The notes under the pieces: generated by a model
The model's database searches: none
Told to the model about the DNA's origin: nothing
What the model saw: the letters and a program-made list of their open reading frames with translations, nothing else
Made by a program: the position numbers and the translations under genes
Part shown: positions 1 through 64,000 of the stretch, piece after piece
Numbering within the stretch: position 1 is the stretch's first letter
Layout: each line of letters opens with the position of its first letter
Assembly: GCF_000026545.1 (NCBI RefSeq)
Contig: NC_011601.1
Length of the DNA stretch: 64,000 nt
Reading direction: 5' to 3' (one strand)
DNA from: Escherichia coli O127:H6 str. E2348/69
GTDB taxonomy: Bacteria; Pseudomonadota; Gammaproteobacteria; Enterobacterales; Enterobacteriaceae

Positions 1-60
1 TTAAGCGAAGTCATCCACGAAGCAGCAATGGCCTTGAATAATAAAGCATTACACGGATAA
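1..60 (+). CDS. Possible 3' end of an upstream gene truncated by the window edge (frame 1 ends ...LSEVIHEAAMALNNKALHG, stop at 58-60)
   Basis: Open frame from position 1 to TAA at 58-60, 21 nt before the RBS/ATG of the next gene; too short to identify; a different frame also ends at 39-41. Confidence 0.25.
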   Translation, partial: LSEVIHEAAMALNNKALHG

Positions 61-81
61 CACATACCACTGAGGGAATAT

Positions 82-1251
82 ATGAATTTACATGAGTATC
101 AGGCCAAATCGTTACTGGCTGGCATGGGGATGCCGTGTCCAAAAGAGATAGCCATCCAACAGATTTCGCAACTGGCAGATGCCTGGCAACATATTGCTTG
201 CCCGAGTAAAGGCGCGGTACTTAAAGCGCAGGTACATGCTGGTGGGCGCGGTAAAGCTGGCGGCGTAAAAGTGCTTAAGCAGCTGCCGGAAGCACAGGCT
301 TTTGTACAGCAAATGTTGGGATCGCAACTGGTGACTTATCAGACCGGGCCAGAAGGACAGTATGTCAGCAGTATTTTACTGTGCGAAAACATTTATCCGG
401 TACGCCAGGAACTCTATTTTGGCATGGTGGTGGATCGTGAAAGCCAGCGGGTCACGTTTATTGTCAGCCCGGAAGGTGGTGTGGAAATTGAAAAAGTCGC
501 CCATGAGACACCGGAGAAAATCAGCAGTGTCAGCATTGATCCACTGACAGGCGTGCAGCCTTGCCATATCCGAGAAATGTTTGCTGTTCTGCAACTGGAA
601 CACGGACTATTTGCTGCCTTTAGTCGCCTGGTTAATCAGGCGTGGAAAGCCTTTAACGAACTGGATTTTGCCCTGCTGGAAATTAACCCTCTGGTGTTGC
701 GGGAAACGGGCGAATTTATGTGTGCAGACGCGAAAGTATCGCTGGATGATAACGCGCTGTATCGTCACCCGGAACTCCAGGTGCTACGTGATGAAACCCA
801 GGAAGATCCACGCGAAAGCCAGGCAGCGAAGCTTGATCTTAATTATGTCTCGCTGGACGGAAATATCGGCTGCATGGTCAATGGTGCAGGGCTGGCTATG
901 GCAACCATGGACATCATCAAGCTATACGGTGAACAACCCGCAAACTTCCTGGATGTTGGCGGTGGCGCAACCCAGGAGCGCGTCAGTGAAGCCTTTCGGC
1001 TGATTGTTTCCGACGGCAAAGTGAAAGCCATTCTGGTTAATATTTTTGGTGGGATTGTCCGTTGCGACATGATCGCCAGAGCCATTATTCATGCTCTGAA
1101 TGAGGCCCGTATCACCCTGCCTGTCGTGGTGCGTCTCTCCGGTAATAACGCTGCCGAAGGGCAGCGGTTACTGGCAGAAAGTGGCCTGACGGTGGAAGCC
1201 GTCAATTCTCTGGATGATGCCGCTAAACGCATCATTGCGTTACTGAATTAA
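82..1251 (+). CDS. Succinyl-CoA synthetase beta subunit paralogue (ADP-forming, SucC-like), accessory island
   Basis: 389 aa; N-terminus MNLHEYQAKSLLAGMGMP is the classic SucC start; ATP-grasp-like sequence throughout; GAGGGAA RBS upstream; immediately followed by a SucD-like gene. Confidence 0.9.
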   Translation: MNLHEYQAKSLLAGMGMPCPKEIAIQQISQLADAWQHIACPSKGAVLKAQVHAGGRGKAGGVKVLKQLPEAQAFVQQMLGSQLVTYQTGPEGQYVSSILLCENIYPVRQELYFGMVVDRESQRVTFIVSPEGGVEIEKVAHETPEKISSVSIDPLTGVQPCHIREMFAVLQLEHGLFAAFSRLVNQAWKAFNELDFALLEINPLVLRETGEFMCADAKVSLDDNALYRHPELQVLRDETQEDPRESQAAKLDLNYVSLDGNIGCMVNGAGLAMATMDIIKLYGEQPANFLDVGGGATQERVSEAFRLIVSDGKVKAILVNIFGGIVRCDMIARAIIHALNEARITLPVVVRLSGNNAAEGQRLLAESGLTVEAVNSLDDAAKRIIALLN

Positions 1252-1263
1252 CAGGAGGTTAAG

Positions 1264-2136
1264 ATGAGCGTTTTGATCAACAAACACACGCGGGTACTGG
1301 TGCAGGGCATTACCGGCAAAAACGGCACATTTCATACAGAGCAGGCTATTGCGTATGGCACGCAGATTGTGGGTGGAGTGACGCCAGGTAAGGGCGGGCA
1401 ACGGCATCTGGATCGCCCGGTTTTTGATTCAATGAAAGAAGCGATGCGACAAACTGAGGCTGATGCCAGCGTGATTTATGTGCCTGCACCGTTTGTGCTG
1501 GATTCTGTTGTTGAGGCTATTGAAGCTGGCGTCAAATTGGTTGTGGTGATCACTGAAGGTGTACCGACACTGGATATGGTGAAAGTTCGTCGGCTGCTTG
1601 ACTGCCACCCGGATGTGCGGCTGATTGGGCCAAACTGCCCAGGAGTTATCACGCCGGGTGAGTGCAAAATCGGGATTATGCCTGGTGAAATCCACCGCCC
1701 AGGGCGTATTGGGATTGTTTCCCGCTCCGGTACATTAACCTACGAAGCTGTAGCGCAAACCACGGCGCTGGGACTTGGGCAATCCACCTGTATTGGTATT
1801 GGCGGCGATCCGGTTCCGGGGACTAACTTTATTGATGCGCTGCGTTTATTCGAAAATGATCCGCAAACAGACGCGGTAATTATGATCGGTGAAATTGGTG
1901 GTAATGCGGAAGAACGGGCCGCGGAATTTATTCGTCATGAAATGAATAAACCGGTCGTAGGTTATATTGCCGGTGTTACTGCACCAAAAGGAAAACGCAT
2001 GGGACACGCCGGAGCCATTATTTCTGGCGGTAGCGGCAGTGCGGAGGATAAATTCCGGGCGTTCGATAAAGCAGGCATGGCATGGACACGAAATCCAGCA
2101 TTACTTGGCGAAACGTTATGGAATGTTATTAAGTAA
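1264..2136 (+). CDS. Succinyl-CoA synthetase alpha subunit paralogue (SucD-like)
   Basis: 290 aa; CoA-binding N-terminus ([15 protein letters not shown]) and phospho-histidine loop GHAGAII; AGGAGG RBS at 1254-1259; 12 nt after the beta subunit stop. Confidence 0.9.
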
Positions 2137-2153
2137 TCCATAAATGAATATCA

Positions 2154-2179
2154 AGGGAGCATATCGCTCCCTTTTTTTA
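2154..2179 (+). terminator. Rho-independent terminator after the sucCD-like pair
   Basis: GC hairpin (GGGAGC...GCTCCC) followed by a run of seven T. Confidence 0.55.
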
Positions 2180-2212
2180 TCTGTGTGGTAAGGGAATCAT
2201 CTTTTAATAACT

Positions 2213-2230
2213 GTGCGGAAAACCGCGCAT
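2213..2230. promoter_or_regulatory. Palindrome TGTGCGGAAAACCGCGCA, candidate enhancer (UAS) for a sigma-54 activator
   Basis: Near-perfect inverted repeat about 65 bp upstream of the sigma-54 -24 element at 2292; sigma-54 activator sites are typically palindromic and upstream. Confidence 0.3.
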
Positions 2231-2291
2231 AAAATAAAAAGGATAAATAGCTAACTCATTAAATAACAAAGCGTTATTAAAAAATTAAAGA

Positions 2292-2307
2292 TGGCATAGC
2301 TCCTGCA
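2292..2307 (+). promoter_or_regulatory. Sigma-54 (RpoN) -24/-12 promoter, TGGCAT-N5-CTGCA, for the transporter/dehydrogenase genes
   Basis: GG at 2293-2294 and GC at 2305-2306 with exact 10-nt spacing; about 40 bp upstream of the transporter start; a sigma-54 activator is encoded nearby (4921-6279). Confidence 0.55.
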
Positions 2308-2347
2308 ATAGCCAGGCAGGTTTTTTATTTTTCACAATGAGGTGAAT

Positions 2348-3847
2348 ATGTCATCAATATCCCATGGCGCACCACAAAAGCGTCGAATTATCCCTAATCC
2401 CGGCCTGTGGTTGGCGATCATTGCCGGAATTATTATTACCCTTCTGCCACTGGGCGATACCTTGCCCGTCGCCGGACAAAATATGATCGCCATTCTGGTG
2501 TTTGCCATTATTGTCTGGATCAGCGAAGCGATGGATTACACCGCCAGTGCAATTGTTATTTCCGCACTGATTATCTTTATGGTTGGTTTTGCCCCGGATA
2601 TGAATCACCCGGACACGATCCTTGGCACCGCGAAAGCGCTGAAAATGACTCTGTCGGGTTTTTCTAATTCTGCTCTGGCGCTGGTGGCAGCAGCAATGTT
2701 TATCGCGGCGGCAATGACCATTACCGGGCTGGATAAACGCATTGCGCTGTTTACTATGTCGAAAATAGGTGCCAGCAGCCGCAGCATTATTATCGGTGCC
2801 ATTGTGGTGACCATCGTCCTGAGCCTGGTCGTACCCAGTGCCACTGCCCGTACGGCTTGCGTGGTGCCGATTATGATGGGGGTCATTGCGGCATTTAAGG
2901 TGGATAAACATTCACGTTTAGCGGCGTCAATGATGATTGTTATCGCCCAGGCGACCAGTATCTGGAAAGTTGGTATTCAAACTTCGGCGGCGCAAAACCT
3001 GCTTTCTATCGGTTTTATCAATAAAACTTTCGGCGCCGGGCATTCTGTCAGCTGGCTTGACTGGCTGTTAGCGGGCGCGCCCTGGAGCCTCACCATGTCG
3101 GTGATCCTCTATTTCCTCGCACGTAAATTGTTGCCGCCAGAAACGGAAGCTGTTGAAGGGGGGAGCGAGGCCATTAAAAAAGCACTCGCAGAGTTAGGGC
3201 CAACCACCGGTAAAGAAAAACGCTTGATCGGTATTTCGCTGTTGTTACTGCTCTTTTGGTCTACTGGCGGAAAATTGCACAGTATTGATACCACCTCTGT
3301 CACCCTTGCCGGACTGGCGATTATGTTGCTGCCAGGCATCGGTGTAATGAGCTGGAAAGAGGTCGAAAAACGTGTGCAGTGGGGCACGTTGCTTATGTTT
3401 GGTATTGGTATCAGCCTGGGGTCCACGTTGCTTGATACACAGGCAGCTTCATGGATGGCGAACTATGTGGTGAAAGGTTTTGGTCTCGATGGCTTGCCAT
3501 CATTAGCCATCTTCGCGATTCTCGCCGCTTTCTTGATAATCATTCACCTGGGGTTTGCCAGTGCCACTGCGCTAACTGCCGCATTGCTGCCCATCCTGAT
3601 TAGCCTGTTAAGCAGTCTGCCGCCAGAACTCGGCGTTAACCCGGTCGGCATGACCATTCTGCTCGCCTTCAGTGTCAGTTTTGGCTTCATCCTGCCGATT
3701 AACGCGCCACAAAATATGGTGTGTATGGGTACGGATACCTTCACGCCACGCCAGTTTACCCGTGTGGGACTGTACCTGACGGTGATCGGCTACCTGTTGT
3801 TGCTACTGTTTGCCGCCACCTGGTGGAAAATTTTAGGTCTAATGTGA
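2348..3847 (+). CDS. Anion transporter, probably divalent anion:Na+ symporter (DASS/CitT-like) family; candidate alpha-ketoglutarate/dicarboxylate importer
   Basis: About 499 aa, highly hydrophobic with many predicted TM helices; ATG at 2348 preferred over in-frame GTG at 2342 (AGG RBS at 2340-2342); family assignment from overall resemblance, not a search. Confidence 0.75.
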   Translation: MSSISHGAPQKRRIIPNPGLWLAIIAGIIITLLPLGDTLPVAGQNMIAILVFAIIVWISEAMDYTASAIVISALIIFMVGFAPDMNHPDTILGTAKALKMTLSGFSNSALALVAAAMFIAAAMTITGLDKRIALFTMSKIGASSRSIIIGAIVVTIVLSLVVPSATARTACVVPIMMGVIAAFKVDKHSRLAASMMIVIAQATSIWKVGIQTSAAQNLLSIGFINKTFGAGHSVSWLDWLLAGAPWSLTMSVILYFLARKLLPPETEAVEGGSEAIKKALAELGPTTGKEKRLIGISLLLLLFWSTGGKLHSIDTTSVTLAGLAIMLLPGIGVMSWKEVEKRVQWGTLLMFGIGISLGSTLLDTQAASWMANYVVKGFGLDGLPSLAIFAILAAFLIIIHLGFASATALTAALLPILISLLSSLPPELGVNPVGMTILLAFSVSFGFILPINAPQNMVCMGTDTFTPRQFTRVGLYLTVIGYLLLLLFAATWWKILGLM

Positions 3848-3858
3848 GGAAACCAACG

Positions 3859-4932
3859 ATGTCATTACAAATTGCTGTTGAAAAAGTGCGTTGGTTAGCT
3901 GCCGGGCTGCTGGAACTTAATGGCTGTGATGCCGATATCGCTCAGGATGTGGCGGAACATATGATTGAAGCGGAACGTTATGGTTTTGCCAGCCACGGCG
4001 TCACGCTGCTACCGAAATATCTGGAAAATATCGCTCGTGGCGATGTAACCGCGAATGCCCGCCCGGAATGCTTAACAAGTGAAGGTAATTTACAACGTTT
4101 TCATGCCCACAATGGCTTTGGTCAACACGCCGGAAAAGTGGCGGTAAATGCTGCCATCGAACAAACAAAACACCGCGGTTTTTGCCTGTTAACGTTGTGC
4201 CATGCGCATCATTTAGGGCGTATGGGGCATTACGGGCAAATGGTTGCTGATCAAGGCCTGGCGATGCTGGCCATGAGTAACGTCACCGGGCGTCCGGCAC
4301 TGGTCGCCCCGTGGGGCGGTGCGGAACCGCGTATGACCACTAACCCTTTCTGCTTTGCCTGGCCGTTCAGTGATGGGCGTCCGCCGATTCTGGTTGATTT
4401 TGCCACCAGTAGCATGGCGCTAAATAAAGCACGGGTAATGTCGTCCACCGGGAAGCAGGCCGCGCCGGGACAATTGATCGATGCACAGGGGAATCCAAGC
4501 AATGATCCTGGGGTGTTATTCAGCAATCCTCCAGGGGCGTTACTGCCATTTGGTGAGCATAAAGGATTTGGCCTGGCACTGATGATTGAAATGATGGCGG
4601 GGATCTTATCTGGTGGTGACACGATCGCCGAAGATCATCAGACGGATGGATCTGCGCATAATCATCTTTTTGCGTTGATTATCGATCCTGATCAATTCAC
4701 CGATCTGGCAGGGGAGAAAGGGCAGTTCTTTGCGGATTATCTGTTAGCTACGCAGCCTCAACCTGGCGGCAATCCGGTGATTTACCCCGGTATGCCAGAA
4801 GCTGCCAACCGGGAACGCAATGCGAAGATGATTACGATCCCGGTATCATTCTGGTCCTGGGTAGTTGAACATTACGCCCGCAAAGGTATCGATTTGGGGT
4901 TACATCCTCAGGAATCAGCATTAGCTGGATGA
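3859..4932 (+). CDS. Ldh2-family (malate/L-lactate/ureidoglycolate dehydrogenase-like) NAD(P)-dependent oxidoreductase
   Basis: 357 aa from ATG 3859, with GAGGAA RBS 9 nt upstream and 11 nt after the transporter stop; the track ORF 3721-4932 has an N-terminal extension overlapping the transporter and is rejected; conserved HGxxxxPKY-type region (FASHGVTLLPKY). Confidence 0.75.
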   Translation: MSLQIAVEKVRWLAAGLLELNGCDADIAQDVAEHMIEAERYGFASHGVTLLPKYLENIARGDVTANARPECLTSEGNLQRFHAHNGFGQHAGKVAVNAAIEQTKHRGFCLLTLCHAHHLGRMGHYGQMVADQGLAMLAMSNVTGRPALVAPWGGAEPRMTTNPFCFAWPFSDGRPPILVDFATSSMALNKARVMSSTGKQAAPGQLIDAQGNPSNDPGVLFSNPPGALLPFGEHKGFGLALMIEMMAGILSGGDTIAEDHQTDGSAHNHLFALIIDPDQFTDLAGEKGQFFADYLLATQPQPGGNPVIYPGMPEAANRERNAKMITIPVSFWSWVVEHYARKGIDLGLHPQESALAG

Positions 4933-6279
4933 TTCTGGTCGATAAACTTGCGGTTGAATCTGATGTTTGTTGAGTTTGTCATATAAAGTCTTGCGCGGCA
5001 GCTGTAATAGCCGCGCTGTCAAACTGACCTGGCCTTCCGTTTGTCGCAGCATATCTTCGATTAACTTTTTCTCGAAAGCATCAATGCAGGCGGTAAGGCC
5101 ACTCTCTTCTTGCTGAGTCATTGGTACTGGCTGGTGGTGGGTCAGTAAACCGAGAACAAAACGCTCTGCATTGTGTTTAAGTTCACGTACATTGCCAGGC
5201 CAACTTTGTGACTGCAACCAGGCCAGTAACATGGGAGAAATATCAGGCAGAGGACGATTATATTTTTGTGCCGCCTGACTGGCGAACCAGTAAAACAGTT
5301 CAGGGATATCTTCTCGTCGTTGGCGTAGAGGTGGAATATTCAGGCTAACCACATTCAGACGATAATAGAGATCGAGACGAAACAGATGTTCTTCGCTGCG
5401 ACGCAGTAAATCTTCCTTGGTCGCTGCAATAACACGGCAATTCACCGGAATTAATTGATTGGCACCTAATCGTTCAATGGTTCTTTCCTGCAATACACGT
5501 AGCAGTTTTACCTGCATTCCTGATGGCATTCCCTCTATTTCATCGAGAAATAACGTACCACCATTTGCATGTTCAATTTTTCCAATACGCTTTTTAACCG
5601 CACCGGTAAATGCGCCCGCCTCATGACCAAATATTTCGCTTTCAAACAACGTTTCTGGTAAGCCTGCACAGTTTAAGGCAACAAACTGCCCCTGACGGCG
5701 GGTACTCCAGTGATGCAGCATTCTGGCGACGACTTCTTTACCACAACCTGTTTCACCATAAATAAGGACATCGGCACCGGTATCTGCGACATTAAGGATC
5801 ATTTTACGCAGTTGTTGCATCTGCGGACTACGACCAATCAGCACCGGGCCATTTTCCTGTTGCAGATTCGCCAGTAATTGCTGATTTTCTAAAACCAATC
5901 GCCGTTTTTCTACCGCTCTGGCAATAATACTCAATAATTTATCTGAGCTACTTGGTTTCTCAATGAAATCGAATGCACCATTACGCATGGCATCCACCGC
6001 CATTTCCACGTCACCGTGTCCGGTAATTAAAATAACCGGAATTTTGCTATCCATTTCGTTGATGTAACTGAGGAGCTCTAGTCCTGATATTCCAGGTAAC
6101 CTGACATCGGTCAGTATAATAATGTTGGCCTGACTTTGAATAAGGGGAATACTGTGTTCTGCATCGCAACAGGAAATAACACGATAACCAGCCAGCGTGA
6201 GCGTTTGTTCACAGGCAAAACGTACATCGTCACTATCCTCAATATAAACTATAGTAATTTCACTGGATTTATTATTCAT
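4921..6279 (-). CDS. kguR: Sigma-54-dependent response regulator (NtrC family: receiver + AAA+ sigma-54 activator + HTH); consistent with KguR
   Basis: 452 aa; receiver domain with conserved D (IIILTDVRLPG); Walker A GETGCGKE; GAFTGA sigma-54 contact motif; C-terminal HTH; stop overlaps the 3' end of the convergent dehydrogenase gene. Confidence 0.8.
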   Translation of the reverse strand: MNNKSSEITIVYIEDSDDVRFACEQTLTLAGYRVISCCDAEHSIPLIQSQANIIILTDVRLPGISGLELLSYINEMDSKIPVILITGHGDVEMAVDAMRNGAFDFIEKPSSSDKLLSIIARAVEKRRLVLENQQLLANLQQENGPVLIGRSPQMQQLRKMILNVADTGADVLIYGETGCGKEVVARMLHHWSTRRQGQFVALNCAGLPETLFESEIFGHEAGAFTGAVKKRIGKIEHANGGTLFLDEIEGMPSGMQVKLLRVLQERTIERLGANQLIPVNCRVIAATKEDLLRRSEEHLFRLDLYYRLNVVSLNIPPLRQRREDIPELFYWFASQAAQKYNRPLPDISPMLLAWLQSQSWPGNVRELKHNAERFVLGLLTHHQPVPMTQQEESGLTACIDAFEKKLIEDMLRQTEGQVSLTARLLQLPRKTLYDKLNKHQIQPQVYRPESSS

Positions 6280-8092
6280 GTTCTTCTCCCCATTCAGGCC
6301 AGGTTAATGTCATTACTGCGCCGCCTTCAGGATGATTACTGGCGTGGAGTGCGCCGTTCGAATTTCGGACAATTTCGCTGACTATTGCCAGTCCCAACCC
6401 CATTCCTCTACGTTTAGTGGTAAAAAATGGTTCAAATATGCGATCGACAACTTCAGGTGCAAAACCGCCACCGCTGTCTTTAATGGTAATAATAACTTTG
6501 TTATTTGCCTGGCGAATGGCGATATCCAGTCGTTTGTAAGAGCTACCTTCCATAGAATCTAAGGCGTTGCTAATTAAATTACTGAATATCTGTTCAAGAC
6601 CGAGCTCATCGCAATTGACAAATAACGGCATGGATGGGGCTTTTATTCGTCGCTCAATATTATTTTTCTCCATGCTGTGATTAAGTAACGCCACGGCGCT
6701 ATACATCACTTTGATGACATCGGCAGAACCTTTAGGTACGCGATGGCGCGAGGCAAATGCTTTAAGTTCGGAAATGAGCTGCGTCATCCGCTCAATCACT
6801 GAAATAATGTGTTTCAGATTCTGTTCAACCTGCGGATACATCTCTTTTTTTAGCATAGTACGCGCGTTATCAGTAAGTGCGTGAATGGCGGCTAACGGTT
6901 GATTTTGTTCATGGGCAATTTCGGTTGCCATCTGTCCAAGCGCCGCCAGTTTGCTGGACTCTGCCAGTTCACTACGCGTAATTTGTAATACTTGTTCAGC
7001 CTGACTGCGCTCTTTTATCTCCTGTATTAATTTTTGATTGATCAATTCCAGGGCAGATGTACGCTCTTTAACCTGTTTCTCTAATGTTTCATTCGCCAGT
7101 GTTAATAATTGTTGTGCATGAGATCGCATTCTCCAGTATTTAATAAATAACAAAAACAGCAGGTAAATAATTAGCGTAATGACTAACGAAATAGCCCATG
7201 ACCAGTACAGGTTATCTAAGGGGACCATAATTGTCATTTTCCAGTTAAATTCTGGAATGGCTATTTGTTGCGTATAATATTGCGGGAATAAACAGAGTTG
7301 TTCTTTTTTATCTTTCAGGAAAGTAAAATTGCTCACGGTATAACAGGGATAATAATCCGCCGGTAAAAGATTGTCGAGACTATATTGGCGGGTAGATTGT
7401 AGTTTTTGTTTTGCCTGAACAGGTAACGGTTGCAGTGTTCGCATTCGCCATGGCGATTTTGAACTTAAAAATATAATCCCATGTTCATCATTCACGATAA
7501 TATTTTCAGGACCTTCGGCCCATGCTTTTTCAATTTCATTAAGACTTATTTTTACTACTACAACACCGACAATTTTTCCTTTATCTTTTATACTTGTAGA
7601 GAGGAAGAATCCCGGTGTATTCGTAGTGCTACCAATACCGTAAAAGCGTCCATTTAAGCCAGACATGGCGTGTTTATAATAGGGGCGATAGCTATAATTT
7701 TGCCCTACATAGCTGCCGGGGTCCTGCCAGTTGCTAGAAGCGATGGCCTTACCTTGGGTATCCAGAATAAATATTGCTGCGGTTTTGAGTTGAGTATTGA
7801 AATGTGCAATTCGTTGATTGAGTTCGCTGGACATCATATCGTCAGGCGTAATTACCGCCTGACGGATGATATGGTCTGTTGAGAGCATATAGGGTAAAAC
7901 ATAAAATTGCTCGATGGTGGAATATAATGTGGACTTATACATTTCAAGCCGCATTTTATCGGTACCGGACAAGGTATTAAAACGCAAGTGCAAAAAAGCG
8001 ATTGAAACCGCGAGCATGATAAGAAAAAGTGAAATGCTTGTAATGTGAAATCGCCATTTGTTCTTAAATATATAATTCCACGATATTTTCAT
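6272..8092 (-). CDS. kguS: Membrane sensor histidine kinase with periplasmic sensing domain; consistent with KguS
   Basis: 606 aa; two TM segments flanking a roughly 260-aa periplasmic region; H-box (ATEIAHEQNQPL) and HATPase_c motifs; 8-nt overlap with the downstream regulator gene. Confidence 0.8.
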   Translation of the reverse strand: MKISWNYIFKNKWRFHITSISLFLIMLAVSIAFLHLRFNTLSGTDKMRLEMYKSTLYSTIEQFYVLPYMLSTDHIIRQAVITPDDMMSSELNQRIAHFNTQLKTAAIFILDTQGKAIASSNWQDPGSYVGQNYSYRPYYKHAMSGLNGRFYGIGSTTNTPGFFLSTSIKDKGKIVGVVVVKISLNEIEKAWAEGPENIIVNDEHGIIFLSSKSPWRMRTLQPLPVQAKQKLQSTRQYSLDNLLPADYYPCYTVSNFTFLKDKKEQLCLFPQYYTQQIAIPEFNWKMTIMVPLDNLYWSWAISLVITLIIYLLFLLFIKYWRMRSHAQQLLTLANETLEKQVKERTSALELINQKLIQEIKERSQAEQVLQITRSELAESSKLAALGQMATEIAHEQNQPLAAIHALTDNARTMLKKEMYPQVEQNLKHIISVIERMTQLISELKAFASRHRVPKGSADVIKVMYSAVALLNHSMEKNNIERRIKAPSMPLFVNCDELGLEQIFSNLISNALDSMEGSSYKRLDIAIRQANNKVIITIKDSGGGFAPEVVDRIFEPFFTTKRRGMGLGLAIVSEIVRNSNGALHASNHPEGGAVMTLTWPEWGEEHE

Positions 8093-8272
8093 TCATCATC
8101 CATTGAATGCATTTATATTTATCATCAGTATATTCCCTGAACAATGTTTGCGAGAACCAAAAGAGTGCCATTGTGTGAATGTGTAAGCAGAATAACCGTG
8201 GCAATGTGTGGTTTATCGCACAGGTATTCCAAATGTGATCATGCTCTTTTTATGTGACAAATCCGCAGATAA

Positions 8273-9082
<810 letters not shown>

Positions 9083-9087
9083 CAGAG

Positions 9088-9124
9088 CGGGAGAGCGTAA
9101 TACTCTCCCGAATGCTGTTTTTTT
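9088..9124 (+). terminator. Rho-independent terminator after aphA
   Basis: Hairpin CGGGAGAG...CTCTCCCG followed by a T-run. Confidence 0.6.
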
Positions 9125-9192
9125 AATCACACCTTTATCCTTTCGCTGTCTTGCTGCAAACTGATTAAGAGAGTTTTATCAAGGAGCAGCAC

Positions 9193-9609
9193 ATGTGGTA
9201 TCAAAAGACGCTCACGCTTAGCGCCAAATCTCGTGGGTTTCATCTGGTAACGGATGAAATTCTGAATCAGCTGGCTGATATGCCGCGCGTTAACATCGGC
9301 TTACTGCATCTGTTGCTGCAACATACCTCCGCCTCTCTGACACTTAATGAGAACTGCGATCCCACCGTACGCCACGACATGGAGCGTTTTTTCCTCCGCG
9401 CCGTTCCCGATAACGGAAATTATGAGCATGACTATGAGGGAGCAGACGATATGCCTTCTCATATCAAATCCTCAATGCTGGGAACATCGCTTGTATTGCC
9501 GGTGCATAAAGGGCGTATTCAGACCGGCACCTGGCAAGGCATCTGGCTGGGGGAACATCGCATCCACGGCGGATCGCGTCGCATCATCGCGACACTACAA
9601 GGGGAGTGA
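9193..9609 (+). CDS. yjbQ: UPF0047 family protein YjbQ
   Basis: 138 aa, recognised sequence and K-12 position. Confidence 0.85.
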
Positions 9610-9612
9610 AAA

Positions 9613-9969
9613 ATGACCATTTCGGAGTTGCTACAATATTGCATGGCAAAACCAGGCGCAGGACAGAGCGTGCATAACGACTGGAAAGCGACGCAGATCA
9701 AAGTGGAAGATGTGCTGTTTGCGATGGTGAAAGAAGTAGAAAATCGCCCAGCTGTTTCGCTGAAAACCAGCCCGGAGCTGGCGGAGCTGCTACGTCAGCA
9801 GCACAGCGATGTGCGTCCAAGCCGCCATCTGAATAAAGCGCACTGGAGCACCGTGTATCTCGACGGTTCGCTGCCGGATTCGCAAATCTATTATCTGGTG
9901 GATGCGTCTTATCAGCAGGCGGTGAATTTGCTGCCGGAAGAAAAACGTAAATTGCTGGTGCAACTCTGA
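9613..9969 (+). CDS. yjbR: Conserved protein YjbR (MmcQ/YjbR family)
   Basis: 118 aa, 4 nt after yjbQ; K-12 position. Confidence 0.85.
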   Translation: MTISELLQYCMAKPGAGQSVHNDWKATQIKVEDVLFAMVKEVENRPAVSLKTSPELAELLRQQHSDVRPSRHLNKAHWSTVYLDGSLPDSQIYYLVDASYQQAVNLLPEEKRKLLVQL

Positions 9970-9975
9970 AAGAAG

Positions 9976-9998
9976 AAGGCCGCTCTGAAAGCGGCCTT
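9976..9998. terminator. Bidirectional terminator hairpin between convergent yjbR and uvrA
   Basis: Perfect hairpin AAGGCCGCT-CTGAA-AGCGGCCTT. Confidence 0.55.
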
Positions 9999-10003
9999 AA
10001 CGA

Positions 10004-12826
10004 TTACAGCATCGGCTTGAGGAAGCGCGCCGTATGCGAAGCTTCGCACTCTGCGACGGTTTCTGGCGTACCGGAGACGAGGATTTCGCCGCCCCCACTG
10101 CCGCCTTCCGGTCCCAGGTCGACAATCCAGTCAGCGGTTTTGATCACGTCGAGATTGTGCTCAATTACCACAATGGTATTGCCCTGATCGCGCAGTTTAT
10201 GCAGTACGTCGAGCAGTTGCTGAATATCGGCGAAGTGCAGACCGGTGGTCGGCTCGTCGAGAATATACAGCGTCTGCCCGGTGCCGCGTTTTGACAGCTC
10301 ACGCGCCAGCTTCACGCGCTGGGCTTCACCACCAGAAAGTGTGGTTGCGGACTGCCCGAGGCGAATGTACGTCAGGCCAACATCCATCAGCGTTTGCAGC
10401 TTACGCGCCAGAGCTGGCACCGCATCAAAGAACTCACGCGCCTCTTCGATGGTCATATCCAGCACTTCGTGGATGGTTTTGCCTTTGTACTTAATCTCCA
10501 GCGTTTCACGGTTATAGCGTTTGCCTTTGCACTGGTCGCACGGTACGTAAATGTCCGGCAGGAAGTGCATCTCCACTTTGATCACGCCGTCGCCCTGACA
10601 GGCCTCGCAGCGTCCGCCACGGACGTTAAAGCTGAAACGTCCTGGCGTATAGCCGCGCGCACGGGATTCCGGTACGCCCGCAAACAGTTCGCGCACAGGT
10701 GTAAACACGCCGGTATAGGTCGCCGGGTTAGAACGAGGAGTACGACCAATTGGGCTTTGGTCGATATCGATCACTTTATCGAAATGCTCCAGTCCCTGAA
10801 TATCGCGATACGGTGCCGGTTCGGCGATGGTCGCACCATTCAACTGGCGTTGGGCAATCGGGAACAGTGTGTCGTTAATCAGCGTGGATTTACCGGAACC
10901 CGAAACCCCAGTAATACAGGTAAACAGACCAACTGGCAGCGTTAGCGTCACATCTTTCAGGTTGTTGCCGCGTGCGCCCGTCAGTTTCAGCACTTTTTCC
11001 GGATTTGCCGGAACGCGTTTCTTCGGCACTTCAATCTTGCGTTTACCGCTCATGTACTGCCCGGTCAACGACTCAGGCACCGCCATAATTGCTTCCAGTG
11101 GACCTTCCGCGACCACTTCACCGCCGTGAACACCCGCACCCGGACCGATATCGATCACATGATCAGCGGCGCGAATCGCGTCTTCGTCGTGCTCCACCAC
11201 AATCACGGTATTACCGAGATCGCGCAGATGGATAAGCGTACCCAACAGGCGCTCGTTATCGCGCTGGTGCAGGCCGATAGACGGCTCATCCAGCACGTAC
11301 ATCACGCCAACCAGGCCTGCACCAATCTGGCTCGCCAGACGAATACGCTGGGCTTCACCGCCGGAAAGTGTCTCTGCCGAGCGGGAAAGTGTCAGGTAAT
11401 TCAGGCCGACGTTAACGAGGAATTTCAGACGATCGCCGATCTCTTTAAGGATTTTTTCTGCAATCTTCGCCCGCTGACCTGCGAGTTTGAGATTGTTGAA
11501 GAATTCCATCGCATGACCGATGCTCATGTCGGAGATGGCGGGCAGCGGCGTATTCTCGACATACACGTGGCGTGCTTCCCGACGCAGACGGGTTCCTTCG
11601 CAGCTGGCGCACGGACGATTGCTGATAAACTTGGCTAATTCTTCACGTACCGCACTGGATTCCGTCTCTTTATAACGGCGCTCCATATTGTGCAGCACGC
11701 CTTCGAACGGATGACGACGAATGGAGGTATCGCCACGATCGTTCATGTATTTGAATTCAATATTTTCTTTGCCAGAACCGTACAACACCACTTTATGCAC
11801 GTTCGCGCTCAGGCTGCCCCACGGCGCTTCGACGTCGAACTTATAGTGATCTGCCAGCGATTTCAGCATCTGGAAATAATAGAAGTTGCGGCGATCCCAG
11901 CCACGGATCGCACCGCCAGCCAGCGACAATTCCGGATTCTGGATCACGCGGTCAGGATCGAAATATTGCTGTACGCCAAGACCGTCACAGGTCGGGCAGG
12001 CTCCCGCCGGGTTGTTAAATGAAAACAGGCGAGGTTCCAGCTCGCGCATACTGTAACCGCAAATCGGGCAGGCAAAGTTGGCGGAGAACAGCAGCTCTTC
12101 CGCTTTCGGGTCGTCCATATCCGCCACTACCGCGGTACCACCGGAAAGCTCCAGCGCGGTTTCAAACGACTCGGCAAGACGTTGGGTAAGATCGTCACGC
12201 ACTTTGAAGCGATCAACCACCACTTCAATGGTATGTTTCTTTTGCAGTTCCAGTTTCGGCGGATCGGAAAGATCGCAGACTTCGCCATCAATACGAGCAC
12301 GGATGTAACCCTGGCTTGCCAGGTTCTCCAGCGTTTTGGTGTGTTCGCCTTTGCGCTCTTTAATGATTGGCGCGAGCAGCATCAGACGCTTGCCTTCCGG
12401 CTGGGACAACACGTTATCCACCATCTGACTGACGGTTTGCGCCGCCAGCGGTACATCGTGGTCCGGGCAGCGTGGCTCACCAACGCGAGCGTACAGCAGA
12501 CGCAAATAGTCGTGGATTTCGGTGATTGTCCCCACCGTAGAGCGCGGGTTATGAGACGTCGATTTCTGCTCAATTGAGATGGCAGGAGAAAGCCCTTCAA
12601 TATGGTCGACGTCCGGCTTCTCCATCAGTGACAGAAACTGCCGCGCGTAGGCGGAAAGGGATTCAACGTAACGGCGCTGCCCTTCGGCATATAAGGTGTC
12701 GAAAGCGAGCGAGGATTTGCCAGAACCCGAAAGCCCGGTCACGACAATAAGCTTGTCGCGGGGGATAACGAGGTTGATGTTTTTGAGATTATGGGTGCGG
12801 GCGCCCCGAACTTCGATCTTATCCAT
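10004..12826 (-). CDS. uvrA: Excinuclease ABC subunit A (UvrA)
   Basis: 940 aa; N-terminus [19 protein letters not shown]; two ABC ATPase modules and zinc-finger cysteines. Confidence 0.97.
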
Positions 12827-12909
12827 TCACCTTTCCCGGATTAAACGCTTTTTTGCCCGGTGGCATGGTGCTACCGGCGATCACAAACGGTTAATTATGA
12901 CACAAATTG

Positions 12910-12929
12910 ACCTGAATGAATATACAGTA
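12910..12929. promoter_or_regulatory. LexA (SOS) box shared by divergent uvrA and ssb promoters
   Basis: ACCTGAATGAATATACAGTA, i.e. CTG-N10-CAG with AT-rich centre; lies in the uvrA-ssb divergent intergenic region. Confidence 0.75.
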
Positions 12930-13080
12930 TTGGAATGCATTACCCGGAGTGTTGTGTAACAATGTCTGGCCAGGTTTGTTTCCCGGAACCGAGGTCACAA
13001 CATAGTAAAAGCGCTATTGGTAATGGTACAATCGCGCGTTTACACTTATTCAGAACGATTTTTTTTCAGGAGACACGAAC

Positions 13081-13617
13081 ATGGCCAGCAGAGGCGTAAA
13101 CAAGGTTATTCTCGTTGGTAATCTGGGTCAGGACCCGGAAGTACGCTACATGCCAAATGGTGGCGCAGTTGCCAACATTACGCTGGCTACTTCCGAATCC
13201 TGGCGTGATAAAGCGACCGGCGAGATGAAAGAGCAGACTGAATGGCACCGCGTTGTGCTGTTCGGCAAACTGGCAGAAGTGGCCAGCGAATATCTGCGTA
13301 AAGGTTCTCAGGTTTATATCGAAGGCCAGCTGCGTACCCGCAAATGGACCGATCAATCCGGTCAGGATCGCTACACCACAGAAGTCGTGGTGAACGTTGG
13401 CGGCACCATGCAGATGTTGGGTGGTCGTCAGGGTGGTGGCGCTCCTGCAGGTGGCAATATCGGTGGTGGTCAGCCGCAGGGCGGTTGGGGTCAGCCTCAG
13501 CAGCCGCAGGGTGGCAATCAGTTCAGCGGCGGCGCGCAGTCTCGCCCGCAGCAGTCCGCTCCGGCAGCGCCGTCTAACGAGCCGCCGATGGACTTTGATG
13601 ACGATATTCCGTTCTGA
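13081..13617 (+). CDS. ssb: Single-stranded DNA-binding protein SSB
   Basis: 178 aa; [28 protein letters not shown]... with Gly/Gln-rich tail and C-terminal DFDDDIPF. Confidence 0.97.
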
Positions 13618-13680
13618 TTTGTCATTAAAACAATAGGTTATATTGTTTTAAGGTGGATGATTAAAGCATCTGCCAGCCAT

Positions 13681-13712
13681 AAAAAAGAAGCCTCCGTTAT
13701 GGAGGCTTCTAC
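13681..13712. terminator. Terminator hairpin between convergent ssb and yjcB
   Basis: Hairpin GAAGCCTCC-GTTAT-GGAGGCTTC flanked by A-run. Confidence 0.5.
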
Positions 13713-13715
13713 ATA

Positions 13716-13997
13716 TCAAGTCAAAATCATTGGCCATTGTGGCGGTGTCTGATTCATCTCTTCTACCATCACCGACTCGATGTTGTGCCAGATGGCGGTG
13801 ATATCCGCCATTGTGATGCCAAGCAACCCCATTGCGAACCAGCAGGCGGAAACTACGCCTAGACCGCTGCTGATCACTGCAAGCCCGACATAATCAGCCC
13901 GACGAAAACGGATGTTGAGCGTGCTAGCCAGAAACATCATTACGGCACTAAGAAGTTGCCAGCGAAGAAGAACCACGCCAGTGGTGAGGGTAGCCAT
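13716..13997 (-). CDS. yjcB: Small inner-membrane protein YjcB
   Basis: 93 aa from MATLTTGVVLLRW; hydrophobic; K-12 position; longer track ORF rejected. Confidence 0.7.
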   Translation of the reverse strand: MATLTTGVVLLRWQLLSAVMMFLASTLNIRFRRADYVGLAVISSGLGVVSACWFAMGLLGITMADITAIWHNIESVMVEEMNQTPPQWPMILT

Positions 13998-14425
13998 CAA
14001 ACAATTCCTCGGAAAAGAGCTGATGCCCTGGACAGCGCGGCGTTGTTCACGGGAGGCGTGATACACTCTGGCTATCGCGGGGCTTGCAGAACACAAAAAT
14101 GAAACACTCTGTTTGTTTCATGAATTTTGTGAACTATATCACAATTGGTTGTTTGTTAGCCAGATTAGGCCGTGACTTTTATTGCCGTACAGATTATGTG
14201 TTTTTTCAGCGGCATTAAGGGTATATCTTTCCGCCGCCTCTGCATTCCTGAAGGTGATTAATTTTTAAGATCAATGAATTATCGTCATCCTGGTGACGAT
14301 TAAAAAGGTCTCAATTTTATATCAGGCAAAAGTGCTATTTATACCGTAAGATTTATCTAAAGACGTCGGTAGCCAGGGTTTCACCTTGCAATAACCGGGT
14401 ATAAACAGGCAGGGAATTGATAGCA

Positions 14426-15979
14426 ATGAGTCATCGTGCACGACACCAATTACTGGCGTTTCCGGGCATTATCTTTTTAGTTCTCTTTCCCATCATTCTG
14501 TCGCTATGGATTGCCTTCTTTTGGGCAAAATCAGAAGTGAATAATCAGCTCCGAATCTTTGCTCAGCTGGCGTTGGATAAATCTGAGCTGGTCATTCGTC
14601 AGGCAGATTTAGTGAGCGATGCAGCTGAACGCTATCAGGGGCAAGTTTGCACTCCAGCCCATCAAAAGCGAATGTTGAATATTATTCGTGGCTATCTTTA
14701 TATTAATGAATTGATTTATGCTCGTGATAACCATTTTTTATGCTCATCGCTGATAGCGTCTGTAAATGGCTATACGATTGCACCGGCCGATTATAAGCGC
14801 GAACCTAACGTTTCTATCTATTATTACCGTGATACGCCTTTTTTCTCTGGCTATAAAATGACCTACATGCAGCGGGGAAATTATGTGGCGGTTATCAACC
14901 CTCTCTTCTGGAGTGAAGTGATGTCTGATGATCCGACATTGCAATGGGGTGTGTATGATACGGTGACGAAAACCTTTTTCTCGTTAAGCAACGAGGCCTC
15001 GGCAGCAACGTTTTCTCCGCTGATTCATTTGAATGATTTAACCGTACAACGAAATGGCTATTTATATGCGACAGTTTATTCGACAAAACGCCCAATTGCA
15101 GCCATTGTTGCGACTTCATATCAACGTCTTATAACTCATTTTTATAATCATCTTATTTTTGCGTTGCCCGCCGGTATTTTGGGGAGTCTTGTTCTGCTAT
15201 TACTCTGGCTACGTATTCGACAAAACTATTTGTCTCCCAAACGCAAATTGCAACGCGCCCTCGAAAAACATCAACTTTGCCTTTATTACCAGCCAATAAT
15301 CGATATCAAAACAGAAAAATGTATCGGCGCTGAAGCGTTGTTACGTTGGCCTGGTGAGCAGGGGCAAGTAATGAATCCGGCAGAGTTTATTCCGCTGGCA
15401 GAAAAGGAGGGGATGATCGAACAGGTAACTGATTATGTTATTGATAATGTCTTCCGTGATTTGGGCGCGTATCTGGCAACACATACCGATCGCTATGTTT
15501 CTATTAACCTGTCAGCCTCCGATTTTCATACCTCACGGTTGATAGCGCGAACCAATCAGAAAACAGAGCAACATGCGGTGCGCCCGCAGCAAATTAAATT
15601 TGAAGTGACTGAACATGCATTTCTTGATGTCGACAAAATGACGCCGATTATTCTGGCTTTCCGCAAGGCCGGTTACGAAGTGGCAATTGATGATTTTGGT
15701 ATTGGCTACTCTAACTTGCATAACCTTAAATCATTGAATGTCGATATTTTGAAAATCGATAAATCGTTTGTTGAGACGCTGACCACCCACAAAACCAGTC
15801 ATTTGATTGCGGAACACATCATCGAGCTGGCGCACAGCCTGGGATTAAAAACGATCGCTGAAGGTGTCGAAACTGAGGCGCAGGTTAACTGGCTGCGCAA
15901 ACACGGCGTGCGCTATTGCCAGGGATGGTTTTTTGCGAAGGCGATGCCGCCGCAGGTGTTTATGCAATGGATGGGGTAA
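14426..15979 (+). CDS. pdeC: Cyclic-di-GMP phosphodiesterase PdeC (CSS sensory domain + EAL)
   Basis: About 517 aa from ATG 14426 (track start 14417 is a TTG); N-terminal TM, periplasmic CSS region, second TM, C-terminal EAL domain; exact C-terminus not verified against K-12. Confidence 0.85.
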
Positions 15980-15981
15980 TT

Positions 15982-16005
15982 ACCCGCGCGGGAGTTAACG
16001 CGCGG
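15982..16005. terminator. Bidirectional terminator hairpin between convergent pdeC and soxS
   Basis: Hairpin CCCGCGCG-GGAGTTAA-CGCGCGGG. Confidence 0.55.
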
Positions 16006-16014
16006 GCAATAAAA

Positions 16015-16338
16015 CTACAGGCGGTGGCGATAATCGCTGGGAGTGCGATCAAACTGCCGACGGAAAACGCGGGAGAAGGTCTGCTGAGAGACATAACCCA
16101 GGTCCATTGCGATATCAAAAATCGGACGCTCGGTGGTGCGCAACTCAACGGCGGCCAGTAACAGACGGCGCTGGCGAATGTAATCGCCAAGCGTCTGATG
16201 CGTCACCGTGCGGAACATCCGTTGCAAGTACCACTTTGAATAGCCAGATTTTTTTGCGACGACATCAATGTTAAGCGGCTGGTCAATATGCTCGTCAATC
16301 CATGCGATAAGATCCTGAATAATTTTCTGATGGGACAT
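16015..16338 (-). CDS. soxS: Superoxide-response transcriptional activator SoxS (AraC family)
   Basis: 107 aa; MSHQKIIQDLIAWIDEHIDQPLNIDVVAKKSGYSKWYLQRMF... Confidence 0.97.
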   Translation of the reverse strand: MSHQKIIQDLIAWIDEHIDQPLNIDVVAKKSGYSKWYLQRMFRTVTHQTLGDYIRQRRLLLAAVELRTTERPIFDIAMDLGYVSQQTFSRVFRRQFDRTPSDYRHRL

Positions 16339-16394
16339 AAATCTGCCTCTTTTCAGTGTTCAGTTCGTTAATTCATCTGTTGGGGAGTATAATT

Positions 16395-16412
16395 CCTCAA
16401 GTTAACTTGAGG
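16395..16412. promoter_or_regulatory. SoxR operator in the soxS promoter spacer
   Basis: Perfect 18-bp palindrome CCTCAAGTTAACTTGAGG in the soxS-soxR divergent intergenic region. Confidence 0.85.
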
Positions 16413-16423
16413 TAAAGCGATTT

Positions 16424-16888
16424 ATGGAAAAGAAATTACCCCGCATTAAAGCGCTGCTAACCCCCGGCGAAGTGGCGAAACGCAGCGGTGTGGCGGTATC
16501 GGCGCTGCATTTCTATGAAAGCAAAGGGTTGATTACCAGTATCCGTAATAGCGGCAATCAGCGGCGATATAAACGTGATGTGTTGCGATATGTCGCAATT
16601 ATCAAAATTGCTCAGCGTATTGGCATTCCGCTCGCAACCATTCGTGAAGCGTTTGGCGTGTTGCCAGAAGGGCATACGTTAAGTGCGAAAGAGTGGAAAC
16701 AGCTTTCGTCCCAATGGCGAGAAGAGTTGGATCGGCGCATTCATACCTTAGTGGCGCTGCGTGACGAACTGGATGGATGTATTGGTTGTGGCTGCCTTTC
16801 GCGCAGTGATTGCCCGTTGCGTAACCCGGGCGACCGATTAGGAGAAGAAGGTACCGGCGCACGCTTACTGGAAGATGAACAAAACTAA
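16424..16888 (+). CDS. soxR: Redox-sensing [2Fe-2S] MerR-family regulator SoxR
   Basis: 154 aa; MerR HTH N-terminus and C-terminal [12 protein letters not shown] cluster-binding motif. Confidence 0.97.
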
Positions 16889-17021
16889 AGCGCCACAAGG
16901 GCGCTTTAGTTTGTTTTCCGGTCTTTGTCTTTCTCTCTATCCCGCTGGTACACAGGAGGGTTTCCCCCGACGTCAACACACCTCATTCGAGCACGTGGTG
17001 GAGGTTCCGGTTGGTGTTGAT
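16882..17021 (-). ncRNA. ryjA: Candidate small RNA RyjA/SraL, antisense to and overlapping the soxR 3' end
   Basis: K-12 has an sRNA of about 140 nt here from memory; a TACAAT -10-like hexamer on the minus strand at 17033-17028; hairpin + T-run at 16887-16917 serves as a shared terminator; boundaries approximate. Confidence 0.4.
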
Positions 17022-17161
17022 GCTTTAATTGTATGTTACCGGCGTTTCTTCGCCAGTGTAAAAGTACACTTTTTAGCCGCAATATTTTTGTCATCTCAGA
17101 CGATTTTTTATCGCAATCCTGAACGGTATACGGCTCGATAACGCTGCAATCTTGCGCATCG

Positions 17162-17177
17162 ACGATAACGTTTGCGC
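17162..17177. promoter_or_regulatory. PurR-box-like palindrome upstream of ghxP
   Basis: ACGATAACGTTTGCGC matches ACGCAAACGTTTGCGT at 13 of 16 positions; weaker copies near 17304-17319 and 17264-17279. Confidence 0.35.
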
Positions 17178-17434
17178 ATCAATTGCCTGGTTTTTCATCG
17201 TCAAGACAATAAAAGAGAAAAAAGCAGCAAACTTCGGTTGAAAAAGCCGCTATGATCGCCGGATAATCGTTTGCTTTTTTTACCACCCGTTTTGTATGCG
17301 CGGAGCTAAACGTTTGCTTTTTTTGCGACGCAGCAAATTGTCGCAAACCTGGAGCAGGAAGATAACGTTTCGCTGGCAGGGGATTGTCCGCCACGCATCT
17401 TGACGAAAATTAAACTCTCAGGGGATGTTTTCTT

Positions 17435-18784
17435 ATGTCTACGCCATCAGCGCGTACCGGCGGTTCACTCGACGCCTGGTTTAAAATTTCACAACGTGGA
17501 AGCACTGTCCGTCAGGAAGTGGTTGCCGGGTTAACAACGTTTCTGGCGATGGTCTACTCGGTTATCGTCGTTCCAGGCATGCTGGGTAAAGCGGGCTTCC
17601 CGCCTGCGGCAGTTTTCGTTGCAACCTGTCTGGTTGCCGGACTCGGTTCTATCGTGATGGGTCTGTGGGCTAATCTGCCGTTGGCGATTGGTTGCGCCAT
17701 CTCTCTGACGGCGTTTACCGCATTCAGTCTGGTGCTGGGGCAACATATTAGCGTACCTGTCGCGCTGGGTGCCGTGTTCCTGATGGGTGTGCTGTTTACG
17801 GTAATTTCTGCCACGGGTATCCGTAGCTGGATTTTGCGCAACTTGCCGCACGGTGTGGCGCACGGCACGGGGATTGGTATCGGTCTGTTCCTGCTGCTGA
17901 TTGCTGCTAATGGTGTCGGTCTGGTGATTAAAAACCCACTTGATGGTCTGCCCGTCGCGCTGGGGGATTTCACGACCTTTCCGGTGATGATGTCGTTGGT
18001 GGGGCTGGCAGTGATTATCGGCCTGGAAAAACTGAAAGTCCCTGGTGGCATTCTGCTGACCATTATCGGTATCTCAATTGTCGGTTTGATCTTCGATCCT
18101 AACGTCCATTTCTCCGGCGTTTTTGCCATGCCTTCATTGAGCGATGAAAACGGCAATTCACTGATTGGCAGCCTGGATATTATGGGCGCGCTGAATCCTG
18201 TAGTCCTGCCAAGCGTTCTGGCGCTGGTGATGACGGCAGTATTTGATGCCACCGGCACTATCCGCGCCGTCGCCGGTCAGGCGAACCTGCTGGATAAAGA
18301 CGGGCAGATCATCGACGGCGGGAAAGCACTGACCACTGACTCCATGAGCAGCGTTTTCTCTGGCCTGGTGGGTGCAGCTCCGGCAGCGGTATACATCGAG
18401 TCTGCGGCGGGTACGGCGGCGGGCGGTAAAACCGGGTTGACGGCTATCACCGTTGGCGTGCTGTTCCTGCTGATTCTGTTCCTCTCTCCGCTCTCTTACC
18501 TCGTTCCGGGGTACGCAACGGCTCCGGCGCTGATGTACGTTGGCCTGCTGATGCTGAGCAACGTGGCGAAAATCGACTTTGCTGATTTTGTTGATGCGAT
18601 GGTGGGTCTGGTTACGGCGGTATTCATCGTGCTGACCTGTAACATCGTAACAGGCATCATGATCGGCTTCGCGACTCTGGTGATTGGTCGTCTGGTTTCC
18701 GGCGAATGGCGCAAGTTGAACATCGGTACGGTCGTTATTGCCGTGGCGCTGGTGACCTTCTATGCGGGTGGCTGGGCTATCTAA
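17435..18784 (+). CDS. ghxP: Guanine/hypoxanthine permease GhxP (NCS2/AzgA family)
   Basis: 449 aa; polytopic membrane protein; K-12 yjcD position. Confidence 0.9.
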
Positions 18785-18802
18785 TCTTACATAGGATTCT
18801 GA

Positions 18803-18834
18803 AAACGGGTGGCAATGGCTGCCCGTTTTTATTT
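18803..18834 (+). terminator. Rho-independent terminator after ghxP
   Basis: Hairpin AACGGG...CCCGTT followed by TTTTTATTTT. Confidence 0.55.
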
Positions 18835-18934
18835 TCTCCGCACATTGTGTGAGCTTTTGCGATATTCTGAAAAAATGAGAATTCAGGCATAACGCCTTTC
18901 TCAGATCATAAAAAACATCGCAAACAGGGAACGC

Positions 18935-20584
18935 ATGGAAATCTTCTTCACCATACTGATAATGACCCTCGTGGTCTCGCTGTCCGGGGTGGTCACTCGT
19001 GTCATGCCCTTTCAGATCCCGCTTCCGCTTATGCAAATCGCCATCGGTGCGCTACTGGCGTGGCCGACGTTTGGTTTGCATGTGGAGTTTGATCCTGAAC
19101 TCTTTTTAGTCTTGTTTATCCCGCCGTTGCTGTTCGCTGATGGCTGGAAAACGCCGACCCGTGAATTTCTCGAACATGGGCGAGAGATTTTCGGCCTCGC
19201 GCTGGCGCTGGTGGTGGTCACCGTGGTCGGCATTGGCTTCCTTATTTACTGGGTGGTGCCGGGCATTCCGCTGATCCCCGCCTTTGCGCTGGCTGCGGTG
19301 CTTTCTCCGACCGATGCTGTAGCGCTCTCCGGGATTGTTGGCGAGGGGCGCATCCCGAAAAAAATCATGGGCATTTTGCAGGGCGAAGCGTTGATGAATG
19401 ACGCCTCCGGCCTGGTGTCGTTGAAGTTTGCCGTGGCAGTGGCGATGGGGACAATGATCTTCACCGTCGGCGGTGCGACGGTCGAATTTATGAAAGTGGC
19501 AATAGGCGGTATTCTCGCCGGTTTTGTGGTGAGCTGGCTGTATGGTCGCTCGCTGCGATTCCTCAGCCGCTGGGGCGGTGATGAACCCGCGACGCAGATC
19601 GTTCTGCTGTTCTTGCTGCCATTCGCTTCTTATCTGATTGCGGAACATATTGGCGTTTCCGGCATCCTCGCTGCGGTTGCCGCCGGGATGACCATCACCC
19701 GCTCCGGTGTGATGCGCCGTGCGCCGCTGGCAATGCGCCTGCGCGCAAACAGCACCTGGGCGATGCTGGAATTTGTCTTTAACGGCATGGTGTTCCTGCT
19801 GTTAGGTCTGCAGTTGCCGGGGATTCTGGAGACGTCGCTGATGGCGGCAGAAATCGACCCTAACGTCGAAATCTGGATGCTGTTTACCGATATTATTCTG
19901 ATATATGCGGCGCTGATGCTGGTCCGTTTCGGCTGGCTGTGGACGATGAAAAAGTTCAGCAACCGCTTCCTGAAGAAGAAGCCGATGGAGTTTGGTTCGT
20001 GGACTACACGAGAAATCCTGATCGCGTCTTTCGCCGGGGTGCGTGGGGCGATCACTCTGGCCGGTGTGCTCTCTATCCCGCTTCTCTTGCCGGATGGTAA
20101 CGTCTTCCCTGCGCGCTATGAGTTGGTGTTCCTGGCGGCTGGCGTCATTCTCTTCTCGTTGTTTGTCGGCGTGGTGATGTTGCCTATTCTGCTACAACAC
20201 ATAGAAGTCGCGGACCATTCGCAACAATTGAAAGAGGAACGTATTGCACGAGCGGCAACGGCAGAAGTGGCAATTGTGGCGATCCAGAAAATGGAGGAGC
20301 GTTTGGCGGCGGATACCGAAGAGAATATCGATAACCAGCTGCTCACAGAGGTTAGTTCTCGCGTCATTGGTAACCTGCGTCGTCGCGCCGATGGACGTAA
20401 TGATGTAGAAAGTTCAATCCTGGAAGAGAACCTGGAGCGTCGCTTCCGTCTGGCGGCATTGCGTTCTGAACGTGCTGAACTGTACCATCTGCGCGCCACG
20501 CGGGAGATCAGTAACGAAACGCTGCAAAAATTACTGCACGATCTCGATTTGCTTGAAGCGTTGCTGATTGAAGAGAACCAATAA
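18935..20584 (+). CDS. yjcE: Na+/H+ exchanger family protein YjcE (CPA1)
   Basis: 549 aa; polytopic membrane N-terminal domain and soluble C-terminal domain; K-12 position. Confidence 0.9.
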   Translation: MEIFFTILIMTLVVSLSGVVTRVMPFQIPLPLMQIAIGALLAWPTFGLHVEFDPELFLVLFIPPLLFADGWKTPTREFLEHGREIFGLALALVVVTVVGIGFLIYWVVPGIPLIPAFALAAVLSPTDAVALSGIVGEGRIPKKIMGILQGEALMNDASGLVSLKFAVAVAMGTMIFTVGGATVEFMKVAIGGILAGFVVSWLYGRSLRFLSRWGGDEPATQIVLLFLLPFASYLIAEHIGVSGILAAVAAGMTITRSGVMRRAPLAMRLRANSTWAMLEFVFNGMVFLLLGLQLPGILETSLMAAEIDPNVEIWMLFTDIILIYAALMLVRFGWLWTMKKFSNRFLKKKPMEFGSWTTREILIASFAGVRGAITLAGVLSIPLLLPDGNVFPARYELVFLAAGVILFSLFVGVVMLPILLQHIEVADHSQQLKEERIARAATAEVAIVAIQKMEERLAADTEENIDNQLLTEVSSRVIGNLRRRADGRNDVESSILEENLERRFRLAALRSERAELYHLRATREISNETLQKLLHDLDLLEALLIEENQ

Positions 20585-20602
20585 CGCTTTGGCGGTGTAA
20601 TC

Positions 20603-20636
20603 GGTAAAAAGGTGCAGTACATCGCACCTTTTTACC
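20603..20636. terminator. Bidirectional terminator between convergent yjcE and actP
   Basis: 13-bp stem GGTAAAAAGGTGC...GCACCTTTTTACC. Confidence 0.6.
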
Positions 20637-20666
20637 GTTGGTCAGGTGAGCAGAGGCTAGCGGAGA

Positions 20667-22630
<1,964 letters not shown>

Positions 22631-22708
22631 AGATTCTCCAGAGGTAATGTAGGGATTGTTTTAATTCCCGCTCCCTTATGGGAGAAGGTTAACGCTTGGG
22701 TAACCCTT

Positions 22709-22918
22709 GCCGAATGTAGGCCGGATAAGGCGTTATACGCCGCATCCGGCAATCAATGCCGGATGCGACGCTGTCGCGTCTTATCAGGCCTACAGCCGTT
22801 GCCGAATGTAGGCCGGATAAGGCGTTCACGCCGCATCCGGCAACCAGCGCCTGATGCGCCGCTGTCGCGTCTTATCAGGCCTACAAACCGTTACCGACTC
22901 GCATCCGGCAATTGTGGG
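22709..22918. repeat. REP/BIME cluster: two tandem units of about 92 bp plus a partial third
   Basis: Repeated GCCGAATGTAGGCCGGATAAGGCGTT...CGCATCCGGCAA...CTTATCAGGCCTAC palindromic units between yjcH and acs. Confidence 0.9.
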
Positions 22919-24877
22919 TTACGATGGCATCGCGATGGCCTGCTTCTCTTCAAGCAGCTTCTCGACTACGCCAGGATCGGCAAGCGTCGAGGTATCGCCC
23001 AGGTTGCTGGTATCGCCCGCCGCAATTTTGCGCAGAATACGGCGCATAATTTTGCCGGAGCGGGTTTTAGGCAGGGAGTCGGTCCAGTGCAGCACGTCTG
23101 GCGTCGCCAGCGGGCCAATCTCTTTACGCACCCAGTTGCGGACTTCTGCGTACAGTTCTGGTGACGGTTCCTCCCCGTGATTAAGCGTGACGTAGGCGTA
23201 GATCGCCTGACCTTTAATATTGTGCGGAATACCGACCACAGCGGCTTCGGCAATTTTCGGATGCGCCACCAGCGCCGACTCAATCTCTGCCGTCCCCAGG
23301 CGGTGACCGGAGACGTTCAGCACGTCGTCAACGCGCCCGGTGATCCAGTAATAGCCATCTTCATCGCGACGCGCGCCGTCGCCGCTGAAATACATATTTT
23401 TGAAGGTGGAGAAGTAGGTCTGCTCAAAACGTTCGTGATCGCCAAACAGCGTACGCGCCTGACCCGGCCAGGAGTCGGTGATCACCAGACTGCCTTCGGT
23501 GGCCCCCTCCAGCGGGTTACCTTCGTTATCGACCAGCGCTGGTTGCACGCCGAAGAACGGACGTGTTGCCGAACCGGCTTTCAGCTCGGTAGCGCCAGGC
23601 AGTGGCGTGATCATGAAACCGCCAGTTTCGGTCTGCCACCAGGTGTCGACCACCGGGCATTTCTCGTTGCCGATCTTCTTCCAGTACCACTCCCACGCTT
23701 CCGGGTTAATTGGCTCGCCCACGGAACCGAGAATGCGCAGCGACGAACGGTCGGTGCCTTCGATCGCTTTATCGCCTTCCGCCATCAGCGCGCGAATCGC
23801 CGTGGGCGCGGTATAGAGAATATTGACCTGATGCTTGTCCACCACTTGCGCCATACGGGCAGGCGTCGGCCAGTTCGGTACGCCTTCAAACATCAGCGTG
23901 GTCGCGCCGCAGGCCAGCGGGCCATACAGCAAATAACTGTGTCCGGTAACCCAGCCCACATCGGCGGTGCACCAGTAGATGTCGCCCGGATGATAATCAA
24001 AGACATATTTAAAGGTCAGCGCCGCGTACACCAGATAACCGCCGGTAGTGTGCAGCACGCCTTTTGGCTTACCGGTAGAACCGGAGGTATAGAGAATAAA
24101 CAGCGGGTCTTCGGCGTTCATCTCTTCCGCCTGGTGCTGATCGCTCGCTTGCTCAACCAGGTCGTGCCACCACAGGTCGCGCCCTTCCTGCCAGTCAATT
24201 TTCCCGCCAGTACGCTTCAGTACCACCACATGCTCTACGCTGGTGACGTTCGGGTTTTTTAGTGCGTCATCGACGTTTTTCTTCAGTGGAATGCTGCGCC
24301 CGGCACGCACACCTTCGTCGGAAGTGATCACCAACCGTGAGTTGGAATCGATAATGCGTCCGGCAACGGCTTCCGGCGAGAAGCCGCCGAAAATTACCGA
24401 ATGCACCGCGCCAATGCGGGCGCAGGCCAGCATCGCGACCGCGGCTTCCGGCACCATCGGCATATAAATCGCCACCACATCACCTTTTTTAATGCCCAGC
24501 TCGAGCAGGGTATTGGCGAAGCGGCAGACGTCGCGGTGCAGCTCTTTATAGCTGATATGTTTGCTCTGGCTGGCGTCGTCGCCTTCCCAGATGATGGCGG
24601 TACGATCGCCGTTTTCTTGCAGATGGCGGTCAAGGCAGTTTGCCGCCAGATTCAGCGTGCCGTCCTCGTACCATTTAATGGACACATTACCGGGGGCAAA
24701 GGAGGTGTTTTTCACCTTCTGGTACGGTGTGATCCAGTCGAGAATTTTTCCCTGTTCGCCCCAGAAGGTATCTGGTGCGTTAATAGATTGTTGATACATC
24801 GCCTCGTACTGCTGAGGGTTTATCAGGCAACGGTCTGCGATGTTGGCAGGAATGGTGTGTTTGTGAATTTGACTCAT
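22919..24877 (-). CDS. acs: Acetyl-CoA synthetase Acs
   Basis: 652 aa; [31 protein letters not shown]...; AMP-binding motifs. Confidence 0.97.
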
Positions 24878-25128
24878 GCTTTTGTTCTCCTTGTAGGATG
24901 TTAATAATATGTGGCATAAGCGTTAAATGTAGGGGTATTGGCAGTTTTGTTTAGTATTTGGGCGACAGATCACGCAAAAGTAGAATTGTGCAAATAAACG
25001 GCAGGGTAATTTTTGAAGGTCAGCAACAAAAGTTGATTAATTCTTTGAAGAACATGCAGTTATGCATGCTGTTGAAAAAGAGGAAGATACTGACTAACTC
25101 TAAAGTGGTATTTTACATGCACTTACAA

Positions 25129-25143
25129 TTGATTAAAGACAAC
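25129..25143. promoter_or_regulatory. FNR-like half-palindrome TTGATTAAAGACAAC in the nrfA promoter region
   Basis: Partial match to TTGAT-N4-ATCAA about 125 bp upstream of the nrfA start; exact boundaries uncertain. Confidence 0.3.
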
Positions 25144-25262
25144 ATTCACAGTGTGGTTATTTGTTACACATAGGGGCGAGCAATGTCATGACAGTGTAGG
25201 TGCGGTTACTGTCGTGAAAAACAATAAAAACCGCCATTGCAACAATGGCGCAATTCGGATGA

Positions 25263-26705
<1,443 letters not shown>

Positions 26706-26749
26706 CCCCGTTCCGCCTCGCAAGGGGCGGAAAACACAATGGAGTGAAT

Positions 26750-27316
26750 ATGAGCGTATTACGTTCGTTATTAACTGCCGGGGTGCTGGCGTCGGGCCTG
26801 TTGTGGAGCCTGAACGGAATTACCGCTACCCCTGCGGCGCAGGCATCTGATGATCGCTACGAAGTTACCCAGCAGCGTAACCCGGATGCCGCCTGTCTGG
26901 ACTGTCATAAGCCAGATACCGAAGGTATGCATGGCAAACATGCTTCTGTTATCAACCCGAATAACAAACTGCCGGTCACCTGCACCAACTGCCACGGTCA
27001 GCCATCACCGCAACACCGCGAAGGGGTGAAAGATGTGATGCGCTTTAACGAGCCGATGTACAAGGTTGGAGAGCAGAACAGCGTCTGTATGTCCTGCCAT
27101 CTGCCGGAACAGTTGCAAAAAGCGTTCTGGCCGCACGATGTCCACGTAACCAAAGTGGCGTGCGCCAGCTGCCATTCCCTGCATCCACAGCAAGATACGA
27201 TGCAGACGTTAAGTGACAAAGGACGGATTAAGATTTGCGTCGATTGCCACAGCGATCAGCGCACCAATCCGAACTTTAACCCGGCGTCTGTTCCGTTGCT
27301 TAAGGAGCAGCCATGA
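26750..27316 (+). CDS. nrfB: Pentahaem cytochrome c NrfB
   Basis: 188 aa from ATG 26750; five CxxCH motifs. Confidence 0.95.
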
Positions 27317-27984
27317 CCTGGTCTCGTCGCCAGTTTCTCACCGGCGTCGGCGTGCTGGCAGCCGTCAGCGGCACCGCAGGACGCGTGGTGGCGAAAACGT
27401 TGAATATCAATGGGGTGCGTTACGGCATGGTGCATGACGAGTCGTTATGCATCGGCTGTACCGCCTGTATGGATGCTTGTCGGGAAGTGAACAAGGTGCC
27501 GGAAGGCGTCTCGCGCCTGACGATTATTCGTAGCGAGCCGCAGGGCGAATTTCCTGATGTGAAATATCGCTTCTTCCGTAAGTCTTGCCAGCACTGCGAT
27601 CATGCGCCCTGCGTTGACGTCTGCCCGACCGGTGCGTCTTTTCGCGACGCTGCCAGTGGGATTGTCGATGTTAATCCGGATCTCTGCGTCGGTTGTCAGT
27701 ACTGCATCGCCGCCTGTCCGTACCGCGTGCGCTTTATCCATCCGGTCACGAAGACGGCGGACAAATGCGATTTCTGCCGTAAGACCCATTTGCAGGCCGG
27801 TAAGCTGCCCGCGTGCGTCGAGGCTTGCCCGACGAAGGCGCTGACGTTTGGCAATCTGGACGATCCCAGCAGTGAGATTTCGCAACTGCTGCGCCAGAAG
27901 CCCACTTACCGCTACAAGCTGGCGCTGGGAACCAAACCGAAGCTGTACCGCGTACCGTTTAAATACGGGGAGGTGAGCCAATGA
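27313..27984 (+). CDS. nrfC: 4Fe-4S ferredoxin-type subunit NrfC
   Basis: 223 aa; Tat-like RRQFL signal; multiple CxxCxxCxxxCP motifs; 4-nt overlap with nrfB. Confidence 0.95.
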
Positions 27985-28937
27985 CGCAGACTTCCGCATT
28001 TCATTTTGAATCGCTGGTGTGGGACTGGCCGATTGCCATCTACCTGTTTTTGATTGGTATTTCTGCCGGTCTGGTGACGCTGGCCGTGCTGTTACGTCGT
28101 GTCTACCCGCAGGCGGGCGGTGCAGACAGTACGTTGTTGCGCACCACGCTGATTGTCGGGCCTGGCGCGGTGATCCTCGGTCTGTTGATCCTCGTCTTCC
28201 ACCTGACAAGACCGTGGACCTTCTGGAAGCTGATGTTCCACTACAGTTTTACCTCGGTGATGTCGATGGGGGTGATGCTGTTTCAGCTTTACATGGTGGT
28301 GCTGGTGCTGTGGCTGGCGAAAATCTTTGAACATGATTTGCTTGCCCTGCAACAACGCTGGTTGCCGAAGCTGGGGATCGTGCAAAAGGTCTTGAGCCTG
28401 CTGACGCCCGTTCATCGCGGACTGGAAACATTGATGCTGGTGCTGGCGGTGTTGCTGGGGGCTTATACCGGCTTTCTGCTGTCGGCGCTGAAATCGTATC
28501 CGTTCCTCAATAACCCGATCCTGCCGGTGCTGTTCCTCTTCTCCGGCATCTCGTCTGGTGCGGCGGTGGCGCTGATCGCCATGGCGATACGCCAACGCAG
28601 TAACCCGCATTCCACGGAAGCGCACTTTGTACACCGTATGGAAATCCCCGTGGTATGGGGTGAAATCTTCTTGCTGGTGGCGTTTTTTGTCGGTCTGGCG
28701 CTGGGCGATGACGGTAAAGTGCGTGCGCTGGTGGCGGCATTGGGCGGCGGTTTCTGGACGTGGTGGTTCTGGCTTGGTGTCGCCGGGCTGGGGCTGATTG
28801 TGCCAATGTTGCTCAAACCGTGGGTCAATCGCAGTTCCGGCATTCCTGCCGTGCTGGCTGCGTGTGGGGCCAGCCTGGTCGGCGTGTTGATGCTGCGCTT
28901 TTTCATTCTCTACGCCGGGCAGTTAACGGTGGCGTAA
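27981..28937 (+). CDS. nrfD: Membrane quinol dehydrogenase subunit NrfD
   Basis: 318 aa polytopic membrane protein; 4-nt overlap with nrfC. Confidence 0.95.
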   Translation: MTQTSAFHFESLVWDWPIAIYLFLIGISAGLVTLAVLLRRVYPQAGGADSTLLRTTLIVGPGAVILGLLILVFHLTRPWTFWKLMFHYSFTSVMSMGVMLFQLYMVVLVLWLAKIFEHDLLALQQRWLPKLGIVQKVLSLLTPVHRGLETLMLVLAVLLGAYTGFLLSALKSYPFLNNPILPVLFLFSGISSGAAVALIAMAIRQRSNPHSTEAHFVHRMEIPVVWGEIFLLVAFFVGLALGDDGKVRALVAALGGGFWTWWFWLGVAGLGLIVPMLLKPWVNRSSGIPAVLAACGASLVGVLMLRFFILYAGQLTVA

Positions 28938-29016
28938 GCCAGAACAGAGGTGGTTTCTGGACGTATTCCTTCCTGAAGTCGGTTTTCTGGCGTTGTTGTT
29001 AAGTCTCGGGGTCAAC

Positions 29017-30675
29017 GTGTTGACCCCGTTGACGGCCTTCGCGGGAGTGCGGTTGCGCTGGCCTGCCATGATGCGACTCACTTGCATCGGCATTCTGGCG
29101 CAGTTCGCGCTCCTGCTGCTCGCCTTTGGCGTACTGACGTATTGTTTTCTCATCAGCGATTTCTCGGTCATTTATGTCGCCCAACATAGCTATAGCCTGC
29201 TGTCGTGGGAACTCAAACTGGCGGCGGTGTGGGGCGGTCATGAAGGTTCGCTGCTGCTTTGGGTGCTGCTGCTTTCCGCCTGGAGCGCGCTGTTTGCCTG
29301 GCATTATCGACAGCAAACCGATCCGCTATTTCCGCTGACGCTAGCCGTTTTATCTCTCATGCTCGCCGCACTGCTACTGTTTGTGGTGCTGTGGTCCGAT
29401 CCCTTCGTACGGATATTTCCGCCAGCAATCGAAGGCCGCGATCTCAATCCGATGCTGCAACATCCCGGTCTTATCTTTCATCCACCGCTGCTTTATCTCG
29501 GCTACGGCGGTTTGATGGTGGCGGCGAGCGTGGCGCTGGCGAGTTTACTGCGCGGCGAGTTTGATGGTACCTGCGCCCGAATTTGCTGGCGTTGGGCACT
29601 ACCTGGCTGGAGCGCATTAACAGCGGGGATCATCCTCGGTTCCTGGTGGGCCTATTGCGAACTGGGCTGGGGCGGCTGGTGGTTCTGGGATCCGGTGGAA
29701 AACGCCTCTTTACTACCCTGGCTTTCTGCCACAGCGCTGCTGCACAGTTTATCCCTGACACGCCAGCGGGGGATTTTCCGCCACTGGTCGCTGTTGCTGG
29801 CGATAGTTACTCTGATGCTGTCGCTGCTGGGCACGTTGATTGTCCGTTCTGGCATTCTGGTTTCGGTTCATGCGTTCGCGCTGGATAACGTCCGCGCCGT
29901 GCCGTTGTTCGGCCTGTTTGCACTGATTAGCCTTGCGTCTCTGGCTCTGTATGGCTGGCGAGCGCGGGACGGTGGCCCGGCGGTGCGTTTTTCGGGGTTA
30001 TCGCGGGAAATGTTAATCCTCGCTACGCTGTTGCTGTTTTGCACAGTGCTACTGATCGTGCTGGTGGGAACGCTTTATCCGATGATTTACGGCCTGCTGG
30101 GCTGGGGACGCCTCTCCGTTGGCGCACCGTATTTTAACCGCGCGACGTTACCGTTTGGTATGTTGATGCTGGTGGTGATTGTGCTGGCGACGTTTGTCTC
30201 TGGCAAACGCGCGCAGCTTCCGGCGCTGCTGGCGCATGCGGGCGTGCTGTTATTTGCCGCGGGGATCGTGGTTTCCAGCGTCAGCCGTCAGGAGATCAGC
30301 CTGAATTTACAGCCGGGTCAGCAGGTGATGCTGGCAGGATACACCTTCCGTTTTGGGCGCCTCGATCTGCAAGCCAAAGGCAATTACACCAGCGAAAAAG
30401 CGATAGTGGCGCTGTTTGACCATCAGCAACGCATTGGTGAATTAACGCCGGAGCGGCGTTTTTACGAAGCACGTCGTCAGCAAATGATGGAACCGTCAAT
30501 TCGCTGGAATGGCATCCATGACTGGTATGCGGTCATGGGCGAGAAAACCGGAGCGGATCGTTACGCTTTTCGTTTGTATGTACAAAGCGGTGTGCGCTGG
30601 ATCTGGGGGGGAGGATTGTTGATGATTTCGGGCGCATTGTTAAGCGGATGGCGGGGAAGGAAGCGCGATGAATAA
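29017..30675 (+). CDS. nrfE: Haem lyase NrfE (CcmF-like)
   Basis: About 552 aa from GTG 29017; the track ORF begins at a TTG at 28993, start uncertain; WGGWWFWDPVEN haem-handling motif. Confidence 0.9.
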   Translation: MLTPLTAFAGVRLRWPAMMRLTCIGILAQFALLLLAFGVLTYCFLISDFSVIYVAQHSYSLLSWELKLAAVWGGHEGSLLLWVLLLSAWSALFAWHYRQQTDPLFPLTLAVLSLMLAALLLFVVLWSDPFVRIFPPAIEGRDLNPMLQHPGLIFHPPLLYLGYGGLMVAASVALASLLRGEFDGTCARICWRWALPGWSALTAGIILGSWWAYCELGWGGWWFWDPVENASLLPWLSATALLHSLSLTRQRGIFRHWSLLLAIVTLMLSLLGTLIVRSGILVSVHAFALDNVRAVPLFGLFALISLASLALYGWRARDGGPAVRFSGLSREMLILATLLLFCTVLLIVLVGTLYPMIYGLLGWGRLSVGAPYFNRATLPFGMLMLVVIVLATFVSGKRAQLPALLAHAGVLLFAAGIVVSSVSRQEISLNLQPGQQVMLAGYTFRFGRLDLQAKGNYTSEKAIVALFDHQQRIGELTPERRFYEARRQQMMEPSIRWNGIHDWYAVMGEKTGADRYAFRLYVQSGVRWIWGGGLLMISGALLSGWRGRKRDE

Positions 30676-31051
30676 AGGGCTTCTCACGCTACTGCTGTTA
30701 TTTACCTGTTTTGCGCGCGCTCAGGTTGTAGACACCTGGCAATTCGCCAATCCGCAACAACAGGAACAGGCGTTAAATATTGCCAGCCAGTTACGTTGTC
30801 CGCAGTGCCAGAATCAGAACTTACTGGAATCCAATGCGCCGGTGGCAGTCAGTATGCGCCATCAGGTTTACACCATGGTGGAAGAGGGGAAAAGTGAAGT
30901 CGAAATCATTGACTGGATGACCGAACGCTACGGAGATTTTGTTCGCTATAACCCACCGTTAACGGGTCAGACGCTGGTGTTGTGGGCGCTGCCAGTAGTG
31001 TTGTTACTGCTGATGGCACTGATCCTCTGGCGAGTGAGGGCGAAGCGATGA
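30668..31051 (+). CDS. nrfF: NrfF (CcmH-like thiol-disulfide protein)
   Basis: 127 aa; signal peptide; LRCPQC motif; overlaps nrfE end. Confidence 0.95.
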
Positions 31052-31644
31052 AACAGCCCAAAATACCGGTGAAAATGCTGACAACACTCACGATTTTGAT
31101 GGTATTTCTCTGTGTCGGCAGTTATCTGTTAAGTCCAAAATGGCAGGCGGTACGTGCGGAGTATCAGCGTCAGCGCGATCCGCTGCATCAGTTTGCCAGC
31201 CAGCAAACCCCGGAAGCGCAGCTTCAGGCATTGCAGGATAAAATCCGTGCTAATCCACAAAACAGCGAACAGTGGGCGTTACTGGGCGAGTATTATCTGT
31301 GGCAAAACGATTACAGCAATTCGCTGCTGGCGTACCGTCAGGCGTTGCAACTACGTGGTGAGAACGCTGAACTGTATGCGGCGCTGGCGACGGTGCTTTA
31401 TTACCAGGCCAGCCAACATATGACCGTCCAGACTCGCGCAATGATCGACAAAGCCCTCGCGCTGGACTCTAACGAAATCACCGCTCTGATGCTGCTGGCT
31501 TCCGATGCGTTTATGCAGGCGAATTACGCGCAAGCCATCGAACTATGGCAAAAAGTGATGGATCTCAACTCACCCCGGATCAACCGGACACAGCTGGTCG
31601 AGTCGATTAATATGGCGAAATTGTTGCAGCGGAGATCAGATTAA
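31048..31644 (+). CDS. nrfG: NrfG (TPR-repeat haem lyase accessory protein)
   Basis: 198 aa from ATG 31048 (ATGA overlap with the nrfF stop); track start 30982 rejected. Confidence 0.9.
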
Positions 31645-31986
31645 TCATCTGGTGATGAAGATTATGTTATTGAGCTGAATAAAAAATAATCGAACGAACA
31701 TATAATTAAAAATAATCACTAATCAGTATTATTGCAGATTAAATAAATAAAAATCCTTCTATAACAAATGGTTATTCATTAATCCTGCCATAAACTCGCG
31801 TTATTATGCATTAATGCAGCGAAAAGCTCTGTTGTTAAAGGGTTGCGCAACATACCGCGCAAATGATACTGATCATAAGCGTTAAAAAAATCTACAAACC
31901 AACGCAACACAATTCATGCCCTGGCAGTATGTCACGTTCTCGCGTTTCTGAACGGGGAACGGCGCTCCATTGAGGAAGTTATTCTG

Positions 31987-33300
31987 ATGAAAAATATAAA
32001 ATTCAGCCTGGCCTGGCAGATTCTGTTTGCTATGGTGCTGGGCATTCTCCTGGGAAGCTACCTGCACTACCATAGCGACAGCCGCGACTGGCTGGTCGTC
32101 AATTTGCTCTCTCCGGCGGGTGATATCTTCATCCATCTGATCAAAATGATTGTTGTGCCGATTGTGATCTCCACGCTGGTGGTGGGTATCGCGGGTGTTG
32201 GTGATGCCAAACAGCTCGGGCGTATTGGTGCGAAAACCATTATCTACTTCGAGGTGATCACCACCGTCGCCATCATTTTGGGGATCACTCTGGCGAACGT
32301 CTTCCAGCCTGGTGCCGGGGTGGATATGTCGCAGCTGGCGACCGTCGATATCTCGAAATATCAGAGCACTACGGAAGCGGTACAAAGCAGTTCCCACGGC
32401 ATTATGGGCACGATTTTGTCGCTGGTGCCGACGAACATCGTGGCGTCGATGGCGAAAGGCGAAATGCTGCCGATCATCTTCTTCTCGGTGCTGTTTGGTC
32501 TGGGGCTTTCATCCCTGCCCGCGACGCATCGTGAACCGCTGGTGACCGTTTTCCGCTCCATCTCTGAAACCATGTTTAAAGTGACTCACATGGTGATGCG
32601 TTATGCGCCGGTGGGTGTGTTTGCGCTGATTGCGGTGACGGTGGCTAACTTTGGTTTCTCTTCTCTGTGGCCACTGGCGAAACTGGTGCTGTTGGTGCAT
32701 TTCGCCATTCTGTTCTTCGCGCTGGTAGTGCTGGGAATTGTGGCGCGCCTGTGCGGGTTAAGTGTCTGGATCCTGATTCGTATTCTGAAAGATGAGCTGA
32801 TTCTGGCGTACTCCACTGCCAGCTCTGAAAGCGTGCTGCCGCGAATTATTGAGAAGATGGAAGCCTACGGAGCACCGGCGTCGATCACCAGTTTCGTGGT
32901 GCCGACCGGTTACTCTTTTAACCTTGATGGTTCGACGCTGTATCAAAGTATTGCCGCTATTTTCATCGCGCAGTTGTATGGCATTGACCTGTCCATCTGG
33001 CAGGAAATCATTCTGGTGCTGACGCTGATGGTGACCTCGAAAGGGATTGCTGGCGTGCCGGGCGTGTCGTTTGTGGTGTTGCTGGCAACGCTGGGCAGCG
33101 TAGGGATCCCGCTGGAAGGTCTGGCGTTTATTGCCGGTGTTGACCGTATCCTCGACATGGCGCGTACTGCGCTGAACGTGGTGGGTAATGCGCTGGCGGT
33201 GCTGGTGATTGCCAAGTGGGAACACAAATTTGACCGTAAGAAAGCGCTGGCTTATGAGCGTGAAGTGCTGGGCAAATTTGATAAAACTGCGGATCAGTAA
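31987..33300 (+). CDS. gltP: Glutamate/aspartate:proton symporter GltP
   Basis: 437 aa; MKNIKFSLAWQILFAMVLGILLGSYLHYH...; preceded by an AT-rich promoter region. Confidence 0.97.
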   Translation: MKNIKFSLAWQILFAMVLGILLGSYLHYHSDSRDWLVVNLLSPAGDIFIHLIKMIVVPIVISTLVVGIAGVGDAKQLGRIGAKTIIYFEVITTVAIILGITLANVFQPGAGVDMSQLATVDISKYQSTTEAVQSSSHGIMGTILSLVPTNIVASMAKGEMLPIIFFSVLFGLGLSSLPATHREPLVTVFRSISETMFKVTHMVMRYAPVGVFALIAVTVANFGFSSLWPLAKLVLLVHFAILFFALVVLGIVARLCGLSVWILIRILKDELILAYSTASSESVLPRIIEKMEAYGAPASITSFVVPTGYSFNLDGSTLYQSIAAIFIAQLYGIDLSIWQEIILVLTLMVTSKGIAGVPGVSFVVLLATLGSVGIPLEGLAFIAGVDRILDMARTALNVVGNALAVLVIAKWEHKFDRKKALAYEREVLGKFDKTADQ

Positions 33301-33309
33301 CTGAAGATT

Positions 33310-33377
33310 GCCGGGGTTATCCCCCGGCAATGTGTTGATGCCTGATGCGACGCTTGCCGCGTTTTATCAGGCCTACC
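33310..33377. repeat. gltP terminator hairpin followed by a REP element
   Basis: Hairpin GCCGGGGTTATCCCCCGGC, then GCCTGATGCGACGCTTGCCGCGTTTTATCAGGCCTAC. Confidence 0.8.
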
Positions 33378-34067
33378 TTAACCGTTAGTTAATTTTTCAA
33401 ACTCTTCACACCCGGTATCAAACCCTTCCATACAGCTCAGATTCAACCAGTGCAGCGCCTTTTGTTTGTTCTTCTCGATAAAACCCTCTTCACCGTTTAA
33501 GAACATCATTCCCGCCCAGTATTCGGAATAACCGGTTCGGGAAATCGCGGAGCTACGTTTGAAATACCAGGTTGCTTTGTCATCGTCGGCCTTAATGCCC
33601 ACGCCGTTGGCGTAAATCAAACCAAGCAGCATTTGGGCATCGACGGCAGAGTCGTTCTCCAGATCTTCCGAGGCGTTTTCTAACAGCGAAATCGCCTTTG
33701 GATAATCCGGTTTACCCGCTTGCGTATTTACCAGAATATGCGCCAGCGTTACTTCACCTTCTTTACTGCCCGCTTGCGCTGCTTTCTCGGCAAGCACTTT
33801 TGCTTGTGGATAGTCCAGACTGACCGGATTGGTGATTTTGATCTGCGCCAACAGCGCGCAGGCATCGGCATCACCGCTGTCGGCGGCTTTCTGTGCCCAA
33901 TATTCGGCTTTGCTCAAATCGCCGGAGCTAAACCAGCTGTCGGCAAGAAAATATTGTGCGCGTCGGTCTCCGGCCTCTGCTGCCTTTAAATACTGGCTGC
34001 CAGGCTCGGAGTCGTTCGCGTGGGCAAAGAATGTCAAAAATAACATCAAAGTGATAATTTTTTTCAT
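33378..34067 (-). CDS. yjcO: Sel1-repeat (TPR-like) secreted protein YjcO
   Basis: 229 aa from MKKIITLMLFLTFFAHA signal peptide; repeated Sel1-type motifs. Confidence 0.85.
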   Translation of the reverse strand: MKKIITLMLFLTFFAHANDSEPGSQYLKAAEAGDRRAQYFLADSWFSSGDLSKAEYWAQKAADSGDADACALLAQIKITNPVSLDYPQAKVLAEKAAQAGSKEGEVTLAHILVNTQAGKPDYPKAISLLENASEDLENDSAVDAQMLLGLIYANGVGIKADDDKATWYFKRSSAISRTGYSEYWAGMMFLNGEEGFIEKNKQKALHWLNLSCMEGFDTGCEEFEKLTNG

Positions 34068-34177
34068 TTTGATAATGAAGTTTGGTAGGGGAGAGACAGT
34101 ATAAAGTGTTCGGGTGGACAAAAAAACAACTGTAAAAAGACCTGAAAGCAGAATGAATTAATGCAATGTCAGGTTTT

Positions 34178-34882
34178 TTAATCCATCCGATGTTCCCCCT
34201 TTTCCATGGCGTCGCGATCAAAAAATCGCTGAATTTTTCCCTCGGACATCAATGCCGCTCGATCAGACATATGCGCGATGACATCGGCATCGTGACTGAC
34301 CAGCAGATATGTCATTTGGTGTTCCAGCTTAAGTTGATTCAACAAATTAAGGATTTCCGCTTGTACCGACATATCCAACGCCGAGGTGGGTTCATCCAGC
34401 AGAAGAAGTTGTGGTCGTAACAACAGGGCGCGAGCAATAACCACACGTTGCCGTTGACCACCGGAAAGCTGGTGTGGGTAGCGACGAGCGGCGTCGAAAG
34501 GCAAGCCAACCTGTTCCAGTGCAGTCTGGACGCGTTTTTCTATTTCTCTTTCGCCACGAATTTTGAGTGGTTCAGCCAGCGTTCGCCACAGAGTATGATT
34601 GGGATGCAACGAGGCATAGGGATCCTGAAACACCATTTGCACATTGCGGCGGAGATCGCCCTGAAAACGCATTCCTGGTTTGATGGTGTGCCCAAACAGT
34701 GACACCTGACCGTGCCAGTCGCGCTGTAATCCAGCAATTACGCGCAAAATCGTGGATTTTCCGCAGCCTGATTCGCCAATTAAACTAAATGTCTCTCCGG
34801 CATTAACCGAAAAACTGGCGGCAGAAACTGCGGTTTTCTCAGCAAAAGTCACCTGTAAGTGATTAATTTCAACAATCGTCAT
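34178..34882 (-). CDS. ABC transporter ATP-binding protein (DppF/OppF-like), accessory operon
   Basis: 234 aa; Walker A GESGCGKST, signature LSGGQRQR, Walker B LLLLDEPTSALD. Confidence 0.85.
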   Translation of the reverse strand: MTIVEINHLQVTFAEKTAVSAASFSVNAGETFSLIGESGCGKSTILRVIAGLQRDWHGQVSLFGHTIKPGMRFQGDLRRNVQMVFQDPYASLHPNHTLWRTLAEPLKIRGEREIEKRVQTALEQVGLPFDAARRYPHQLSGGQRQRVVIARALLLRPQLLLLDEPTSALDMSVQAEILNLLNQLKLEHQMTYLLVSHDADVIAHMSDRAALMSEGKIQRFFDRDAMEKGEHRMD

Positions 34883-35705
34883 GGTATTTCTCCGGCGTCA
34901 TTGCCGTCCTGTCCAGCGTCGGCAGCATCTGCCCGTAAGTTTGTGCATTTGGGCGGCAAGTCCACAGTGTGCGCGTGTAAGGATGCGTTGCTGTAGGTAG
35001 CGCAGCAGCGTGCATTTCATCCACCTTATTTCCCTGATACATCACCAGCACCCGATGGCAAAATTGGGCAACTAATGGCAGGTCGTGACTGATCAGCAAC
35101 ATTGCCATCTGACGTTGTTCACACTGGGTAACCAGCAGTTCCAGAATCTGATTACGCAGGCGCACATCCAGTGCTGATGTTGGCTCATCGGCAATCAATA
35201 CCCGGGGATCGTTGATGAGCGCAATTGCAATCATCACTCGCTGCCCCATGCCGCCAGAAAGTTCACGAGGATAGCTTTGCAGTACTCGCGTATTGAGGCC
35301 GACAGCCTGAATTGCGGTGTTTATTTTCTCTTCTTTCTCGCGGCGGTTCAGACGTTGATGGAGCGTAAGCGCCTCTTCCAGTTGCGCTTTTACTGTCTTT
35401 ACTGGATTAAGCGCGTAACGCGGATCTTGCAATACCATCGCGATATCGTTACCGCGCAACTGTTGCCATCCACGCGCGTTAAGGGTGAGTGCATCACGCC
35501 CCAGAATGTTAAGTGTGTCCGCGGTTACTACACCCGGTTTACGCACCAGCCCCATCAGGGCGCGGGCGGTCATGGACTTACCTGAACCCGACTCACCGAC
35601 CAGCGCCAGACGTTCATTGCCTAATGTAAAACTGACATTGTTGACGACCCGGGACTCCGGATAATCGACGCAGAGATTGTTGATACTAAGACGTGAGTCA
35701 GTCAT
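34869..35705 (-). CDS. ABC transporter ATP-binding protein (DppD/OppD-like), accessory operon
   Basis: About 278 aa from ATG 35705 (MTDSRLSINNL); Walker A GESGSGKS, signature LSGGMGQR; track start 35765 would overlap the upstream permease. Confidence 0.8.
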   Translation of the reverse strand: MTDSRLSINNLCVDYPESRVVNNVSFTLGNERLALVGESGSGKSMTARALMGLVRKPGVVTADTLNILGRDALTLNARGWQQLRGNDIAMVLQDPRYALNPVKTVKAQLEEALTLHQRLNRREKEEKINTAIQAVGLNTRVLQSYPRELSGGMGQRVMIAIALINDPRVLIADEPTSALDVRLRNQILELLVTQCEQRQMAMLLISHDLPLVAQFCHRVLVMYQGNKVDEMHAAALPTATHPYTRTLWTCRPNAQTYGQMLPTLDRTAMTPEKYHDDC

Positions 35706-36531
35706 GTTGAGGCTCCAGAACATCGCGCAAGCCATCACCCAGCAGATTAAAGGCCAGACTGGCAATTAAGATAATTGCGCCGGGAGCGGCGGCAATCCAC
35801 CATTGATCAAAAATGACCTGCATACCGTCGGCGATCATGGCTCCCCATTCCGCCATTGGCGGGCGAGCACCAAGCCCAAGAAAACCCAGGCCAGCAGCCG
35901 CCAGAATGATACCCGCTAAATCCAGCGCCAGACGGACAATGGCAGATGGCAGGCACAATGGCAAAATATGACCAGCCAGCAGACGCCTGCCGCGGATGCC
36001 CATCATTTCTGCGGCGGCAAGATAATCACTGTGTCGCAGACGTTGGATCTCACTCCGTGCCTGACGCGCATAAGCAGGCCAGGTGGTTAATGCCAGCGCC
36101 AGTGCGCCGTTAACCAGCCCCGGCCCCAGCATGGCAACAAAAGCAAAAGCCAGAATTAAACGCGGCATTGACATTACTACGTCAGTAAAACGCATCAGCA
36201 CGCGTTCCAGCCAGCCGCCGTAGTACCCGGCTAAAATGCCAATCAGCAGACCGACCGGGAGTGTAATGATTGTCACCAATGCCACCAGCCCCAGTGCCGG
36301 GCGGCTGCCGTAGATTAAACGTGAAAGTAGGTCTCGCCCGTAACTGTCAGTGCCGAGCCAGTGCTGACGACTCGGTGCTTGTAACCGCGCCGCCGCATCC
36401 TGCCAGTTAGGATCGTGAGGTGCCAGCCACGGCGCGAAGAGCGCAATTAGCATCAATAACAGGATAATTATCAACCCGCAAAACGCGGCGGGTGAATGGC
36501 GTAAACGGCGTAAAAAGAGAAACATCGGCAT
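35698..36531 (-). CDS. ABC transporter permease (DppC/OppC-like)
   Basis: 277 aa; six predicted TM helices; ends 2 nt after the next gene's start codon. Confidence 0.85.
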   Translation of the reverse strand: MPMFLFLRRLRHSPAAFCGLIIILLLMLIALFAPWLAPHDPNWQDAAARLQAPSRQHWLGTDSYGRDLLSRLIYGSRPALGLVALVTIITLPVGLLIGILAGYYGGWLERVLMRFTDVVMSMPRLILAFAFVAMLGPGLVNGALALALTTWPAYARQARSEIQRLRHSDYLAAAEMMGIRGRRLLAGHILPLCLPSAIVRLALDLAGIILAAAGLGFLGLGARPPMAEWGAMIADGMQVIFDQWWIAAAPGAIILIASLAFNLLGDGLRDVLEPQHD

Positions 36532-37580
36532 CAGCGTAACCTCGGATCGGTCAGCCGGACCAGCAGGTCGGTTAAGTTATTTATCAACACAAAGCAGACG
36601 CCAATCAGCAGCGTTCCTCCCATGATTGCTGTGGTATCACCCGCGAAGAGCGCTGTAGTGAGGTAGCGCCCAATACCTGGCCATGAAAAGACGGTTTCTG
36701 TCAGTACCGCGCCTTCCAGCATTGATGTATAGGCGAGGGCGATAACGGTGAGTAAGGTGCCGCGAATGTTGGGTAAAACATGACGTAGCAAAATTGTCAT
36801 CTCGCTGGCCCCTTTGGCGCGCGCCAGCAGAATATATTCTTTATTCATTTCGCCAAGACAGACGGAACGAGTCAGGCGCGTAATACTGGCGAGCGAGAAG
36901 TACGCCAGTAATAAAACCGGAAGTATCAAATGGTTGATTGCATTGGTAAATGCCTCGCGATCGCCAGAAAGCCACGTATCAATCAGCGCAAATCCGCTGC
37001 GGGGTTCTATGGTGAATTGATAAATATCATCCAGCCTGCCCGGCCCGGCACTCCATTGCAGTCTGGCGTAGAACAGCGCCAGCATCAGCAGACCAAGCCA
37101 AAAAACAGGGACGGAATTTCCCAGTAGAGTTAATGTTCGCACGGTGAAATCCAGCGGAGAACCGACATAACGGGCGCAAAGTACACCCGCAATGACGCCG
37201 ACAACAGCACCGACAATAAGCGCCAACGTTGCCAGTTCAATGGTCGCCGGGAATGCTGATAGCAAGTCCTGGAGTACCGGTTGCCCGGTGGAGCTGGCGA
37301 TGCCCAGATCGCCGTGTGCCAGATTCATCAGGTAATGCCAGAACTGGACGGCTAACGGTTGATCCAATCCTAACTGGTGGCGTACCTGATCATAGGTGGA
37401 CTGGCTGGCGTGATCGCCAACGATTTGTAGTACGCGATCGACCGGTGAGAGAGCCGAAAGCGCAAAGGTAATCAGCAGCAGGCCGAGTAGCGTCAGAGCA
37501 ACGGTAAACAGCCCTTGCAACAGCGCGAGCAGAGGGCGTTTGCCTCGCCATCTCGCGCGAGTGGAAAAAACGACAGACAT
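36531..37580 (-). CDS. ABC transporter permease (DppB/OppB-like)
   Basis: About 349 aa from ATG 37580 (GGAAAG RBS); in-frame ATG at 37673 would add 31 aa and lacks an RBS; start uncertain. Confidence 0.75.
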   Translation of the reverse strand: MSVVFSTRARWRGKRPLLALLQGLFTVALTLLGLLLITFALSALSPVDRVLQIVGDHASQSTYDQVRHQLGLDQPLAVQFWHYLMNLAHGDLGIASSTGQPVLQDLLSAFPATIELATLALIVGAVVGVIAGVLCARYVGSPLDFTVRTLTLLGNSVPVFWLGLLMLALFYARLQWSAGPGRLDDIYQFTIEPRSGFALIDTWLSGDREAFTNAINHLILPVLLLAYFSLASITRLTRSVCLGEMNKEYILLARAKGASEMTILLRHVLPNIRGTLLTVIALAYTSMLEGAVLTETVFSWPGIGRYLTTALFAGDTTAIMGGTLLIGVCFVLINNLTDLLVRLTDPRLR

Positions 37581-37679
37581 GATCTTTCCATACAGTGATA
37601 AATCAGCGGCTGGCCTGCAATACAGGCCAGCCCTGGTACCGCGCCCGGTAATATGGCTGGACGCGAGTTGCATACAGGG

Positions 37680-39248
37680 TTATTTGGTTACCTGATCAAA
37701 CCAGACCATATCGGCATTCAACCCTTGTTGATACCCCTGCACATTATCACGCATGACAATTTGCGTTTTGCCTTGATCAATAAAGACATACGGGGAACTA
37801 CGTTGTAGTTCTTGTTGCATTTTCTTATACAAATCAAGACGTTTAGCGCTATCAGGTTCAGCGATGGCCGCCAGCGTTTCTTTGTTCAGTTCCGGGATTT
37901 TCCAGCCGTTTAACCCGGCAACGGTGCTGGATTTGCCATCGTTATAGGCGAAAGAGCTGGCGTTGGAATGTGCGTCAAAATAATCAGGCAACCACATACG
38001 AATGGCCCCCTGATGCTGGTGGGCGCGAACGCGAGAGTAGACCTGACTCCCTGCGGCTGGCAGCAAATCAACTTTTACACCGCCCTGAGCAAAGCTGGCC
38101 TGAATTGACTGCGCGATGGTAATAAATGGCGGTTTATTTTCGACATCAAGCGTGAAGTGCGGGTCTTTGATTCCGGCTTTAGCGAGGATCTCTTTTGCTT
38201 TGGCTGGATTAAAGGTAAACGGTGTTTCTTCCAGTGCTCCAGGAAAGCCCACGGGCAGGAAACTTTGATGGGTAAAATATTGTCCTTTTAAGAGATTTTT
38301 GGTGATGCCGTCGTAATCGACCAACCAGCGAGCGGCCTCCCAGAACGCAGGATTACTCATCAGCGGGTTATCCTTGTTACCGGTATTGAAGGCCAGGTAG
38401 TTCTGTTCGGCGGAGGCAATGCTCATCACTTTTACGCCAGGTTTACCCTGTAATGCATCGATTTGATCGGCTCCCAGATCACGAGCCATATCAGCATCAC
38501 CTTGTTGGATCAGCAGGCGACGCGTTGCCGGATCGGGAACATTTTTGATGATGACGTTTTTCAGTTTCGGGGCGCCGGTTGGTGAGCTGGCGTTGGCTTC
38601 CATCACGATGGCCTGATGCGGTTGGTAAGTACGCATTTTAAACGCGCCGCTGCCAGCGGAATGCATCTTCAGCCATTCATTACCAAAGTCGTTATTTTTG
38701 GCGTTTGGCGCAACCAGCTTCTCGTCAACAATTGAGGCGATTGGTGTGGAGAGAATATTCAGTGCCAGCGCCGGGCTGACGTCGGCACTCCATTGCACCT
38801 GGACGGTATGGTCATCGATTTTCTTCAACTGGCTGGCGATATTTTCCGGCTGCCATCCCAGCACATTGAGAATAAACGCACCGGATTTATTCAGTGTGAC
38901 AGCCCGGACATAAGAGTAAATCACATCTTCCGGGCGTACCGGATTACCAGAGGCAAATTTCGCATCGCTTTTCAGTTTTATGGTTAGCGTTTTGGCTGCT
39001 GGGTCAGCCTGCCAACTTTCCGCCAGAATCGGAGTGATTTTCGTCGGATCATTACGGTCCGGTTGTACTACGCGTTGATACAGACTTGGTACAGTCTGAA
39101 TACTTGAGAGTTCATTAGCTTCTGCCGGGTCCAGACTCACAATATCATCCAGTCCCTGGGCTACAACCAACGTATTAGGCGGTGTAGCGGCAACGGTTGT
39201 GGCGGAAATTGTGCTTAAAACCAGTAAAGGTAATAGTTTTTTAATCAT
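37680..39248 (-). CDS. Periplasmic substrate-binding protein, family 5 (peptide/nickel/opine type)
   Basis: 522 aa; signal peptide MIKKLLPLLVLSTISATTVAA; size and composition typical of DppA/OppA-like proteins; clearly not NikA-like at the N-terminus. Confidence 0.8.
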   Translation of the reverse strand: MIKKLLPLLVLSTISATTVAATPPNTLVVAQGLDDIVSLDPAEANELSSIQTVPSLYQRVVQPDRNDPTKITPILAESWQADPAAKTLTIKLKSDAKFASGNPVRPEDVIYSYVRAVTLNKSGAFILNVLGWQPENIASQLKKIDDHTVQVQWSADVSPALALNILSTPIASIVDEKLVAPNAKNNDFGNEWLKMHSAGSGAFKMRTYQPHQAIVMEANASSPTGAPKLKNVIIKNVPDPATRRLLIQQGDADMARDLGADQIDALQGKPGVKVMSIASAEQNYLAFNTGNKDNPLMSNPAFWEAARWLVDYDGITKNLLKGQYFTHQSFLPVGFPGALEETPFTFNPAKAKEILAKAGIKDPHFTLDVENKPPFITIAQSIQASFAQGGVKVDLLPAAGSQVYSRVRAHQHQGAIRMWLPDYFDAHSNASSFAYNDGKSSTVAGLNGWKIPELNKETLAAIAEPDSAKRLDLYKKMQQELQRSSPYVFIDQGKTQIVMRDNVQGYQQGLNADMVWFDQVTK

Positions 39249-39533
39249 ATGCTTCCCAATCCCTAAAATTACTTTGAGGTTATTAATATGCTATCAGACG
39301 GGGGTTCGCTGCATTAATCGCGCCAGAATATCCCGTTAATAGAACGAGTTAAACGGTCGATGATTTCTCACCTTACCGAAATTTTGTTTATCAAATGTAA
39401 AGTATTATTACGTTAGGCCGCGATGAGAATTGAGTAAAGATAATTCTCATTTGCAATCGTGACAGGAATAGAAGAACAACCGAGAAGACGTCGCTAATAA
39501 CCAGAATGGGCTGGTTTGACTGCGCAGGTATGT

Positions 39534-39569
39534 ATAAAAAAATCCGGAAACAGAGAGTCGTTTCCGGAT
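39534..39569 (-). terminator. Rho-independent terminator of fdhF
   Basis: Hairpin ATCCGGAAAC-AGAGAGTC-GTTTCCGGAT followed on the minus strand by a U-run. Confidence 0.65.
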
Positions 39570-39622
39570 TGATACAAAGGCGTTGGGTAATATCGCCGCT
39601 TTTAACGTGAGTTTACGCGGTA

Positions 39623-41770
39623 TTACGCCAGTGCCGCTTCGCGCAGGCGAGTTTTCAACTTGTTGTACTCGTCAATCACGTACTGCTCGGCGGCGCGCTG
39701 ATCGGCGATCGGCTCGACGCGCACGGCGCAGTATTTGTATTCCGGCGTTTTCGTAATCGGGCTTAAGTTTTCGGTAACCAGCTCGTTACAGGCACCAATC
39801 CACCACTGGTAGGTCATGTAAATCGCCCCTTTGTTCGGACGATCGCTGACCTGCGCACGGGTGATAATTTTGCCTTTACGCGAGTGCACCCAAACCAATG
39901 CCTCATCTTCAATACCCAGACGTTTGGCGTCTTCGGTATTGATTTGTGCGTAGCCAGGTTCATCAGCCAGCGCCGCCAGTGCCGCACAGTTACCGGTCAT
40001 CGAACGGCAAGAGTAGTGACCAACTTCACGCACCGTTGACAGTACCATCGGGTACTCGTCGGTGAGTTTGTCGATTGGCGCGACCCAGTCGCAGGTGAAG
40101 AACTGCGCCAGACCGTTCGGGGTATCAAACTTCTCTTTAAACAGATAAGAAGTCCCCTGATCGGCATCTGAAGTATCCCGGCAAGGCCACTGAATGAAGC
40201 CCAGTTCGCCCATTTTTTCGTAAGTCGCACCGTAGAAATCCGGGCACAGATGACGCAACTCATCCCAGATCTCCTGGGTGTTGTTGTAGTGCATCGGATA
40301 ACCCATACGGGTGGCGATTTCACTGATAATCTGCCAGTCCGTTTTCAGATCCCATTTCGGTTCAACCGCTTTGAAGAAACGCTGGAAGCCACGGTCAGCC
40401 GCAGTAAACACGCCTTCATGCTCGCCCCACGACGTTGACGGTAAAATAACATCCGCCGCCGACGCGGTTTTGGTCATAAAGATGTCCTGAACGATGACCA
40501 GTTCCAGATCTTCAAAGGCTTTACGTACTGCCGACAGCTCCGCGTCAGTTTGCAGCGGATCTTCGCCCATAATGTACGCGGCACGCACTTCGCCATGCGC
40601 TGCGCGGTGCGGCAGCTCGCTGATGCGATAGCCGGTATGAGCAGGCAGGCTTTCCACGCCCCAGGCTTTGGCGAATTTCTCGCGGTTAGCCGGATCTTTC
40701 ACGTACTGGTATCCCGGATACGTATCCGGCAGCGCGCCCATATCGCAGGCACCCTGCACGTTGTTCTGACCACGAACCGGGTTTACACCCGCATGCGGCT
40801 TACCGAGGTTACCAGTCAGCATCGCGAGGCTGGTCAGAGAACGCACGGTTTCCACGCCCTGGTAGAACTGGGTTACACCCATGCCCCACAGGATGGCGGC
40901 GCTTTTCGCCTGGGCATACATCCGCGCCGCCTGACGAATCTCACTGGCGCTGACGCCGGTGATATCTTCAACCGACTCCGGCGTGTAGCCTTCAACGATT
41001 TTACGATACTCTTCAAAGCCTTCTGTACGGGAAGCGACGAAAGCTTTGTCGTACAGGTTTTCTTCAATAATGACATGGCCCATCGCATTCAACAGCGCGA
41101 TGTTCGAGCCGTTTTTCAGTGCAATGTGCATGTCAGCAATGCGCGCGGTTTCAATTTTGCGCGGATCGCAGACGATAATTTTCGCCCCGTTACGTTTAGC
41201 GTTAATTACGTGATTCGCCACGATTGGGTGGGAATCCGCCGGGTTGTACCCGAAAACGAACACTAAATCGGTATTATCAATTTCGTTAATAGCATTGCTC
41301 ATTGCGCCATTACCGACCGATTGGTGCAGACCTGCAACCGATGGGCCGTGTCAGACACGAGCGCAGCAGTCAACGTTATTGGTACCAATAACGGCGCGCG
41401 CAAATTTTTGCATTACATAGTTGGTTTCGTTACCCGTACCACGCGAGGAGCCGGTCGTCTGGATGGCATCCGGACCGTACTTCTCTTTGATGGCGCTCAG
41501 GCGCTCGGCAACGTAATTCAGTGCCTCATCCCAGGAAACAGGTTCGAGTTTGCCGCCACGCTGGCGACGGATCATGGGGGTTTTCAGGCGCGGGGTCAGG
41601 ATCTGGGTATCGTTAATGAAATCCCAGCCATAATAACCCTTCAGACACAGGGTACCCTGGTTGGTTTTCCCCTGCGCTGCCTCCGCCCGGACGATTTTGC
41701 CGTTATCGACGACCAGGTTGATTTTGCAACCTGATGCGCAATAGGGGCAAACCGTGACGACTTTTTTCAT
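39623..41770 (-). CDS. fdhF: Formate dehydrogenase H (FdhF), selenocysteine-containing molybdoenzyme
   Basis: 715 codons with in-frame TGA at 41351-41353 (codon 140, selenocysteine); the two track ORFs 41351-41770 and 39623-41302 are one gene; N-terminal Fe-S cysteines CPYCASGC. Confidence 0.95.
41305..41350 (-). other. SECIS mRNA hairpin directing selenocysteine insertion at the fdhF UGA
   Basis: Minus-strand sequence immediately 3' of the UGA reads CACGGCCCATCGGTTGCAGGTCTGCACCAATCGGTCGG, a stem-loop matching the fdhF SECIS as I remember it. Confidence 0.8.
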
Positions 41771-41821
41771 CGGTCTCGCTCCAGTTAATCAAATCACGCA
41801 TACGCGCTCTCGACTACAGTA

Positions 41822-41837
41822 TGCATCTTTTATGCCA
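41822..41837 (-). promoter_or_regulatory. Sigma-54 promoter of fdhF (minus strand TGGCAT-N5-ATGCA)
   Basis: Reverse complement of 41822-41837 is TGGCATAAAAGATGCA with GG-N10-GC spacing, about 55 bp upstream of the fdhF ATG. Confidence 0.75.
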
Positions 41838-41967
41838 CATTTTATTTGGGGTCATTCCCTGATATTACGGGCACTATTTATTCAAAACTCTGACGAAAAA
41901 CAGGCTGTCGTCAGTTTTGACGTGACGAAACGAAATACCGCGTGACAGCCATCACGCGGCAGACATT

Positions 41968-43434
41968 TTATTTTTTCTCGACGACGGGAGCCGCCTGATA
42001 CCCGCCGCCCAGCGATTTCATCAACTGAATGCTTTGGATCACCCGGCGGCTGTCCAGCATCAGTAATGACATCTCTTCGGCAAGTACTGGCAACCGGGCT
42101 TCAGTGGCCTGTAAGCGGCTGGTTAAGCCGCGTTGATAGGCGGCCTCGGCAGCGCGCTGGGTGAAGCGCGTTGCTTCCACGCGTTCAGCCTGCATCTCTC
42201 GCTCGTCGTTGAGCGTTTGCAGACGCGTGCCGTTGACGGCAACGTCGCGCACCGCATTCAGCACTGACTGGTTGTAACGTTCAATCATCATGTTGCTGGC
42301 GGCGCGAATGCCTTCGAGATTGGCATTCAACCGTCCACCGTCAAACAGCGGCAATTTCAGACCCGGGATAAAGTTGAACTGGCGACTGGTTTTTTTGAAT
42401 AAGGTATCCAGGTGGATAGAATCCAGGCCGAAAAACGCTTTGATATCAAAGCTCGGGTAGAACAACGCCCGCGCGGAATCCACCTGATCTAATGACGCCT
42501 GAACATACCAGCGCATCGCTTGCAGATCCGGGCGTCTGGCGAGCAACTCATAAGAGAGTGTCGCCGGAATACCGGTCTGGACTCGTGGTAATGCCACCGG
42601 TTTGATCTCCGGCATATCGCTGGCTCCCGCGCCAATCAATGCGCGCAGAGATTCCCGCGTTTCAGTGATTTGCCCTTTGACGGCAGCAATTTGTTTATCG
42701 ACCGCCAGAATCTGTGCCCGCGCGCCGTGGAAAGGCACTTGCGCTTCCAGACCGTGCGCCACTTTACTCTGGTGCGCTTTCACCGCGTAATCAATCACAT
42801 CGCGAGTTTGTTCTAACAGATCGAGCATCTGATAGCTGGCCTGCATACTGTAATAAAGCTGCGCTACGCCCGTGGTCAGCGATAGCTCTACTGCTGCGGT
42901 TTCTGCCAGCGCGGCATTATGCGCGCCAATGGCGGCAGCAACCGCTGAGCGATGCACACCCCACAAATCGAGATCCAGTCCGGCAAACAAACCGACTGTG
43001 GCTTCCGTATAGTACGGCCCGTCCATCCCCAGTGCGGGCGCATCCATCGCATAAGGGCTTAAAAAGCCGTTCGCCGAGACACGTTGGCGGTTGAGCATCC
43101 CTAACGCTGCGACCTGTAATTGTGAACCGGCATCTAACAAATCGGCCTGCGACTGCGCTTTTTCTTCCCGCAGTTTCGCTTCGGCGAGGGTGTGTGAACC
43201 ACTTAGCGTCTGTTGGACCAGTGCATCCAACTGCGGGTCATTGAGTTGTTTCCACCACTGCGCCTGCGGCCAACCGGAGCTGGCAAGATGAATATCATCG
43301 GCCAGTTTGATTTGTTCCGGTTTGAGCTGTTGATGAGGCGCAGAATCCTTACGTACCAGGGCACAGCCGGAAATCAGCGTCGTGCTGCCGAGAATGCTGC
43401 ACAACAGCAGGCGTGAAAGTTGACGATTGATCAT
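41968..43434 (-). CDS. mdtP: Outer-membrane efflux channel MdtP (TolC/OprM family lipoprotein)
   Basis: 488 aa; lipoprotein signal LISGCAL; K-12 operon position. Confidence 0.9.
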   Translation of the reverse strand: MINRQLSRLLLCSILGSTTLISGCALVRKDSAPHQQLKPEQIKLADDIHLASSGWPQAQWWKQLNDPQLDALVQQTLSGSHTLAEAKLREEKAQSQADLLDAGSQLQVAALGMLNRQRVSANGFLSPYAMDAPALGMDGPYYTEATVGLFAGLDLDLWGVHRSAVAAAIGAHNAALAETAAVELSLTTGVAQLYYSMQASYQMLDLLEQTRDVIDYAVKAHQSKVAHGLEAQVPFHGARAQILAVDKQIAAVKGQITETRESLRALIGAGASDMPEIKPVALPRVQTGIPATLSYELLARRPDLQAMRWYVQASLDQVDSARALFYPSFDIKAFFGLDSIHLDTLFKKTSRQFNFIPGLKLPLFDGGRLNANLEGIRAASNMMIERYNQSVLNAVRDVAVNGTRLQTLNDEREMQAERVEATRFTQRAAEAAYQRGLTSRLQATEARLPVLAEEMSLLMLDSRRVIQSIQLMKSLGGGYQAAPVVEKK

Positions 43435-45482
43435 TGCGTGGCTCCTTGTACCTGTTCCGTGGCGGGCGTTAATGCCGGGGCTGTCCAGTCTGGCAAGCGG
43501 GCGAAAAGCTGGCAGACGTGTTGCTCCTGTTTTAATAAGGTCGGCAGGATGGCCTGCGAGGCGGGTGTTTCTTCAAGCGTTATTTGAGGAGAACGGCTGA
43601 GTGCAGTTGCCAGACCGGCGGCGTATTTCTCCAGTGCGTCGGCAAACTGACCTGCTCTGTCCGGCTGTAGTGCGTTATCCAGAGCCTGCGCCGAGTTCCA
43701 GGTTGCATCCCAAGCGTGAAGAATATCGCGGCCCTGACGAATAACCGTTTGCGAACGTTCAATCAGTAAAGCGCGTTCTTCGCTGTCCAGTTGACGCTCC
43801 AGCGCCACGCGTTGGCACATCTCTTCACAGGCATTAAACGCCGCATGCAGACCTATGCGAATTTGCAGATAAGTGCGCAGAGCCGTGACTTCCTGCTGGC
43901 GTGGGATCCGCATTACTTTACTCAACATACCCAGCGCGCCAGCCAGTTTTTGCGGCAGCGTGCGCGCTTCACTTTCAGGCCAGACAAAGGTGTAAATCAC
44001 CGCGGACACCACGGTACCAATGATGATACCCAGGGCGCGATCGCGAATTTCCACCAGGTCGTACACCGGGCCAAAAACGTTTTCGAGCGTGGCGAGCGCG
44101 AAGGTGACCACCATCTGTGTGCCGATATAAGAAGAGCGTTCAGAGCTGGTGGCAATCCATGCGCCCAACAGGAAAATCGGTGCCAGCACAAACAGCAATT
44201 CGACAATATTGTCCAGCCAGGGCATGACCAGCAGCGTGAATAACAGCGCCAGAATTGCACCGCAGAAGGCACCGCCAAAACGCAGCGCCATTTTCTGATA
44301 CGACGAACCAACATTCGGGTTAGCGACGATCACGCAGGTCAGCATACAGGTGTGAATGCCTTCCCAGTCCACGCCGCTGTAGAAGGTGTAACAGATCAAA
44401 CAGGCGAGCAGCGTTTTTACCGCGTAGCGCATATAGTCTGGATTGGTAAAAGCGTCGGCGACCATTGATGGCGGTTTGGCGGCGGGCGTTGGCGGCGTAT
44501 TCGGGTCCATCTGACCCAGTTGCAATAACGTCTGGCAGATATTCTCCAGGTTACATTCCCGTGCCGCCATCGCTTCACTTTCACTGATCCGCCAGTCGCT
44601 TTGCCAGCACTGACCTTCGGTAATGGAATGCTGCAGCTTGTTGATTTCTGAAGCTAATTTTTGTCGGAATTCAATAATTGCCTGAGAATCAGCAAAAGAG
44701 GTGGGATCGTAGCGATTCAGCGTCGAGTAAATGTAGGTTACCGTTGTCACGCAGCTTTGCCACCATGCGCTCTGGGTTCGCCAGTTGGCATCGTCCGCGA
44801 GGCAAAAGACATTGAGTTTTTGCAGCGCCAGCGCCTCTCTTTCAATCCGCGTTTCGGGTAGCGGTGCGAGGCTGTCCGTCAGGTGGCTAATGGCATCATC
44901 AAGCCGATCATTAAGCGCCTGATGCATCTGCGTAATGGCACGACTGGGAAACCACAGCACGCCGATTAACGTCATCAGCAAGGTTGGATAGAGGCCAACA
45001 ACGATACACCAGAGCGTTAAGCGCACGACCACTTCCGGATAGTCGAGCATGGCGGGGAAGGTTTGCCCGTAAATAGCGACAATGGCGACGGCGAAAAAGA
45101 CCAGCCCCAACCGATGGGTGCGCATCAAAAACATACCGCCCATCAGGATCGGTCCGGCGATGATCAATCGGATCAACGGTTCGCCGTATGACCATTTGTA
45201 GATCAAAAACAGGCTGCCGATCTCCAGCATCGTGGCGACCACAAACAAGATCGCCACAAATTTGGTGTAAAACGCGTTGGACTGAATACCGTAAAACAGC
45301 ACTGCCAGCGATAACGCCACAAAAGGGATCTCAAAAGTCATCGAGATCAGAATCACCAGCAGGCAGCCTACCCAGAGTTGCATAGTCTGCGGCACGCGGC
45401 CTGGTCGCCGCTCGCTTAACTCTTCATGAAAGAACGCCAGCAGCCTGACCACCGGTAATGGCAGGGAGTTGAGCGCGCTCAT
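43431..45482 (-). CDS. mdtO: Efflux pump membrane protein MdtO (FUSC/AaeB-like)
   Basis: 683 aa; 4-nt overlap with mdtP. Confidence 0.9.
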   Translation of the reverse strand: MSALNSLPLPVVRLLAFFHEELSERRPGRVPQTMQLWVGCLLVILISMTFEIPFVALSLAVLFYGIQSNAFYTKFVAILFVVATMLEIGSLFLIYKWSYGEPLIRLIIAGPILMGGMFLMRTHRLGLVFFAVAIVAIYGQTFPAMLDYPEVVVRLTLWCIVVGLYPTLLMTLIGVLWFPSRAITQMHQALNDRLDDAISHLTDSLAPLPETRIEREALALQKLNVFCLADDANWRTQSAWWQSCVTTVTYIYSTLNRYDPTSFADSQAIIEFRQKLASEINKLQHSITEGQCWQSDWRISESEAMAARECNLENICQTLLQLGQMDPNTPPTPAAKPPSMVADAFTNPDYMRYAVKTLLACLICYTFYSGVDWEGIHTCMLTCVIVANPNVGSSYQKMALRFGGAFCGAILALLFTLLVMPWLDNIVELLFVLAPIFLLGAWIATSSERSSYIGTQMVVTFALATLENVFGPVYDLVEIRDRALGIIIGTVVSAVIYTFVWPESEARTLPQKLAGALGMLSKVMRIPRQQEVTALRTYLQIRIGLHAAFNACEEMCQRVALERQLDSEERALLIERSQTVIRQGRDILHAWDATWNSAQALDNALQPDRAGQFADALEKYAAGLATALSRSPQITLEETPASQAILPTLLKQEQHVCQLFARLPDWTAPALTPATEQVQGATQ

Positions 45483-46513
45483 TATTGCGGCTCAAGATTA
45501 GCGACTGCCGAAGCGCCGATGCGGAACATTTCCGGGTCAGGTTTTTCAACCATGATTTTGACCGGAAAACGCTGGGCAACGCGGACCCAGTTAATAGAAC
45601 GAGACACTTTCGGCAGGCCGCCCAGCACCAGGCCGCCGTCATCCGGTAGCACGCCGTAGCCAATCGAATCCACTTTACCCTCGAAGGTTTTGCCGCTGTT
45701 GCTCATCAGGCGAATCGTTGCGGGTGTACCTGAGCGAATATTTTTCAGTTCGGTTTCGCGGAAGTTGGCAATCACGTACCAGTGACGAGTGTCGATTAGG
45801 GTGAAAATAGGGCGCATCGCAGATGCAAACTGCCCGACGGAGGTTTTGAGGGAAATGACCCGGCCATCAAACGGCGCGCGAACGGTCGCCATTTCCAGAT
45901 GCAGTTTGGTCAGGGCAATATCTGCTTCCACTGCCGCACGCTGGGCAACTAATGCATCCACGCCGCTAACGGCGCTGGCGGCTGACTGCGCTTGTAACAA
46001 TACGGCATTAAGGTCCGCTTCTGCCGCACGCTGTGCGGTTCTTGCACGGTCAACCTCTTCCGCAGAAACAAAACCTTCTCGCAGTAGCGGTTCGGTACGG
46101 CGTAACGTATCGCTGGCTTGTTTAGCGGCGGCACGGGCTTTTTCTACCGTGGCATTAACCGAGTCGGCACCAAACTGTTGTGCGTCAACGCTACGCTGGG
46201 TGAGCATAATTTGCTTATCCAGCGCTGCGAGGGAGGCTTCAGCTTTCGCCAGATTGGCTTCGTACGGGCGCGGATCAATGCGGAACAGCAAATCGCCCTG
46301 TTTCACCGCCTGGTTGTCGGTGACCGCCAGTTCTACAATGCGACCGCTGACTTCCGGCACCACATCAATGGTATCTGCTGACGCGTAAGCGTCATTAGTT
46401 GATGGCGCACTGTCTACGCGCCAGATAACGAAAACAAGGGCAACCAGCGCCAACGCAACCACTAACAGAGCAGGGAATTTACTGCGAGGAGCTTTTTTCG
46501 GCGTACTTTCCAT
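45482..46513 (-). CDS. mdtN: Membrane fusion protein MdtN (HlyD/EmrA-like)
   Basis: 343 aa; single N-terminal TM then coiled-coil periplasmic domain. Confidence 0.9.
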   Translation of the reverse strand: MESTPKKAPRSKFPALLVVALALVALVFVIWRVDSAPSTNDAYASADTIDVVPEVSGRIVELAVTDNQAVKQGDLLFRIDPRPYEANLAKAEASLAALDKQIMLTQRSVDAQQFGADSVNATVEKARAAAKQASDTLRRTEPLLREGFVSAEEVDRARTAQRAAEADLNAVLLQAQSAASAVSGVDALVAQRAAVEADIALTKLHLEMATVRAPFDGRVISLKTSVGQFASAMRPIFTLIDTRHWYVIANFRETELKNIRSGTPATIRLMSNSGKTFEGKVDSIGYGVLPDDGGLVLGGLPKVSRSINWVRVAQRFPVKIMVEKPDPEMFRIGASAVANLEPQ

Positions 46514-46531
46514 GAGCGCGTCTCAAATAGA

Positions 46532-46807
46532 TTAGAAAAATACCAGCCAGAACAGCATGGCGTAGAGAGCAAAAAGGGCGGTATAAATAATTCCGACAAA
46601 TGCCAGATTGATATTTGTCCGCTGAATAATTCGCCTCGTGATGAGCGTCAAAATAAGGCTGGCAATGGCGCAGAAAAACCAGCCGGGATAATAAGCGCCG
46701 ATCACCGGGATTGCCGGAGATAATGAGCATCCCGAAACCATGAAGACGGGAATTATCCAGGCTGTTTTTTTGAGTTGCATCGCCATGCGAGAGAGAACTG
46801 TTGGCAT
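46532..46807 (-). CDS. ytcA: Small lipoprotein YtcA
   Basis: About 91 aa from MPTVLSRMAMQLKKTAWIIPVFMVSGC (lipobox); first gene of the mdtNOP operon. Confidence 0.75.
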   Translation of the reverse strand: MPTVLSRMAMQLKKTAWIIPVFMVSGCSLSPAIPVIGAYYPGWFFCAIASLILTLITRRIIQRTNINLAFVGIIYTALFALYAMLFWLVFF

Positions 46808-47015
46808 ATTAAATACATCCTGTCTGCTGCGAACAATATCTGTAGTGAATATCAATATCCATTGAAGGCGTCAGTATGGCTATTTTCTCGATGAATAAAA
46901 ATAGCTTTATTCAGCCACCACATTCATAACTTATATATTTTATGTATTAATTTGCTGTATATATTTTTAAAATAAATGTTTTTGGGGGCTTCAGCGCCCC
47001 CAAAAGCGAGTGACA

Positions 47016-49001
47016 TTAATTTGGGGTTACGATATTCACCCACAAATCGAAATTATCCAGACAGGCGATAATTTCTTCCAGTTTCGCGCCATTGCCAATA
47101 ATTTTGGCTTTCTTCGCTTTCACCAGATCGGCCATTTTTGCCTGTCCGGTCAGCACGGCGTGCAGATCTTCACGGCTGATGTAGAAAGAGGCGTCAGCTT
47201 GCGGTTGCAGTGTTTTACGGTAGTTAAGCACGCTATTGTTGAGTGAGAGGTTCAGGTTATCGTTGTCAGAGAGATTGAAGTTCAGGCTGATGGATTTGCC
47301 CGCGGCTTTCTCACTGTCCAGACGAACAGCCATGTAATCAAACAGCATCTCGACAGTCATACTCTTGATAGTGTCAGGAGAGGCGGTGCTGGCGTGTTCG
47401 ATTTTCTTCACGCCCTCACGAAGTTCTTTCGCTCCCGTCAGGTAGAAGCCGCGCCAGGTCGCTGATTCGGCCTGATAACCCAGTTGTTCGAAGGTATCGG
47501 CCTGTAGGTTTTTCGCCACCTGGTCTCCCGGATTGGCAGCAATCACCTGTTTCAGCAGTTCAGAGGCCCAGCGGTAGTCGCCCTGGTTATAGGCTTCACG
47601 CGCCAGATTGATAGCATGTGCGGAACCTCCCAGCGCTTTGACATAACGTTTACCCATATCGACCTGGCCATACGGATTCAGGTTTGCTGGGTTACCGTCG
47701 TAGTAGCCGAGGTAAAAGTTATATACCGCGCGAGCGTTATGACTGACGGAGCCATAATAGCCATGGCTGGCCCAGTTTTTATCCAGCGTTTCCGGCAGAT
47801 GAATCATGTTGCCGATTTCATTCATGGTGTAACCCTGGTTCGCCAGGTGCAGGGTTTGGTCGTGAATATACCTGATGGTGTCGCGATATTTTCCAATATA
47901 ATCATTGATATGCTGATTACCCCAGACCGGCCAGGTGTGCGGCATAAACAGTACTTCTGCTTGTGATCCCCACTTATCCAGCGTTTCGTTTAGGTAATTG
48001 GTCCACTTCGCGGTATCGCGGGTTTTCGCGCCACGCAGGGTGTAGAAGTTATGCAGGGTATGGGTGCTGTTTTCCGCTGTGCACAGGGCTTTCAACGCCG
48101 GAATATAGAGGTGCATTTCAGACGGCGCTTCGCTGCCTGGAGCCATCAGGAATTCGAAATCCAGCCCGTCGATATTGAGTTTCTCACCTGTCTTGGTGAT
48201 AGATCGCGTCGGCGCGATAATTGTCGGGTCGCCGGTAGTAAGCGTAACACCCAGCCCGTTGCCGATATCTCCCTGTGCATTATGCGGGAGTAGCAGGCCG
48301 TAAGAGTAAAATGCACGGCGACTCATGATATTACCCGCCAGCACGTTTTCACTGATGGCTTCGTCCATAAAGCCTGCCGGGGCGATGATCTGCACTTTGC
48401 CTGCTTTTACATCGGCTTCTGAGATAATACCTTTTACGCCGCCATAGTGGTCAGTGTGGCTGTGGGTGTAGATAACGGCCACAATCGGTTTTTGTGGGCG
48501 GTGTTTGAAATAGAGATTAAGGCTGGCTTTTGCTGCATTTGGCGTCACCAGCGGGTCAATGACGATGATGCCCGTATCACCTTCAATGAAGGTGATGTTC
48601 GAGATATCCTGGCTGCGCACCTGATACATGCGGTCGGTGACTTTAAACAGACCGGAGATGCCGTTTATCTGCGACTGACGCCACAGGCTGGGGTTTACGG
48701 TTTCCGGCGCAGCGGCATTAATATCAAATTTGTAATCGTCCGCGCGGTAGTAAACTTTACCGTTCGCATCACGCAGAATACCTTCATCCAGCAGCGGAGC
48801 GATAAATCCACGCTGCGCATCGTCAAAATCCTGACGATCGCTAAACGGTAATGATTTGGCGTAATTCTGATTAACCTGTTGGGTATATTGAGTGGCGGCT
48901 TTCGCTTCATCTGTTGCGTAAGCGGTATTTATCATCATGCCGCTGGCGGCAGTGAACGCAATAACAATCCTGCTCAAACGGAATAACCGAGAGTTATTCA
49001 T
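47016..49001 (-). CDS. yjcS: Metallo-beta-lactamase-fold alkyl/aryl sulfatase YjcS
   Basis: About 661 aa; signal peptide; HSHTDHYGG metal-binding motif. Confidence 0.9.
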
Positions 49002-49273
49002 ATAAATCTCCATTTATCATTTATGTCGTAAATATGTAATCCATGCAAAATACGTCATTTAAAGCTGGCGTTATCATAATTGGGAATTTGCGAATTTAAT
49101 AAGTGGAAGTGTGAGCGGAACGATCCATTTCATTAGGTATTTGTGCTGAAGAGGGAAAATTGCAGTAGAACTATCATTTCTGGGAATAATATGGGCTGTT
49201 TTATGTAACTATTATATATATTGTACCTGTCGTTGGCACCGCGAGACATTGCGCTACTGTGCCAACGCTTTAC

Positions 49274-50882
<1,609 letters not shown>

Positions 50883-50892
50883 GTTCAATTCC

Positions 50893-51873
50893 TTACTTAC
50901 TGATAAGACGGTCAAGGGCGACAGCCGCGATAATTAATCCGCCCATCACCACCAGTTGGTAATAGGTTTGTACCTGCAAAATATTCAGACCGTTGTTGAT
51001 GGTGCCGATGATCAACCCGCCAATCACCACAGAGAAAATGCGCCCCTTGCCGCCGAAGAAACTGGTGCCGCCAATGATGGCGCTGGCAATGGCATAGGTT
51101 TCAAAACCCATACCGGCAAGCGGTTCTGCGGCACCGAGTCGTGCAGTTGAGACGACGCCTGCCAGACCTGCACAAACACCGGAGATGATAAACACCACCA
51201 GAATGTGGAATTTCACGTCAATCCCGGAATAGAACGCCGAGTTTTTGTTGCCGCCCAGTGCGTAGATGTTGCGCCCGAGCCGCATACGCGTTGTCAGAAA
51301 CCAAAGGATGAGCGCGACAATTAGCGAGAAGATAACGGGGACAGGTATCCCAATTACGCTGGCGGCAAAGAAGTTCACGAAGTCAAATGAGAAGCCGTAT
51401 ACCGAGTTGGCATCGGAGATCACCAGCGTGATCCCACGGAAAATGGCGTTGGTACCAAGGGTGATAATAAATGGGTGTAGCCCCGTCCAGTTGACCAGGC
51501 AGCCGTTGATCGCCCCCAGTGCGCCGCCAACCAGTACACCGCCAATCAGCGCCGCGAGAAACGGGTCAACACCTGCCAACATCAGTTTGGCGGTCACCAT
51601 ACCGGAAAGCGCCAGAATCGCGCCAACCGAGAGGTCGATACCAGCGACCAGGATAGCGAAAAACTCGCCCATGCCGATCAATACCGTCACGGAGCTTTGC
51701 ACAAAAATCTGGGTAATATTATTGGTGGTCAGAAAATATTCTGGCGACAGCGAACCAAAAATGGCGACGATGATCGCCAGGATAAAAAAGGTGCCGTATT
51801 TATCCCAGAACAGCGCAAAGTTGAACGGTTTCTTCTCGCTCGCTTCGCTTTTTACTCGTGTGGTAAAGCCCAT
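50893..51873 (-). CDS. alsC: D-allose ABC transporter permease AlsC
   Basis: 326 aa polytopic membrane protein. Confidence 0.92.
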   Translation of the reverse strand: MGFTTRVKSEASEKKPFNFALFWDKYGTFFILAIIVAIFGSLSPEYFLTTNNITQIFVQSSVTVLIGMGEFFAILVAGIDLSVGAILALSGMVTAKLMLAGVDPFLAALIGGVLVGGALGAINGCLVNWTGLHPFIITLGTNAIFRGITLVISDANSVYGFSFDFVNFFAASVIGIPVPVIFSLIVALILWFLTTRMRLGRNIYALGGNKNSAFYSGIDVKFHILVVFIISGVCAGLAGVVSTARLGAAEPLAGMGFETYAIASAIIGGTSFFGGKGRIFSVVIGGLIIGTINNGLNILQVQTYYQLVVMGGLIIAAVALDRLISK

Positions 51874-53384
51874 GCCATAATCTCCTCTTCGCTCATGTCA
51901 TCGCGATTGGTCAGGATTTGCGTCAGTCGTCCTTCGCAGAACACGGCGATGCGGTCGCAGACGGTGATAATTTCAGGTAGTTCAGATGACACCATCAGGA
52001 TGACTTTTCCGTCGTCCGCCAGTTGGCGCATCACTTTGTAAATTTCGGCTTTCGCGCCAACGTCGATGCCACGGGTAGGTTCATCGAAAATGATCACTTC
52101 CGGGTGACAGCACAGCCATTTGGAGATCAGGACTTTCTGCTGATTCCCCCCGGAGAGTTCGGTGATATTCTGGTTTATCGAATGACATTTCAGCGCCAGC
52201 AGTTCGCGTTGATTTTCAGCGGTACGTTGCTCGTCAACTTCATGAAACAAGCCCATCGCGCCTTTATAGCCGCCGTCTTTCAGACTGCGGCTGATCGCCA
52301 TGTTCTGAGCGATGGAAAAGTTGGGGAAAAAACCGTTATCCCGGCGGCTTTCAGTGATGTAAGCCATCCCTTTTTTCACGGCATCCAGGGGTGAGCGTGG
52401 AGAGATATCTTTGTCATTAAGACGGATTTCTCCGCCAGCGCGTTTATCAACGCCAAACAGGCAGTTCATCAGTTCAGTACGTCCGGAACCGACCAGTCCG
52501 GCAAAGCCTAATATTTCTCCCCGGCAGACGCTAAATGAGATATCCCGGACCTTTTTTCTGTCACGGCTGGTGACGTTGCGCACCTCAAAAACCGTATCGT
52601 GCGCAAGGTTGCTGACATTCTCCTTCATCGCGTTAAAACGGTTTTGCAGTTCGCGGCCTACCATCAGACGGACGATATCGTCATTTGACACATCGCTCAC
52701 CATGCCGCTGCAAACGCTGCTGCCGTCTTTCATCACCGTATAGCGGTCGCAAATACGGCGAATTTCCGCCAACTTATGCGAGATATAGACGATGGCCGTA
52801 CCCTCTTTACGCAACTGATTCATGATCAGAAACAGATAGTCCACCTCTTTATTGGTGAGTGAGGAGGTGGGTTCATCCATGATGATGACTTTGGCGTCGA
52901 GCATCAGCGTTTTGGCAATTTCCAGCATCTGCTTGTGGCTGATAGATAAGTTCGCCACTTTCTCATCTAAATCAACTTTCAAGCCCACGCGTAATAACAT
53001 CATGGCGGCGCGGACACGCATTTCTCGCCAGTCGATAATATTGACGCCACAGATTTTTTTCGTCAGATGACGACCAATATATAAATTTTCCAGTACGGTT
53101 AATTCATCAATAACGCTGAGTTCCTGATAAATGATCCCGATACCGAGTTGTGTCGCTAATTTATGATCCAGCTTGTTATAGTTAATGTTATTAATGGTAA
53201 TGGTGCCTTTGGTTGGCTCATGTATTCCGGATAACACTTTCATTAGCGTGGATTTACCCGCGCCATTTTCTCCTAGTAATGCATGTATTTCACCAGGATA
53301 AACCGTTAAATTAACCGACTTTAATGCGTGAACCGGACCAAAGGACTTGCCGATCCCCGCCATCGATATATATGGCGTGGCCAT
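51852..53384 (-). CDS. alsA: D-allose ABC transporter ATP-binding protein AlsA (duplicated ABC ATPase)
   Basis: 510 aa with two Walker A motifs (GENGAGKST, GLVGSGRTE). Confidence 0.92.
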   Translation of the reverse strand: MATPYISMAGIGKSFGPVHALKSVNLTVYPGEIHALLGENGAGKSTLMKVLSGIHEPTKGTITINNINYNKLDHKLATQLGIGIIYQELSVIDELTVLENLYIGRHLTKKICGVNIIDWREMRVRAAMMLLRVGLKVDLDEKVANLSISHKQMLEIAKTLMLDAKVIIMDEPTSSLTNKEVDYLFLIMNQLRKEGTAIVYISHKLAEIRRICDRYTVMKDGSSVCSGMVSDVSNDDIVRLMVGRELQNRFNAMKENVSNLAHDTVFEVRNVTSRDRKKVRDISFSVCRGEILGFAGLVGSGRTELMNCLFGVDKRAGGEIRLNDKDISPRSPLDAVKKGMAYITESRRDNGFFPNFSIAQNMAISRSLKDGGYKGAMGLFHEVDEQRTAENQRELLALKCHSINQNITELSGGNQQKVLISKWLCCHPEVIIFDEPTRGIDVGAKAEIYKVMRQLADDGKVILMVSSELPEIITVCDRIAVFCEGRLTQILTNRDDMSEEEIMAWALPHE

Positions 53385-53416
53385 AAATAACCTCTCTGCA
53401 CGAAATATCGTATTAT

Positions 53417-53505
53417 TGCCTGATGGGCTACACTTATCAGGTCTACGTTCAGGTTATTTTGTTGGCCGGATAAGACACTTCATTAGCATCACTATCCGGC
53501 ATCAT
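53417..53505. repeat. REP-like palindromic elements between alsA and alsB
   Basis: GCCTGATGGGCTACACTTATCAGGTCTAC and GGCCGGATAAGACACTT...TCCGGCATCA motifs. Confidence 0.65.
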
Positions 53506-53511
53506 TCAGTT

Positions 53512-54447
53512 TTATTGAGTGACCAGGATTGAATCGACCAGTTTAAATTCCGGTGCTTTATCCAGCGGGATAACCTTGCCGGATTTCTCAGCGTCAACCA
53601 TCAGCTTCAGACCCGTTGCACCGATATCCGCCGGGTTCTGGGCAACCGTCGCGGTCATTTGTCCGGCTTCCACCATTTTGCGGGCTTCCGGAATTCCATC
53701 TGTACCGACGACCAACACTTTGCCCGTTTTTCCAGCGTTTGCGACTGCCTGAGCAACACCCATTGCCATCGTGTCATTCGCGCAATAGATCGCTTTAATA
53801 TTCGGATTACGTTGCAACACGTTAGTGGCGACATCCAGTGCTTTAATGCGGTCCCAGTCGGCAGGCTGGCTGGCGACAAGCTTGATCTGGCTTGCTTTTT
53901 TGAAGGCTTCGGTGGCACCATTACGACGCGCTTCACCGGAGGCGTTACCGGCTTTACCCTCAATGATTGCGACTTCACCCCCTTCGGCACCCAGCTTGTC
54001 AATAATCAATGACGCGCCTTTCGCCCCGACGGCAACATTATCGGTGGTGACAAAACCTTCCACATTACCGCCTGCTTTTTTCAGATTATCCATGTCGATT
54101 TTTTCATCGAGATTGACCAGATAAATGCCTTTTTTCCATGCGCGGGCAACAGGCATGACCAGGTTCACTGAGGATAATGGTGCGAAGGCGATACCTTTGT
54201 AATTTTTATTACTGAGATCTTCAAATAACTGCAATTGAGATTGAAAATCGCCTTCTGAAGGAGAGGCAAAAATATCAACGCTGACGCCCAGCGTTTTTGC
54301 TTCATCTTCAATGCCTTTTTTCATATCTACCCAAAATGGATTGGAGAGTGTTTTCAATACGACGGCATATTCGGCGGCAGCAAAAGCGCTGGTTGACAAC
54401 ATTAAGCCCACGAGTGTGCCGCTGAAATATTTCAGATATTTATTCAT
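53512..54447 (-). CDS. alsB: D-allose periplasmic binding protein AlsB
   Basis: 311 aa from MNKYLKYFSGTLVGLMLSTSAFA. Confidence 0.92.
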   Translation of the reverse strand: MNKYLKYFSGTLVGLMLSTSAFAAAEYAVVLKTLSNPFWVDMKKGIEDEAKTLGVSVDIFASPSEGDFQSQLQLFEDLSNKNYKGIAFAPLSSVNLVMPVARAWKKGIYLVNLDEKIDMDNLKKAGGNVEGFVTTDNVAVGAKGASLIIDKLGAEGGEVAIIEGKAGNASGEARRNGATEAFKKASQIKLVASQPADWDRIKALDVATNVLQRNPNIKAIYCANDTMAMGVAQAVANAGKTGKVLVVGTDGIPEARKMVEAGQMTATVAQNPADIGATGLKLMVDAEKSGKVIPLDKAPEFKLVDSILVTQ

Positions 54448-54505
54448 AATCATGTTCTCACGGTAAGGGGAGAGGTAACTCCGCGATGGCGGAATTACCT
54501 TTTTC

Positions 54506-55396
54506 TTATTTCAGCGCGCCTGGTGAGAAGAAATCAACAATTGCGCCGGTTTTTTGCATATTAATATTAGCTTGTTCAATGTTGAGCTGGGCGACAGAGA
54601 CAAAAAACGCGTCCAGCAAAGTCAGTTGTAATATTCTTGCCGAGGCATTACGACCTAATAACGGTGTTTCCGGGGCCGGTGAGCAAATAATATAATCGGC
54701 CAGCTTCGCTATTGGTGAATGATAGCTATGCGTTATACAAATAATCTTTGCCCCGTTCTTTTTTGCCAGTTCTACAGCCGCTTTTACATCACTGGTTCGC
54801 CCGGAATGGGTCACCACCAGCACCACATCTCCTTCCTGTAACAACGAAGCAGACATCATCATGATGTGAGCGTCCGGATAGGCCTGGCAGCGTACGCCAA
54901 TGCGCAAAAACTTGTGCTGTACATCAGCACAGATAGCATTTGATCCTCCGGCACCGTACAAATCCCGCTGTCTGGCCTGATAGAAAAAGCGGGCGGCACG
55001 GTGGATCTCATCAACGTTGACGATCGACTGACCTTCCATAATGGTGCGTAAAGTGATGTTAAATACCTTATTCACCACATCCTGCGGCGCTTCATCAAAA
55101 GCCAACTCGGAAGGCAATACTTGTTCTGACTGAGAAAAATAATCTTCCAGCGCACTGCGTAAGTTACGAAAGCCGCTAAACCCCAGCAGCTTTGATACCT
55201 TAACGATCATCGCTTCAGATACCGCCAGAGCTTCTGCGACATCTTTAATTGCGGGTGCACAACTCAGGTTACCGGGTTTGAGTAACCACTCCACGATGCG
55301 GCTTTCGTTTTCTGTCATTCCTTCCTGCTTCATTCGCAGGTAAGGCGCTAACCCGATACCGTTCGGAAGCGCTGAATCAAACTCTGACTGGCTCAT
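54506..55396 (-). CDS. rpiR: RpiR/AlsR transcriptional repressor (HTH + SIS domain)
   Basis: About 296 aa from MSQSEFDSALPNGIGLAPYL; track start 55429 is an extension. Confidence 0.88.
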   Translation of the reverse strand: MSQSEFDSALPNGIGLAPYLRMKQEGMTENESRIVEWLLKPGNLSCAPAIKDVAEALAVSEAMIVKVSKLLGFSGFRNLRSALEDYFSQSEQVLPSELAFDEAPQDVVNKVFNITLRTIMEGQSIVNVDEIHRAARFFYQARQRDLYGAGGSNAICADVQHKFLRIGVRCQAYPDAHIMMMSASLLQEGDVVLVVTHSGRTSDVKAAVELAKKNGAKIICITHSYHSPIAKLADYIICSPAPETPLLGRNASARILQLTLLDAFFVSVAQLNIEQANINMQKTGAIVDFFSPGALK

Positions 55397-55749
55397 CACG
55401 TTCTCTTGTCCTTGAATTGAAGACGCCACTATATCACCACAGCAAGAACAGAAAAGATGCTGGCAACTTCACAAAAAAATAAAATTTATAAAGTTTGTTT
55501 TGTTGTGAATAATGGAGAGTGGCTTAAAATTTCATTTAATCACTTTAAAAACATGATGTTATTTGTTTTTCTGGTTTATTGGATGATAGATGTTGCTGGA
55601 TAGTGAGTGTCTTTAACGCTATTGCGCTGCCAGATGTAACTCTGTAAAACAGATCAGGAAGGCGGATTTCATCGATTTTGGGTGTTTTTAATTCATTTAC
55701 ATCACAAATGTTTTTTTATTGTGAAGTTTTGCGCGGGCGGGGAAGATGA

Positions 55750-56199
55750 ATGAAAAAGATTGCATTTGGCTGTGATCATGTCGGTTTCATTTTAAAACAT
55801 GAAATAGTGGCACATTTAGTTGAGCGTGGCGTTGAAGTGATTGATAAAGGAACCTGGTCGTCAGAGCGTACTGATTATCCGCATTACGCCAGTCAAGTCG
55901 CACTGGCCGTTGCTGGCGGAGAGGCTGATGGCGGGATTTTGATTTGTGGCACTGGCGTCGGTATTTCGATAGCGGCGAACAAGTTTGCCGGAATTCGCGC
56001 GGTCGTTTGTAGCGAACCTTATTCCGCGCAACTTTCGCGGCAGCATAACGACACCAACGTGCTGGCTTTTGGTTCAAGAGTGGTTGGCCTCGAACTGGCA
56101 AAAATGATTGTCGATGCGTGGCTGGGCGCACAGTACGAAGGCGGTCGTCATCAACAACGCGTGGAGGCGATTACGGCAATAGAGCAGCGGAGAAATTGA
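55750..56199 (+). CDS. rpiB: Ribose-5-phosphate isomerase B / allose-6-phosphate isomerase RpiB
   Basis: 149 aa; MKKIAFGCDHVGFILKHEIVAHL... Confidence 0.95.
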   Translation: MKKIAFGCDHVGFILKHEIVAHLVERGVEVIDKGTWSSERTDYPHYASQVALAVAGGEADGGILICGTGVGISIAANKFAGIRAVVCSEPYSAQLSRQHNDTNVLAFGSRVVGLELAKMIVDAWLGAQYEGGRHQQRVEAITAIEQRRN

Positions 56200-56267
56200 G
56201 ATTCATCCACTACTTGCATGGATGAGTAATGACTAATGTGGATAGAGTTTCTTTTTGAGGTTGGCTA

Positions 56268-56597
56268 ATGAAACGCTTTCCGCTATTTCTTTTATTCACC
56301 CTGTTCACGCTGTCCACCGTTCCGGCCCAGGCCGATATTATCGATGACACCATTGGCAATATTCAGCAGGCGATTAACGACGCTTATAACCCTGACCGTG
56401 GGCGAGACTATGAAGATTCGCACGACGACGGCTGGCAGCGTGAAGTGAGCGACGATCGGCGCAGACAATATGACGACCGCCGCCGCCAGTTTGAAGATCG
56501 CCGCAGGCAGCTGGACGATCGCCAGCGCCAGCTGGATCAGGAGCGTCGGCAGCTAGAAGATGAAGAGCGGAGAATGGAAGATGAGTATGGGCGGTGA
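56268..56597 (+). CDS. yjdP: Small secreted low-complexity protein YjdP
   Basis: 109 aa; signal peptide then charged D/E-RRRQ heptad-like repeats. Confidence 0.75.
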   Translation: MKRFPLFLLFTLFTLSTVPAQADIIDDTIGNIQQAINDAYNPDRGRDYEDSHDDGWQREVSDDRRRQYDDRRRQFEDRRRQLDDRQRQLDQERRQLEDEERRMEDEYGR

Positions 56598-56631
56598 TGT
56601 TGAGTTTAGAGCAGGCATCGCCCCTCACCCA

Positions 56632-57390
56632 TCACGCCACCCCAATCTCCATCCCATCAAACCCCGCCTCAAACCCCGACGGCAGTGCGTTTTCCATCAG
56701 CCACGCATCAAACTGGTGGTTGATATGGGTCAGAATCACCCGTGGCGAGCGGATAACCTGATTCAGCGCAAGCACGGTATTTAAATCACAGTGATTACGC
56801 GGTGCATCCTCGCGCGGCGGGTGGCTGCAATCAATCACCATTACCTGCGGCTGATTATTGCGTAAAAATTTCAGCGTTTTTTCCGGCAAGCCAGCGGTGT
56901 CAGACAGCCACGCCACCCGGCTGTGTGCCGTTTCCAGCAGATAACCGAAGGTCAGTTTTGAGTGGTTGAGCGGCAGGGGCGTGACCTGTAACCCCTGTAA
57001 ATCAAACACCACAAACGGTTCCATCGTGTGGCTGAAATCAAGCAGGCCCGGATGTTTAAACAGATCGTCGCAGCCCTGTTCATCCGGCGGGCCGTAGACC
57101 GGGATCTGATCGCCCACGCCCCAGCGCAGCGGAAACAGCCCCTGGACGTGATCCATATGATAATGCGTCAGCAAAAACTGCTGGAACGATCCGGGAGACC
57201 AGCGATCGGCGAGATCGTGCAGCCCGGCGTCGATCAGGGTGATCGCCCCGTTAAACTTCACTACGCCGCTGCACGGCTGGCGGCGATACTGCGGTGAGCG
57301 CAGCGCTCTGACGCAGGCTACGCACTCGCAGCCCCATGCCGGAACGCCCTGTGCGCCGCTGGTGCCGGTGAGCGTGAGGGTCAGGCTCAT
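56632..57390 (-). CDS. phnP: Phosphoribosyl 1,2-cyclic phosphate phosphodiesterase PhnP (metallo-beta-lactamase fold)
   Basis: 252 aa from [23 protein letters not shown]; HYHMDH motif. Confidence 0.92.
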
Positions 57391-57391
57391 A

Positions 57392-57826
57392 TTACAGCGC
57401 CTTGGTGAAGCGGAAGTGGCTCTGCTCGTAGCCTTCACGCAGGTAAAAACGGTGCGCGTCGTGGCGCTTGACGTTGGTGGAAAGCTCGGTCATTTCGGCC
57501 CCAGCCTGGCGGGCTTCTTCTTCTGCCCATGCCAGTAATTTACTGCCGACGTTCAGACCGCGTGCCTGCGGCATCACCACCAGTTCCTGAATTTCGCCGA
57601 TCCAGTTGACATGATGCAGATGAAACTGCAAATGCAGGCCGATCATGCCGACAACCTCGCCATCCAACAGCGCCAGATGGTAGCGCATATTCGGGTCACG
57701 CAGGTTGGCGTTAAAGCCCACGCGAAACGCCTGGTGGTCAAACTCCGCTTGTTTTAGCTCACAAATCAGCGCGTAAACCGCGTCGGTGTCGTACTGCGTT
57801 GCCGGGCGAAGCTCACAAGCAGGCAT
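57392..57826 (-). CDS. phnO: Aminoalkylphosphonate N-acetyltransferase PhnO (GNAT)
   Basis: 144 aa. Confidence 0.92.
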
Positions 57827-58370
57827 GGTGTTTCTCCTTCTGATGAATCAGCGTCAGCAGCGTGTCGACCGACTGGCGCAGGCTGCCGTCATTATTGAGC
57901 GTAAGACAATCCTGAGGAGTATAGCGGGCAGCGCGCGCCAGCCGGGCGTTAATTTCACTGGCATTTTCACGACCACGGTTTTCCAGGCGCTGGCGCAGGA
58001 TCTCTGGCGAAACCTGTAAACAAACGGGCAGCAGCGCCGATTGATAGCGCGCCCGCGCCTGCGGCAGATGGGCGCGTGAGCCGTTGACCACCACGTCAAA
58101 TCCAGCGTGCAGCCAGAGGTCAATCTCGACGCCGACGCCATAATACAGACCGTTAGCGTGCCAGCTTAAGGCCAGAAGGTTCTGCCCCGCGCGGGTAAAA
58201 AACTCCTGCTCGCTCAGGGCGATATGGTTTTCACTTCCGGCGCTGGCGGCGCGCGTGATGTAGCGATGCGCTACCAGTAGCTGAGTTTGTTCCCGCTGGC
58301 GGAGTTCCGTCAACAGACTGTCTTTTCCGGAGCCAGAGGCCCCCATTAACCAAATCAGTTTTCCCGTCAT
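57813..58370 (-). CDS. phnN: Ribose 1,5-bisphosphate phosphokinase PhnN
   Basis: 185 aa; P-loop GASGSGKDS. Confidence 0.92.
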
Positions 58371-59506
58371 CAGAACACCCTTTTACCCTGACGCCAAACG
58401 TGGTCGATATGAATGTGGTTGCCCTTGCGATGCGCCAGCACCAGGTCGGCGCGTTTGCCCTCGCCAATCACCCCACGATCCTGGAGATTCAGTGCCTGGG
58501 CCGGGTTTTTGGTCACCAGCCTCACCGCCTGCGGCAGCGTAAAGCGGTTGCTCTGGTCATCGGCCACGCGAAACGCCGCATCCAGCAGGCTGGCGGGGTA
58601 GTAGTCGGAAGAGAGGATATCCAGCAGGCCAAGCTGCGCCAGTTCACTGGCCGCCACGTTGCCGGAGTGCGAACCGCCGCGCACGATATTCGGCGCGCCC
58701 ATCAGTACGTTCATGCCGTGCTTGCGCGAGGCTTCTGCCGCTTCGAATGTGGTAGGAAATTCGGCGATCACGCTGCCAAGCTGATGGGATTGGGCTACGT
58801 GGGCGTGCGTGGCGTCATCGTGGCTGGCGAGCGCAATGTGTCGCGCGCGGCACATTGCGGCGATGGATTCGCGATTCGGCTGTGACCAGCGTGCGGCGAG
58901 CGCCAGTTGCTCCTCTTCGTACTGTTGCATCTGCGCATCGGTGAGCGAGTATTTGCCCTGATAATATTCACGATATTTTTCGCGGTTGGCGAACTGGCGC
59001 TGGCCCGGTGAGTGATCCATCAGCGACACCAGCGTTACCGGTTCGCGCTGTACCAGTTTTTCAAACAGCGGCAGCGTGGTGTGATGCGGCAGTTCGCAGC
59101 GCAGGTGCAGACGGTGCTCGGCACGGTTGACGCCGCGTTTCTGCGTCTCTTCGATGGCGTTGATCATCTTCTCCAGATTCTCCAGCCGATCGCCGCCGTC
59201 GCGTACATCACCAATCGCCACGGCGTCCAGCACGGTGGTGATGCCGCTCGCCACCATCAGCGCGTCGTGGCTGCTCATCGCCGAGTGGGCAGGCCAGTCA
59301 ACTTTCGGGCGCGGGGTGAAGAATTTATCCAGATTATCGGTATGCAGCTCAATCAGCCCCGGTAGCAGCCAGCCGCCTTCGCCGTCCATTGCTTCTGACA
59401 GGTGACTCTGGCTTTCGGCAAAGGCGCGGATTTCGCCGTCCTGCATCTCCAGAGAACCGTGTACCACCTCGTTTTCCAGCACCAGTTTGACGTTATTGAT
59501 AATCAT
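58370..59506 (-). CDS. phnM: RPnTP diphosphatase PhnM (amidohydrolase fold)
   Basis: 378 aa. Confidence 0.92.
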
Positions 59507-60183
59507 GAAGAGACTCCCATTGGGTGCAGGCGGTCGGCGACTTGCTCGCGTACGGCTTCGTCATGGAAGATACCGACGATGGCCGCGCCGCGGGCTTTGG
59601 CTTTGCGGATCAGTTCCACTACGGCGGCGCTGTTTTTAGCGTCCAGCGAGGCGGTAGGTTCGTCGAGCAGCAGAATGGGGTAGTCGACGATAAAGCCGCG
59701 GGCGATGTTGACACGCTGTTGTTCGCCGCCGGAGAAGGTCGATGGTGCCAGGTGCCACAGACGTTCCGGCACGTTCAGGCGCGTGAGCAGACGCGCGGCT
59801 TTAGCGGCACAGGCTTCACGCGGTACGCCGGTATCGAGCAGCGGCTGCATCACCACTTCCAGTGCCGAAATACGCGGGATGACGCGCAGAAACTGGCTTA
59901 CCCAGCCGACAGTGGTTTTGCGGATCTCCACCACTTTGCGTGCTGGCGCGGTGACCAGGTCGACCCATTCATCACCGTGTTTGATCTGGATTTGCCCTTC
60001 GTCGGGTAGATAGTTGGCATACAGCGAGCGTAGCAAAGTTGATTTTCCACTGCCGGAATGGCCGTGGAGTACCACGCATTCGCCGGCGTTGACGGTGAGT
60101 GAGGCGCCTTGTAATACAGGCAGGCGCACGCCGTTTTGCTGGTGCAGGATAAAGGTTTTACTGACGTTTTGTACGTTAATCAT
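59503..60183 (-). CDS. phnL: C-P lyase system ATPase PhnL
   Basis: 226 aa from [11 protein letters not shown]; Walker [10 protein letters not shown]; track ORF extends upstream through a REP and is rejected. Confidence 0.92.
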
Positions 60184-60200
60184 TTTTCGCCTCGTGGTTC

Positions 60201-60290
60201 GGGTGTCGGATGCGACGCTGATGCGTCTTATCCGACCTACGGGGAGCGCATTTGTAGGCCGGATAAGGTGTTTACGCCGCATCCGGCACC
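60201..60290. repeat. REP element between phnK and phnL
   Basis: GGATGCGACGCTGATGCGTCTTATCCGACCTAC ... TGTAGGCCGGATAAGG ... CGCATCCGGCA. Confidence 0.85.
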
Positions 60291-60293
60291 GGC

Positions 60294-61052
60294 TCAATTC
60301 TGCAAAACCGATGACACCAGCAACTGGGTATACGGATGGTGTGGGTCGTCGAGCACGCGGTCAGTTAACCCACTCTCCACCACTTTCCCTTGCTTCATTA
60401 CCAGCAAACGGTCCGCCAGCAGACGGGCGACGCCTAAATCGTGGGTGACAATCACTACCGCCAGGTTAAGCTCCATCACCAGACCGCGGAGCAGGTCCAG
60501 CAGGCGCGCCTGTACCGACACATCCAGCCCGCCAGTGGGTTCATCCATAAACACCAGCTTCGGATGCGTCACCAGGTTGCGGGCAATCTGCAAACGTTGC
60601 TGCATGCCGCCGGAAAAGGTGGTCGGCAGGTCGTCGATACGGTTAGCGGGAATCTCCACCTCTTCCAGCCACTTCTGCGCGGTGGCGCGAATATCGCCGT
60701 AATGACGCGCTCCGGTTGCCATCAACCGTTCGCCGATATTGCCGCCTGCCGACACCTGGCGGCGCAGGCCGTCAAGCGGATGCTGATGTACCACACCCCA
60801 TTCGGTGCGCAGCAGGCGACGGCGGTCGGCCTCGCTCATCGCATACAGCGAACGGTTCTCGTAGCGAATTTCCCCTTGCTGTGGCGTCAGGCGGGCGGAA
60901 ATTGATTTCAGTAGCGTGGTCTTCCCGGAACCGGACTCCCCAACAATGCCCAGAACTTCTCCCGGCCATAAATCAAAAGAGACATCGCTGAAACCTTTGC
61001 CCGGGGCATAAAGGTGGGTCAGGTTATTGACCGAAAGTAACGGTTGATTCAT
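60294..61052 (-). CDS. phnK: C-P lyase system ATPase PhnK
   Basis: 252 aa from [15 protein letters not shown]; Walker [10 protein letters not shown]. Confidence 0.92.
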
Positions 61053-61894
61053 TGGCTTTTGGCCTCGCTCTGTTGGCGGCAATAATCGGTATCGGAGCAG
61101 ACAAACATGCGGTTTCCGGCGTCATCCAGCACCACTTCATCAAGATAGCTGTGGGTCGATCCGCAGATGGCGCATGGTTCATCCCACTGCTGGACGGTGA
61201 ACGGATGATCATCGAAATCGAGGCTTTCCACGCGGGTAAACGGTGGCACGGCATAGATGCGCTTCTCGCGCCCCGCGCCAAACAGTTGCAGGGCGGGCAT
61301 CATGTCCATTTTCGGGTTATCGAATTTCGGGATCGGCGACGGGTCCATTACGTAGCGCCCGTTCACCTTCACCGGATAGGCGTAGGTGGTGGCGATATGA
61401 CCGAAGCGGGCGATATCTTCATACAGTTTCACCTGCATCACGCCGTACTCCTCCAGCGCGTGCATGGTGCGCGTTTCCGTCTCTCGCGGCTCAATAAAGC
61501 GCAGCGGTTCGGGGATCGGCACCTGGAAGATAACTATCTGATCTTCGGTCAGCGGCGTTTCGGGTATGCGGTGACGCGTCTGGATAAGTGTCGCATCGTC
61601 CGTGCGCTCGGTGGTGTTCACCCCGGTCACGCGCTTAAAGAAGTTACGAATCGACACGGCGTTGGTGGTGTCGTCTGCGCCCTGGTCAATCACCTTCAAC
61701 ACGTCGCTTTCGCCAATCACGCTGGCGGTGAGCTGAATGCCGCCGGTTCCCCAGCCGTAGGGCATCGGCATCTCGCGTCCGCCAAACGGCACCTGATAAC
61801 CGGGGATTGCCACCGCTTTTAAGATAGCGCGGCGGATCATGCGTTTGGTCTGCTCGTCGAGGTAAGCAAAGTTGTAGCCGCTCAGATTAGCCAT
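61049..61894 (-). CDS. phnJ: C-P lyase catalytic subunit PhnJ
   Basis: 281 aa from MANLSGYNFAYLDEQTKRMIRRAILKAV; four-Cys cluster near the C-terminus; track ORF start rejected. Confidence 0.92.
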   Translation of the reverse strand: MANLSGYNFAYLDEQTKRMIRRAILKAVAIPGYQVPFGGREMPMPYGWGTGGIQLTASVIGESDVLKVIDQGADDTTNAVSIRNFFKRVTGVNTTERTDDATLIQTRHRIPETPLTEDQIVIFQVPIPEPLRFIEPRETETRTMHALEEYGVMQVKLYEDIARFGHIATTYAYPVKVNGRYVMDPSPIPKFDNPKMDMMPALQLFGAGREKRIYAVPPFTRVESLDFDDHPFTVQQWDEPCAICGSTHSYLDEVVLDDAGNRMFVCSDTDYCRQQSEAKSQ

Positions 61895-62951
61895 GGTTCT
61901 GCTCCTGTTGCAGACGTTTGAGTAGCTCCAGTTCGGCCTGGAAATCGACGTAGTGCGGGAGTTTGAGATGCGAAACAAAGCCTGCGGCTTCGACGTTGTC
62001 GGCATGGGCCAGCACGAACTCTTCATCCTGTGCCGGACCTGTTGCGTACTCGCCGTATTCCGGTGCCTGCAACGCACGGTCAACCAGCGCCATCGCCATT
62101 GCTTTGCGCTCGCTCATGCCGAACACCAGCCCATAGCCGCGTGTAAAATGCGGTGGTTCATCCGGCGGGTCGATAAAACCGTTGACCATTTCACACTCGG
62201 TCATCAACAATTCGCCGACGTTCACCGCAAATCCCAGCTCTTCCGGCACAATAAATATATCGATATAGCCACTGCGAATTTCGCCTGCGAACGGGTGATT
62301 GCGCCCGTAACCGCGTTGGGTGGAGTAGGCCAGCGCCAACAAATAGCCTTCGTCACCGCGCATTAATTGTTGTAGACGGGAAGAACGCGAACAGGGATAA
62401 ACCGGCGGCGTGCGGGTGATGTCGTCCGGTTGTGCGCCGCTATCTTCTTCAAACTTCGCCAGCCCCTGACGCGCCAGCAGGCTGAAGACGTGTGGCGACG
62501 GTTGCTGTTCGCTGTCAGCGGTGGTCAGCGTTGGCGTTTCGCCGTTTGCCAGCAGGGTGAAATCGAGCAGGCGATGGGTGTAGTCGTAGGTGGGGCCAAG
62601 CAGTTGGCCGCCGGGAATGTCTTTATAAATTGCTGAAATACGCCGTTCTAGACGCATCCCGGTGGTGTCGAGCGGCTCACTGACCGCCAGCTTCGCCAGC
62701 GTGGTGCGGTAGGCGCGCAACAGGAAAATCGCTTCGACGTTATCGCCGCTGGCCTGTTTCAGCGCCAGCGCGGCCAGCTCGCGGTCGGCAATACCGCCTT
62801 CGGTCATCACGCGATCTACCGCGAGGTTAAGCTGCTGTTCAATCTGGGCGACGCTCAGTTCAGGCAAATCAGTATCGCCCCGGCGTCGGCTCTCTTGCAG
62901 GGCGTGGGCGGCGTCGATCGCCTTTTCGCCCCCTTTCACGGCAACGTACAT
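61887..62951 (-). CDS. phnI: C-P lyase core subunit PhnI
   Basis: About 354 aa from [12 protein letters not shown]; 1-nt TGATG overlap with phnH. Confidence 0.92.
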   Translation of the reverse strand: MYVAVKGGEKAIDAAHALQESRRRGDTDLPELSVAQIEQQLNLAVDRVMTEGGIADRELAALALKQASGDNVEAIFLLRAYRTTLAKLAVSEPLDTTGMRLERRISAIYKDIPGGQLLGPTYDYTHRLLDFTLLANGETPTLTTADSEQQPSPHVFSLLARQGLAKFEEDSGAQPDDITRTPPVYPCSRSSRLQQLMRGDEGYLLALAYSTQRGYGRNHPFAGEIRSGYIDIFIVPEELGFAVNVGELLMTECEMVNGFIDPPDEPPHFTRGYGLVFGMSERKAMAMALVDRALQAPEYGEYATGPAQDEEFVLAHADNVEAAGFVSHLKLPHYVDFQAELELLKRLQQEQNHG

Positions 62952-63535
62952 CAGCACACCTCCACATGAGTGGTTCGCGGAATAGCCAGCAGGCGCTCGC
63001 CGCAGGTCAGGATCAGGTCGATGCCGAGCGGGAACGGGTGCGGGCGCTCGGTAAGTTCATGAAGAATGCACTTTGGCAGTTGCGGGGCGATCATCCGTTC
63101 TTCGGCAATACCTGCGCCGGTGAGGCGCAACATACGCCCACCGCTCAGGCTGGTGACCTGTAAAATCAGCGTTGCGCCCGCTTCTGGTGCAACGGCAGTG
63201 CCGGTGGAAAGGGCGTTGAGCTGCTCGCTGGAGATCGCCTCATCTGTTACCGCGAAGGTCGCCTGTTTCGGCTGATTAACCAGCGGCGCGTTGGTATGAA
63301 AACGCAGGCTCTGATTGACGATATCGTTGCTCAATGGTGCGGCAAGCCACACCGGCGTGTCGTTATCGGCCAGCGTCAGCAGCACGCTGGTGGTGGCGAT
63401 ATTCAGCGGCTGCCAGCCGCGCTTGAGCTGATGCAGGGCGACAATCACGCCCGGCTCGCTCATGGCCTTTAACAGGCGACGAAAACTGTGCTGGGCATCC
63501 TGCACGGGAAGCATAAAAGCGGTTTCCAGGGTCAT
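62951..63535 (-). CDS. phnH: C-P lyase core subunit PhnH
   Basis: 194 aa; ATGA overlap with phnG. Confidence 0.92.
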
Positions 63536-63984
63536 GCGTTGTCTCCGCGAACCATCGTAAAGAAGTCGACCCGGCTGGCGTTCACTTCGGCCTGACGCGC
63601 GGCAATGCGTGCCATACGGTTAGCGTCCAGCGGGGCAATAAGGGTTTCTGATAAGTTTTGAAAATGGCGGGTTTGCTGCATCAGCGCGTCAATCAGCGCG
63701 CAGCGTTCGGCGTGCTGTTTGTCGCGCCCCAGTACCCAGCTATAGCCGAGTGTGCCGTCAGTCAGACGCACGGCGGCGCGGGTGAGCGTGGCGTCGCCAG
63801 CAAAAAAGCGTTCGCCGGTGCCGCCCATTCGCGCCTGAATCTGCACCAGGCCAGTTTCAGCGGCGCGGATCACCTCATAATCGGCGTTGATGTTCAGCGC
63901 CTTCAGGCGGGCTGCCAGTTCAGCCGGTTGGCTGTGCGCCAGCACGGACATCCAGTGCTGGCGGGTCGCGGTATCTGCGTGCAT
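63532..63984 (-). CDS. phnG: C-P lyase core subunit PhnG
   Basis: 150 aa; start at 63984, 16 nt from the window end. Confidence 0.9.
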
Positions 63985-64000
63985 TCAGTGCTCCATAGTG

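Follow-up and report, generated by a model that had tools for sequence, protein, structure and literature searches.

The window, that is the whole stretch of 64,000 nucleotides analysed here, very probably carries at positions 1-8262, to judge from its sequence, the right-hand part (from the 3′ end of c5035 to c5041) of the KguS/KguR alpha-ketoglutarate (KG) cluster in EPEC E2348/69. No observation speaks against this identification. This is an already published system, first described in UPEC CFT073 between tyrB and aphA (Cai et al. 2013, PMC3694859), which enables some E. coli to grow anaerobically on KG, a host metabolite, and the only twist is its host, an EPEC gut pathogen and not a urinary-tract strain. 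As a discovery it has little weight, since papers of 2013 to 2021 already cover the system with its regulator and promoters as well as what it contributes to fitness in the urinary tract, and the E2348/69 copy is near-identical. Two testable loose ends concern what C5039 does and a substitution private to the transporter of E2348/69.

Gene content and chromosomal position

The annotated loci of E2348/69 and CFT073 are collinear, and the gene order c5035-c5041 of the latter is reproduced at window positions 1-8092. The full cluster consists of E1-E2-E3-sucC-sucD, a DASS-Ldh_2 pair and the convergent kguR-kguS, of which the window begins at the 3′ end of E3. Bases 1-60 (plus strand) are the 3′ end of the lpdA paralogue (E3, dihydrolipoyl dehydrogenase, c5035) of the 2-oxoglutarate dehydrogenase operon, according to the RefSeq annotation of the E2348/69 locus, with the same gene in CFT073; its stop, at window position 60, is position 8060 of the annotated locus. 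Thus the cluster runs past the left edge, as an earlier note on this DNA had it, and continues there with E1, E2 and E3 following tyrB in the annotated locus, which supports the match to the KguS/KguR island made in that note. Its inventory is likewise borne out: a second sucC/sucD, an anion transporter, an Ldh2-family dehydrogenase and a convergent kinase and NtrC-type regulator all lie before aphA, the six genes are intact, and order, position and sequence all match c5035-c5041 of CFT073.

Set against CFT073, the six complete island proteins show 99-100% identity. For KguR and SucD the two strains have one and the same RefSeq WP accession, and the other four differ at six amino acids in total (KguS 604/606, DASS 498/499, Ldh 355/357 and SucC 388/389 identical), one of them being the transporter substitution N207K. 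Chance matching is of no concern here, because the genes are full-length and score above the curated cut-offs of NCBIfam, and a sequenced genome matches the DNA at 100% identity.

Comparison of the tyrB-aphA spacers confirms the expected contrast with K-12, where the order at the same place is tyrB - yjbS - aphA and about 1 kb carrying yjbS stands in place of the island. The left junction of the island DNA lies inside the last ~55 bp of tyrB. On the right, alignment of the K-12 spacer with the E2348/69 flanks places the point where K-12 homology upstream of aphA (8369-9082, plus strand) resumes at 8230-8262; island-specific DNA therefore does not end at 8092, as first supposed, but takes in the kguS promoter and reaches about 8230-8262.

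The sucC paralogue (c5036, 82-1251, plus strand) encodes a succinyl-CoA synthetase beta subunit (NF001913, 530 bits against a cut-off of 370) and the sucD paralogue (c5037, 1264-2136, plus strand) the alpha subunit (NF004230, 470 bits against 336). Adjacent beta and alpha genes, both above equivalog cut-offs, identify an ADP-forming succinyl-CoA synthetase. The two proteins share 56% and 69% identity, respectively, with housekeeping SucC and SucD of K-12, and a K-12 sucCD query matched 5425 of the 5426 complete E. coli genomes. The island enzymes belong to the same families, and catalyse the same reactions, as the housekeeping SucAB-Lpd and SucCD, from which they differ as separate paralogues whose expression, known from CFT073, is anaerobic and dependent on KG, KguR and sigma-54; sucABCD is repressed anaerobically (PMC3694859). 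The c5032-c5037 operon is closed at 2153-2180 (plus strand) by an intrinsic terminator-like hairpin and T-run, AAGGGAGC-ATAT-GCTCCCTT followed by TTTTTAT, identical in CFT073.

Two-component system, promoters and inducer

The regulatory genes kguR (c5040, 4921-6279) and kguS (c5041, 6272-8092) are both on the minus strand. KguR displays the features of an NtrC-type sigma-54 enhancer-binding response regulator, namely a receiver with its phospho-acceptor Asp, an AAA+ sigma-54 domain and a C-terminal Fis-type HTH: Pfam places Response_reg at residues 10-119, Sigma54_activat at 147-313, AAA_lid_14, and HTH_8 at 401-438, and the translation contains GAFTGA, a Walker A motif (GETGCGKE) and the receiver Asp58. 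KguS has the layout of a DctB-like membrane sensor kinase, with a periplasmic double-Cache (PDC) domain followed by HisKA and HATPase_c (dCache_1 50-228, HisKA 385-448 and HATPase_c 495-600). Over residues 41-292 it matches the sensor domain of DctB in the structures 2zbb and 3e4o (E about 1e-32), and its membrane topology is as given for CFT073 (PMC3694859).

Two known systems offer themselves for comparison. Like rhizobial DctB/DctD, the pair combines a DctB homologue with an NtrC-type sigma-54 activator switching on a dicarboxylate transporter. However, the inducer of KguSR is the C5 keto-acid KG (CFT073, PMC3694859) instead of succinate or malate, its transporter is a DASS member instead of DctA, and its regulon takes in a whole set of catabolic enzymes. 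Similarly, Pseudomonas aeruginosa MifS/MifR is a KG-responsive two-component system controlling the transporter PA5530, with a sigma-54-dependent enhancer-binding regulator required for KG transporter expression; by its description in PMC5318444, in contrast, no dedicated 2-oxoglutarate dehydrogenase and succinyl-CoA synthetase are reported under its control (PMC5318444).

The published KguR consensus is TGTG(T/C)G-N5-15-C(G/A)C(G/A)CA (PMC8716947). Searching the window with it gave exact matches at two places in the cluster. The first, TGTGCGGAAAACCGCGCA at 2212-2229, identical in CFT073, is the predicted KguR operator of c5038, an upstream activating sequence for its promoter. The second, TGTGTGGTTTATCGCACA at 8205-8222, an exact match on both strands, is the predicted operator for autoregulation in the kguSR promoter; the intergenic region upstream of kguS is 100% identical to that of CFT073, where KguR bound the kguSR promoter by EMSA (PMC8716947). 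A third match, at 56115-56132, was set aside: it lies inside an rpiB-like coding region, and 1.5 matches per window are expected by chance.

The sigma-54 promoter of c5038-c5039, TGGCATAGCTCCTGCA with -24 GG and -12 GC, was located by motif search at 2292-2307 (plus strand). The predicted start point A2318 is 30 nt before the ATG at 2348, the same distance as the 5′-RACE start mapped for c5038 in CFT073, where expression is RpoN-dependent (PMC5318444). CFT073 has the same last 92 bases of the c5037-c5038 spacer (positions 2256-2347), in which the sigma-54 motif and the start point lie; the ten substitutions of this spacer fall in its AT-rich upstream part, none in any identified site. Since a sigma-54 consensus scan of the 64 kb window returned 38 matches against 45 expected by chance, the number of matches is meaningless, and the site at 2292-2307 is the only one with support, which comes from where it lies and from the start point published for CFT073. 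The c5032 promoter of E2348/69 carries TGGTACGGATTGTGCA and differs from that of CFT073 at 1 of 181 bases. A sigma-54-like match at 8155-8170, upstream of kguS, is poor and devoid of the -12 GC, and was discarded as a promoter. Scans for sigma-70 promoters and terminators stayed at background level with the exception of the sucD terminator, and an Rfam search of positions 1-9600 gave no known RNA family.

In the proposed working of the system, KguS would respond through its DctB-like periplasmic double-Cache sensor to external KG and phosphorylate KguR. The latter would bind inverted repeats TGTGYG-N6-CRCRCA that precede the sigma-54 promoters of c5032-c5037 and c5038-c5039, as well as at its own promoter, and activate them, anaerobic control being added by FNR and ArcA. 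C5038 would import KG, probably against succinate, and the paralogous 2-oxoglutarate dehydrogenase (E1, E2, E3) together with the SucC/SucD paralogues would convert it to succinate, CO2, NADH and ATP while the housekeeping sucABCD is repressed by anaerobiosis. The experiments behind this scheme come from CFT073: induction by KG, dependence on KguS, KguR and RpoN, KguR EMSA, mapping of the transcription start, growth on KG under anaerobiosis, and mouse fitness (PMC3694859, PMC5318444, PMC8716947). For E2348/69, the identity of the genes, their order, position, promoters and operators are established, and from this likeness we infer that the system works there as in CFT073.

Could it rather be a general system for C4-dicarboxylate uptake and catabolism of the DctB/DctD type, not specific for KG? 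The periplasmic domain of KguS shows clear homology to DctB, a sensor of succinate and malate (E about 1e-32), and DASS relatives transport succinate, malate, citrate and tartrate. Yet in CFT073 c5032 and c5038 are induced by KG only and not by succinate, fumarate, glutamate, glutarate or 2-hydroxyglutarate, and the mutants grow normally on succinate, fumarate and malate (PMC3694859). The co-regulated 2-oxoglutarate dehydrogenase and succinyl-CoA synthetase, moreover, act on KG. We consider a general C4-dicarboxylate function highly improbable and retain KG as the probable inducer.

The transporter C5038 and its partner C5039

The gene c5038 (2348-3847, plus strand), encoding the presumed anaerobic KG importer, was taken to start at the ATG at 2348, following RefSeq and the published start codon; the mechanical ORF starts at a GTG at 2342. 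Its product exceeds the cut-off of the DASS (TC 2.A.47) family model (TIGR00785, 240.3 bits against 198.6) and matches VcINDY, LaINDY-type and DiT chains, with E from 1e-18 to 1e-22 for the solved LaINDY-type and DiT chains. In VcINDY-type symporters, two Ser-Asn-Thr (SNT) motifs at the tips of hairpins help to bind Na+ and substrate. Both positions are Ser-Ala-Thr (SAT) in C5038 and all orthologues examined, so that the two-SNT signature of a sodium-coupled symporter is missing. The RefSeq name 'sodium-coupled symporter', given from family membership alone, is therefore a family label and not a supported mechanism. Nor would it be new to recognize C5038 as a Na+-independent exchanger: its SAT motifs have already been noted and substrate/product exchange with succinate proposed (PMC5318444). 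C5038 belongs to the same DASS family as the exchangers CitT and TtdT of E. coli, LaINDY and the plant 2-oxoglutarate/malate translocators DiT1/DiT2, from which it differs by having SAT at both SNT motifs; exchange of KG in for succinate out is probably its mode.

Codon 207 of c5038 (2966-2968) encodes Lys in E2348/69 and Asn everywhere else examined, that is in all 12 other loci (CFT073, UTI89, the next closest genome 382634_2f, E. albertii, three Citrobacter, K. indica, Salmonella, Pectobacterium, Vibrio and Bordetella). N207 sits within the motif AQATSIWNVGIQT, invariant from E. coli to Bordetella, which aligns with the segment SIGGIATLVGSPPN in the transport domain of VcINDY, and its replacement could weaken or alter uptake. 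By blocking or changing KG uptake, this private substitution might have left E2348/69 with a cluster that is present but functionally impaired, a decaying locus in a gut pathogen, and disrupted copies do exist in E. coli: that of strain E12 has an ISEcp1 insertion, and that of EcPF7 is truncated. Against this, every reading frame is intact, all promoters and operators are conserved, and proteins often tolerate one surface change that looks conservative. Impairment is thus unlikely, and we keep to a cluster that probably works as in CFT073.

The gene c5039 (plus strand) was taken as 3859-4932, the mechanical ORF (3721-4932) being over-extended. Its product is an Ldh_2-family (PF02615) NAD(P)-dependent oxidoreductase, 355/357 identical to that of CFT073, whose membership is at family level: the best NCBIfam model, of the YbiC type (NF007504), gives 276.6 bits, below its cut-off of 336, other models score far lower, and none of the YbiC, AllD, DlgD and ComC equivalog cut-offs is reached. 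It has the PF02615 fold of E. coli YbiC (PDB 2g8y), its best solved relative (E 5e-52), and is about 45% identical to a Cupriavidus necator protein named L-lactate dehydrogenase. It differs from other Ldh_2 enzymes in forming its own clade, always encoded directly after a C5038-type DASS gene in the clusters examined.

We propose, tentatively and with more doubt than conviction, that C5039 might be an NAD(P)H-dependent 2-oxo-acid reductase converting KG to 2-hydroxyglutarate, as an obligate partner of C5038. Consistent with this, the DASS-Ldh_2 pair is adjacent in every orthologous cluster examined; in Bordetella it stands alone, without dehydrogenase genes or two-component system; and source records name relatives of C5039 'L-lactate dehydrogenase' (Cupriavidus necator) or 'hydroxycarboxylate dehydrogenase B'. 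If so, the island would be a self-contained KG dismutation module, in which one KG would be oxidised to succinate, CO2, ATP and NADH and a second one reduced, re-oxidising NADH, with the products leaving by exchange. In the CFT073 kguR mutant, moreover, the level of a compound annotated as 2-hydroxyglutarate drops about 6-fold (PMC8716947 Table 2). As succinate and glutamate fall as well, this drop is not specific evidence for C5039; it may simply reflect reduced KG uptake.

Origin and distribution of the cluster

The E2348/69 locus does not look like a classical mobile genomic island: no integrase or transposase gene is present in the annotated locus, no tRNA gene within 25 kb, and no flanking direct repeats, the longest word common to both borders being 8 bases. 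In E. albertii and Citrobacter the cluster is again a neighbour of aphA-yjbR-uvrA-ssb, and in Klebsiella indica it adjoins aphA, whereas it is found at another locus in Pectobacterium, between IS (transposase) genes in Salmonella, and rearranged in Vibrio. E. coli shares a conserved cassette with all of these, which bears on whether it was acquired or retained.

As far as origin is concerned, it may be an old enterobacterial locus and not a recent pathogenicity-type island. B2 E. coli, E. albertii, some Citrobacter and K. indica would have kept it beside aphA, while in other E. coli an AT-rich yjbS segment would have taken its place. The shared position next to aphA and the lack of integrase, tRNA gene and flanking repeats favour such an ancestry, as does the nucleotide identity of the island genes, which tracks that of flanking core genes (86-94% against 88-95% for comparison with E. 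albertii, 73-84% against 80-89% with Citrobacter). On the other hand, the different settings in Pectobacterium, Salmonella and Vibrio imply that the cluster does move, a pattern scan did not find it in most Enterobacteriaceae, the GC content of kguS and kguR is 41-45% against 51-54% for the enzyme genes, and horizontal transfer has been argued from the c5038 tree (PMC5318444). An old locus is accordingly a serious possibility, although we lean somewhat against it; the identity of the cluster as the KguS/KguR system is the same under either origin.

Among 5426 complete E. coli genomes, the island is present in 1044-1045 (about 19%) and the K-12-type allele with yjbS in 4331-4356; no K-12-like strain among them has this gene set here, an arrangement that would have contradicted the initial reading. 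Compared with CFT073, E2348/69 has the same genes, order, orientation and chromosomal position, and conservation extends to the sigma-54 promoter with its start point and to the two KguR operators. It differs as an EPEC strain, a pathotype in which the original survey detected kguS/kguR in 0 of 39 isolates (PMC3694859).

The suggestion that the island marks the strain as ExPEC-like does not hold. E2348/69, the one genome to which the window is 100% identical, is an intestinal pathogen of phylogroup B2 (PMC4464170), and the island also turns up in the mouse strains NC101 and MP1 and in isolates from dogs, a bat, water and human faeces. Being intact in the prototype EPEC strain and present in faecal, animal and water isolates, the island is not pathotype-specific and is unsuited as a UPEC or ExPEC marker. 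A B2-type background is the better reading of what it marks, on the basis of E2348/69 and the strains recognised in a 60-row sample of 1044 carriers.

The island of E2348/69 and its counterpart in CFT073

The ORF list and family searches recovered all the genes that the earlier note had named for 1-8092. Downstream of the 3' end of an lpdA-type E3 gene, which occupies the first 60 bases of the window in the RefSeq annotation of the locus, lie paralogues of sucC (82-1251) and sucD (1264-2136), both exceeding the curated equivalog cut-offs. They are followed by genes for a DASS transporter (2348-3847, true start ATG 2348) and an Ldh_2-family oxidoreductase (3859-4932, true start 3859). A sigma-54 response regulator (kguR, 4921-6279) and a sensor kinase (kguS, 6272-8092) are encoded on the strand opposite to the enzyme genes, and the ORF list places aphA next, at 8369-9082.

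In the uropathogenic strain CFT073, the c5032-c5041 island sits between tyrB and aphA and is under KguS/KguR control (Cai et al. 2013, PMC3694859). E2348/69 and CFT073 share the order tyrB / E1 E2 E3 sucC sucD / DASS Ldh_2 / kguR kguS (opposite strand) / aphA; the island does run past the left edge of the window, as had been proposed, with E1, E2 and E3 following tyrB. The two strains share one RefSeq protein accession for KguR and one for SucD, and identity to CFT073 reaches 604/606 residues for KguS, 498/499 for the transporter, 355/357 for the Ldh_2 protein and 388/389 for SucC. Gene order, position and protein identities thus support the earlier attribution to the KguS/KguR island, and the system of the window is one already known. 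Over bases 1-9200, three assemblies of E2348/69 (O127:H6) match the window at 100% identity, and the nearest other genomes are 99.6% identical. Bases 1-17200 of the window show no difference from the E2348/69 locus used for the comparison.

K-12 indeed lacks the island at this place, where its order is tyrB, yjbS, aphA. Since the alignment shows an AT-rich K-12 segment of about 1 kb, with yjbS in it, in the place of the island, the difference is a replacement rather than a pure insertion. The left junction falls inside the final ~55 bp of tyrB, in a patch that diverges much more strongly than the remainder of that gene, and the right junction at about window 8230-8262. A search of the island locus for an integrase, a tRNA gene and flanking repeats found none.

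A second strain-specific difference lies just left of the island, outside the window: pnuC and an AAA-family ATPase gene are directly upstream of tyrB in the fetched loci of E2348/69 (L001 1-1242) and CFT073 (L004 10288-11846). In CFT073 they separate alr from tyrB, which have no gene between them in K-12. GC content is 44.5% in kguR and 40.7% in kguS (together 4921-8092), against 51-54% in those cluster genes that encode the enzymes and the transporter and 52% in the whole window.

Regulatory sites and proteins

The sucD-DASS spacer contains a terminator hairpin (2153-2180), an inverted repeat TGTGCGGAAAACCGCGCA (2212-2229) that fits the published KguR consensus exactly (PMC8716947), and a sigma-54 motif TGGCATAGCTCCTGCA (2292-2307). 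A2318, 30 nt 5' of the DASS ATG, coincides with the start point of CFT073 c5038, which was mapped by 5'-RACE and whose expression is RpoN-dependent (PMC5318444). The ten differences from CFT073 in this spacer all fall between elements, leaving terminator, KguR site, sigma-54 motif and start point unchanged. The second published KguR site is found as a consensus match at 8205-8222 in the kguS-aphA spacer, which is 100% identical to that of CFT073; EMSA had shown KguR autoregulation via this kguS-promoter site (PMC8716947). A third exact match to the consensus (56115-56132, minus strand) was rejected: it lies inside an rpiB-like coding region, and 1.5 matches per window are expected by chance.

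The c5032 promoter, which lies beyond the left edge of the window, carries TGGTACGGATTGTGCA. About 175 bp upstream of its sigma-54 motif, at the 3' end of tyrB (L001 2450-2474), another KguR-consensus match, TGTGTGTCGCCGGGCTTAACGCGCA, has its second half-site within the tyrB patch diverged from K-12. An aromatic amino acid transaminase was listed among the genes with putative KguR sites in 2021 (PMC8716947). Judged by position, the match looks more like an upstream activating sequence of the c5032 operon.

KguS displays dCache_1, HisKA and HATPase_c domains, and its residues 41-292 match solved DctB sensor domains (E about 1e-32). KguR combines receiver, sigma-54 AAA+, AAA+ lid and Fis-type HTH domains, with GAFTGA, Walker A and Asp58 all present. 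Identity to the housekeeping proteins of K-12 is 56% for the SucC paralogue and 69% for the SucD paralogue; as a K-12 sucCD query finds matches in 5425/5426 genomes, the island sucC and sucD are second copies.

The transporter, C5038, aligns with VcINDY, LaINDY-type and plant DiT chains and has Ser-Ala-Thr in place of both Ser-Asn-Thr motifs, a feature already noted by authors who proposed KG (alpha-ketoglutarate)/succinate exchange (PMC5318444). Codon 207 (window 2966-2968) encodes Lys in E2348/69 and Asn in every other copy examined: those of CFT073, UTI89 and the closest further E. coli genome, and orthologues out to that of Bordetella, which has an overall identity of only 61%. This change, private to E2348/69 among these copies, lies inside the otherwise invariant motif AQATSIWNVGIQT and may or may not affect transporter function.

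C5039, the Ldh_2 protein, scores under the cut-offs of all characterised subfamilies, and its gene is always directly 3' of the transporter gene. In the CFT073 kguR mutant, a compound annotated as 2-hydroxyglutarate is ~6-fold lower, and succinate and glutamate fall too (PMC8716947). C5039 might be a KG reductase serving as a redox sink, which is a reasonable hypothesis.

From the near-identity with CFT073, where the steps were shown, we infer that the system would work similarly in E2348/69. KguS would sense KG and activate KguR (PMC3694859), which would turn on both sigma-54 operons and kguSR itself, FNR and ArcA adding anaerobic control. KG brought in by C5038 would then be converted by the paralogous dehydrogenase complex and succinyl-CoA synthetase to succinate, CO2, NADH and ATP while sucABCD is repressed.

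Distribution among E. coli pathotypes and in other genera

Of 5426 complete E. coli genomes, 1044-1045 have DNA specific to the island, always as a single copy and with at least 98.9% identity, and 4331-4356 have the K-12-type segment, so the locus has essentially two alleles. Among the carriers are UTI89, EC958/ST131 and avian pathogenic strains, as well as the mouse isolates NC101 and MP1 and human faecal, dog, bat and water isolates. The original survey by PCR detected island genes in 0/39 EPEC, and the island was called absent from intestinal pathogens (PMC3694859). E2348/69, the prototype enteropathogenic strain, of phylogroup B2 (PMC4464170), bears it intact, with window 1-8262 as its right-hand part, so the published absence does not hold for this strain. 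The earlier note took the island as marking an 'ExPEC-like' strain. E2348/69 is unlike K-12 here, as it said; because the island is intact in an EPEC and found in faecal, animal and water isolates, however, it is better stated, going by the named strains, as a sign of a 'B2-type background'.

Damaged copies also exist in E. coli: in E12 an ISEcp1 element lies within the match, under which the annotation shows no DASS gene, and in EcPF7 the match covers only 68% of the query and stops inside kguR. Another match lies on a plasmid record.

Beyond E. coli, the cluster adjoins aphA-yjbR-uvrA-ssb in E. albertii and three Citrobacter species, and aphA in Klebsiella indica; its nucleotide divergence is about that of the flanking core genes. 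Ancient retention of the cluster, with loss, is a possible but tentative reading as against repeated transfer. The complete nine-gene cluster is also found in Pectobacterium aroidearum, at another locus that has an ntrC-like gene on one side and hemN/polA on the other, and on a Salmonella enterica contig with transposase genes on its flanks. The cluster is rearranged in a Vibrio, and Bordetella has the DASS-Ldh_2 gene pair only.

Two database records stand apart. A 'Flavobacteriia' MAG contig, whose protein identities to the island almost equal those of the Vibrio sp. Y2-5 locus, is probably mis-binned. A 252-bp contig labelled Chryseobacterium mucoviscidosis, whose 83 encoded residues match E. 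coli KguS at 100% identity, probably represents contamination.

Follow-up and report, generated by a model that had tools for sequence, protein, structure and literature searches.

Uropathogenic Escherichia coli CFT073 carries the c5032-c5041 island, the closest described counterpart of the locus analysed here. RT-PCR places c5032-5037 in one operon and c5038-5039 in a separate one; both are anaerobically induced by alpha-ketoglutarate, do not respond to 2-hydroxyglutarate, glutamate, glutarate, fumarate, or succinate, and depend for induction on KguR (C5040) as regulator and KguS (C5041) as sensor (PMC3694859). Without c5032-5037, anaerobic growth on alpha-ketoglutarate is impaired, and without c5032-5039 it is abolished, while growth on succinate, fumarate, and malate is unchanged; in mouse urinary tract infection, the island is a contributor to fitness (PMC3694859). 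C5038 is an anaerobic alpha-ketoglutarate transporter with an RpoN-dependent promoter, whose transcription start lies 30 nt 5' of the start codon (PMC5318444). KguR recognizes the consensus TGTG(T/C)G-N5-15-C(G/A)C(G/A)CA, and in a kguR mutant the alpha-ketoglutarate utilisation group, including c5032-c5037, changes by a mean log2 fold change of -8 (PMC8716947). The products C5032-C5037 are likely to stand in for SucABCD and yield ATP (PMC8716947).

Within this set, C5036 and C5037 were termed a “putative” succinyl-CoA synthetase (SCS) by the authors who described the island (Cai et al. 2013, PLoS Pathog, PMC3694859). The literature found on the CFT073 locus reports neither a purified-enzyme assay of C5036/C5037 nor a single-gene deletion of c5036 or c5037; its genetics concern the whole c5032-5037 operon.

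The KguS/KguR island of E2348/69

The window, i.e., the whole stretch of 64,000 nucleotides analysed here, matches the chromosome of enteropathogenic E. coli O127:H6 strain E2348/69 at 100%, and its first part contains the same island. Over window positions 1-8400, the CFT073 locus aligns with 99.4% DNA identity and no gaps, and the six island proteins that the window encodes share 99.4-100% of their residues with those of CFT073. SucC shares 388 of its 389 residues with C5036 (G312 is a serine in CFT073), while SucD is identical to C5037 over all 290 residues, the two having a common accession (WP_000114648.1). The island pair is C5036/C5037 of the published alpha-ketoglutarate utilisation island and is, as such, already known. 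Because this near-identical locus was published between 2013 and 2021 (PMC3694859; PMC5318444; PMC8716947), no new system is added here.

The E2348/69 annotation gives the order tyrB, 2-oxoglutarate dehydrogenase E1-E2-E3, sucC-sucD, a DASS transporter, an Ldh_2 oxidoreductase, kguR-kguS, and aphA. In a blastn comparison with the K-12 tyrB-aphA region, the 13.7-kb segment between these two genes stands in place of 966 bp of unrelated DNA with yjbS, in which neither blastn (word size 7) nor tblastx detects remnants of the island. The placement of the pair on an island, as proposed in a preliminary description made from the window sequence, is thereby borne out. Only the end of the E3 gene falls inside the window, its TAA stop codon occupying positions 58-60, and the E1 and E2 genes lie farther upstream. 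Since the dehydrogenase genes are off the left window edge, that description could not name the island substrate. The features of the locus are collected in Table 1.

Table 1. Coordinates of island features in the E2348/69 window
Feature	Position	Strand	Basis and remarks
3' end of island dihydrolipoyl dehydrogenase (E3, lpdA-like; c5035)	1..60	+	RefSeq annotation; gene spans window -1358..60, cut by left window edge
Island sucC, SCS beta subunit (ATP-grasp; CFT073 C5036)	82..1251	+	ORF, 389 aa
Island sucD, SCS alpha subunit (CFT073 C5037)	1264..2136	+	ORF, 290 aa
SucD phospho-histidine loop GHAGAII	2002..2022	+	SucD residues 247-253; alignment to housekeeping SucD and PDB 1JKJ_A
Intrinsic-terminator-like hairpin and T run, 17 nt past sucD stop	2153..2182	+	Terminator scan, inverted-repeat search
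KguR binding site of c5038 promoter (TGTGCGGAAAACCGCGCA)	2212..2229	+	Matches published consensus and published CFT073 site
Candidate sigma-54 type -24/-12-like element 5' of transporter gene (TGGCATAGCTCCTGCA)	2292..2307	+	Pattern match, 2 mismatches
DASS-family dicarboxylate transporter (C5038)	2348..3847	+	Pfam Na_sulph_symp, NCBIfam TIGR00785; 498/499 identical to CFT073
Ldh_2 family (malate/L-lactate dehydrogenase-like) oxidoreductase (C5039)	3859..4932	+	PF02615; 355/357 identical to CFT073
kguR, sigma-54-dependent response regulator (c5040)	4921..6279	-	Pfam Response_reg, Sigma54_activat, HTH_8; 452/452 identical to CFT073
kguS, Cache-domain sensor histidine kinase (c5041)	6272..8092	-	Pfam dCache_1, HisKA, HATPase_c; 604/606 identical to CFT073
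KguR autoregulation site 5' of kguS (TGTGTGGTTTATCGCACA)	8205..8222	-	Same as published CFT073 site
Right island boundary	8230..8231	.	blastn; K-12 homology from window 8231 on, upstream of aphA

The terminator-like hairpin behind sucD fits both the end of the c5032-c5037 operon and the two-operon structure. The spacing between the candidate sigma-54 element and the published c5038 transcription start is as expected. A scan of the whole window with the sigma-54 consensus gave 38 matches against 44.7 expected, no better than chance, so that only its coincidence with the published c5038 promoter speaks for the element. The Ldh_2 protein C5039 scores under all NCBIfam equivalog cut-offs.

Family membership and catalytic residues of the island pair

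The island proteins have the domain composition of a two-subunit SCS, with Pfam ATP-grasp_2 and Ligase_CoA in SucC and CoA_binding and Ligase_CoA in SucD. Measured against the curated equivalog cut-offs of NCBIfam, SucC reaches 530.1 bits over residues 1-388 with the model for the beta subunit of ADP-forming succinate--CoA ligase (NF001913, cut-off 370) and 491 bits with TIGR01016 (cut-off 375.6). SucD matches the succinate--CoA ligase alpha models NF004230 and TIGR01019 over its full length, with 469.7 bits for NF004230 (cut-off 336). The crystal structures of E. coli SCS are likewise matched at full length, 1JKJ_B by SucC and 1JKJ_A by SucD (both E = 1e-130). The best structural match is the SCS of PDB 6MGG/6PFN; 6MGG outscores the E. 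coli enzyme for the beta subunit (472 vs 439 bits) and for SucD (476 vs 438 bits).

The housekeeping enzyme is encoded in the same genome by the sdhCDAB-sucABCD cluster at 669-679 kb of NZ_LT827011.1 (sucABCD, 673043-679205), so that the island genes do constitute a second SucC/SucD pair, as first proposed. Identity to the housekeeping subunits is 56% for SucC (71% positives) and 67% for SucD (83% positives). These positives reproduce the published description of the CFT073 pair as “70% and 83% similar” to the housekeeping subunits (PMC3694859). On account of the identity values, the pair is divergent and not a recent duplication. Duplication of the housekeeping sucCD in recent time is ruled out by the same values together with saturated dS.

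Despite this divergence, all catalytic and ligand residues compared with the housekeeping enzyme are kept. In housekeeping numbering, SucC retains Pro20, Lys46, the GGRGK loop, Glu99, Glu107, Glu197, Asn199, and Asp213, and SucD retains Cys123, His142, Ser153, Thr155, Glu208, and His246. By alignment, the ATP-grasp lysine Lys46, the catalytic Glu197, and the Mg ligands Asn199 and Asp213 of SucC correspond to island K48, E200, N202, and D216, while the phospho-histidine His246-alpha, Glu208-alpha, and Cys123-alpha of SucD correspond to island H248, E210, and C125. The preliminary description had called the pair clearly divergent yet in possession of the catalytic hallmarks, namely the ATP-grasp and the GHAGAII loop, and both statements agree with these alignments: neither near-identity to the housekeeping copies nor loss of any of the catalytic residues compared is seen. 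From homology and operon position, we infer that the island SucCD has succinyl-CoA synthetase activity.

Acyl and nucleotide specificity

The divergence of the pair from the housekeeping enzyme had been read as a sign of a dedicated CoA ligase or synthetase with, possibly, an altered acyl or nucleotide specificity. With respect to the acyl group, this would make the pair, for example, a malate-, glutarate-, 2-hydroxyglutarate-, or itaconate-CoA ligase that activates another island substrate in place of acting on succinyl-CoA. Such a reading could draw on the mere 56% identity between the two SucC proteins, on the 445 bits (445.1) that island SucC also attains on the model for the malate--CoA ligase beta subunit (MtkA; NF010647), on the presence in the island of an Ldh_2 oxidoreductase with no assigned substrate, and on the absence of C5036/C5037 enzymology from the literature found. 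The malate--CoA ligase score, however, misses the cut-off of 604 by far, which rules out that identity, whereas the cut-off of the succinate--CoA ligase equivalog is exceeded. In GCMVNGAGLAM and NIFGGIVRCD, two segments which we take from the pig and E. coli structures to line the succinate site, island and housekeeping SucC are identical. The genetic context points the same way, the pair being co-transcribed behind a full 2-oxoglutarate dehydrogenase set that makes succinyl-CoA. In CFT073, moreover, alpha-ketoglutarate induces the operon but 2-hydroxyglutarate, glutarate, glutamate, succinate, and fumarate do not, and loss of the operon affects only anaerobic growth on alpha-ketoglutarate, sparing growth on succinate, fumarate, and malate. 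A ligase for a different acyl group is thus very improbable. The proposal of a dedicated enzyme holds insofar as the pair serves the island pathway; the part that foresaw an altered acyl specificity for an unidentified substrate finds no support in the upstream E1/E2/E3 genes, the malate--CoA ligase score, or the presumed succinate-site motifs.

A second alternative retains the reaction and shifts the nucleotide. E. coli SCS accepts ATP as well as GTP; the island enzyme could instead use ATP strictly or favour GTP, as an adjustment to anaerobic energy conservation. Because of the 56% identity of SucC and a 2-residue insertion in that subunit, different kinetics or a different nucleotide preference are possible. 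The insertion stretch (CPSKGAVLK, residues 41-48) has a lysine among its two inserted residues, adjoins the ATP-grasp lysine, and is near or at the beta-42 rim position that was proposed as an electrostatic gatekeeper in the Blastocystis SCS (PMC2440562). In addition, Asp103 of E. coli SucC aligns with Pro106 of the island protein. Pro20-beta, which is present in ATP-specific and non-specific enzymes alike (cf. PMC2440562), is kept in island SucC. Against a shift stand the placement of island SucC in the ADP-forming equivalog by NCBIfam and the main message of the Blastocystis work, that nucleotide choice is not reliably predictable from sequence (PMC2440562). A changed nucleotide preference has a small chance of being correct, and the favoured reading is an SCS with the ordinary reaction.

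Selection, distribution, and relatives

Comparison of the island pair with its orthologues in E. albertii, Citrobacter koseri, and Brenneria populi gives dN/dS values of 0.03-0.13, which indicate strong purifying selection on island sucC and sucD. Of 5426 complete E. coli genomes, 1045 carry the island segment (query, window positions 1-8200); coverage of the 8.2-kb query is at least 80% in 1044 of these, and 905 of them show 99% identity or more. PLSDB returns two matches, E. coli records of 27 kb and 834 kb described as “non-mobilizable”, which resemble pieces of chromosome that were deposited as plasmids.

These data bear on whether the pair might be a redundant or degenerating copy that serves no separate function. 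It would be in keeping with dispensability that the housekeeping sucCD of the genome is fully functional and that ~81% of complete E. coli genomes lack the queried segment. The reading frames are nevertheless intact, the catalytic residues are kept, the dN/dS values are low, and all carriers but one have at least 80% of the segment. In CFT073, the pair belongs to the group with a strong expression change in the kguR mutant, a value given at group level (PMC8716947), and deletion of its operon has a phenotype (PMC3694859). A pseudogene or decaying copy is ruled out by the intact frames, the conserved catalytic residues, and the dN/dS range. In our view, the selection and expression data refute a decaying duplicate, and the chance that the pair lacks a function of its own is close to negligible.

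Beyond E. coli, a protein search recovers a discrete clade of island-type SucC at 70-99% identity, with members in E. coli, Citrobacter koseri, and Brenneria populi as well as a Klebsiella spallanzanii protein. A scan of genome contigs for SucC relatives, taking the best 600 candidates, gives the same picture among the matches listed, with E. albertii at 97%. Below this clade, there is a gap down to about 60%, where the housekeeping SucC proteins of Neisseriales and Acinetobacter begin. Neither the protein search nor the genome-scan matches listed contain a member of the island-type clade beyond Enterobacterales. The same two sources allow no donor lineage to be named, the distance to the ~60% relatives being too large.

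In all island-type SucC relatives examined, sucCD lies behind an E1-E2-E3 set and is accompanied by a DASS transporter. C. koseri has the ten-gene module at tyrB-aphA, and in E. albertii it adjoins tyrB. The module of Brenneria populi is at a different site, and a second, variant cassette in Brenneria is preceded by genes for a DASS transporter and an RraA-like protein and followed by one for a LysR regulator. It is conceivable, though not likely, that the Escherichia/Citrobacter lineage had the module at tyrB-aphA ancestrally and that most E. coli have since lost it, in which case it would not be a gain of uropathogenic strains. The intact island of the enteropathogenic E2348/69, of E. albertii, and of Citrobacter koseri also offers a modest correction to the literature, in that the island is not confined to uropathogenic strains.

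Proposed role

As the pair is co-transcribed directly 3' of its own E1/E2/E3 genes, the substrate fed to it would be succinyl-CoA derived from alpha-ketoglutarate. It is very probable that the two genes, the last of the c5032-c5037 operon, act on this succinyl-CoA within an anaerobic module. The island substrate is alpha-ketoglutarate, and the acyl-CoA is most likely ordinary succinyl-CoA.

The steps of such a module can be outlined as follows. Under anaerobiosis, the housekeeping sucABCD would be repressed, alpha-ketoglutarate would be sensed by KguS, and KguR together with sigma-54 would turn on the island. The DASS transporter C5038 would import alpha-ketoglutarate, which the island E1/E2/E3 complex would oxidise to succinyl-CoA. 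Island SucCD would then use succinyl-CoA, ADP, and phosphate to form succinate, CoA, and ATP via phospho-His248 of SucD. Of this scheme, the regulation and the phenotype at operon level have been demonstrated in CFT073. The predicted outcome is ATP from substrate-level phosphorylation and a link between the oxidative TCA branch and the reductive one. In this role, the locus would enable certain lineages of E. coli to draw ATP from alpha-ketoglutarate, a metabolite plentiful in the kidney, at times when their usual TCA enzymes are shut down, and it contributes, in CFT073, to urinary tract infection fitness.

A more elaborate version, doubtful when taken as a whole, would treat the island as a self-contained anaerobic energy module in which (i) SucCD is the sole ATP-yielding step, (ii) the DASS transporter exchanges alpha-ketoglutarate for succinate in the manner of the citrate/succinate antiporter CitT, (iii) the island dehydrogenase and SCS yield ATP and NADH, (iv) the Ldh_2 protein C5039 re-oxidises NADH on a 2-oxo acid, and (v) the lysine-bearing insertion at the ATP-grasp rim shifts the nucleotide preference of the SCS.

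Comparison with known systems

The locus between tyrB and aphA, the ten-gene order, and the KguR sites are all the same as in the CFT073 c5032-c5041 island (PMC3694859). The hosts differ: E2348/69 is the prototype enteropathogenic strain, whereas CFT073 is uropathogenic and the source of all experiments. The island would be expected to behave in E2348/69 as it does in CFT073.

Outside Enterobacterales, the closest SucC proteins among the matches listed (~60%) come from the housekeeping operons of Neisseriales, Acinetobacter, and Pseudomonas. These sucA-sucB-lpd-sucC-sucD operons share with the island the five-gene order E1-E2-E3-sucC-sucD. Unlike the island, they are single-copy housekeeping operons, and their flanks of up to 10 kb per side (shorter at contig ends) contain no homologues of the DASS transporter, Ldh_2 protein, or KguS/KguR.

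With the housekeeping SucC/SucD of E. coli (1SCU, 2SCU, 1JKJ, 1CQI), the island pair has in common the fold, the two-subunit architecture, the catalytic residues, and the phospho-histidine mechanism, and the reaction is predicted to be the same. They differ in that the island operon, unlike housekeeping sucABCD, includes an E3 gene placed between those for E2 and SucC, and in that island SucC, unlike its housekeeping counterpart, has the 2-residue insertion just N-terminal to the ATP-grasp lysine. Their control differs as well, in that housekeeping sucABCD is described as anaerobically repressed (PMC8716947), whereas under anaerobiosis alpha-ketoglutarate switches the island genes on via sigma-54 and KguR. 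Nothing indicates a different chemistry, and the demonstrated difference between the island and housekeeping enzymes is one of regulation.

Distribution of the island in E. coli

In the prototype enteropathogenic strain E2348/69, the island between tyrB and aphA is intact (window 1-8230) and shares 99.4% identity with its counterpart in the uropathogenic strain CFT073. Of the 5426 E. coli genomes available in complete form, 1045 carry the corresponding DNA (window 1-8200), among them isolates from dogs and chickens. The spread of the island looks tied to lineage rather than to pathotype. Both E2348/69 and CFT073 belong to phylogroup B2. The G+C content falls to 41% in the kguS region (window 6001-8000) versus about 49-51% in the remaining island and its neighbourhood.

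Shared chromosomal site and possible age of the island

The module also occurs in other species. In Citrobacter koseri it lies at tyrB-aphA, the same chromosomal site as in E. coli (locus L085, 4556-18004), and in Escherichia albertii it adjoins tyrB (locus L005, 4618-12055). Between E. coli and C. koseri, the island genes have dS values of 1.3-2.3, similar to the 1.6 of the flanking tyrB, with dS being saturated. Given the common site and the similar divergence of island and flank, ancestral presence followed by loss in most E. coli is as plausible as recent acquisition, the saturated dS values not being decisive between the two.

Cassette organization in Brenneria populi

The Brenneria populi assembly GCA_036016275.1 harbors two island-type E1-E2-E3-sucC-sucD copies in a single genome (loci L087, 2304-13190, and L088, 4579-18197). 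One copy is accompanied by DASS and Ldh_2 genes and a sigma-54 two-component system, while the other is preceded by genes for a DASS transporter and an RraA-like protein and followed by one for a LysR regulator. The regulators of the two copies are unlike, and the dehydrogenase-plus-synthetase cassette has thus been placed under the control of different regulators.

The Ldh_2 oxidoreductase and neighboring variable DNA

The highest NCBIfam score of the island oxidoreductase C5039 is 277 bits versus a cut-off of 336 (malate/lactate/ureidoglycolate dehydrogenase). This protein could serve as the NADH sink of the pathway.

Coordinates of the Ldh_2 oxidoreductase gene and the ABC transporter cluster
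Feature	Window position	Strand	Remark
C5039, Ldh_2 family oxidoreductase	3859-4932	+	under all NCBIfam equivalog cut-offs
ABC transporter cluster of five genes (two for ATPases, two for permeases, one for a substrate-binding protein)	about 34178-39248	-	between yjcO and fdhF

The ABC transporter cluster is a further strain-variable islet; it is missing from K-12, where yjcO adjoins fdhF. Upstream of the window, the interval between alr and tyrB contains two additional genes (E2348/69 locus L001, 684-2242), one for a pnuC-like nicotinamide riboside transporter and the other for an ATPase of the AAA family. Both genes are found in E2348/69 and CFT073 and are missing from K-12.

An insertion in the island SucC

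Directly N-terminal to its ATP-grasp lysine, the island succinyl-CoA synthetase beta subunit carries a two-residue insertion with a lysine (CPSKGAVLK, residues 40-48; window 199-225). The insertion corresponds in position to the beta-42 "gatekeeper" put forward for nucleotide choice in the Blastocystis succinyl-CoA synthetase (PMC2440562).

Follow-up and report, generated by a model that had tools for sequence, protein, structure and literature searches.

The sigma-54 promoter and KguR site in front of the alpha-ketoglutarate symporter operon of Escherichia coli E2348/69

What drives the transcription of a transporter gene and a dehydrogenase gene that lie beside an NtrC-type regulator gene in the EPEC strain Escherichia coli O127:H6 E2348/69? 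A preliminary description, made from the sequence alone, had proposed a sigma-54 promoter and an upstream palindrome in front of the pair and had asked whether they were already mapped. They were, in the UPEC strain CFT073, and the checks that it proposed are largely already published. The publications on CFT073 show the transcription start site (TSS), the rpoN requirement, the binding of RpoN, the site-dependent binding of KguR, the operon limits and the induction by alpha-ketoglutarate. We analyzed a window of 64 kb (64,000 nucleotides of contig NC_011601.1) and are highly confident that its positions 2182–2318 form the control region of the c5038–c5039 operon, the part of the KguS/KguR island that encodes an alpha-ketoglutarate symporter and an oxidoreductase of the Ldh family. 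The feature is thus the already mapped sigma-54 promoter with its KguR site; the preliminary description was right, and the finding is not new.

Since the biology is already published, the promoter adds no new knowledge in itself. The new content consists of modest refinements, namely, a fixed DctD-type register of the KguR site and, as probable additions, a second site and one for IHF. These refinements would mainly help in designing footprinting, reporter and ChIP experiments and in judging which of the predicted KguR targets are direct. The promoter controls the uptake of alpha-ketoglutarate, which is abundant in kidney tubule cells, and the c5038 transporter adds to the fitness of UPEC in the mouse bladder and kidney (PMC5318444).

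Operon limits and the sigma-54 promoter

According to the RefSeq annotation of the region, E2348/69 carries the KguS/KguR island between tyrB and aphA. The order is tyrB, a 2-oxoglutarate dehydrogenase E1 gene (sucA-like), odhB, lpdA, sucC, sucD, the DASS symporter gene and the Ldh oxidoreductase gene, followed on the opposite strand by kguR and kguS, and then aphA. This gene content and order equal the published description of the alpha-ketoglutarate utilization island, c5032–c5041 of UPEC CFT073 (PMC3694859). The first 8.3 kb of the window are 100% identical to E2348/69, and 1045 of the 5426 complete genomes of E. coli contain this stretch.

The upstream c5032–c5037 operon ends with a sucD-like gene (c5037 orthologue; 1264–2136, + strand; present in the open reading frame list and annotated by RefSeq as succinate--CoA ligase subunit alpha). 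It is followed by an intrinsic terminator at 2153–2179 on the + strand (stem 2153–2173, T-run to 2179), which was identified by a terminator scan and by its fold energy of −18.4 kcal/mol (z = −4.15; equaled by none of 200 shuffles). In the 10-sequence alignment, the Citrobacter stem is preserved by a compensatory A-T to G-C change (GGGAGC/GCTCCC versus GGGGGC/GCCCCC). An Rfam scan of 1900–2700 with E-values up to 1 returned sub-threshold matches on the terminator hairpin only and no known RNA element. A second candidate hairpin, CCTGC…GCAGG with a T-run over the TSS (2302–2331), was rejected, as it folds like its shuffles (z = 0.05).

The first gene of the downstream unit, the c5038 orthologue (2348–3847, + strand), encodes a DASS-family anion symporter (RefSeq; TIGR00785 at 240 bits, over the cut-off), for which the function of anaerobic alpha-ketoglutarate importer is taken from PMC5318444. 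Its ATG lies at 2348, in agreement with the RefSeq start, and is preceded by a ribosome-binding site, GAGGT (2339–2343, + strand), that is invariant in all 10 aligned sequences. After a gap of 11 nt comes the gene of the Ldh_2-family oxidoreductase (c5039 orthologue; 3859–4932, + strand; RefSeq), whose match to the malate/lactate/ureidoglycolate dehydrogenase family is under the cut-off. RT-PCR in CFT073 showed that c5032–5037 and c5038–5039 are two separate operons (PMC3694859), with the latter co-transcribing the transporter and oxidoreductase genes. The proposals that a terminator (placed at 2154–2179) parts the pair from the sucCD-like genes and that the pair forms its own transcription unit are therefore both borne out.

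The sigma-54 promoter, TGGCAT-N5-CTGCA (TGGCATagctcCTGCA), occupies 2292–2307 on the + strand. Direct reading gives TGGCAT at 2292–2297, AGCTC at 2298–2302 and CTGCA at 2303–2307, with a gap of exactly 10 nt between GG (2293–2294) and GC (2305–2306), and the distance from the end of the motif to the transporter ATG is 41 nt; the position, the GG-N10-GC spacing and the distance of about 40 bp in the preliminary description all agree with this reading. Compared with the TGGCAC-N5-TTGCW consensus, TGGCATagctcCTGCA has two mismatches, both outside GG and GC. In CFT073, 5'-RACE placed the c5038 TSS at an 'A' at −30 from the start codon, and the −24/−12 motif was pointed out (Cai 2017, PMC5318444). 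Since CFT073 and the window share every base from TGGCAT to the ATG, the published TSS maps to A2318 (+ strand), and the base is A both here and in CFT073 (L021 position 323). The start thus lies 12 nt past the GC element (C2306), as had been expected from the motif, and GG at −25/−24 and GC at −13/−12 form the textbook sigma-54 geometry.

Furthermore, the deletion of rpoN in CFT073 abolishes the alpha-ketoglutarate induction of c5038, plasmid-borne rpoN restores it, and His6-RpoN shifts the c5038 promoter DNA in an EMSA (PMC5318444), so the proposed RpoN dependence of the unit holds for that strain. All of the published promoter experiments were carried out in CFT073 and not in E2348/69; the two strains show 10 differences over 231 intergenic positions, none of them in the sigma-54 core or in the 18-bp KguR dyad, which is identical in both.

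How far does this arrangement extend beyond E. coli? The transporter protein was scanned against one genome per species, which gave 16 loci, and tblastn was then run with six island proteins. Loci L005–L013 (E. albertii, three Citrobacter, Klebsiella indica, Entomohabitans, Pectobacterium, Vibrio and a MAG identical to Vibrio) keep Ldh, kguR and kguS beside the transporter gene; six homologues from Burkholderiales, Azotobacter and relatives (L014–L019) are without kguSR. One further locus, L020, is an E. coli-like contig with the same promoter that ends inside the transporter gene, so that its kguSR region lies beyond the contig end. Every kguSR locus, and L020 as well, has TGGCAY-N5-CTGCA between −56 and −60 relative to the ATG and, 79–82 bp upstream of TGGCA, a TGTGYGG-N4-YCRCRCA dyad; neither the motif nor the dyad occurs in any of the six loci without kguSR. 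A 10-sequence alignment covering six genera (Escherichia, Citrobacter, K. indica, Entomohabitans, Pectobacterium and Vibrio) has a mean column identity of 68%; TGGCA, CTGCA, GAGGT and the dyad core (T65, G66, T67, G68, G70, G71, …, C77, C79, A82) are invariant. The architecture is therefore conserved across genera.

Some features of the individual loci should be mentioned. The gap between sucD and the transporter gene is ~590–730 bp in K. indica and Entomohabitans compared with 211 bp in E. coli, with the extra sequence inserted upstream of the conserved enhancer (L009 5410–6000 and L010 5271–6000, respectively). In its promoter and in its protein-match identities, a contig from a 'Flavobacteriia' MAG equals Vibrio sp. 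Y2-5 (L011 versus L012), and a 'Citrobacter' MAG contig (L020) matches E. coli, with a transporter N-terminus at 100% and the promoter as in CFT073. Both contigs are probably mis-binned.

Could the GG-N10-GC motif be a chance occurrence, with c5038–c5039 expressed by read-through from c5032–c5037 or from a sigma-70 promoter? Taken alone, the motif does not exceed the chance expectation for 64 kb: the sigma-54 consensus at up to 2 mismatches gives 38 matches in the window versus 44.7 expected, and an exact TGGCAY-N5-YTGCW search gives 1 match versus 0.47 expected, with at least one match in 34 of 100 shuffles. This statistically unremarkable score is what speaks for coincidence. However, the strong terminator between sucD and the promoter and the published RT-PCR (PMC3694859) argue against read-through, and a scan of the + strand over 1900–2700 found no sigma-70-like promoter. 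Neither TGGCA nor CTGCA varies across the six genera, and the 5'-RACE start 12 nt past GC, together with the loss of expression upon rpoN deletion (PMC5318444), already refutes the chance explanation, to which we give practically no credence. The reality of the sigma-54 motif is carried by its context and by its conservation across six genera.

The KguR dyad and its register

The regulator gene beside the operon, kguR (c5040 orthologue; 4921–6279, − strand), encodes an NtrC/DctD-type sigma-54 enhancer-binding response regulator. Its Pfam domains are Response_reg (PF00072), Sigma54_activat (PF00158, 1.8e-67), an AAA lid and HTH_8 (PF02954); its translation contains GAFTGA; and its receiver domain matches the S. 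meliloti DctD structures 1qkk and 1l5y. The sensor histidine kinase is encoded by kguS (c5041 orthologue; 6272–8092, − strand; RefSeq and histidine-kinase family matches).

The upstream activating sequence (UAS) of the operon is the proximal KguR palindrome TGTGCGGAAAACCGCGCA at 2212–2229, which is identified by its sequence, by published EMSA and by its conservation. It had been described as a near-perfect palindrome, and so it is, with arms of 7 nt that differ by one mismatch (TGTGCGG versus TGCGCGG) and AAAA between them; only the coordinates, given as 2213–2230, were one base off. The dyad is centered at ~−97.5 from the TSS and ends 62 nt before TGGCAT. With the minimum length set to 12, an inverted-repeat finder run over 2130–2350 missed the palindrome, whose arms measure only 7 nt, and it was therefore verified by direct reading and by a pattern search. 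Without mismatch, TGTGYGR-N4-YCRCRCA occurs in the 64-kb window only at 2212 and 8205, both published KguR sites, although the pattern was derived partly from those two sites and the number expected with up to 1 mismatch is ~1.

In CFT073, MBP-KguR shifts a Pc5038 fragment covering −163 to +32, for which the site TGTGCG-N8-CGCACA was proposed (Cai 2013, PMC3694859). Later, the site was given as TGTGCGGAAAACCGCGCACA, and KguR failed to shift a Pc5038 probe without the motif, as it did with the corresponding kguS probe (Cai 2021, PMC8716947). This site-dependent binding, together with the presence of the REC, AAA+ (GAFTGA) and HTH_8 modules, agrees with the earlier proposal that the adjacent NtrC-type regulator drives the unit via the palindrome.

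Which bases of the palindrome does KguR read? The base directly 3' of the dyad, at 2230, is T in E2348/69 and C in CFT073, Nissle 1917, E. albertii and other E. coli alleles, and this natural variant separates the published N8 register from a DctD-type N6 register. The N8 reading rests on the CFT073 sequence CGCGCACA, which the T at 2230 turns into CGCGCATA in E2348/69. At the right end of the dyad, other genera have CACGCAtt, CGCGCAtt, CACTCAat or CGCACAgt, and only the 18-bp register, with hexamers spaced 6 nt apart, is conserved across genera at Pc5038; the kguS site is likewise N6 in all genera. The Rhizobium meliloti DctD site is also an 18-bp dyad, TGTGCGgaaatCCGCACA (PMC11077940), and the window dyad TGTGCGGAAAACCGCGCA equals it at 16 of 18 bases. 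This match, in the same register, suggests that KguR uses a DctD-type recognition sequence. Judged by the aligned sequences, the conserved site is better supported as an 18-bp DctD-type dyad than in the published N8 reading, and the 18-bp palindrome of the preliminary description is better backed by cross-genus conservation than TGTGCG-N8-CGCACA.

On the other hand, KguR might read hexamers with variable spacing, as published (N8 at c5038, N13 at c5032 and N5–15 genome-wide), and recognize no fixed 18-bp dyad. The CFT073 sequence TGTGCGGAAAACCGCGCACA does have perfect hexamers at N8, and a c5032 probe with the N13 candidate alone was shifted by KguR (PMC3694859). However, the T at 2230 in E2348/69 breaks the right arm of the N8 form (CGCATA) and leaves the 18-bp dyad intact, and Citrobacter, K. 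indica, Entomohabitans, Pectobacterium and Vibrio retain only the N6 register. The kguS site is N6 wherever it was compared, the DctD site of Rhizobium has this same 18-bp form, and the N13 candidate lies within the tyrB coding sequence. For these reasons, we regard variable spacing as unlikely.

The fixed 18-bp dyad has consequences beyond Pc5038. The published genome-wide KguR search used a loose consensus of N5–15 and reported N9, N13 and N15 sites within the coding sequences of sitA, tyrB and appA (PMC8716947), and these sites are doubtful on a fixed-register reading. If the register is indeed fixed, most of the 22 variable-spacing genome-wide 'KguR sites', including those in sitA, appA and tyrB, would not be real, and the broad KguR regulon would then be indirect. 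Elsewhere in the window, the KguR/DctD-type PWM gives 17.8 bits at 23221–23238 (TGTGCGGAATACCGACCA), a match that is probably due to chance since a 652-aa ORF of the − strand (22919–24877) spans it.

A putative distal site, an IHF-like element and a model of activation

Upstream of the dyad lies a conserved heptamer, TGTGTGG (2182–2188), the left part of a putative distal and weaker KguR site at 2182–2199 whose right half is degenerate (…AATCA). In Escherichia, Citrobacter, K. indica and Entomohabitans, a TGTGYGS heptamer precedes the proximal heptamer by exactly 30 bp, and in Pectobacterium it does so by 31 bp; Vibrio lacks it at that position and has a half-site 23 bp downstream instead. As a full dyad, the E. 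coli distal element reaches <6 bits with a symmetric PWM derived from orthologous KguR sites, and because the PWM scores no full dyad, we give the element as a half-site only. The conserved spacing would fit a second, weaker KguR site 30 bp upstream of the dyad. The 2013 EMSA probe (−163 to +32, corresponding to 2185–2379) cuts through this distal heptamer. At dctA, the UAS contains two adjacent DctD sites of very unequal affinity (PMC11077940, citing Ledebur and Nixon 1992 and Scholl and Nixon 1996).

Might the palindrome, the distal TGTGTGG…TCAC or both serve chiefly as a site for another regulator, for example CRP or FNR, that mediates anaerobic or carbon control? Their dyads, TGTGA…TCACA and TTGAT…ATCAA, are similar, the distal TGTG…TCAC is loosely CRP-like, and c5038 expression is stimulated by FNR and by ArcA, the latter of which does not bind the promoter (PMC5318444). 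However, KguR binding needs the proximal motif (PMC8716947), and the spacing fits neither the 16-bp CRP dyad nor the 14-bp FNR dyad. The oxygen effect has been attributed to the control of kguSR expression (PMC3694859), and the element co-occurs with kguSR across genera. Binding mainly by CRP or FNR is therefore very unlikely.

Between the UAS and the −24 element, the sequence TAACAAAGCGTTA (2264–2276, + strand; centered at ~−48) resembles an IHF site, with one mismatch to WATCAANNNNTTR. With one mismatch allowed, IHF matches often arise by chance (63 found versus 50 expected), so the support for this element comes from its fixed position only. A WAWCAA-N4-TTA element begins 28–29 bp before TGGCA in Escherichia, K. 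indica, Entomohabitans, Pectobacterium and Vibrio, and in Entomohabitans it is a perfect AATCAATAAATTA. Within a spacer that is AT-rich and varies elsewhere, the alignment columns A116, A118, C120, A121, T128 and A129 are invariant. The positional conservation marks the element as a putative IHF site at ~−48; the 2017 paper does not mention IHF (PMC5318444).

Taken together, these elements suggest the following sequence of events. Transcription of c5032–c5037 would end at the terminator (2153–2179), and sigma-54 RNA polymerase would form a closed complex on TGGCAT-N5-CTGCA (2292–2307). When KguS senses alpha-ketoglutarate, KguR would be phosphorylated and would occupy the 18-bp dyad (2212–2229, centered at ~−97.5), probably nucleating on the weaker half-site at 2182–2188 (~−127.5) and probably binding cooperatively with it. 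By analogy with NtrC and DctD, KguR would then oligomerize to an AAA+ ring and reach the polymerase and sigma-54 through a DNA loop, which the IHF-like site (2264–2276, ~−48) would probably aid. The parts given to the distal site and to IHF follow from their conservation and from the same NtrC/DctD analogy. Finally, ATP used by KguR would open the promoter, leading to a start at A2318 and a c5038–c5039 mRNA with a 30-nt leader.

We give about an even chance to the stronger proposal that KguR reads a fixed 18-bp dyad, TGTGYGR-N4-YCRCRCA, and that Pc5038 is a composite enhancer that combines a strong dyad with a weaker half-site 30 bp farther upstream and with IHF bending at ~−48, in which case the published picture would be incomplete and partly wrong in its register.

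Known systems and the other promoters of the island

The closest known system is Pc5038 of UPEC CFT073 itself (Cai 2013, PLoS Pathog; 2017 and 2021, Front Microbiol), with the same locus, gene order, regulator and operon and with an identical sigma-54 core, TSS context, ribosome-binding site and 18-bp dyad. It differs in that the window strain is EPEC E2348/69, with 10 substitutions per 231 bp, one of which (2230, C to T) lies just outside the dyad. Furthermore, the published description of CFT073 gives the N8 register and a single site and mentions neither the distal half-site nor IHF.

The dctA promoter of R. (Sinorhizobium) meliloti is likewise a sigma-54 promoter of a dicarboxylate transporter gene, and is activated by a REC/AAA+/HTH response regulator encoded nearby; TGTGCGgaaatCCGCACA matches the window dyad at 16 of 18 bases, and dctA has two adjacent sites of unequal affinity. 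On the other hand, dctA serves C4-dicarboxylates rather than alpha-ketoglutarate, its transporter is of the DctA/DAACS rather than the DASS type, and the second site in the window is a predicted conserved half-site.

At E. coli glnAp2, phosphorylated NtrC binds two sites ~100–140 bp upstream that are about three helical turns apart, oligomerizes and drives ATP-dependent opening. The general mechanism, a sigma-54 closed complex and a phosphorylated activator, is shared with Pc5038, whereas the recognition sequence and the signal differ, and glnAp2 works without IHF, unlike Pc5038 with its conserved IHF-like element. MifS/MifR of P. aeruginosa, a DctB/DctD-like two-component pair with specificity for alpha-ketoglutarate, switches on the alpha-ketoglutarate transporter gene PA5530 through a sigma-54 promoter; in contrast to the island, PA5530 is of the MFS rather than the DASS type and has no linked extra cluster of 2-oxoglutarate dehydrogenase and succinyl-CoA synthetase genes.

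Two further promoters of the island deserve comment. Upstream of the window, a good sigma-54 motif, TTGGTACggattGTGCA (L001 2647–2663), belongs to the c5032 operon. The published c5032 KguR site, TGTGTG-N13-CGCGCA, lies within the tyrB coding sequence and out of the N6 register (L001 2450–2474), and the best N6 candidate in the c5032 intergenic region, TGTCCCTTTTTTCGCCCA (L001 2577–2594), is weak at 6.7 bits. The loci fetched from relatives end inside the E1 gene, short of the c5032 promoter.

The intergenic region between kguS and aphA (8093–8368) contains a conserved full KguR dyad and no conserved GG-N10-GC. This second full palindrome, TGTGCGATAAACCACACA read towards kguS (8205–8222), is the autoregulation site and is identified by pattern and PWM matches, by conservation and by published EMSA (PMC8716947). 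A candidate sigma-54 promoter for kguS, TGGCAC-N5-TGGTT in E. coli (TGGCACtctttTGGTT, 8155–8170, − strand), was rejected, as it is without GC and is not conserved. TGGCACtctttTGGTT decays in E. albertii, Citrobacter and K. indica, and what is conserved instead is a −10-like GGAATATACT. The autoregulation of kguSR has been published as positive (PMC8716947). With the dyad conserved and GG-N10-GC not, a sigma-54 activator thus seems to autoactivate a sigma-70-type promoter, and the mifSR promoter of P. aeruginosa is without a −24/−12 motif, as that of kguSR appears to be.

Follow-up and report, generated by a model that had tools for sequence, protein, structure and literature searches.

c5039, a transporter-linked Ldh_2-family dehydrogenase of the Escherichia coli KguS/KguR island and its possible role as a 2-oxo-acid reductase

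The Ldh_2-family gene that follows a DASS transporter gene in E. coli O127:H6 str. E2348/69 is c5039 of the published KguS/KguR α-ketoglutarate (KG) utilisation island, a locus already known. Its product may serve as a redox valve, reducing a 2-oxo acid by converting KG to 2-hydroxyglutarate, a tentative reading with a probability of roughly 0.45. The window analysed here is a stretch of 64,000 nucleotides of the E2348/69 genome (NC_011601.1), and its relevant features are collected in Table 1. New to the description of this gene are its group assignment, the synteny of the group with DASS transporter genes, its non-equivalence to HcxB, AllD, YiaK and sulfolactate dehydrogenase, and an overlooked drop in 2-hydroxyglutarate in published metabolite data.

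Table 1. Features of the c5039 locus (positions in the window)
Feature	Position	Strand	Evidence and remarks
sucC paralogue (c5036), succinyl-CoA synthetase beta	82..1251	+	RefSeq; distal in c5032-c5037 operon
sucD paralogue (c5037), succinyl-CoA synthetase alpha	1264..2136	+	RefSeq annotation
Intrinsic-terminator-like hairpin and T-run	2153..2180	+	Stem 2153-2173, then TTTTTTT
KguR site, TGTGCG-N6-CGCGCA imperfect inverted repeat	2212..2229	+	TGTGCGGAAAACCGCGCA
Sigma-54 promoter-like TGGCAT-N5-CTGC, -24/-12	2292..2306	+	42 nt upstream of transporter ATG
DASS transporter (c5038), anaerobic KG importer, first gene of operon	2348..3847	+	TIGR00785, 240 bits; PMC5318444
Shine-Dalgarno GAGG of c5039, overlaps transporter stop codon	3846..3849	+	
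c5039, Ldh_2-family NAD(P)H-dependent 2-hydroxyacid dehydrogenase / 2-oxoacid reductase (predicted activity)	3859..4932	+	357 aa
kguR (c5040), sigma-54 enhancer-binding response regulator	4921..6279	-	ORF, RefSeq; PMC3694859
kguS (c5041), sensor histidine kinase	6272..8092	-	ORF, RefSeq; PMC3694859

The E2348/69 protein and CFT073 c5039 (C_RS23865) are identical at 355 of 357 residues (99.4%). The island has the order sucA-sucB-lpd-sucC-sucD / DASS-Ldh2 / kguR-kguS and is inserted between tyrB and aphA. The CFT073 island (c5032-c5041) has the same neighbours, the same tyrB-aphA site, the same KguR site and the same sigma-54 promoter, and only the host strain differs (EPEC versus UPEC). It is an experimentally defined KG utilisation island (PMC3694859, PMC5318444), whose published pathway leads from KG through succinyl-CoA to succinate and ATP. 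The preliminary description had recognised succinyl-CoA synthetase paralogues and a dicarboxylate-type transporter, and both hold, the latter as a member of the DASS family. RefSeq annotation places a complete 2-oxoglutarate dehydrogenase (E1, E2 and E3) just beyond the left edge of the window, and these genes belong to the c5032-c5037 operon defined by RT-PCR (PMC3694859). The genes of the KguS/KguR two-component system lie directly downstream of the dehydrogenase gene; kguR is convergent with it, with an overlap of 12 nt at the 3' end of the dehydrogenase gene. Among 5426 complete E. coli genomes, 1045 (about one in five) have a match to c5039, and the transporter gene is found in an equal number, 1045, and the E1 gene in 1050. 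The KguS/KguR literature assigns c5039 to the Ldh_2 family and gives its function as unknown. No enzyme assay of c5039 or of a kgu-island orthologue, and no single c5039 mutant, was found there (PMC3694859, PMC5318444, PMC8716947).

The more likely start of the gene is ATG 3859. A longer mechanical open reading frame, starting at GTG 3721, runs into the transporter gene; the ATG is preferred on the basis of the RefSeq start, the alignment of homologue N-termini and the GAGG located 9 nt upstream. The transporter gene ends with a TGA stop at 3845-3847, which leaves exactly the 11 nt, with a ribosome-binding site of its own for the dehydrogenase, that had been described beforehand. The same gap of 11 nt separates the two genes in E. 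albertii, Citrobacter and Klebsiella indica. Pectobacterium has 13 nt and Vibrio 16 nt, and most gaps in Burkholderiales are of about 2-53 nt, approximate values since they are taken from tblastn ends. Expression together with the importer, also proposed earlier, agrees with the co-transcription of c5038 and c5039 seen by RT-PCR in CFT073 (PMC3694859). Translational coupling, the other part of that proposal, is putative in the strict sense; c5039 has its own Shine-Dalgarno sequence.

The putative terminator hairpin between sucD and the transporter gene would divide c5032-5037 from c5038-5039, consistent with the two operons of PMC3694859. The KguR site at 2212-2229 matches the published site of the c5038 promoter, TGTGCGGAAAACCGCGCACA, and the consensus (PMC8716947). 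Binding of KguR to the c5038 promoter was observed by EMSA (PMC8716947), and the operator and promoter function was demonstrated in CFT073. The promoter is RpoN-dependent, with a transcription start 30 nt 5' of the start codon (PMC5318444). The generic sigma-54 motif shows no enrichment, with 71 matches in the window versus 88 expected, and it is solely the location and the RpoN dependence known from the literature that give weight to the candidate at 2292-2306. KG induces the c5038-c5039 operon; 2-hydroxyglutarate, glutamate, succinate and fumarate do not. Its expression depends on KguR, KguS and RpoN and is higher anaerobically, and in a kguR mutant c5039 changes by a log2FC of -7.97. Joint deletion of c5038-5039 leads to poorer anaerobic growth on KG, and malate supports normal growth of island mutants.

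To judge from its sequence, c5039 would be an NAD(P)H-dependent oxidoreductase of the Ldh_2 type. Residues 6-332 match positions 2-329 of the 333 positions of the Pfam Ldh_2 model PF02615 (312.4 bits, E 4.5e-93), in keeping with the family named in the preliminary description, and the AlphaFold2 model (pLDDT 83, pTM 0.83) has the three-domain Ldh_2 fold. All 27 significant Foldseek matches of this model in the PDB are Ldh_2 structures, with TM scores of 0.70-0.79, the best being 2g8y. In AllD, His44 and His116 lie beside the nicotinamide, and Thr156, Pro158, Asp174, Lys224 and Gly306 bind the cofactor (PMC3527362). The AllD residues S43, H44, Y52, H116, T156, P158, D174 and K224 are kept in c5039 as S45, H46, Y54, H118, T161, P163, D180 and K235, and H46, H118, T161, P163, D180, K235 and G311 are invariant in three alignments, including one of 86 sequences. 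The substrate side is different. The substrate Arg of AllD (R48) is replaced by a hydrophobic residue, L50, and the loop with S140/D141, which contact the substrate, by NVTGRP, in which R145 lies within a three-residue insertion. R145, together with R40 and R68, is specific to the clade of c5039, being present in 96-100% of the DASS-linked members of the 86-sequence alignment and seldom found in its HcxB-like members. Since residues 185-233 are poorly modelled, the argument from these three arginines, which may hint at the substrate, is based on the alignment.

Judged against the curated NCBIfam cut-offs, c5039 does not belong to any of the equivalogs considered. It scores 276.8 bits against a cut-off of 336 for HcxB/YbiC (NF007504), and it falls outside the HcxB-like group of the tree. 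The scores for AllD are 129 bits against 496 (TIGR03175) and 127.5 against 356 (NF011599), and Arg48, Ser140 and Asp141 are not conserved. Those for the 2,3-diketo-L-gulonate reductase YiaK (NF009750) and L-sulfolactate dehydrogenase (NF040650) are 145.2 bits against 316 and 137.7 against 500. AllD, YiaK/DlgD, Pseudomonas DpkA and the archaeal sulfolactate dehydrogenase share the fold, the NAD(P)H-binding residues and the catalytic histidines with c5039 at 24-28% identity. The genes of the ldh2 riboswitch candidate of Negativicutes (PMC8632094) are distant Ldh_2 genes, irrelevant to c5039.

The group to which c5039 belongs is defined by synteny. Of the 48 assessable loci whose Ldh_2 protein is at least 43% identical to c5039, 44 have an orthologue of c5038 as the immediately preceding gene on the same strand, and such an orthologue adjoins none of the 31 HcxB-like Ldh_2 genes (at most 42% identity). 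At loci outside the kgu island these transporters are 59-64% identical to c5038. In a neighbour-joining tree of 86 sequences, the DASS-linked group is monophyletic with the Cupriavidus necator Ldh and excludes the HcxB-like sequences in 97 of 100 bootstraps, and the kgu-island subclade has a support of 100/100. The pair stays joined in Vibrio despite rearrangement of the island, stands alone in Burkholderiales, with no adjoining 2-oxoglutarate dehydrogenase, and is retained in an endosymbiont genome of 0.82 Mb. A search of the literature on the symbiont Kinetoplastibacterium found nothing on its Ldh_2 and DASS genes. Among PDB relatives, c5038 scores 94 bits with VcINDY, 84 with DiT2.1, 77 with LaINDY and 71 with DiT1, scores that do not separate a symporter from an exchanger.

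From these features we infer the direction of the reaction, its substrate, its stereochemistry and the redox-valve role. The c5039 product would be a soluble NAD(P)H-dependent L-2-hydroxyacid dehydrogenase acting as a 2-oxo-acid reductase. The c5038-c5039 operon is transcribed from a KguR/sigma-54 promoter that fires only with KG and mainly without oxygen. KG would enter through the DASS transporter, and the Ldh_2 enzyme would use a second 2-oxo acid to re-oxidise NADH. The likeliest second acid is KG itself, which would be reduced to (L-)2-hydroxyglutarate, so that the net process would be a KG dismutation. The fate of NADH under anaerobiosis is not stated in the island literature, in which c5039 is the sole island gene with no assigned role. 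Interconversion of 2-oxoglutarate and 2-hydroxyglutarate had been suggested earlier, and the island function, the importer, induction by KG only and the metabolite drop support it as a hypothesis.

That drop is found in Table 2 of PMC8716947, where 2-hydroxyglutaric acid in the kguR mutant has a log2FC of -2.59 relative to the wild type (p 5.8e-5), about 6-fold lower. The value is confounded, since the mutant also lacks the KG importer and all KG-derived pools fall; succinate and glutamate have log2FC values of -1.66 and -2.58 (PMC8716947). It is also a value for D- and L-2-hydroxyglutarate together, which were not separated by the reversed-phase LC-MS used. The authors of PMC8716947 left the 2-hydroxyglutarate drop undiscussed. 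Further E. coli enzymes produce 2-hydroxyglutarate, another confounder of the comparison. The published growth and expression experiments were mostly carried out with TMAO, so that the cells could in principle do without a fermentative NADH sink. It is quite unlikely that the DASS-Ldh2 pair forms a self-contained KG dismutation module, in which the carrier would exchange KG for succinate or L-2-hydroxyglutarate, half of the KG going to L-2-hydroxyglutarate and the other half to succinate and ATP with no external electron acceptor.

The nearest characterised relatives of c5039, the C. necator Ldh and HcxB, are 2-oxo-acid reductases. The C. necator H16 enzyme (H16_A0666, CAJ91814.1), a fermentative L-lactate dehydrogenase and the one purified orthologue, belongs to the same clade and is 45% identical over its full length, 55% of the residues being different. 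Like c5039, it has an orthologous DASS gene directly upstream, the catalytic His pair, the HHLGR motif and the clade-specific residues, R145 included. Unlike that of c5039, its cassette stands alone, 2-oxoglutarate dehydrogenase, succinyl-CoA synthetase and KguSR being absent from its surroundings, and the named substrate of the enzyme is pyruvate. It is also produced under oxygen limitation. This Ldh (Steinbuchel & Schlegel 1983; Jendrossek et al. 1993) founded the Ldh_2 family. The account given in PMC12149483, citing Steinbuchel & Schlegel 1983, describes the purified NAD-linked enzyme as promiscuous on 2-oxo acids, and reduction of branched-chain keto acids is stated in one literature account. 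Within the DASS-linked group, it is the one member for which NADH-dependent reduction of pyruvate and further 2-oxo acids is known. E. coli HcxB (YbiC, hydroxycarboxylate dehydrogenase B, 2g8y) is the best PDB match by both sequence and fold, at 34% identity. Like c5039, it has the HHxGR motif, K190/R192 and, in place of AllD R48, a hydrophobic residue, but it lies outside the DASS-linked clade, has no adjoining transporter and lacks R145 and the other clade-specific residues. In vitro, HcxB uses NADPH to reduce 2-oxoglutarate and aryl-pyruvates. Its KEGG entry links it to tyrosine metabolism, and the secondary literature consulted for its substrates gave those of HcxA/YbdH only.

The main rival to KG reduction is reduction of pyruvate to L-lactate. 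If c5039 were an NADH-dependent L-lactate dehydrogenase, it would act as an NADH sink on pyruvate, whether formed from KG or from other carbon, and L-lactate would be released. The C. necator Ldh, which shares its clade and DASS-Ldh2 synteny, is the closest biochemically characterised protein, the substrate-side residues L50 and L51 are hydrophobic as they are in that enzyme, and the CFT073 gene was formerly named 'lactate dehydrogenase' in RefSeq. This role is nevertheless unlikely, as a monocarboxylate substrate leaves the pairing with a di/tricarboxylate carrier, the KG-specific regulon and the clade-specific arginines unexplained. E. coli already has LdhA, a fermentative D-lactate dehydrogenase. 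Lactate is also absent from the metabolites altered in the kguR mutant (PMC8716947, Table 2).

Operation in the opposite direction, in which imported L-2-hydroxyglutarate or L-malate would be oxidised to a 2-oxo acid for the island dehydrogenase complex or gluconeogenesis, is improbable. Several Ldh_2 enzymes, such as AllD, do oxidise their substrates in vivo, transporter-enzyme pairs are typical of catabolic cassettes, and the solitary Burkholderiales cassette would suit such a role. However, 2-hydroxyglutarate does not induce the operon, growth of the island mutants on malate is normal, expression peaks anaerobically, when NADH disposal is the problem, and an active operon goes with a larger, not a smaller, 2-hydroxyglutarate pool. 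Oxidation of 2-hydroxy acids with NAD is, moreover, thermodynamically unfavourable. There is an equally small chance that c5039 has no dedicated role in KG metabolism and is a broad-specificity reductase that was carried into the island in a pre-existing operon with the transporter. The cassette is older than the island and occurs on its own in Burkholderiales, and loss of the transporter could by itself account for the growth defect of the double mutant, since complementation with c5038 restores growth. A mere passenger would not be expected to stay paired across two proteobacterial classes, in a rearranged island and in so small an endosymbiont genome, or to be at least 99% identical in 1042 of the 1045 E. 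coli genomes with a match. Least probable is a type-2 malate dehydrogenase (oxaloacetate/L-malate) serving a C4 branch or a KG/malate exchange like that of plastid DiT carriers: several Ldh_2 structures were deposited under the name malate dehydrogenase (1v9n, 1z2i, 3i0p) and the transporter is related to the plastid 2-oxoglutarate/malate carriers DiT1 and DiT2.1, but these deposited enzymes are among the most distant structural relatives of c5039 (64-121 bits), E. coli has Mdh under all conditions, and the island mutants have no malate phenotype.

The island promotes colonisation of the bladder and kidney by uropathogenic E. coli. If c5039 is a KG-reducing NADH sink, the island pathway would be a balanced fermentation, and 2-hydroxyglutarate would be released at the site of infection. 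2-Hydroxyglutarate is active on host cells, and its L form inhibits host KG-dependent dioxygenases. If the dismutation is true, it would be a KG fermentation of a kind not described for E. coli, by which uropathogenic and other B2 strains would turn KG, an abundant kidney metabolite, into L-2-hydroxyglutarate during infection, and the cassette would serve redox balance in this way also in Bordetella, Achromobacter, Cupriavidus and trypanosomatid endosymbionts. Given the DASS pairing in Burkholderiales such as Bordetella and C. necator, the physiological substrate of the founding Ldh_2 member may merit re-examination.

The locus is the KguS/KguR alpha-ketoglutarate (KG) utilisation island, c5032-c5041 in uropathogenic E. 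coli CFT073 (PMC3694859). Since the gene order is the same in CFT073 and the product of its C_RS23865 is identical to the window protein at 355 of 357 residues, the dehydrogenase gene is c5039, an already published but neglected member of a known island. The annotated order is tyrB, the 2-oxoglutarate dehydrogenase E1, E2 and E3 genes, sucC (at the left edge of the window), sucD, the DASS transporter and the Ldh-family oxidoreductase, followed by the convergent sigma-54 regulator, the sensor kinase and aphA. The island is intact in E2348/69, a prototype enteropathogenic strain; its distribution probably tracks phylogroup B2, not pathotype.

The c5039 protein of 357 residues has a full-length Ldh_2 domain (PF02615, E 4.5e-93). 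The crystal structures matching its AlphaFold2 model (pLDDT 83) are all Ldh_2 members, the best being E. coli YbiC/HcxB (2g8y). Because of the position of the upstream stop codon, the gap between the two genes is 11 nt, and a GAGG lies 9 nt upstream of the ATG. A longer frame from a GTG is a mechanical artefact, since the RefSeq annotation and all homologue N-termini favour the ATG. The preliminary description of an Ldh_2 gene with its own ribosome-binding site 11 nt after the transporter stop is thus correct, and the co-expression that it proposed is borne out by RT-PCR in CFT073, where c5038-5039 is a single operon and c5032-5037 another (PMC3694859). Both the enzyme class and the operon membership of c5039 are established.

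Features of the KguS/KguR island around c5039 (window coordinates)
Feature	Position	Strand	Basis or remark
Intact island (locus L001)	1-8092
Terminator hairpin 3' of sucD	2153-2173		sequence
KguR operator, published site TGTGCGGAAAACCGCGCA	2212-2229		sequence match in window
-24/-12-like element	2292-2306		sequence motif
Transporter gene c5038	2348-3847	+
Rejected GTG start of c5039	3721
Stop codon (TGA) of c5038	3845-3847
GAGG	3846-3849
c5039, from ATG	3859-4932	+
3' overlap of c5039 and kguR	4921-4932

The 3' ends of c5039 and the convergent kguR overlap by 12 nt, so that neither strand has space for a terminator. Pectobacterium shares the overlap (locus L004, 11061-11071), and in Vibrio (L002) a gap of about 500 nt takes its place. 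The operon and its regulator may be subject to mutual transcriptional interference or antisense effects.

Among complete E. coli genomes, c5039 is found in 1045 of 5426, with at least 99% identity in 1042 of the 1045; one copy of the island genes is on a plasmid record, not a chromosome. The adjacent transporter gene reaches at least 99% identity in just 622 of 1045 genomes, against 485 of 1050 for the island E1 gene. In E. coli there seem to be two haplotypes of the island's left part, the right part from c5039 onwards being uniform, and a recombination boundary may lie near the operon junction.

Within the Ldh_2 family, the best NCBIfam model for c5039 is the YbiC/HcxB equivalog, with a score of 276.8 that is below the cut-off of 336, and the protein scores far under the cut-offs of the models for AllD, YiaK and sulfolactate dehydrogenase. 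Identity is 34% to E. coli HcxB and, in the multiple alignment, 27% to each of YiaK and AllD. These cut-offs and the active-site residues effectively exclude ureidoglycolate, diketogulonate, sulfolactate and cyclic-imine chemistry. Close orthologues (61-97%) were found by database search in E. albertii, Klebsiella indica, Salmonella, Brenneria, Pectobacterium and one Vibrio, and by the genome-collection scan in Citrobacter (86%). The next tier is a large Burkholderiales set (43-51%), followed by HcxB-like proteins (at most 42%). One Burkholderiales relative, CAJ91814.1 of Cupriavidus necator H16 (45%), is H16_A0666, given as Ldh in PMC10656315; its gene founded the Ldh_2 family (Jendrossek et al. 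1993, as described in a citing paper). According to PMC12149483, Steinbuchel & Schlegel (1983) purified the C. necator Ldh, an L-lactate dehydrogenase linked to NAD and active on further 2-oxo acids as well. Reduction of pyruvate to L-lactate, as in this orthologue, is an unlikely reading of c5039, though the main alternative.

The catalytic and cofactor residues, with roles taken from the AllD structure (PMC3527362), are all present in c5039 (S45, H46, Y54, H118, T161, P163, D180, K235 and G311). On the substrate side, the arginine of AllD and YiaK (R48) is replaced by Leu50, a position that is likewise hydrophobic in HcxB and the C. necator Ldh. Opposite the substrate-contacting S140/D141 of AllD, the aligned loop has a three-residue insertion (NVTGRP). 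Its R145 occurs in every one of the 47 DASS-linked sequences and in only 5 of 31 HcxB-like ones, and R40 and R68 show a similar pattern. Judged from the alignment, such arginines, specific to the group linked to dicarboxylate carriers, would be expected for a substrate with a second carboxylate.

Neighbourhoods were compared in individual contigs and a scan of one genome per species, the island proteins being placed in 80 loci by tblastn. A c5038 orthologue is directly upstream, on the same strand, in 44 of the 48 assessable loci with an Ldh_2 protein at least 43% identical, and next to none of the 31 at 36-42%. In loci other than the kgu islands the transporter shares 59-64% identity and so is better conserved than its partner dehydrogenase. 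Loci with the complete island are confined to Escherichia, Citrobacter, Klebsiella indica, Pectobacterium and Vibrio; the Vibrio island has its dehydrogenase-complex operon shifted to the opposite side of kguRS, with the transporter-dehydrogenase pair unbroken. A stand-alone pair is found in Cupriavidus, Paraburkholderia, Burkholderia, Pandoraea, Bordetella, Achromobacter and Variovorax. In a neighbour-joining tree of 86 sequences, the DASS-linked group is monophyletic in 97 of 100 bootstraps and the island subclade in 100. Together, neighbourhoods and tree indicate an old two-gene cassette of dehydrogenase and dicarboxylate carrier that was recruited by the KG island, a link of which no mention was found in the cited literature. 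The conserved pairing argues against a hitch-hiking gene that lacks a specific role, which is improbable. It is very probable that c5039 is a 2-oxo-acid/2-hydroxy-acid oxidoreductase functionally tied to the carrier.

Several loci deserve separate mention. Candidatus Kinetoplastibacterium galati (L092), an endosymbiont of trypanosomatids whose genome measures 0.82 Mb, has the pair at the Bordetella position (L008), between an amino-acid kinase gene and rodA/mrdA; its retention there implies that taking up a host dicarboxylate, or its redox handling, is a core function of the pair. Achromobacter sp. UMC46 has two separate cassettes (L031, L050). The MAG 'Flavobacteriia bacterium HF-Dia32' (L014, JABXHW010000047.1) bears the rearranged Vibrio-type island with identities as in Vibrio sp. 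Y2-5 (L013), and is probably a mis-binned Vibrio contig, not a Bacteroidota island. Four clade members, from Variovorax sp. N23, Cupriavidus plantarum, a proteobacterial MAG and Xanthomonas massiliensis (L016, L048, L053, L056), have no DASS gene in the 7-10 kb flank and retain all clade-specific residues, including R145; they are natural tests of the enzyme's need for the carrier.

Both operons are bound by KguR, depend on KguS and are induced by KG, not by 2-hydroxyglutarate, glutamate, glutarate, fumarate or succinate; FNR and ArcA enhance the activity of the c5038 promoter, which requires RpoN. Anaerobic growth on KG is abolished by deletion of c5032-5039 and reduced by deletion of c5038-5039, growth on glucose, glycerol, succinate, fumarate and malate being normal (PMC3694859). 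Under anaerobic conditions KG is imported mainly by C5038, which also aids fitness in the mouse urinary tract (PMC5318444). The KguS/KguR literature (PMC3694859, PMC5318444, PMC8716947) reports neither a single deletion nor an enzyme assay of c5039. Compared with the wild type, a kguR mutant in anaerobic culture with glycerol, TMAO and KG shows a 6-fold decrease in '2-hydroxyglutaric acid' (148.036 Da; log2FC -2.59, p 5.8e-5; PMC8716947, Table 2). It is among the most reduced metabolites, though the main text mentions it only in that table. Succinate (-1.66) and glutamate (-2.58) also fall, c5039 is down by log2 7.97, and lhgO, the L-2-hydroxyglutarate oxidase gene, is up by log2 1.33 (supplementary file 5). 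The 2-hydroxyglutarate drop is compatible with a KguR-dependent KG reductase, but is confounded: the KG importer too is missing from the mutant, and enantiomers are not separated by the method. That c5039 instead oxidises an imported 2-hydroxy-dicarboxylate has a small probability; three observations argue against it, namely the specificity of induction, the unimpaired growth on malate of island mutants, and the direction in which 2-hydroxyglutarate changes. A malate dehydrogenase is less probable still.

The island oxidises KG to succinate, with ATP formed at the succinyl-CoA synthetase step but one NADH arising per KG, and the c5038-c5039 operon is switched on under limited respiration. An NADH-dependent 2-oxo-acid reductase made alongside is the obvious NADH sink, and KG is the 2-oxo acid that the product of the gene 11 nt upstream imports at a high rate. 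These considerations lead to a proposed dismutation, in which 2 KG would yield succinate, CO2, 2-hydroxyglutarate (the L-form by family precedent) and ATP. The full proposal, that c5039 reduces KG to 2-hydroxyglutarate as an NADH sink, with substrate, direction and role all predicted, is tentative, at a probability of about 0.45; the cautious idea of 2-hydroxyglutarate/2-oxoglutarate interconversion in the preliminary description is a reasonable one and has gained support. The remaining interest lies in the enzyme activity of c5039, in the conserved carrier-dehydrogenase cassette, and in pathogens possibly turning host KG into 2-hydroxyglutarate.

Follow-up and report, generated by a model that had tools for sequence, protein, structure and literature searches.

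In natural "excludon"-type loci, antisense transcription enters the 3' end of a facing gene, and untranslated antisense RNA is a standard target of Rho in E. coli. Natural bidirectional terminators are expected to have A/U tracts, as is generally known for intrinsic terminators. In a synthetic E. coli system, a gene was repressed by antisense transcription entering its 3' end, chiefly through collisions (Brophy & Voigt 2016, PMC4731013). In collision-driven bidirectional termination, which involves convergent, simultaneously active units with a hairpin in either nascent RNA, the nascent-RNA stem-loop was needed to fix the collision positions in vitro (Wang, Watters, Ju & Liu, bioRxiv 10.1101/2022.10.23.513370). 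Rho-dependent 3' ends have been described in which a stem-loop without a U tract lies past the last stop codon of the operon and is followed by sequence richer in C than in G (Dar & Sorek 2018, PMC6061677). Surveys of prokaryotic convergent overlaps, in which two genes of opposite orientation have their final codons in common, counted 58 (Lillo & Krakauer 2007, PMC2174442) and 75 (Huvet & Stumpf 2014, PMC4161906) such pairs in E. coli K-12, attributed most convergent overlaps to stop-codon mutation, and found phase 123:321 in 33% of convergent overlaps of at least 5 nt.

The KguS/KguR alpha-ketoglutarate island (c5032-c5041) has been described in the uropathogenic E. coli strain CFT073, in which c5039 and kguR were studied experimentally (Cai et al. 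2013, PMC3694859; 2017, PMC5318444; 2021, PMC8716947). The island is induced by alpha-ketoglutarate under anaerobiosis (PMC3694859; PMC8716947), kguS and kguR are co-transcribed, and KguR activates its own operon as well as the c5038 operon; in a kguR mutant, the alpha-ketoglutarate utilisation group, including kguS, was down by a mean log2 of approximately 8 (PMC8716947). The window analysed here, a 64,000-nt stretch of the enteropathogenic E. coli O127:H6 strain E2348/69 (contig NC_011601.1), contains the same locus (c5038-c5041). All 13 of the CFT073 published primers that were mapped matched the window exactly, and the gene order, lpdA-sucC-sucD-DASS-Ldh / kguR-kguS adjoining aphA, agreed with the published locus. 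The genes considered here are as follows.

2348 to 3847, plus strand: c5038, DASS-family alpha-ketoglutarate transporter (Pfam Na_sulph_symp, E 2.8e-117)
3859 to 4932, plus strand: c5039, Ldh_2-family oxidoreductase and last gene of the sigma-54 operon (Ldh_2, E 3.8e-93)
4921 to 6279, minus strand: kguR (c5040), sigma-54-dependent response regulator (Response_reg, Sigma54_activat and HTH_8, E 1e-67)
6272 to 8092, minus strand: kguS (c5041), dCache histidine kinase (ORF, annotation and Pfam)

Both c5039 and kguR are genuine genes, with Pfam matches and orthologues in many genera, and the domain content bears out the sequence-only reading, which had named them as a dehydrogenase and a response regulator. 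In c5039 the Ldh_2 domain spans residues 6-332 of 357, leaving a 25-residue tail outside the Pfam domain, and the HTH_8 match stops at residue 438 of 452 in KguR, leaving a 14-residue tail. The kguS and kguR genes overlap by 8 nt on the same strand. The locus was also found on two records labelled as plasmids, one of 27 kb (typed as non-mobilizable) and one of 834 kb, which are probably chromosomal fragments.

The two facing operons carry the following control elements, the KguR sites being given without a strand.

2212 to 2229: KguR binding site (UAS) of the c5038 promoter, TGTGCGGAAAACCGCGCA, by pattern match
2292 to 2307, plus strand: sigma-54 -24/-12 element of the c5038-c5039 operon, TGGCATAGCTCCTGCA, TGGCAT-N5-CTGCA, by motif match
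8205 to 8222: KguR binding site of the kguSR promoter, TGTGTGGTTTATCGCACA, by pattern match

The element at 2292-2307 is the predicted sigma-54 promoter of c5038, as its position agrees with a transcription start published at 30 nt before the start codon and with the requirement for RpoN demonstrated in CFT073 (PMC5318444); the earlier proposal that a sigma-54 promoter drives the transporter operon was thus correct. The sequence TGTGCGGAAAACCGCGCA is identical to the CFT073 site in Table 3 of PMC8716947, and the two KguR sites are 5,993 bp apart, a spacing that is equal in CFT073 coordinates. The form TGTG[CT]G[GA]-N4-[CT]C[GA]CACA occurs at both promoters and at the orthologous loci, including those of Vibrio. 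Because KguR activates both operons, the facing units are co-induced, so that a putative mutual interference is possible. The facing genes are not opposed in function or expression: they belong to one pathway and both are activated by KguR.

The two operons meet at a single feature.

4921 to 4932, both strands: shared 3' end, TTAGCTGGATGA, 12 nt common to the c5039 and kguR ORFs

In the plus-strand frame these nucleotides read L-A-G-stop, with the TGA at 4930-4932 closing the coding sequence 3859-4932; in the minus-strand frame they read S-S-S-stop, with the TAA at 4923 to 4921 closing the ORF 4921-6279. Each stop codon thus lies inside the facing ORF on the opposite strand, the codon boundaries of the two frames coincide (phase 123:321), and the NCBI PGAP annotation of the identical genome agrees with both ORF ends, confirming the earlier claim that the convergent genes share their last 12 nt. 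The suspicion that one of the stop codons is not a real gene end, because the sequence contains an error or a frameshift or because an ORF was called wrongly, found no support and can be given almost no weight. Of the 1045 complete E. coli genomes with the junction region, 1042 match it at 99% identity or more; other genera, assembled independently, also keep convergent overlaps, and a stop codon leaves no ambiguity about where a gene ends. Moreover, the deletion primers in the literature were fitted exactly to the two stop codons, although the word "overlap" occurs nowhere in the text of Cai et al. 2013 (PMC3694859).

Comparison of 14 island loci revealed that a convergent overlap of variable length was kept in 12, measuring 12 nt in seven loci, 4 nt in three, 11 nt in one and 44 nt in one. 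In the remaining two loci, of Vibrio type, the genes are instead separated by 504 or 345 nt, and in this spacer a 14-bp hairpin and TTTTTAT directly 3' of the oxidoreductase stop codon form a canonical terminator. The overlapped residues belong to non-conserved C-terminal tails outside the Pfam domains of both proteins, and they vary among orthologues (..LAS / ..LAG in locus L013 versus ..LAG / ..SSS in E. coli). As in the surveyed overlaps, movement of the stop codons is the origin indicated by an overlap that lies in variable tails and differs in length among orthologues. Selection may explain the zero-length spacer of all 12 Enterobacterales-type islands, but so may common descent alone. 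More distant regulator homologues, at approximately 60% identity (L077-L079), do not belong to the island; Glu or Lys replaces Arg423 in them, and at the hairpin described below they form no more than a weak inner stem. The overlap is one of six convergent pairs in the first 49 kb of the window. With dozens of such overlaps known in E. coli, the c5039/kguR overlap is an ordinary layout that matters little in itself. It shows no essential difference from the surveyed overlaps; here the partners are a regulator and the last gene of an operon that it activates, and the two are co-induced.

As in those overlaps, any terminator signals must sit in coding sequence. A terminator scan called no intrinsic-terminator-like site on the plus strand from 3392 to 8386 or on the minus strand from 5435 to 2173. 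The earlier statement that no terminator separates the genes holds, if trivially, as overlapping ends leave nothing between them, and for the same lack of intergenic space there is no bidirectional intrinsic terminator of the kind made up of an intergenic G+C hairpin with A and U tracts. Folding and base composition pointed to five features within the two coding sequences.

4531 to 4673, minus strand: C-rich, G-poor stretch with C/G up to 2.4, candidate Rho utilisation (rut) site
4808 to 4844, minus strand: stable hairpin inside c5039, -18.2 kcal/mol, no U tract (folding)
4939 to 4985, plus strand: weak A+U-rich hairpin (4939-4973, -8.5 kcal/mol) and a T-rich run (folding)
4993 to 5016, no strand assigned: G+C hairpin GCGCGGC-N10-GCCGCGC in kguR (folding and frozen synonymous sites)
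4998 to 5127, plus strand: mildly C-rich, G-poor stretch, candidate rut site (C/G ratio)

The element at 4939-4985 would be a poor intrinsic terminator at best: it was not called by the scan, and its structure is not conserved among orthologues. The minus-strand hairpin at 4808-4844 begins at the 77th base past the kguR stop codon and is a weak candidate for the 3' stem-loop of the kguSR mRNA. Hairpins occur at a similar position in most orthologues; RNAalifold found no shared base-pairing for the c5039 3' region among them, none of 101 synonymous columns in c5039 was constrained, and hairpins of this strength are not unusual in the G+C-rich orthologues. A conserved minus-strand hairpin in this region was therefore rejected. 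On the plus strand, the C/G ratio was 1.2-1.6 in five 78-nt windows starting at 4998-5050, with a peak of 1.64 at 5011-5088; this bias directly after the G+C hairpin is modest, values of 2.0-2.4 being reached only from approximately 5466. Folding of the whole region was unremarkable (z = 0.34 on the plus strand and -1.53 on the minus strand), and no Rfam family matched within 4500-5500 at E values up to 1.

Since no terminator precedes 4921, plus-strand transcription must extend into kguR in antisense for at least some distance. The published c5039/c5040 junction RT-PCR amplicon maps to 4791-5092; its authors concluded from glycerol-grown cells, without added alpha-ketoglutarate as inducer, that the operons are separate (PMC3694859). 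We take this conclusion to mean that no RT-PCR product was obtained, which would limit read-through. The sequence-only reading, which had transcripts of the sigma-54 operon entering the regulator gene in antisense, stands as far as some antisense entry into kguR is concerned, and a long read-through is disfavoured by the RT-PCR conclusion. The published kguR qPCR amplicon maps to 4991-5093, within the zone that read-through from c5039 could cover, and a strand-specific measurement of kguR would be advisable.

The G+C hairpin at 4993-5016 covers the kguR codons A422 R423 ... L427 P428 R429. It begins at the 61st base past the c5039 stop codon and 72 nt upstream of the kguR stop codon, and neither strand carries a U tract, the tails being TGTCAAAC on the plus strand and AAGACTTT on the minus strand. 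Because every pair is G-C, it folds equally well on both strands. Its energy is -13.3 to -15.4 kcal/mol in E. coli, and the core stem reaches -22.6 kcal/mol in orthologues. Across nine kguR orthologues, 155 columns with four- or six-fold degenerate codons and an invariant amino acid contained only five invariant codons, four of which are stem codons (permutation P of about 5e-5). No frozen synonymous cluster was found in c5038, c5039 or kguS, making the kguR hairpin the sole cluster over the four genes. On this comparison of sequences, the hairpin is under synonymous-site selection. Covariation was limited to one CG to AU exchange and three terminal G-U pairs, with 10 of 500 shuffles matching the observed score; G-U at the terminal pair would be tolerated only with the minus strand as the folding strand, and the covariation does not settle the strand. 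A codon-degenerate scan of metagenome contigs, intended as a larger and unbiased sample, returned 59 contigs, all E. coli-like and comprising only four distinct 60-mers; P428 was changed from CCG to CCA, giving a weaker stem, in eight of them. A KguR binding site was rejected as the identity of the hairpin, as its arms lack TGTG/CACA and stand 12 nt apart, whereas true sites have a 4-nt spacer.

The explanation that we favour, and judge probable from the sequence, is that the tail-to-tail overlap arose by stop-codon drift in a compact, horizontally spread island without a spacer, and that each operon ends inside the facing gene through the action of Rho. RNA polymerase moving past c5039 would lose its ribosome at 4932 and continue antisense into kguR, where it would pass the U-less G+C hairpin and the mildly C-rich stretch; Rho would release the transcript within roughly 100-300 nt, and exonuclease trimming back to the hairpin would leave c5039 with a 3' UTR of approximately 85 nt. 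The kguSR transcript would behave likewise in the opposite direction within c5039, with a possible end near the hairpin at 4844-4808, and the mature mRNAs of the two operons would be complementary over roughly 200 nt. Termination within the partner gene is thus the expected behaviour at this junction. A stable U-less stem-loop downstream of the last stop codon, followed by sequence with more C than G, matches the published Rho-type 3' ends (PMC6061677); the difference is that this stem-loop lies within a facing coding sequence and is kept by synonymous-site selection, the C-over-G bias is modest, and the dependence on Rho is putative. When phosphorylated KguR turns on both operons, polymerase collision or cleavage of duplex RNA may occur, which we expect to have only minor consequences rather than to form a feedback loop by design.

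The sequence-only reading had gone further and suggested that the overlap is a feedback arrangement. As a selected negative-feedback device, read-through from the sigma-54 promoter would lower full-length kguR mRNA by head-on collision or RNase III and thereby damp positive autoregulation. This reading is consistent with the absence of a terminator before or at the junction, with induction of both units by the same activator, which makes them active together, with the zero spacer throughout the Enterobacterales-type islands, and with the repression obtained in the synthetic system, as the geometry here also permits interference and formation of an RNA duplex. However, no dedicated antisense promoter is present as it is in the synthetic antisense and excludon loci, and the neighbours serve one pathway and are co-activated. 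Neither the length nor the phase of the overlap is conserved, the tails of both proteins vary, and the Vibrio-type islands function with their genes separated by a spacer that holds a strong terminator. Overlaps of this kind are routine, KguR activates both operons, and untranslated antisense RNA would ordinarily be a target of Rho. In addition, the authors of the junction RT-PCR concluded that the operons are separate, and the large effect of the kguR mutation points to strong induction despite the layout (PMC8716947). A selected feedback device is thus unlikely, and the suggestion is unsupported by these comparisons.

Two further explanations concern the hairpin. It may serve kguR itself, through mRNA stability, processing, translation pacing near the helix-turn-helix region or a site at the DNA level, and be unrelated to the overlap. 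The Arg423 codon is xGG in all 14 island loci, whereas xGG makes up 10-45% of Arg codons in these genes; the Vibrio-type loci retain the pairing in a weaker hairpin by one compensatory change, CGG:CCG to AGG:CCT; and the tolerance of terminal G-U pairs only if the minus strand folds is also in keeping with such a role. As the Vibrio-type loci keep this hairpin despite a strong terminator that blocks plus-strand RNA, its original role was probably linked to kguR and not to the c5039 transcript end. On the other hand, the stem is clearly stronger in overlap-type loci (-12 to -22.6 kcal/mol) than in Vibrio-type loci (about -10 kcal/mol), the sequence points to no mechanism and matches no Rfam family, and a DNA site would not be one for KguR. 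A role in kguR itself, apart from the overlap, is possible but less likely than not. Alternatively, the hairpin could be a programmed pause and collision site that holds up polymerases arriving from both sides and thereby gives the two operons a defined end point. An all-G-C stem under synonymous-site selection, its rank as the strongest or among the few strong plus-strand hairpins in several orthologues, the co-induction of the two units and the in vitro need for a nascent-RNA stem-loop (bioRxiv 10.1101/2022.10.23.513370) would suit such a site. In contrast to the hairpins of collision-driven termination, however, this one is not intergenic, lacks the flanking A or U tracts of a bidirectional terminator and lies upstream of the kguR stop codon; its use in the minus direction would truncate kguR, leaving transcripts without a stop codon. 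The Vibrio-type loci have a weaker version even though polymerases from the two sides should not meet there, and the stem-weakening CCA occurs among the E. coli-like contigs, making a programmed collision site improbable.

Were the hairpin nonetheless an element dedicated to 3'-end formation or collision, the co-induced operons could share their ends without a spacer, and target-operon output would be coupled to kguR mRNA integrity, placing a negative loop on positive autoregulation; we consider this a long shot. Whatever its role, the kguR hairpin is a clean case of a regulator gene whose synonymous sites encode a nucleic-acid structure. Should it define where the mRNA of the facing operon ends, it would show how compact islands dispense with intergenic terminators.

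The oxidoreductase gene c5039 and the response-regulator gene kguR (c5040) share their last 12 nt, TTAGCTGGATGA at 4921-4932, which read Leu-Ala-Gly-stop on the plus strand and Ser-Ser-Ser-stop on the minus strand; the two frames have common codon boundaries. Both stops were read in the sequence, and because the 3' ends of ORFs are unambiguously set by stop codons, the overlap is real, as the sequence-only reading had claimed. The gene identities that it gave were also correct.

Features of the locus (genes from the NCBI annotation of the E2348/69 genome and Pfam; aphA from the annotation; other evidence in brackets)
upstream of 2153-2173: sucC-like and sucD-like genes
2153-2173, called on both strands: strong hairpin AAGGGAGC-N5-GCTCCCTT then TTTTTTA (terminator scan)
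2212-2229: KguR binding site, c5038 promoter (match to published CFT073 site)
2292-2307: sigma-54 -24/-12 element of the c5038 operon (motif match)
2348-3847, plus: DASS-family transporter (c5038)
3859-4932, plus: Ldh_2-family oxidoreductase (c5039)
4673-4531, minus: clearly C-rich stretch, C/G up to 2.4 (base composition)
4844-4808, minus: hairpin, -18.2 kcal/mol, beginning at the 77th base past the kguR stop (folding)
4921-6279, minus: sigma-54-dependent response regulator (kguR)
6272-8092, minus: dCache histidine kinase (kguS, c5041)
8205-8222: KguR binding site, kguSR promoter (match to published CFT073 site)
beyond kguS: aphA

We confirmed that the locus is the published KguS/KguR alpha-ketoglutarate island of uropathogenic CFT073, since the published CFT073 primers (13 of 13 exact matches), the spacing of the two KguR sites (5,993 bp in both strains) and the -24/-12 element all agree. 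The window matches E. coli O127:H6 E2348/69 at 100% identity; of 5426 complete E. coli genomes 1045 have the island region, 1042 of them with at least 99% identity. According to the 2013 abstract (PMC3694859), intestinal pathogenic E. coli lack the island; here the host is an enteropathogenic strain. Two records filed as plasmids, NZ_CP048308.1 (27 kb) and CP054241.1 (834 kb), contain the junction region at 99.6-99.8% identity; both were typed as non-mobilizable and probably represent pieces of a chromosome or a secondary replicon of very large size. Genes are closely packed throughout the island, with a gap of 11 nt between c5038 and c5039 (3848-3858) and a same-strand overlap of 8 nt between kguS and kguR (6272-6279), and the terminator after the sucD-like gene stands between the c5032-c5037 operon and the c5038 promoter.

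The -24/-12 element agrees with the published c5038 transcription start, 30 nt upstream of the gene, and with its RpoN dependence (PMC5318444), which bears out the sigma-54 promoter named from sequence. KguR activates the c5038 operon and its own kguSR operon, binding at 8205-8222 (PMC8716947). The c5038 site (2212-2231) ends in CCGCGCATA in E2348/69 versus CCGCGCACA in CFT073 and E. albertii, a one-base change by which the terminal CACA of the palindrome is lost. A sigma-54-like motif with an imperfect -12 part, TGGCACTCTTTTGGTT, was found at 8155-8170 on the minus strand, 63 nt upstream of the kguS start; the KguR site lies only about 35 nt upstream of it, unusually close for an enhancer-binding protein. 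No statement of the kguSR promoter type was found in the KguS/KguR papers.

Overlaps of this kind are well known: 58 (PMC2174442) or 75 (PMC4161906) convergent overlapping pairs have been counted in E. coli K-12, both studies ascribing them mainly to stop-codon movement, and the phase 123:321 accounts for 33% of convergent overlaps of at least 5 nt (PMC2174442). In the first 49 kb of the window one of six convergent pairs overlaps and the other five are spaced by 34-98 nt; a simple scan called a terminator-like hairpin in just two of the five spacers. The c5039/kguR overlap is thus an unremarkable example. We compared the junction in 14 loci of this island type.

Junction types among the 14 loci
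12-nt overlap: E. coli, E. albertii, three Citrobacter, Klebsiella indica, one metagenome contig (L013)
4-nt overlap (TTAA type): Entomohabitans, Gibbsiella, one metagenome contig
11-nt overlap: Pectobacterium
44-nt overlap, usual kguR stop lost: Brenneria
spacer of 504 or 345 nt: two Vibrio-type loci

Among the Enterobacterales loci only the missing spacer is conserved, whereas the sequence, length and phase of the overlap vary; this pattern is the signature expected of drift, not of a sequence-specific device. The shared tails extend past the Pfam domains (the last matched residue is 332 of 357 for Ldh_2 and 438 of 452 for HTH_8) and their residues vary, ..LAS/..LAG in L013 versus ..LAG/..SSS in E. 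coli. The Vibrio-type loci have a canonical terminator (14-bp stem plus TTTTTAT) 17-26 nt past the oxidoreductase stop and a strong U-less hairpin 64-70 nt past the kguR stop. The latter (minus strand; 6440-6510 in L008, and in L016) is 29-42 nt long, at -19.6 to -23.6 kcal/mol, and resembles a protective stem-loop of the Rho type for kguSR mRNA. An Ldh_2 homologue with 65% identity occurs in another module (L015, 625-4981), comprising a transporter, an RraA-like protein, Ldh_2 and a convergent LysR-type regulator 22 nt off; the transporter and Ldh_2 pair has therefore been reused with other regulators.

The terminator scan called no hairpin-plus-U site near the junction on either strand, in line with the sequence-only reading, so plus-strand RNA must run on into kguR. 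On this path the first strong structure is GCGCGGC-N10-GCCGCGC at 4993-5016, which begins at the 61st base past the c5039 stop and has no U tract; C/G is 1.2-1.6 in the 78-nt windows that follow. In E. coli, Rho-dependent transcripts have their 3' ends just past stable stem-loops that lack a U tract, and the rut site follows directly (Dar & Sorek, PMC6061677); the plus-strand anatomy is alike, although the C/G bias here is modest. For kguSR, the 4844-4808 hairpin may be a weak candidate 3' element. Hairpins at a similar position are present in most orthologues, with no base pairs in common among them; no synonymous-site constraint was seen in c5039 (0 of 101 columns), and hairpins as strong are common in G+C-rich species.

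From RT-PCR on cells grown in glycerol with no alpha-ketoglutarate inducer added, Cai et al. (2013, PMC3694859) concluded that c5038-c5039 forms an operon by itself and that the island has three. The junction primers map to 4791-4810 and 5073-5092, so that the amplicon covers both hairpins. We take the authors' operon conclusion to mean that this reaction gave no product; if so, both 3' ends would lie inside 4791-5092, in indirect agreement with a model in which each operon ends within the facing gene, probably by Rho. The published kguR qPCR amplicon corresponds to 4991-5093, in the zone of possible c5039 read-through, and non-strand-specific kguR values could therefore be inflated under induction.

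The sequence-only reading had further proposed a feedback arrangement. Since KguR activates both operons, the facing units are on simultaneously, and polymerase collisions and an RNA duplex of about 200 nt between the transcripts would be physically possible; in synthetic work, antisense transcription entering the 3' end of a gene can repress it (PMC4731013), and the site of head-on collision can be set by a hairpin (bioRxiv 10.1101/2022.10.23.513370). However, no result of the sequence comparison calls for a regulatory role, the junction is variable among relatives, the Vibrio layout has a spacer and a strong terminator, and induction in vivo is strong. We therefore argue that any regulatory effect of the overlap is small, and a designed feedback device seems quite unlikely; of the original interpretation, the genes, the sigma-54 promoter and the missing terminator stand, and the feedback is unsupported.

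The codon pattern of kguR indicates that the 4993-5016 hairpin is under selection. In alignments of nine Enterobacterales-type loci, 155 columns of four- or six-fold degenerate codons encode the same amino acid throughout; in only 5 of them is the codon itself invariant, and four of the five are stem codons: A422 (GCG), R423 (CGG), L427 (CTG) and P428 (CCG). The permutation P for this cluster was about 5e-5 (3.5e-4 when the set was thinned to six loci), and it was the only cluster among the 9 of 580 such columns that were invariant in c5038, c5039, kguR and kguS together (kguS, 0 of 110). All 14 island loci encode Arg423 by an xGG codon, a type used for only 10-45% of the arginines in these genes. 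Every locus of the overlap type has a stem of -12 to -22.6 kcal/mol; in the Vibrio-type loci the stem persists in weaker form, at about -10 kcal/mol, with a compensatory AGG:CCT in one, and distant non-island homologues have Glu or Lys in place of Arg423 and the inner stem only. A synonymous CCG to CCA change at P428, which breaks one stem pair (-15.4 to -10.0 kcal/mol), occurs in 8 of 59 E. coli-like metagenome contigs (L021 and seven others); these form an E. coli-like sub-lineage, a natural variant usable for testing the hairpin.

The hairpin had no Rfam match, and site comparison ruled it out as a KguR binding site. Because every stem pair is G-C, either strand can form the structure equally well; terminal G-U pairs point weakly to the minus strand, and the Vibrio forms do not settle the matter. 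Because the weaker Vibrio form sits behind a strong terminator, we think that the structure probably served kguR itself at first; after spacer loss it could have become stronger, or been put to new use as the 3' stem-loop of c5039 mRNA. This hairpin in the synonymous sites of kguR is the only element here worth an experiment.

Follow-up and report, generated by a model that had tools for sequence, protein, structure and literature searches.

The best-described system with which this locus can be compared is the uvrA/ssb SOS box of Escherichia coli K-12, a LexA operator lying between two divergent genes (Brandsma et al. 1983/1985; Fernandez de Henestrosa et al. 2000). The uvrA box is given as ACTGTATATTCATTCAGG in Table 7 of PMC3009722, and its heterology index (HI) was published as 6.98 (Fernandez de Henestrosa et al. 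2000, as quoted in a citing paper) and also as 6.2 (PMC11228462). The box overlaps the −35 element of the uvrA promoter (PMC9505508), and ssb was described as having three promoters, only the most distal of which is LexA-repressible (according to PMC9505508, citing Brandsma 1983/1985 and Fernandez de Henestrosa 2000). By RNA-seq, uvrA was induced 3.9-fold with a lexA dependence of 4.4-fold, whereas the corresponding values for ssb were 1.5-fold and 1.0-fold, respectively (PMC11228462). By RT-qPCR, the induction of ssb was found to be SOS-dependent, its response to UV and gamma irradiation being abolished in lexA3, and ssb was overexpressed in a constitutive-SOS mutant; in normal growth, its expression was the same in the wild type and in lexA3 (PMC9505508). 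As related in a citing paper, ssb induction went undetected in three microarray studies and in radioimmunoassays, and the gene fusions of Brandsma 1983 were SOS-regulated, but on a multicopy plasmid. ChIP evidence for LexA binding at uvrA/ssb was sought in the literature, with nothing directly useful returned. The uvrA promoter fragment has also been used in the reporter plasmid pJMuvrA-PAmCherry-mCI, and the system was revisited in papers from 2022–2024. In Salmonella enterica, a LexA box shared by uvrA and ssb was reported with an HI of 6.99, and both genes were classed as LexA-independent in basal expression (PMC8072944).

The window analysed here, a 64-kb stretch of the chromosome of E. 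coli O127:H6 str. E2348/69, carries at positions 12910–12929 the 20-mer ACCTGAATGAATATACAGTA, whose reverse complement on the uvrA strand, TACTGTATATTCATTCAGGT, contains the published ACTGTATATTCATTCAGG. The triplets CTG (12912–12914) and CAG (12925–12927) are separated by exactly 10 nt and delimit a core palindrome at 12912–12927, with A or T at nine of the ten positions of the spacer AATGAATATA. The site, which is assigned to neither strand, lies in the non-coding gap of 254 bp (12827–13080) between uvrA (10004–12826, minus strand, 940 aa), the main regulated gene, and its divergent neighbour ssb (13081–13617, plus strand, 178 aa), both taken from the list of open reading frames and corresponding to b4058 and b4059 of K-12; uvrA starts at 12826 and ssb at 13081. 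The original prediction had placed a CTG-N10-CAG signature in the uvrA-ssb intergenic region about 85 bp from the uvrA start codon, and its coordinates and sequence proved correct: the measured distance is 84 bp, with 171 bp to the start codon of ssb, and the site falls outside coding sequence. The comparison with the K-12 operator, which had also been proposed, returned the same 20-mer, the same genes and the same start-codon distances (84 and 171 bp), with no difference within the box. The whole gap is identical to that of MG1655 but for one extra T, 130 bp from the box, in the T-run preceding the ssb ribosome-binding site (AGGAG, 13068–13072, plus strand, with GGAGA invariant in the 17-species alignment). 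This T-run (13059–13066) has eight T in the window and seven in MG1655. The difference is probably a common length polymorphism, many E. coli gaps matching over 253 rather than 254 bases, although the direct alignment of the run covered only K-12 and one divergent strain. Judged by its sequence, the site is base for base the published uvrA/ssb SOS box, described from 1983 on, and contains nothing new. It has all the sequence-level features that define an E. coli-type LexA box, while LexA binding and lexA-dependent expression are taken from the literature. With sequence, matrix score, K-12 identity, the published box and conservation considered together, we hold with high confidence that 12910–12929 is the LexA operator in the region that controls the divergent uvrA and ssb genes of E. 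coli. The main lesson is that a textbook regulatory site could be recognised from the raw sequence alone.

The CTG-N10-CAG pattern by itself is weak evidence and a poor discriminator: it occurs 26 times in the window, where 13.1 ± 3.8 occurrences would be expected, and these matches are almost all G+C-rich and intragenic. A search with the ideal palindrome TACTGTATATATATACAGTA, in which up to three mismatches were allowed, gave no match; it was too strict as a test, since the real box has five mismatches to TACTG(TA)5CAGTA. A symmetrised weight matrix was therefore derived from 18 further LexA boxes of E. coli (Table 4 of PMC3009722, from which uvrA is absent). The scoring against a LexA matrix that the original prediction had suggested gave 17.0 bits, the highest value of all positions in the window, followed by 12.8 and 11.5 bits. 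This score lies in the range of proven sites: five of the 18 boxes in the matrix (ftsK, uvrD, dinB, dinG and polB) score lower in a leave-one-out test. The HI computed from the same matrix was 9.2 on the uvrA strand, a value that derives from a different site set and is not comparable with the published 6.98 and 6.2, so the rank among known sites was used instead. In first-order Markov sequences of 64 kb, 17.0 bits was reached in 3 of 200, which corresponds to an expectation of roughly 0.015 × 254/64,000, or about 6e-5, for this 254-bp gap. The two runners-up are AATTGTGCTTAAAACCAGTA at 39207–39226 (12.8 bits, within the open reading frame 37680–39248) and TACTGTCGTGAAAAACAATA at 25207–25226 (11.5 bits, 43 bp upstream of a 478-aa open reading frame starting at 25269). 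Both were rejected as LexA sites and ascribed to chance, since their scores fall in the range of the null maximum (10.7 ± 2.5 bits) and each has only one intact half-site.

Conservation was evaluated by a contig scan for which the conserved N-terminal part of SSB, rather than the box, served as anchor, and which yielded 120 loci. Among these, the Enterobacterales comparison comprised 16 loci with uvrA and ssb adjacent and divergent across gaps of 214–400 bp. The best matrix match in the gap was the orthologous site in all 16 (11.7–18.9 bits), and no other position of any of these loci attained its score. In a MAFFT alignment, a conserved island at about 12887–12936, formed by the box together with the neighbouring ATTATGACAC block, showed 76–91% identity to the window, whereas most of the remaining gap showed 23–60%, the exceptions being the first 10 bp by the uvrA start, a TGnTACAAT island at 13024–13032 and the ribosome-binding site. 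CTG and CAG were invariant in 17 of 17 Enterobacterales sequences, and substitutions within the box fell mostly at positions of low information in the LexA matrix (Spearman rho 0.47, P 0.035). At 12915, a non-consensus A, which gives CTGA and not CTGT and thus a weaker half-site, was likewise present in all 17. This suggests that the imperfect half-site may itself be under constraint.

Within E. coli, 5425 of the 5426 complete genomes have a match to the 254-bp gap, with at least 99% identity in 5410 of 5426 matching records, and 5395 of the 5426 genomes contain a mismatch-free stretch of 28 nt or more from 12910–12939. One mismatch within 12900–12939 was seen in 737 of 5420 E. coli records. 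Four variant genomes were sampled, and their changes (12909 G>A, 12939 A>C and 12940 T>A) lie just outside the box, the 20-mer being intact in all four. A 94-kb record labelled E. coli 'plasmid p009_C' (NZ_CP048307.1) carries at 1–6263 a truncated uvrA, the LexA box, ssb, yjcB, pdeC, soxS and soxR; this region is a chromosomal segment, to be explained by misassembly or else by excision or duplication. Plasmid-labelled occurrences of such a segment number four in the genome collection.

A standard sigma-70 promoter and terminator scan of 12700–13200 under a 9-of-12 rule returned no site. This rule misses extended −10 promoters, and a lenient scan that admits them was used instead; promoters in the gap emerged only under it. 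On the minus strand, an extended −10 element of uvrA, TGTCATAAT, was predicted at 12894–12902, in keeping with the near invariance of the ATTATGACAC block in the 17 Enterobacterales, together with a −35 element, TATTCA, at 12917–12922 inside the LexA box and separated from the −10 by a 17-bp spacer; transcription would start near 12887. This predicted geometry agrees with the overlap of box and −35 described in PMC9505508. On the plus strand, a candidate distal, LexA-repressible ssb promoter spans 12897–12926, with a putative −35 ATGACA at 12897–12902 and a −10 within the box, which may be GAATAT at 12918–12923 (lenient scan) or TATACA at 12921–12926 (by eye). A candidate middle promoter with an extended −10, TGTAACAAT, at 12955–12963 is kept in close relatives only. 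The extended −10 of a candidate proximal, constitutive promoter, TGGTACAAT, at 13024–13032 exceeds the middle element in conservation, the initial TA of its hexamer being invariant and the rest largely conserved in the Enterobacterales. The three plus-strand candidates would correspond to the three published ssb promoters, with hexamers and start sites that we infer from the scan.

These elements are consistent with the following mode of action. In the undamaged cell, a LexA dimer would occupy the imperfect palindrome CTG-N10-CAG and, since the box overlaps the uvrA −35, would hinder RNA polymerase, so that uvrA is kept at a moderate basal level. When DNA is damaged, LexA cleaves itself under the stimulus of RecA filaments formed on single strands, the operator empties and uvrA expression rises about four-fold. 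On the other strand, the box would overlap the −10 and spacer region of the most distal ssb promoter, so that this promoter would be derepressed too. The two downstream ssb promoters, LexA-independent and constitutive, would provide most of the ssb mRNA, and the net effect of the SOS response on ssb would thus be small. The middling quality of the box (five mismatches and a published HI of about 6–7) fits substantial basal expression and a modest induction of both genes. In this way the site would determine the level of UvrA, which senses damage in nucleotide excision repair, both under basal conditions and after damage, and would add a small SOS-dependent component to the supply of SSB.

The alternative that survives best is that the box functions as an operator of uvrA only, its proximity to ssb being a by-product of gene order in the Enterobacterales and the SOS response of ssb negligible or indirect. 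The RNA-seq values, with a weak induction of ssb and a lexA dependence of 1.0-fold beside the clear response of uvrA, point in this direction, as do the equal ssb levels of wild type and lexA3 in normal growth and the older microarrays and immunoassays, which are cited as showing no ssb induction. In addition, the distance from the box to the ssb start codon is 171 bp, and two promoter-like elements that are better conserved lie nearer to the gene. Further evidence came from five Vibrio species, in which a strong LexA box (20.7–24.3 bits) was found 63–144 bp upstream of uvrA, whereas no LexA box was present within 400 bp of ssb in any of the five loci, nothing there scoring above 6.2 bits. In these genomes, ssb is 2 kb away, and two genes on the uvrA strand, galU (judged from its N-terminal sequence) and a gene of 215 aa, separate uvrA from ssb. 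It is thus uvrA, rather than ssb, that the box accompanies, and LexA control of ssb is not conserved outside the Enterobacterales, which helps to explain why SOS induction of ssb proved hard to demonstrate. Against a box serving uvrA only stand the RT-qPCR induction of ssb by UV and gamma irradiation and its loss in lexA3, the overexpression of ssb in the constitutive-SOS mutant, the SOS-regulated gene fusions of Brandsma 1983 (known through a citing paper and obtained on a multicopy plasmid) and the candidate plus-strand promoter with its −10 inside the box. As a view of physiological significance this alternative is reasonable, though we consider it less likely than not, and it leaves the identity of the site unchanged. 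The word 'shared' in the original prediction holds for the position of the box and for the distal ssb promoter, while the regulatory effect is asymmetric, clear on uvrA and weak on ssb.

Returning to an operator that acts on both genes, we put forward, tentatively and with less than even confidence, that ssb came under LexA control in certain lineages only, as a by-product of gene order. Ancestrally, the box would have been a uvrA operator, as in Vibrio, and its overlap with a distal ssb promoter would have arisen only where the two genes are immediate neighbours, as they are in the Enterobacterales. The invariant CTGA at 12912–12915 would then reflect selection for an intermediate LexA affinity or a dual-promoter constraint, and not drift.

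A second alternative regards the conserved block as the core promoter elements of uvrA (and of ssb) or as the site of another regulator, with CTG-N10-CAG being incidental. The conserved island does include the predicted extended −10 of uvrA and a −35-like hexamer, Figure 1 of PMC9505508 shows an ArcA site in this region, and the bare pattern is common, with its 26 copies in the window. However, conservation within the island tracks the LexA motif, with both triplets invariant and variation confined mainly to low-information positions; a matrix derived without the site gives it a score like those of proven LexA boxes; Vibrio uvrA has different flanks and yet a stronger LexA box; and lexA-dependent induction of uvrA is documented (PMC11228462). 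This explanation was consequently judged very improbable. The notion of a functionless, SOS-box-like string that arose by chance, to which the frequency of the bare pattern and the three random sequences of 200 that attained the score might lend some colour, has a negligible probability and is refuted by conservation (in all 16 Enterobacterales orthologues and, over 28 nt or more without a mismatch, in nearly every E. coli genome) and by the published expression data, apart from the low expectation of such a score in this gap and the identity of the site with an experimentally studied box.

Rfam matches were also observed elsewhere in the window. The Hfq-binding sRNA sraL was matched at 16881–17021 (minus strand, 153 bits), and two tandem matches to naRNA4 (CssrE), a nucleoid-associated non-coding RNA family, lie at 22719–22790 and 22811–22881 (plus strand). 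The bacterial selenocysteine insertion element SECIS_2 was matched at 41304–41358 (minus strand, 87 bits), and a selenoprotein gene is thereby implied on the minus strand there.

Beyond the Enterobacterales and Vibrio, no E. coli-type box was found in the uvrA-ssb gap of the scanned loci of Pseudoalteromonas, most Shewanella, Marinobacterium, SAR86 and Halieaceae, the exceptions being Pseudoalteromonas sp. SMS1 (21.6 bits) and Parashewanella (17.5 bits). In six loci of Shewanella and Pseudoalteromonas, uvrA and ssb are divergent and 1.5–2.3 kb apart; in the same six loci, the surroundings of uvrA yielded no LexA box of the E. coli type, the best scores being 3–10 bits.

Among the described systems besides K-12 itself, the locus resembles that of Salmonella enterica, which has the same divergent layout, a shared box and a near-identical HI (6.99 against 6.98). 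The distances tabulated for Salmonella (80 for uvrA and 24 for ssb; PMC8072944) apparently use other reference points, and the box was compared by description. The nlhH/higB-2 region of Salmonella, also compared by description, likewise has one LexA box between divergent genes, but the genes differ. The uvrA box of Vibrio resembles the present one in its CTG-N10-CAG pattern, its A/T-rich spacer and its position shortly upstream of uvrA; it is nearer to the consensus (20.7–24.3 bits against 17.0 bits in E. coli) and, unlike the E. coli box, is not shared with ssb. The shared status of the box thus appears to be specific to lineages in which uvrA and ssb abut, and this is the sole, small addition made here to what was known of the K-12 operator.
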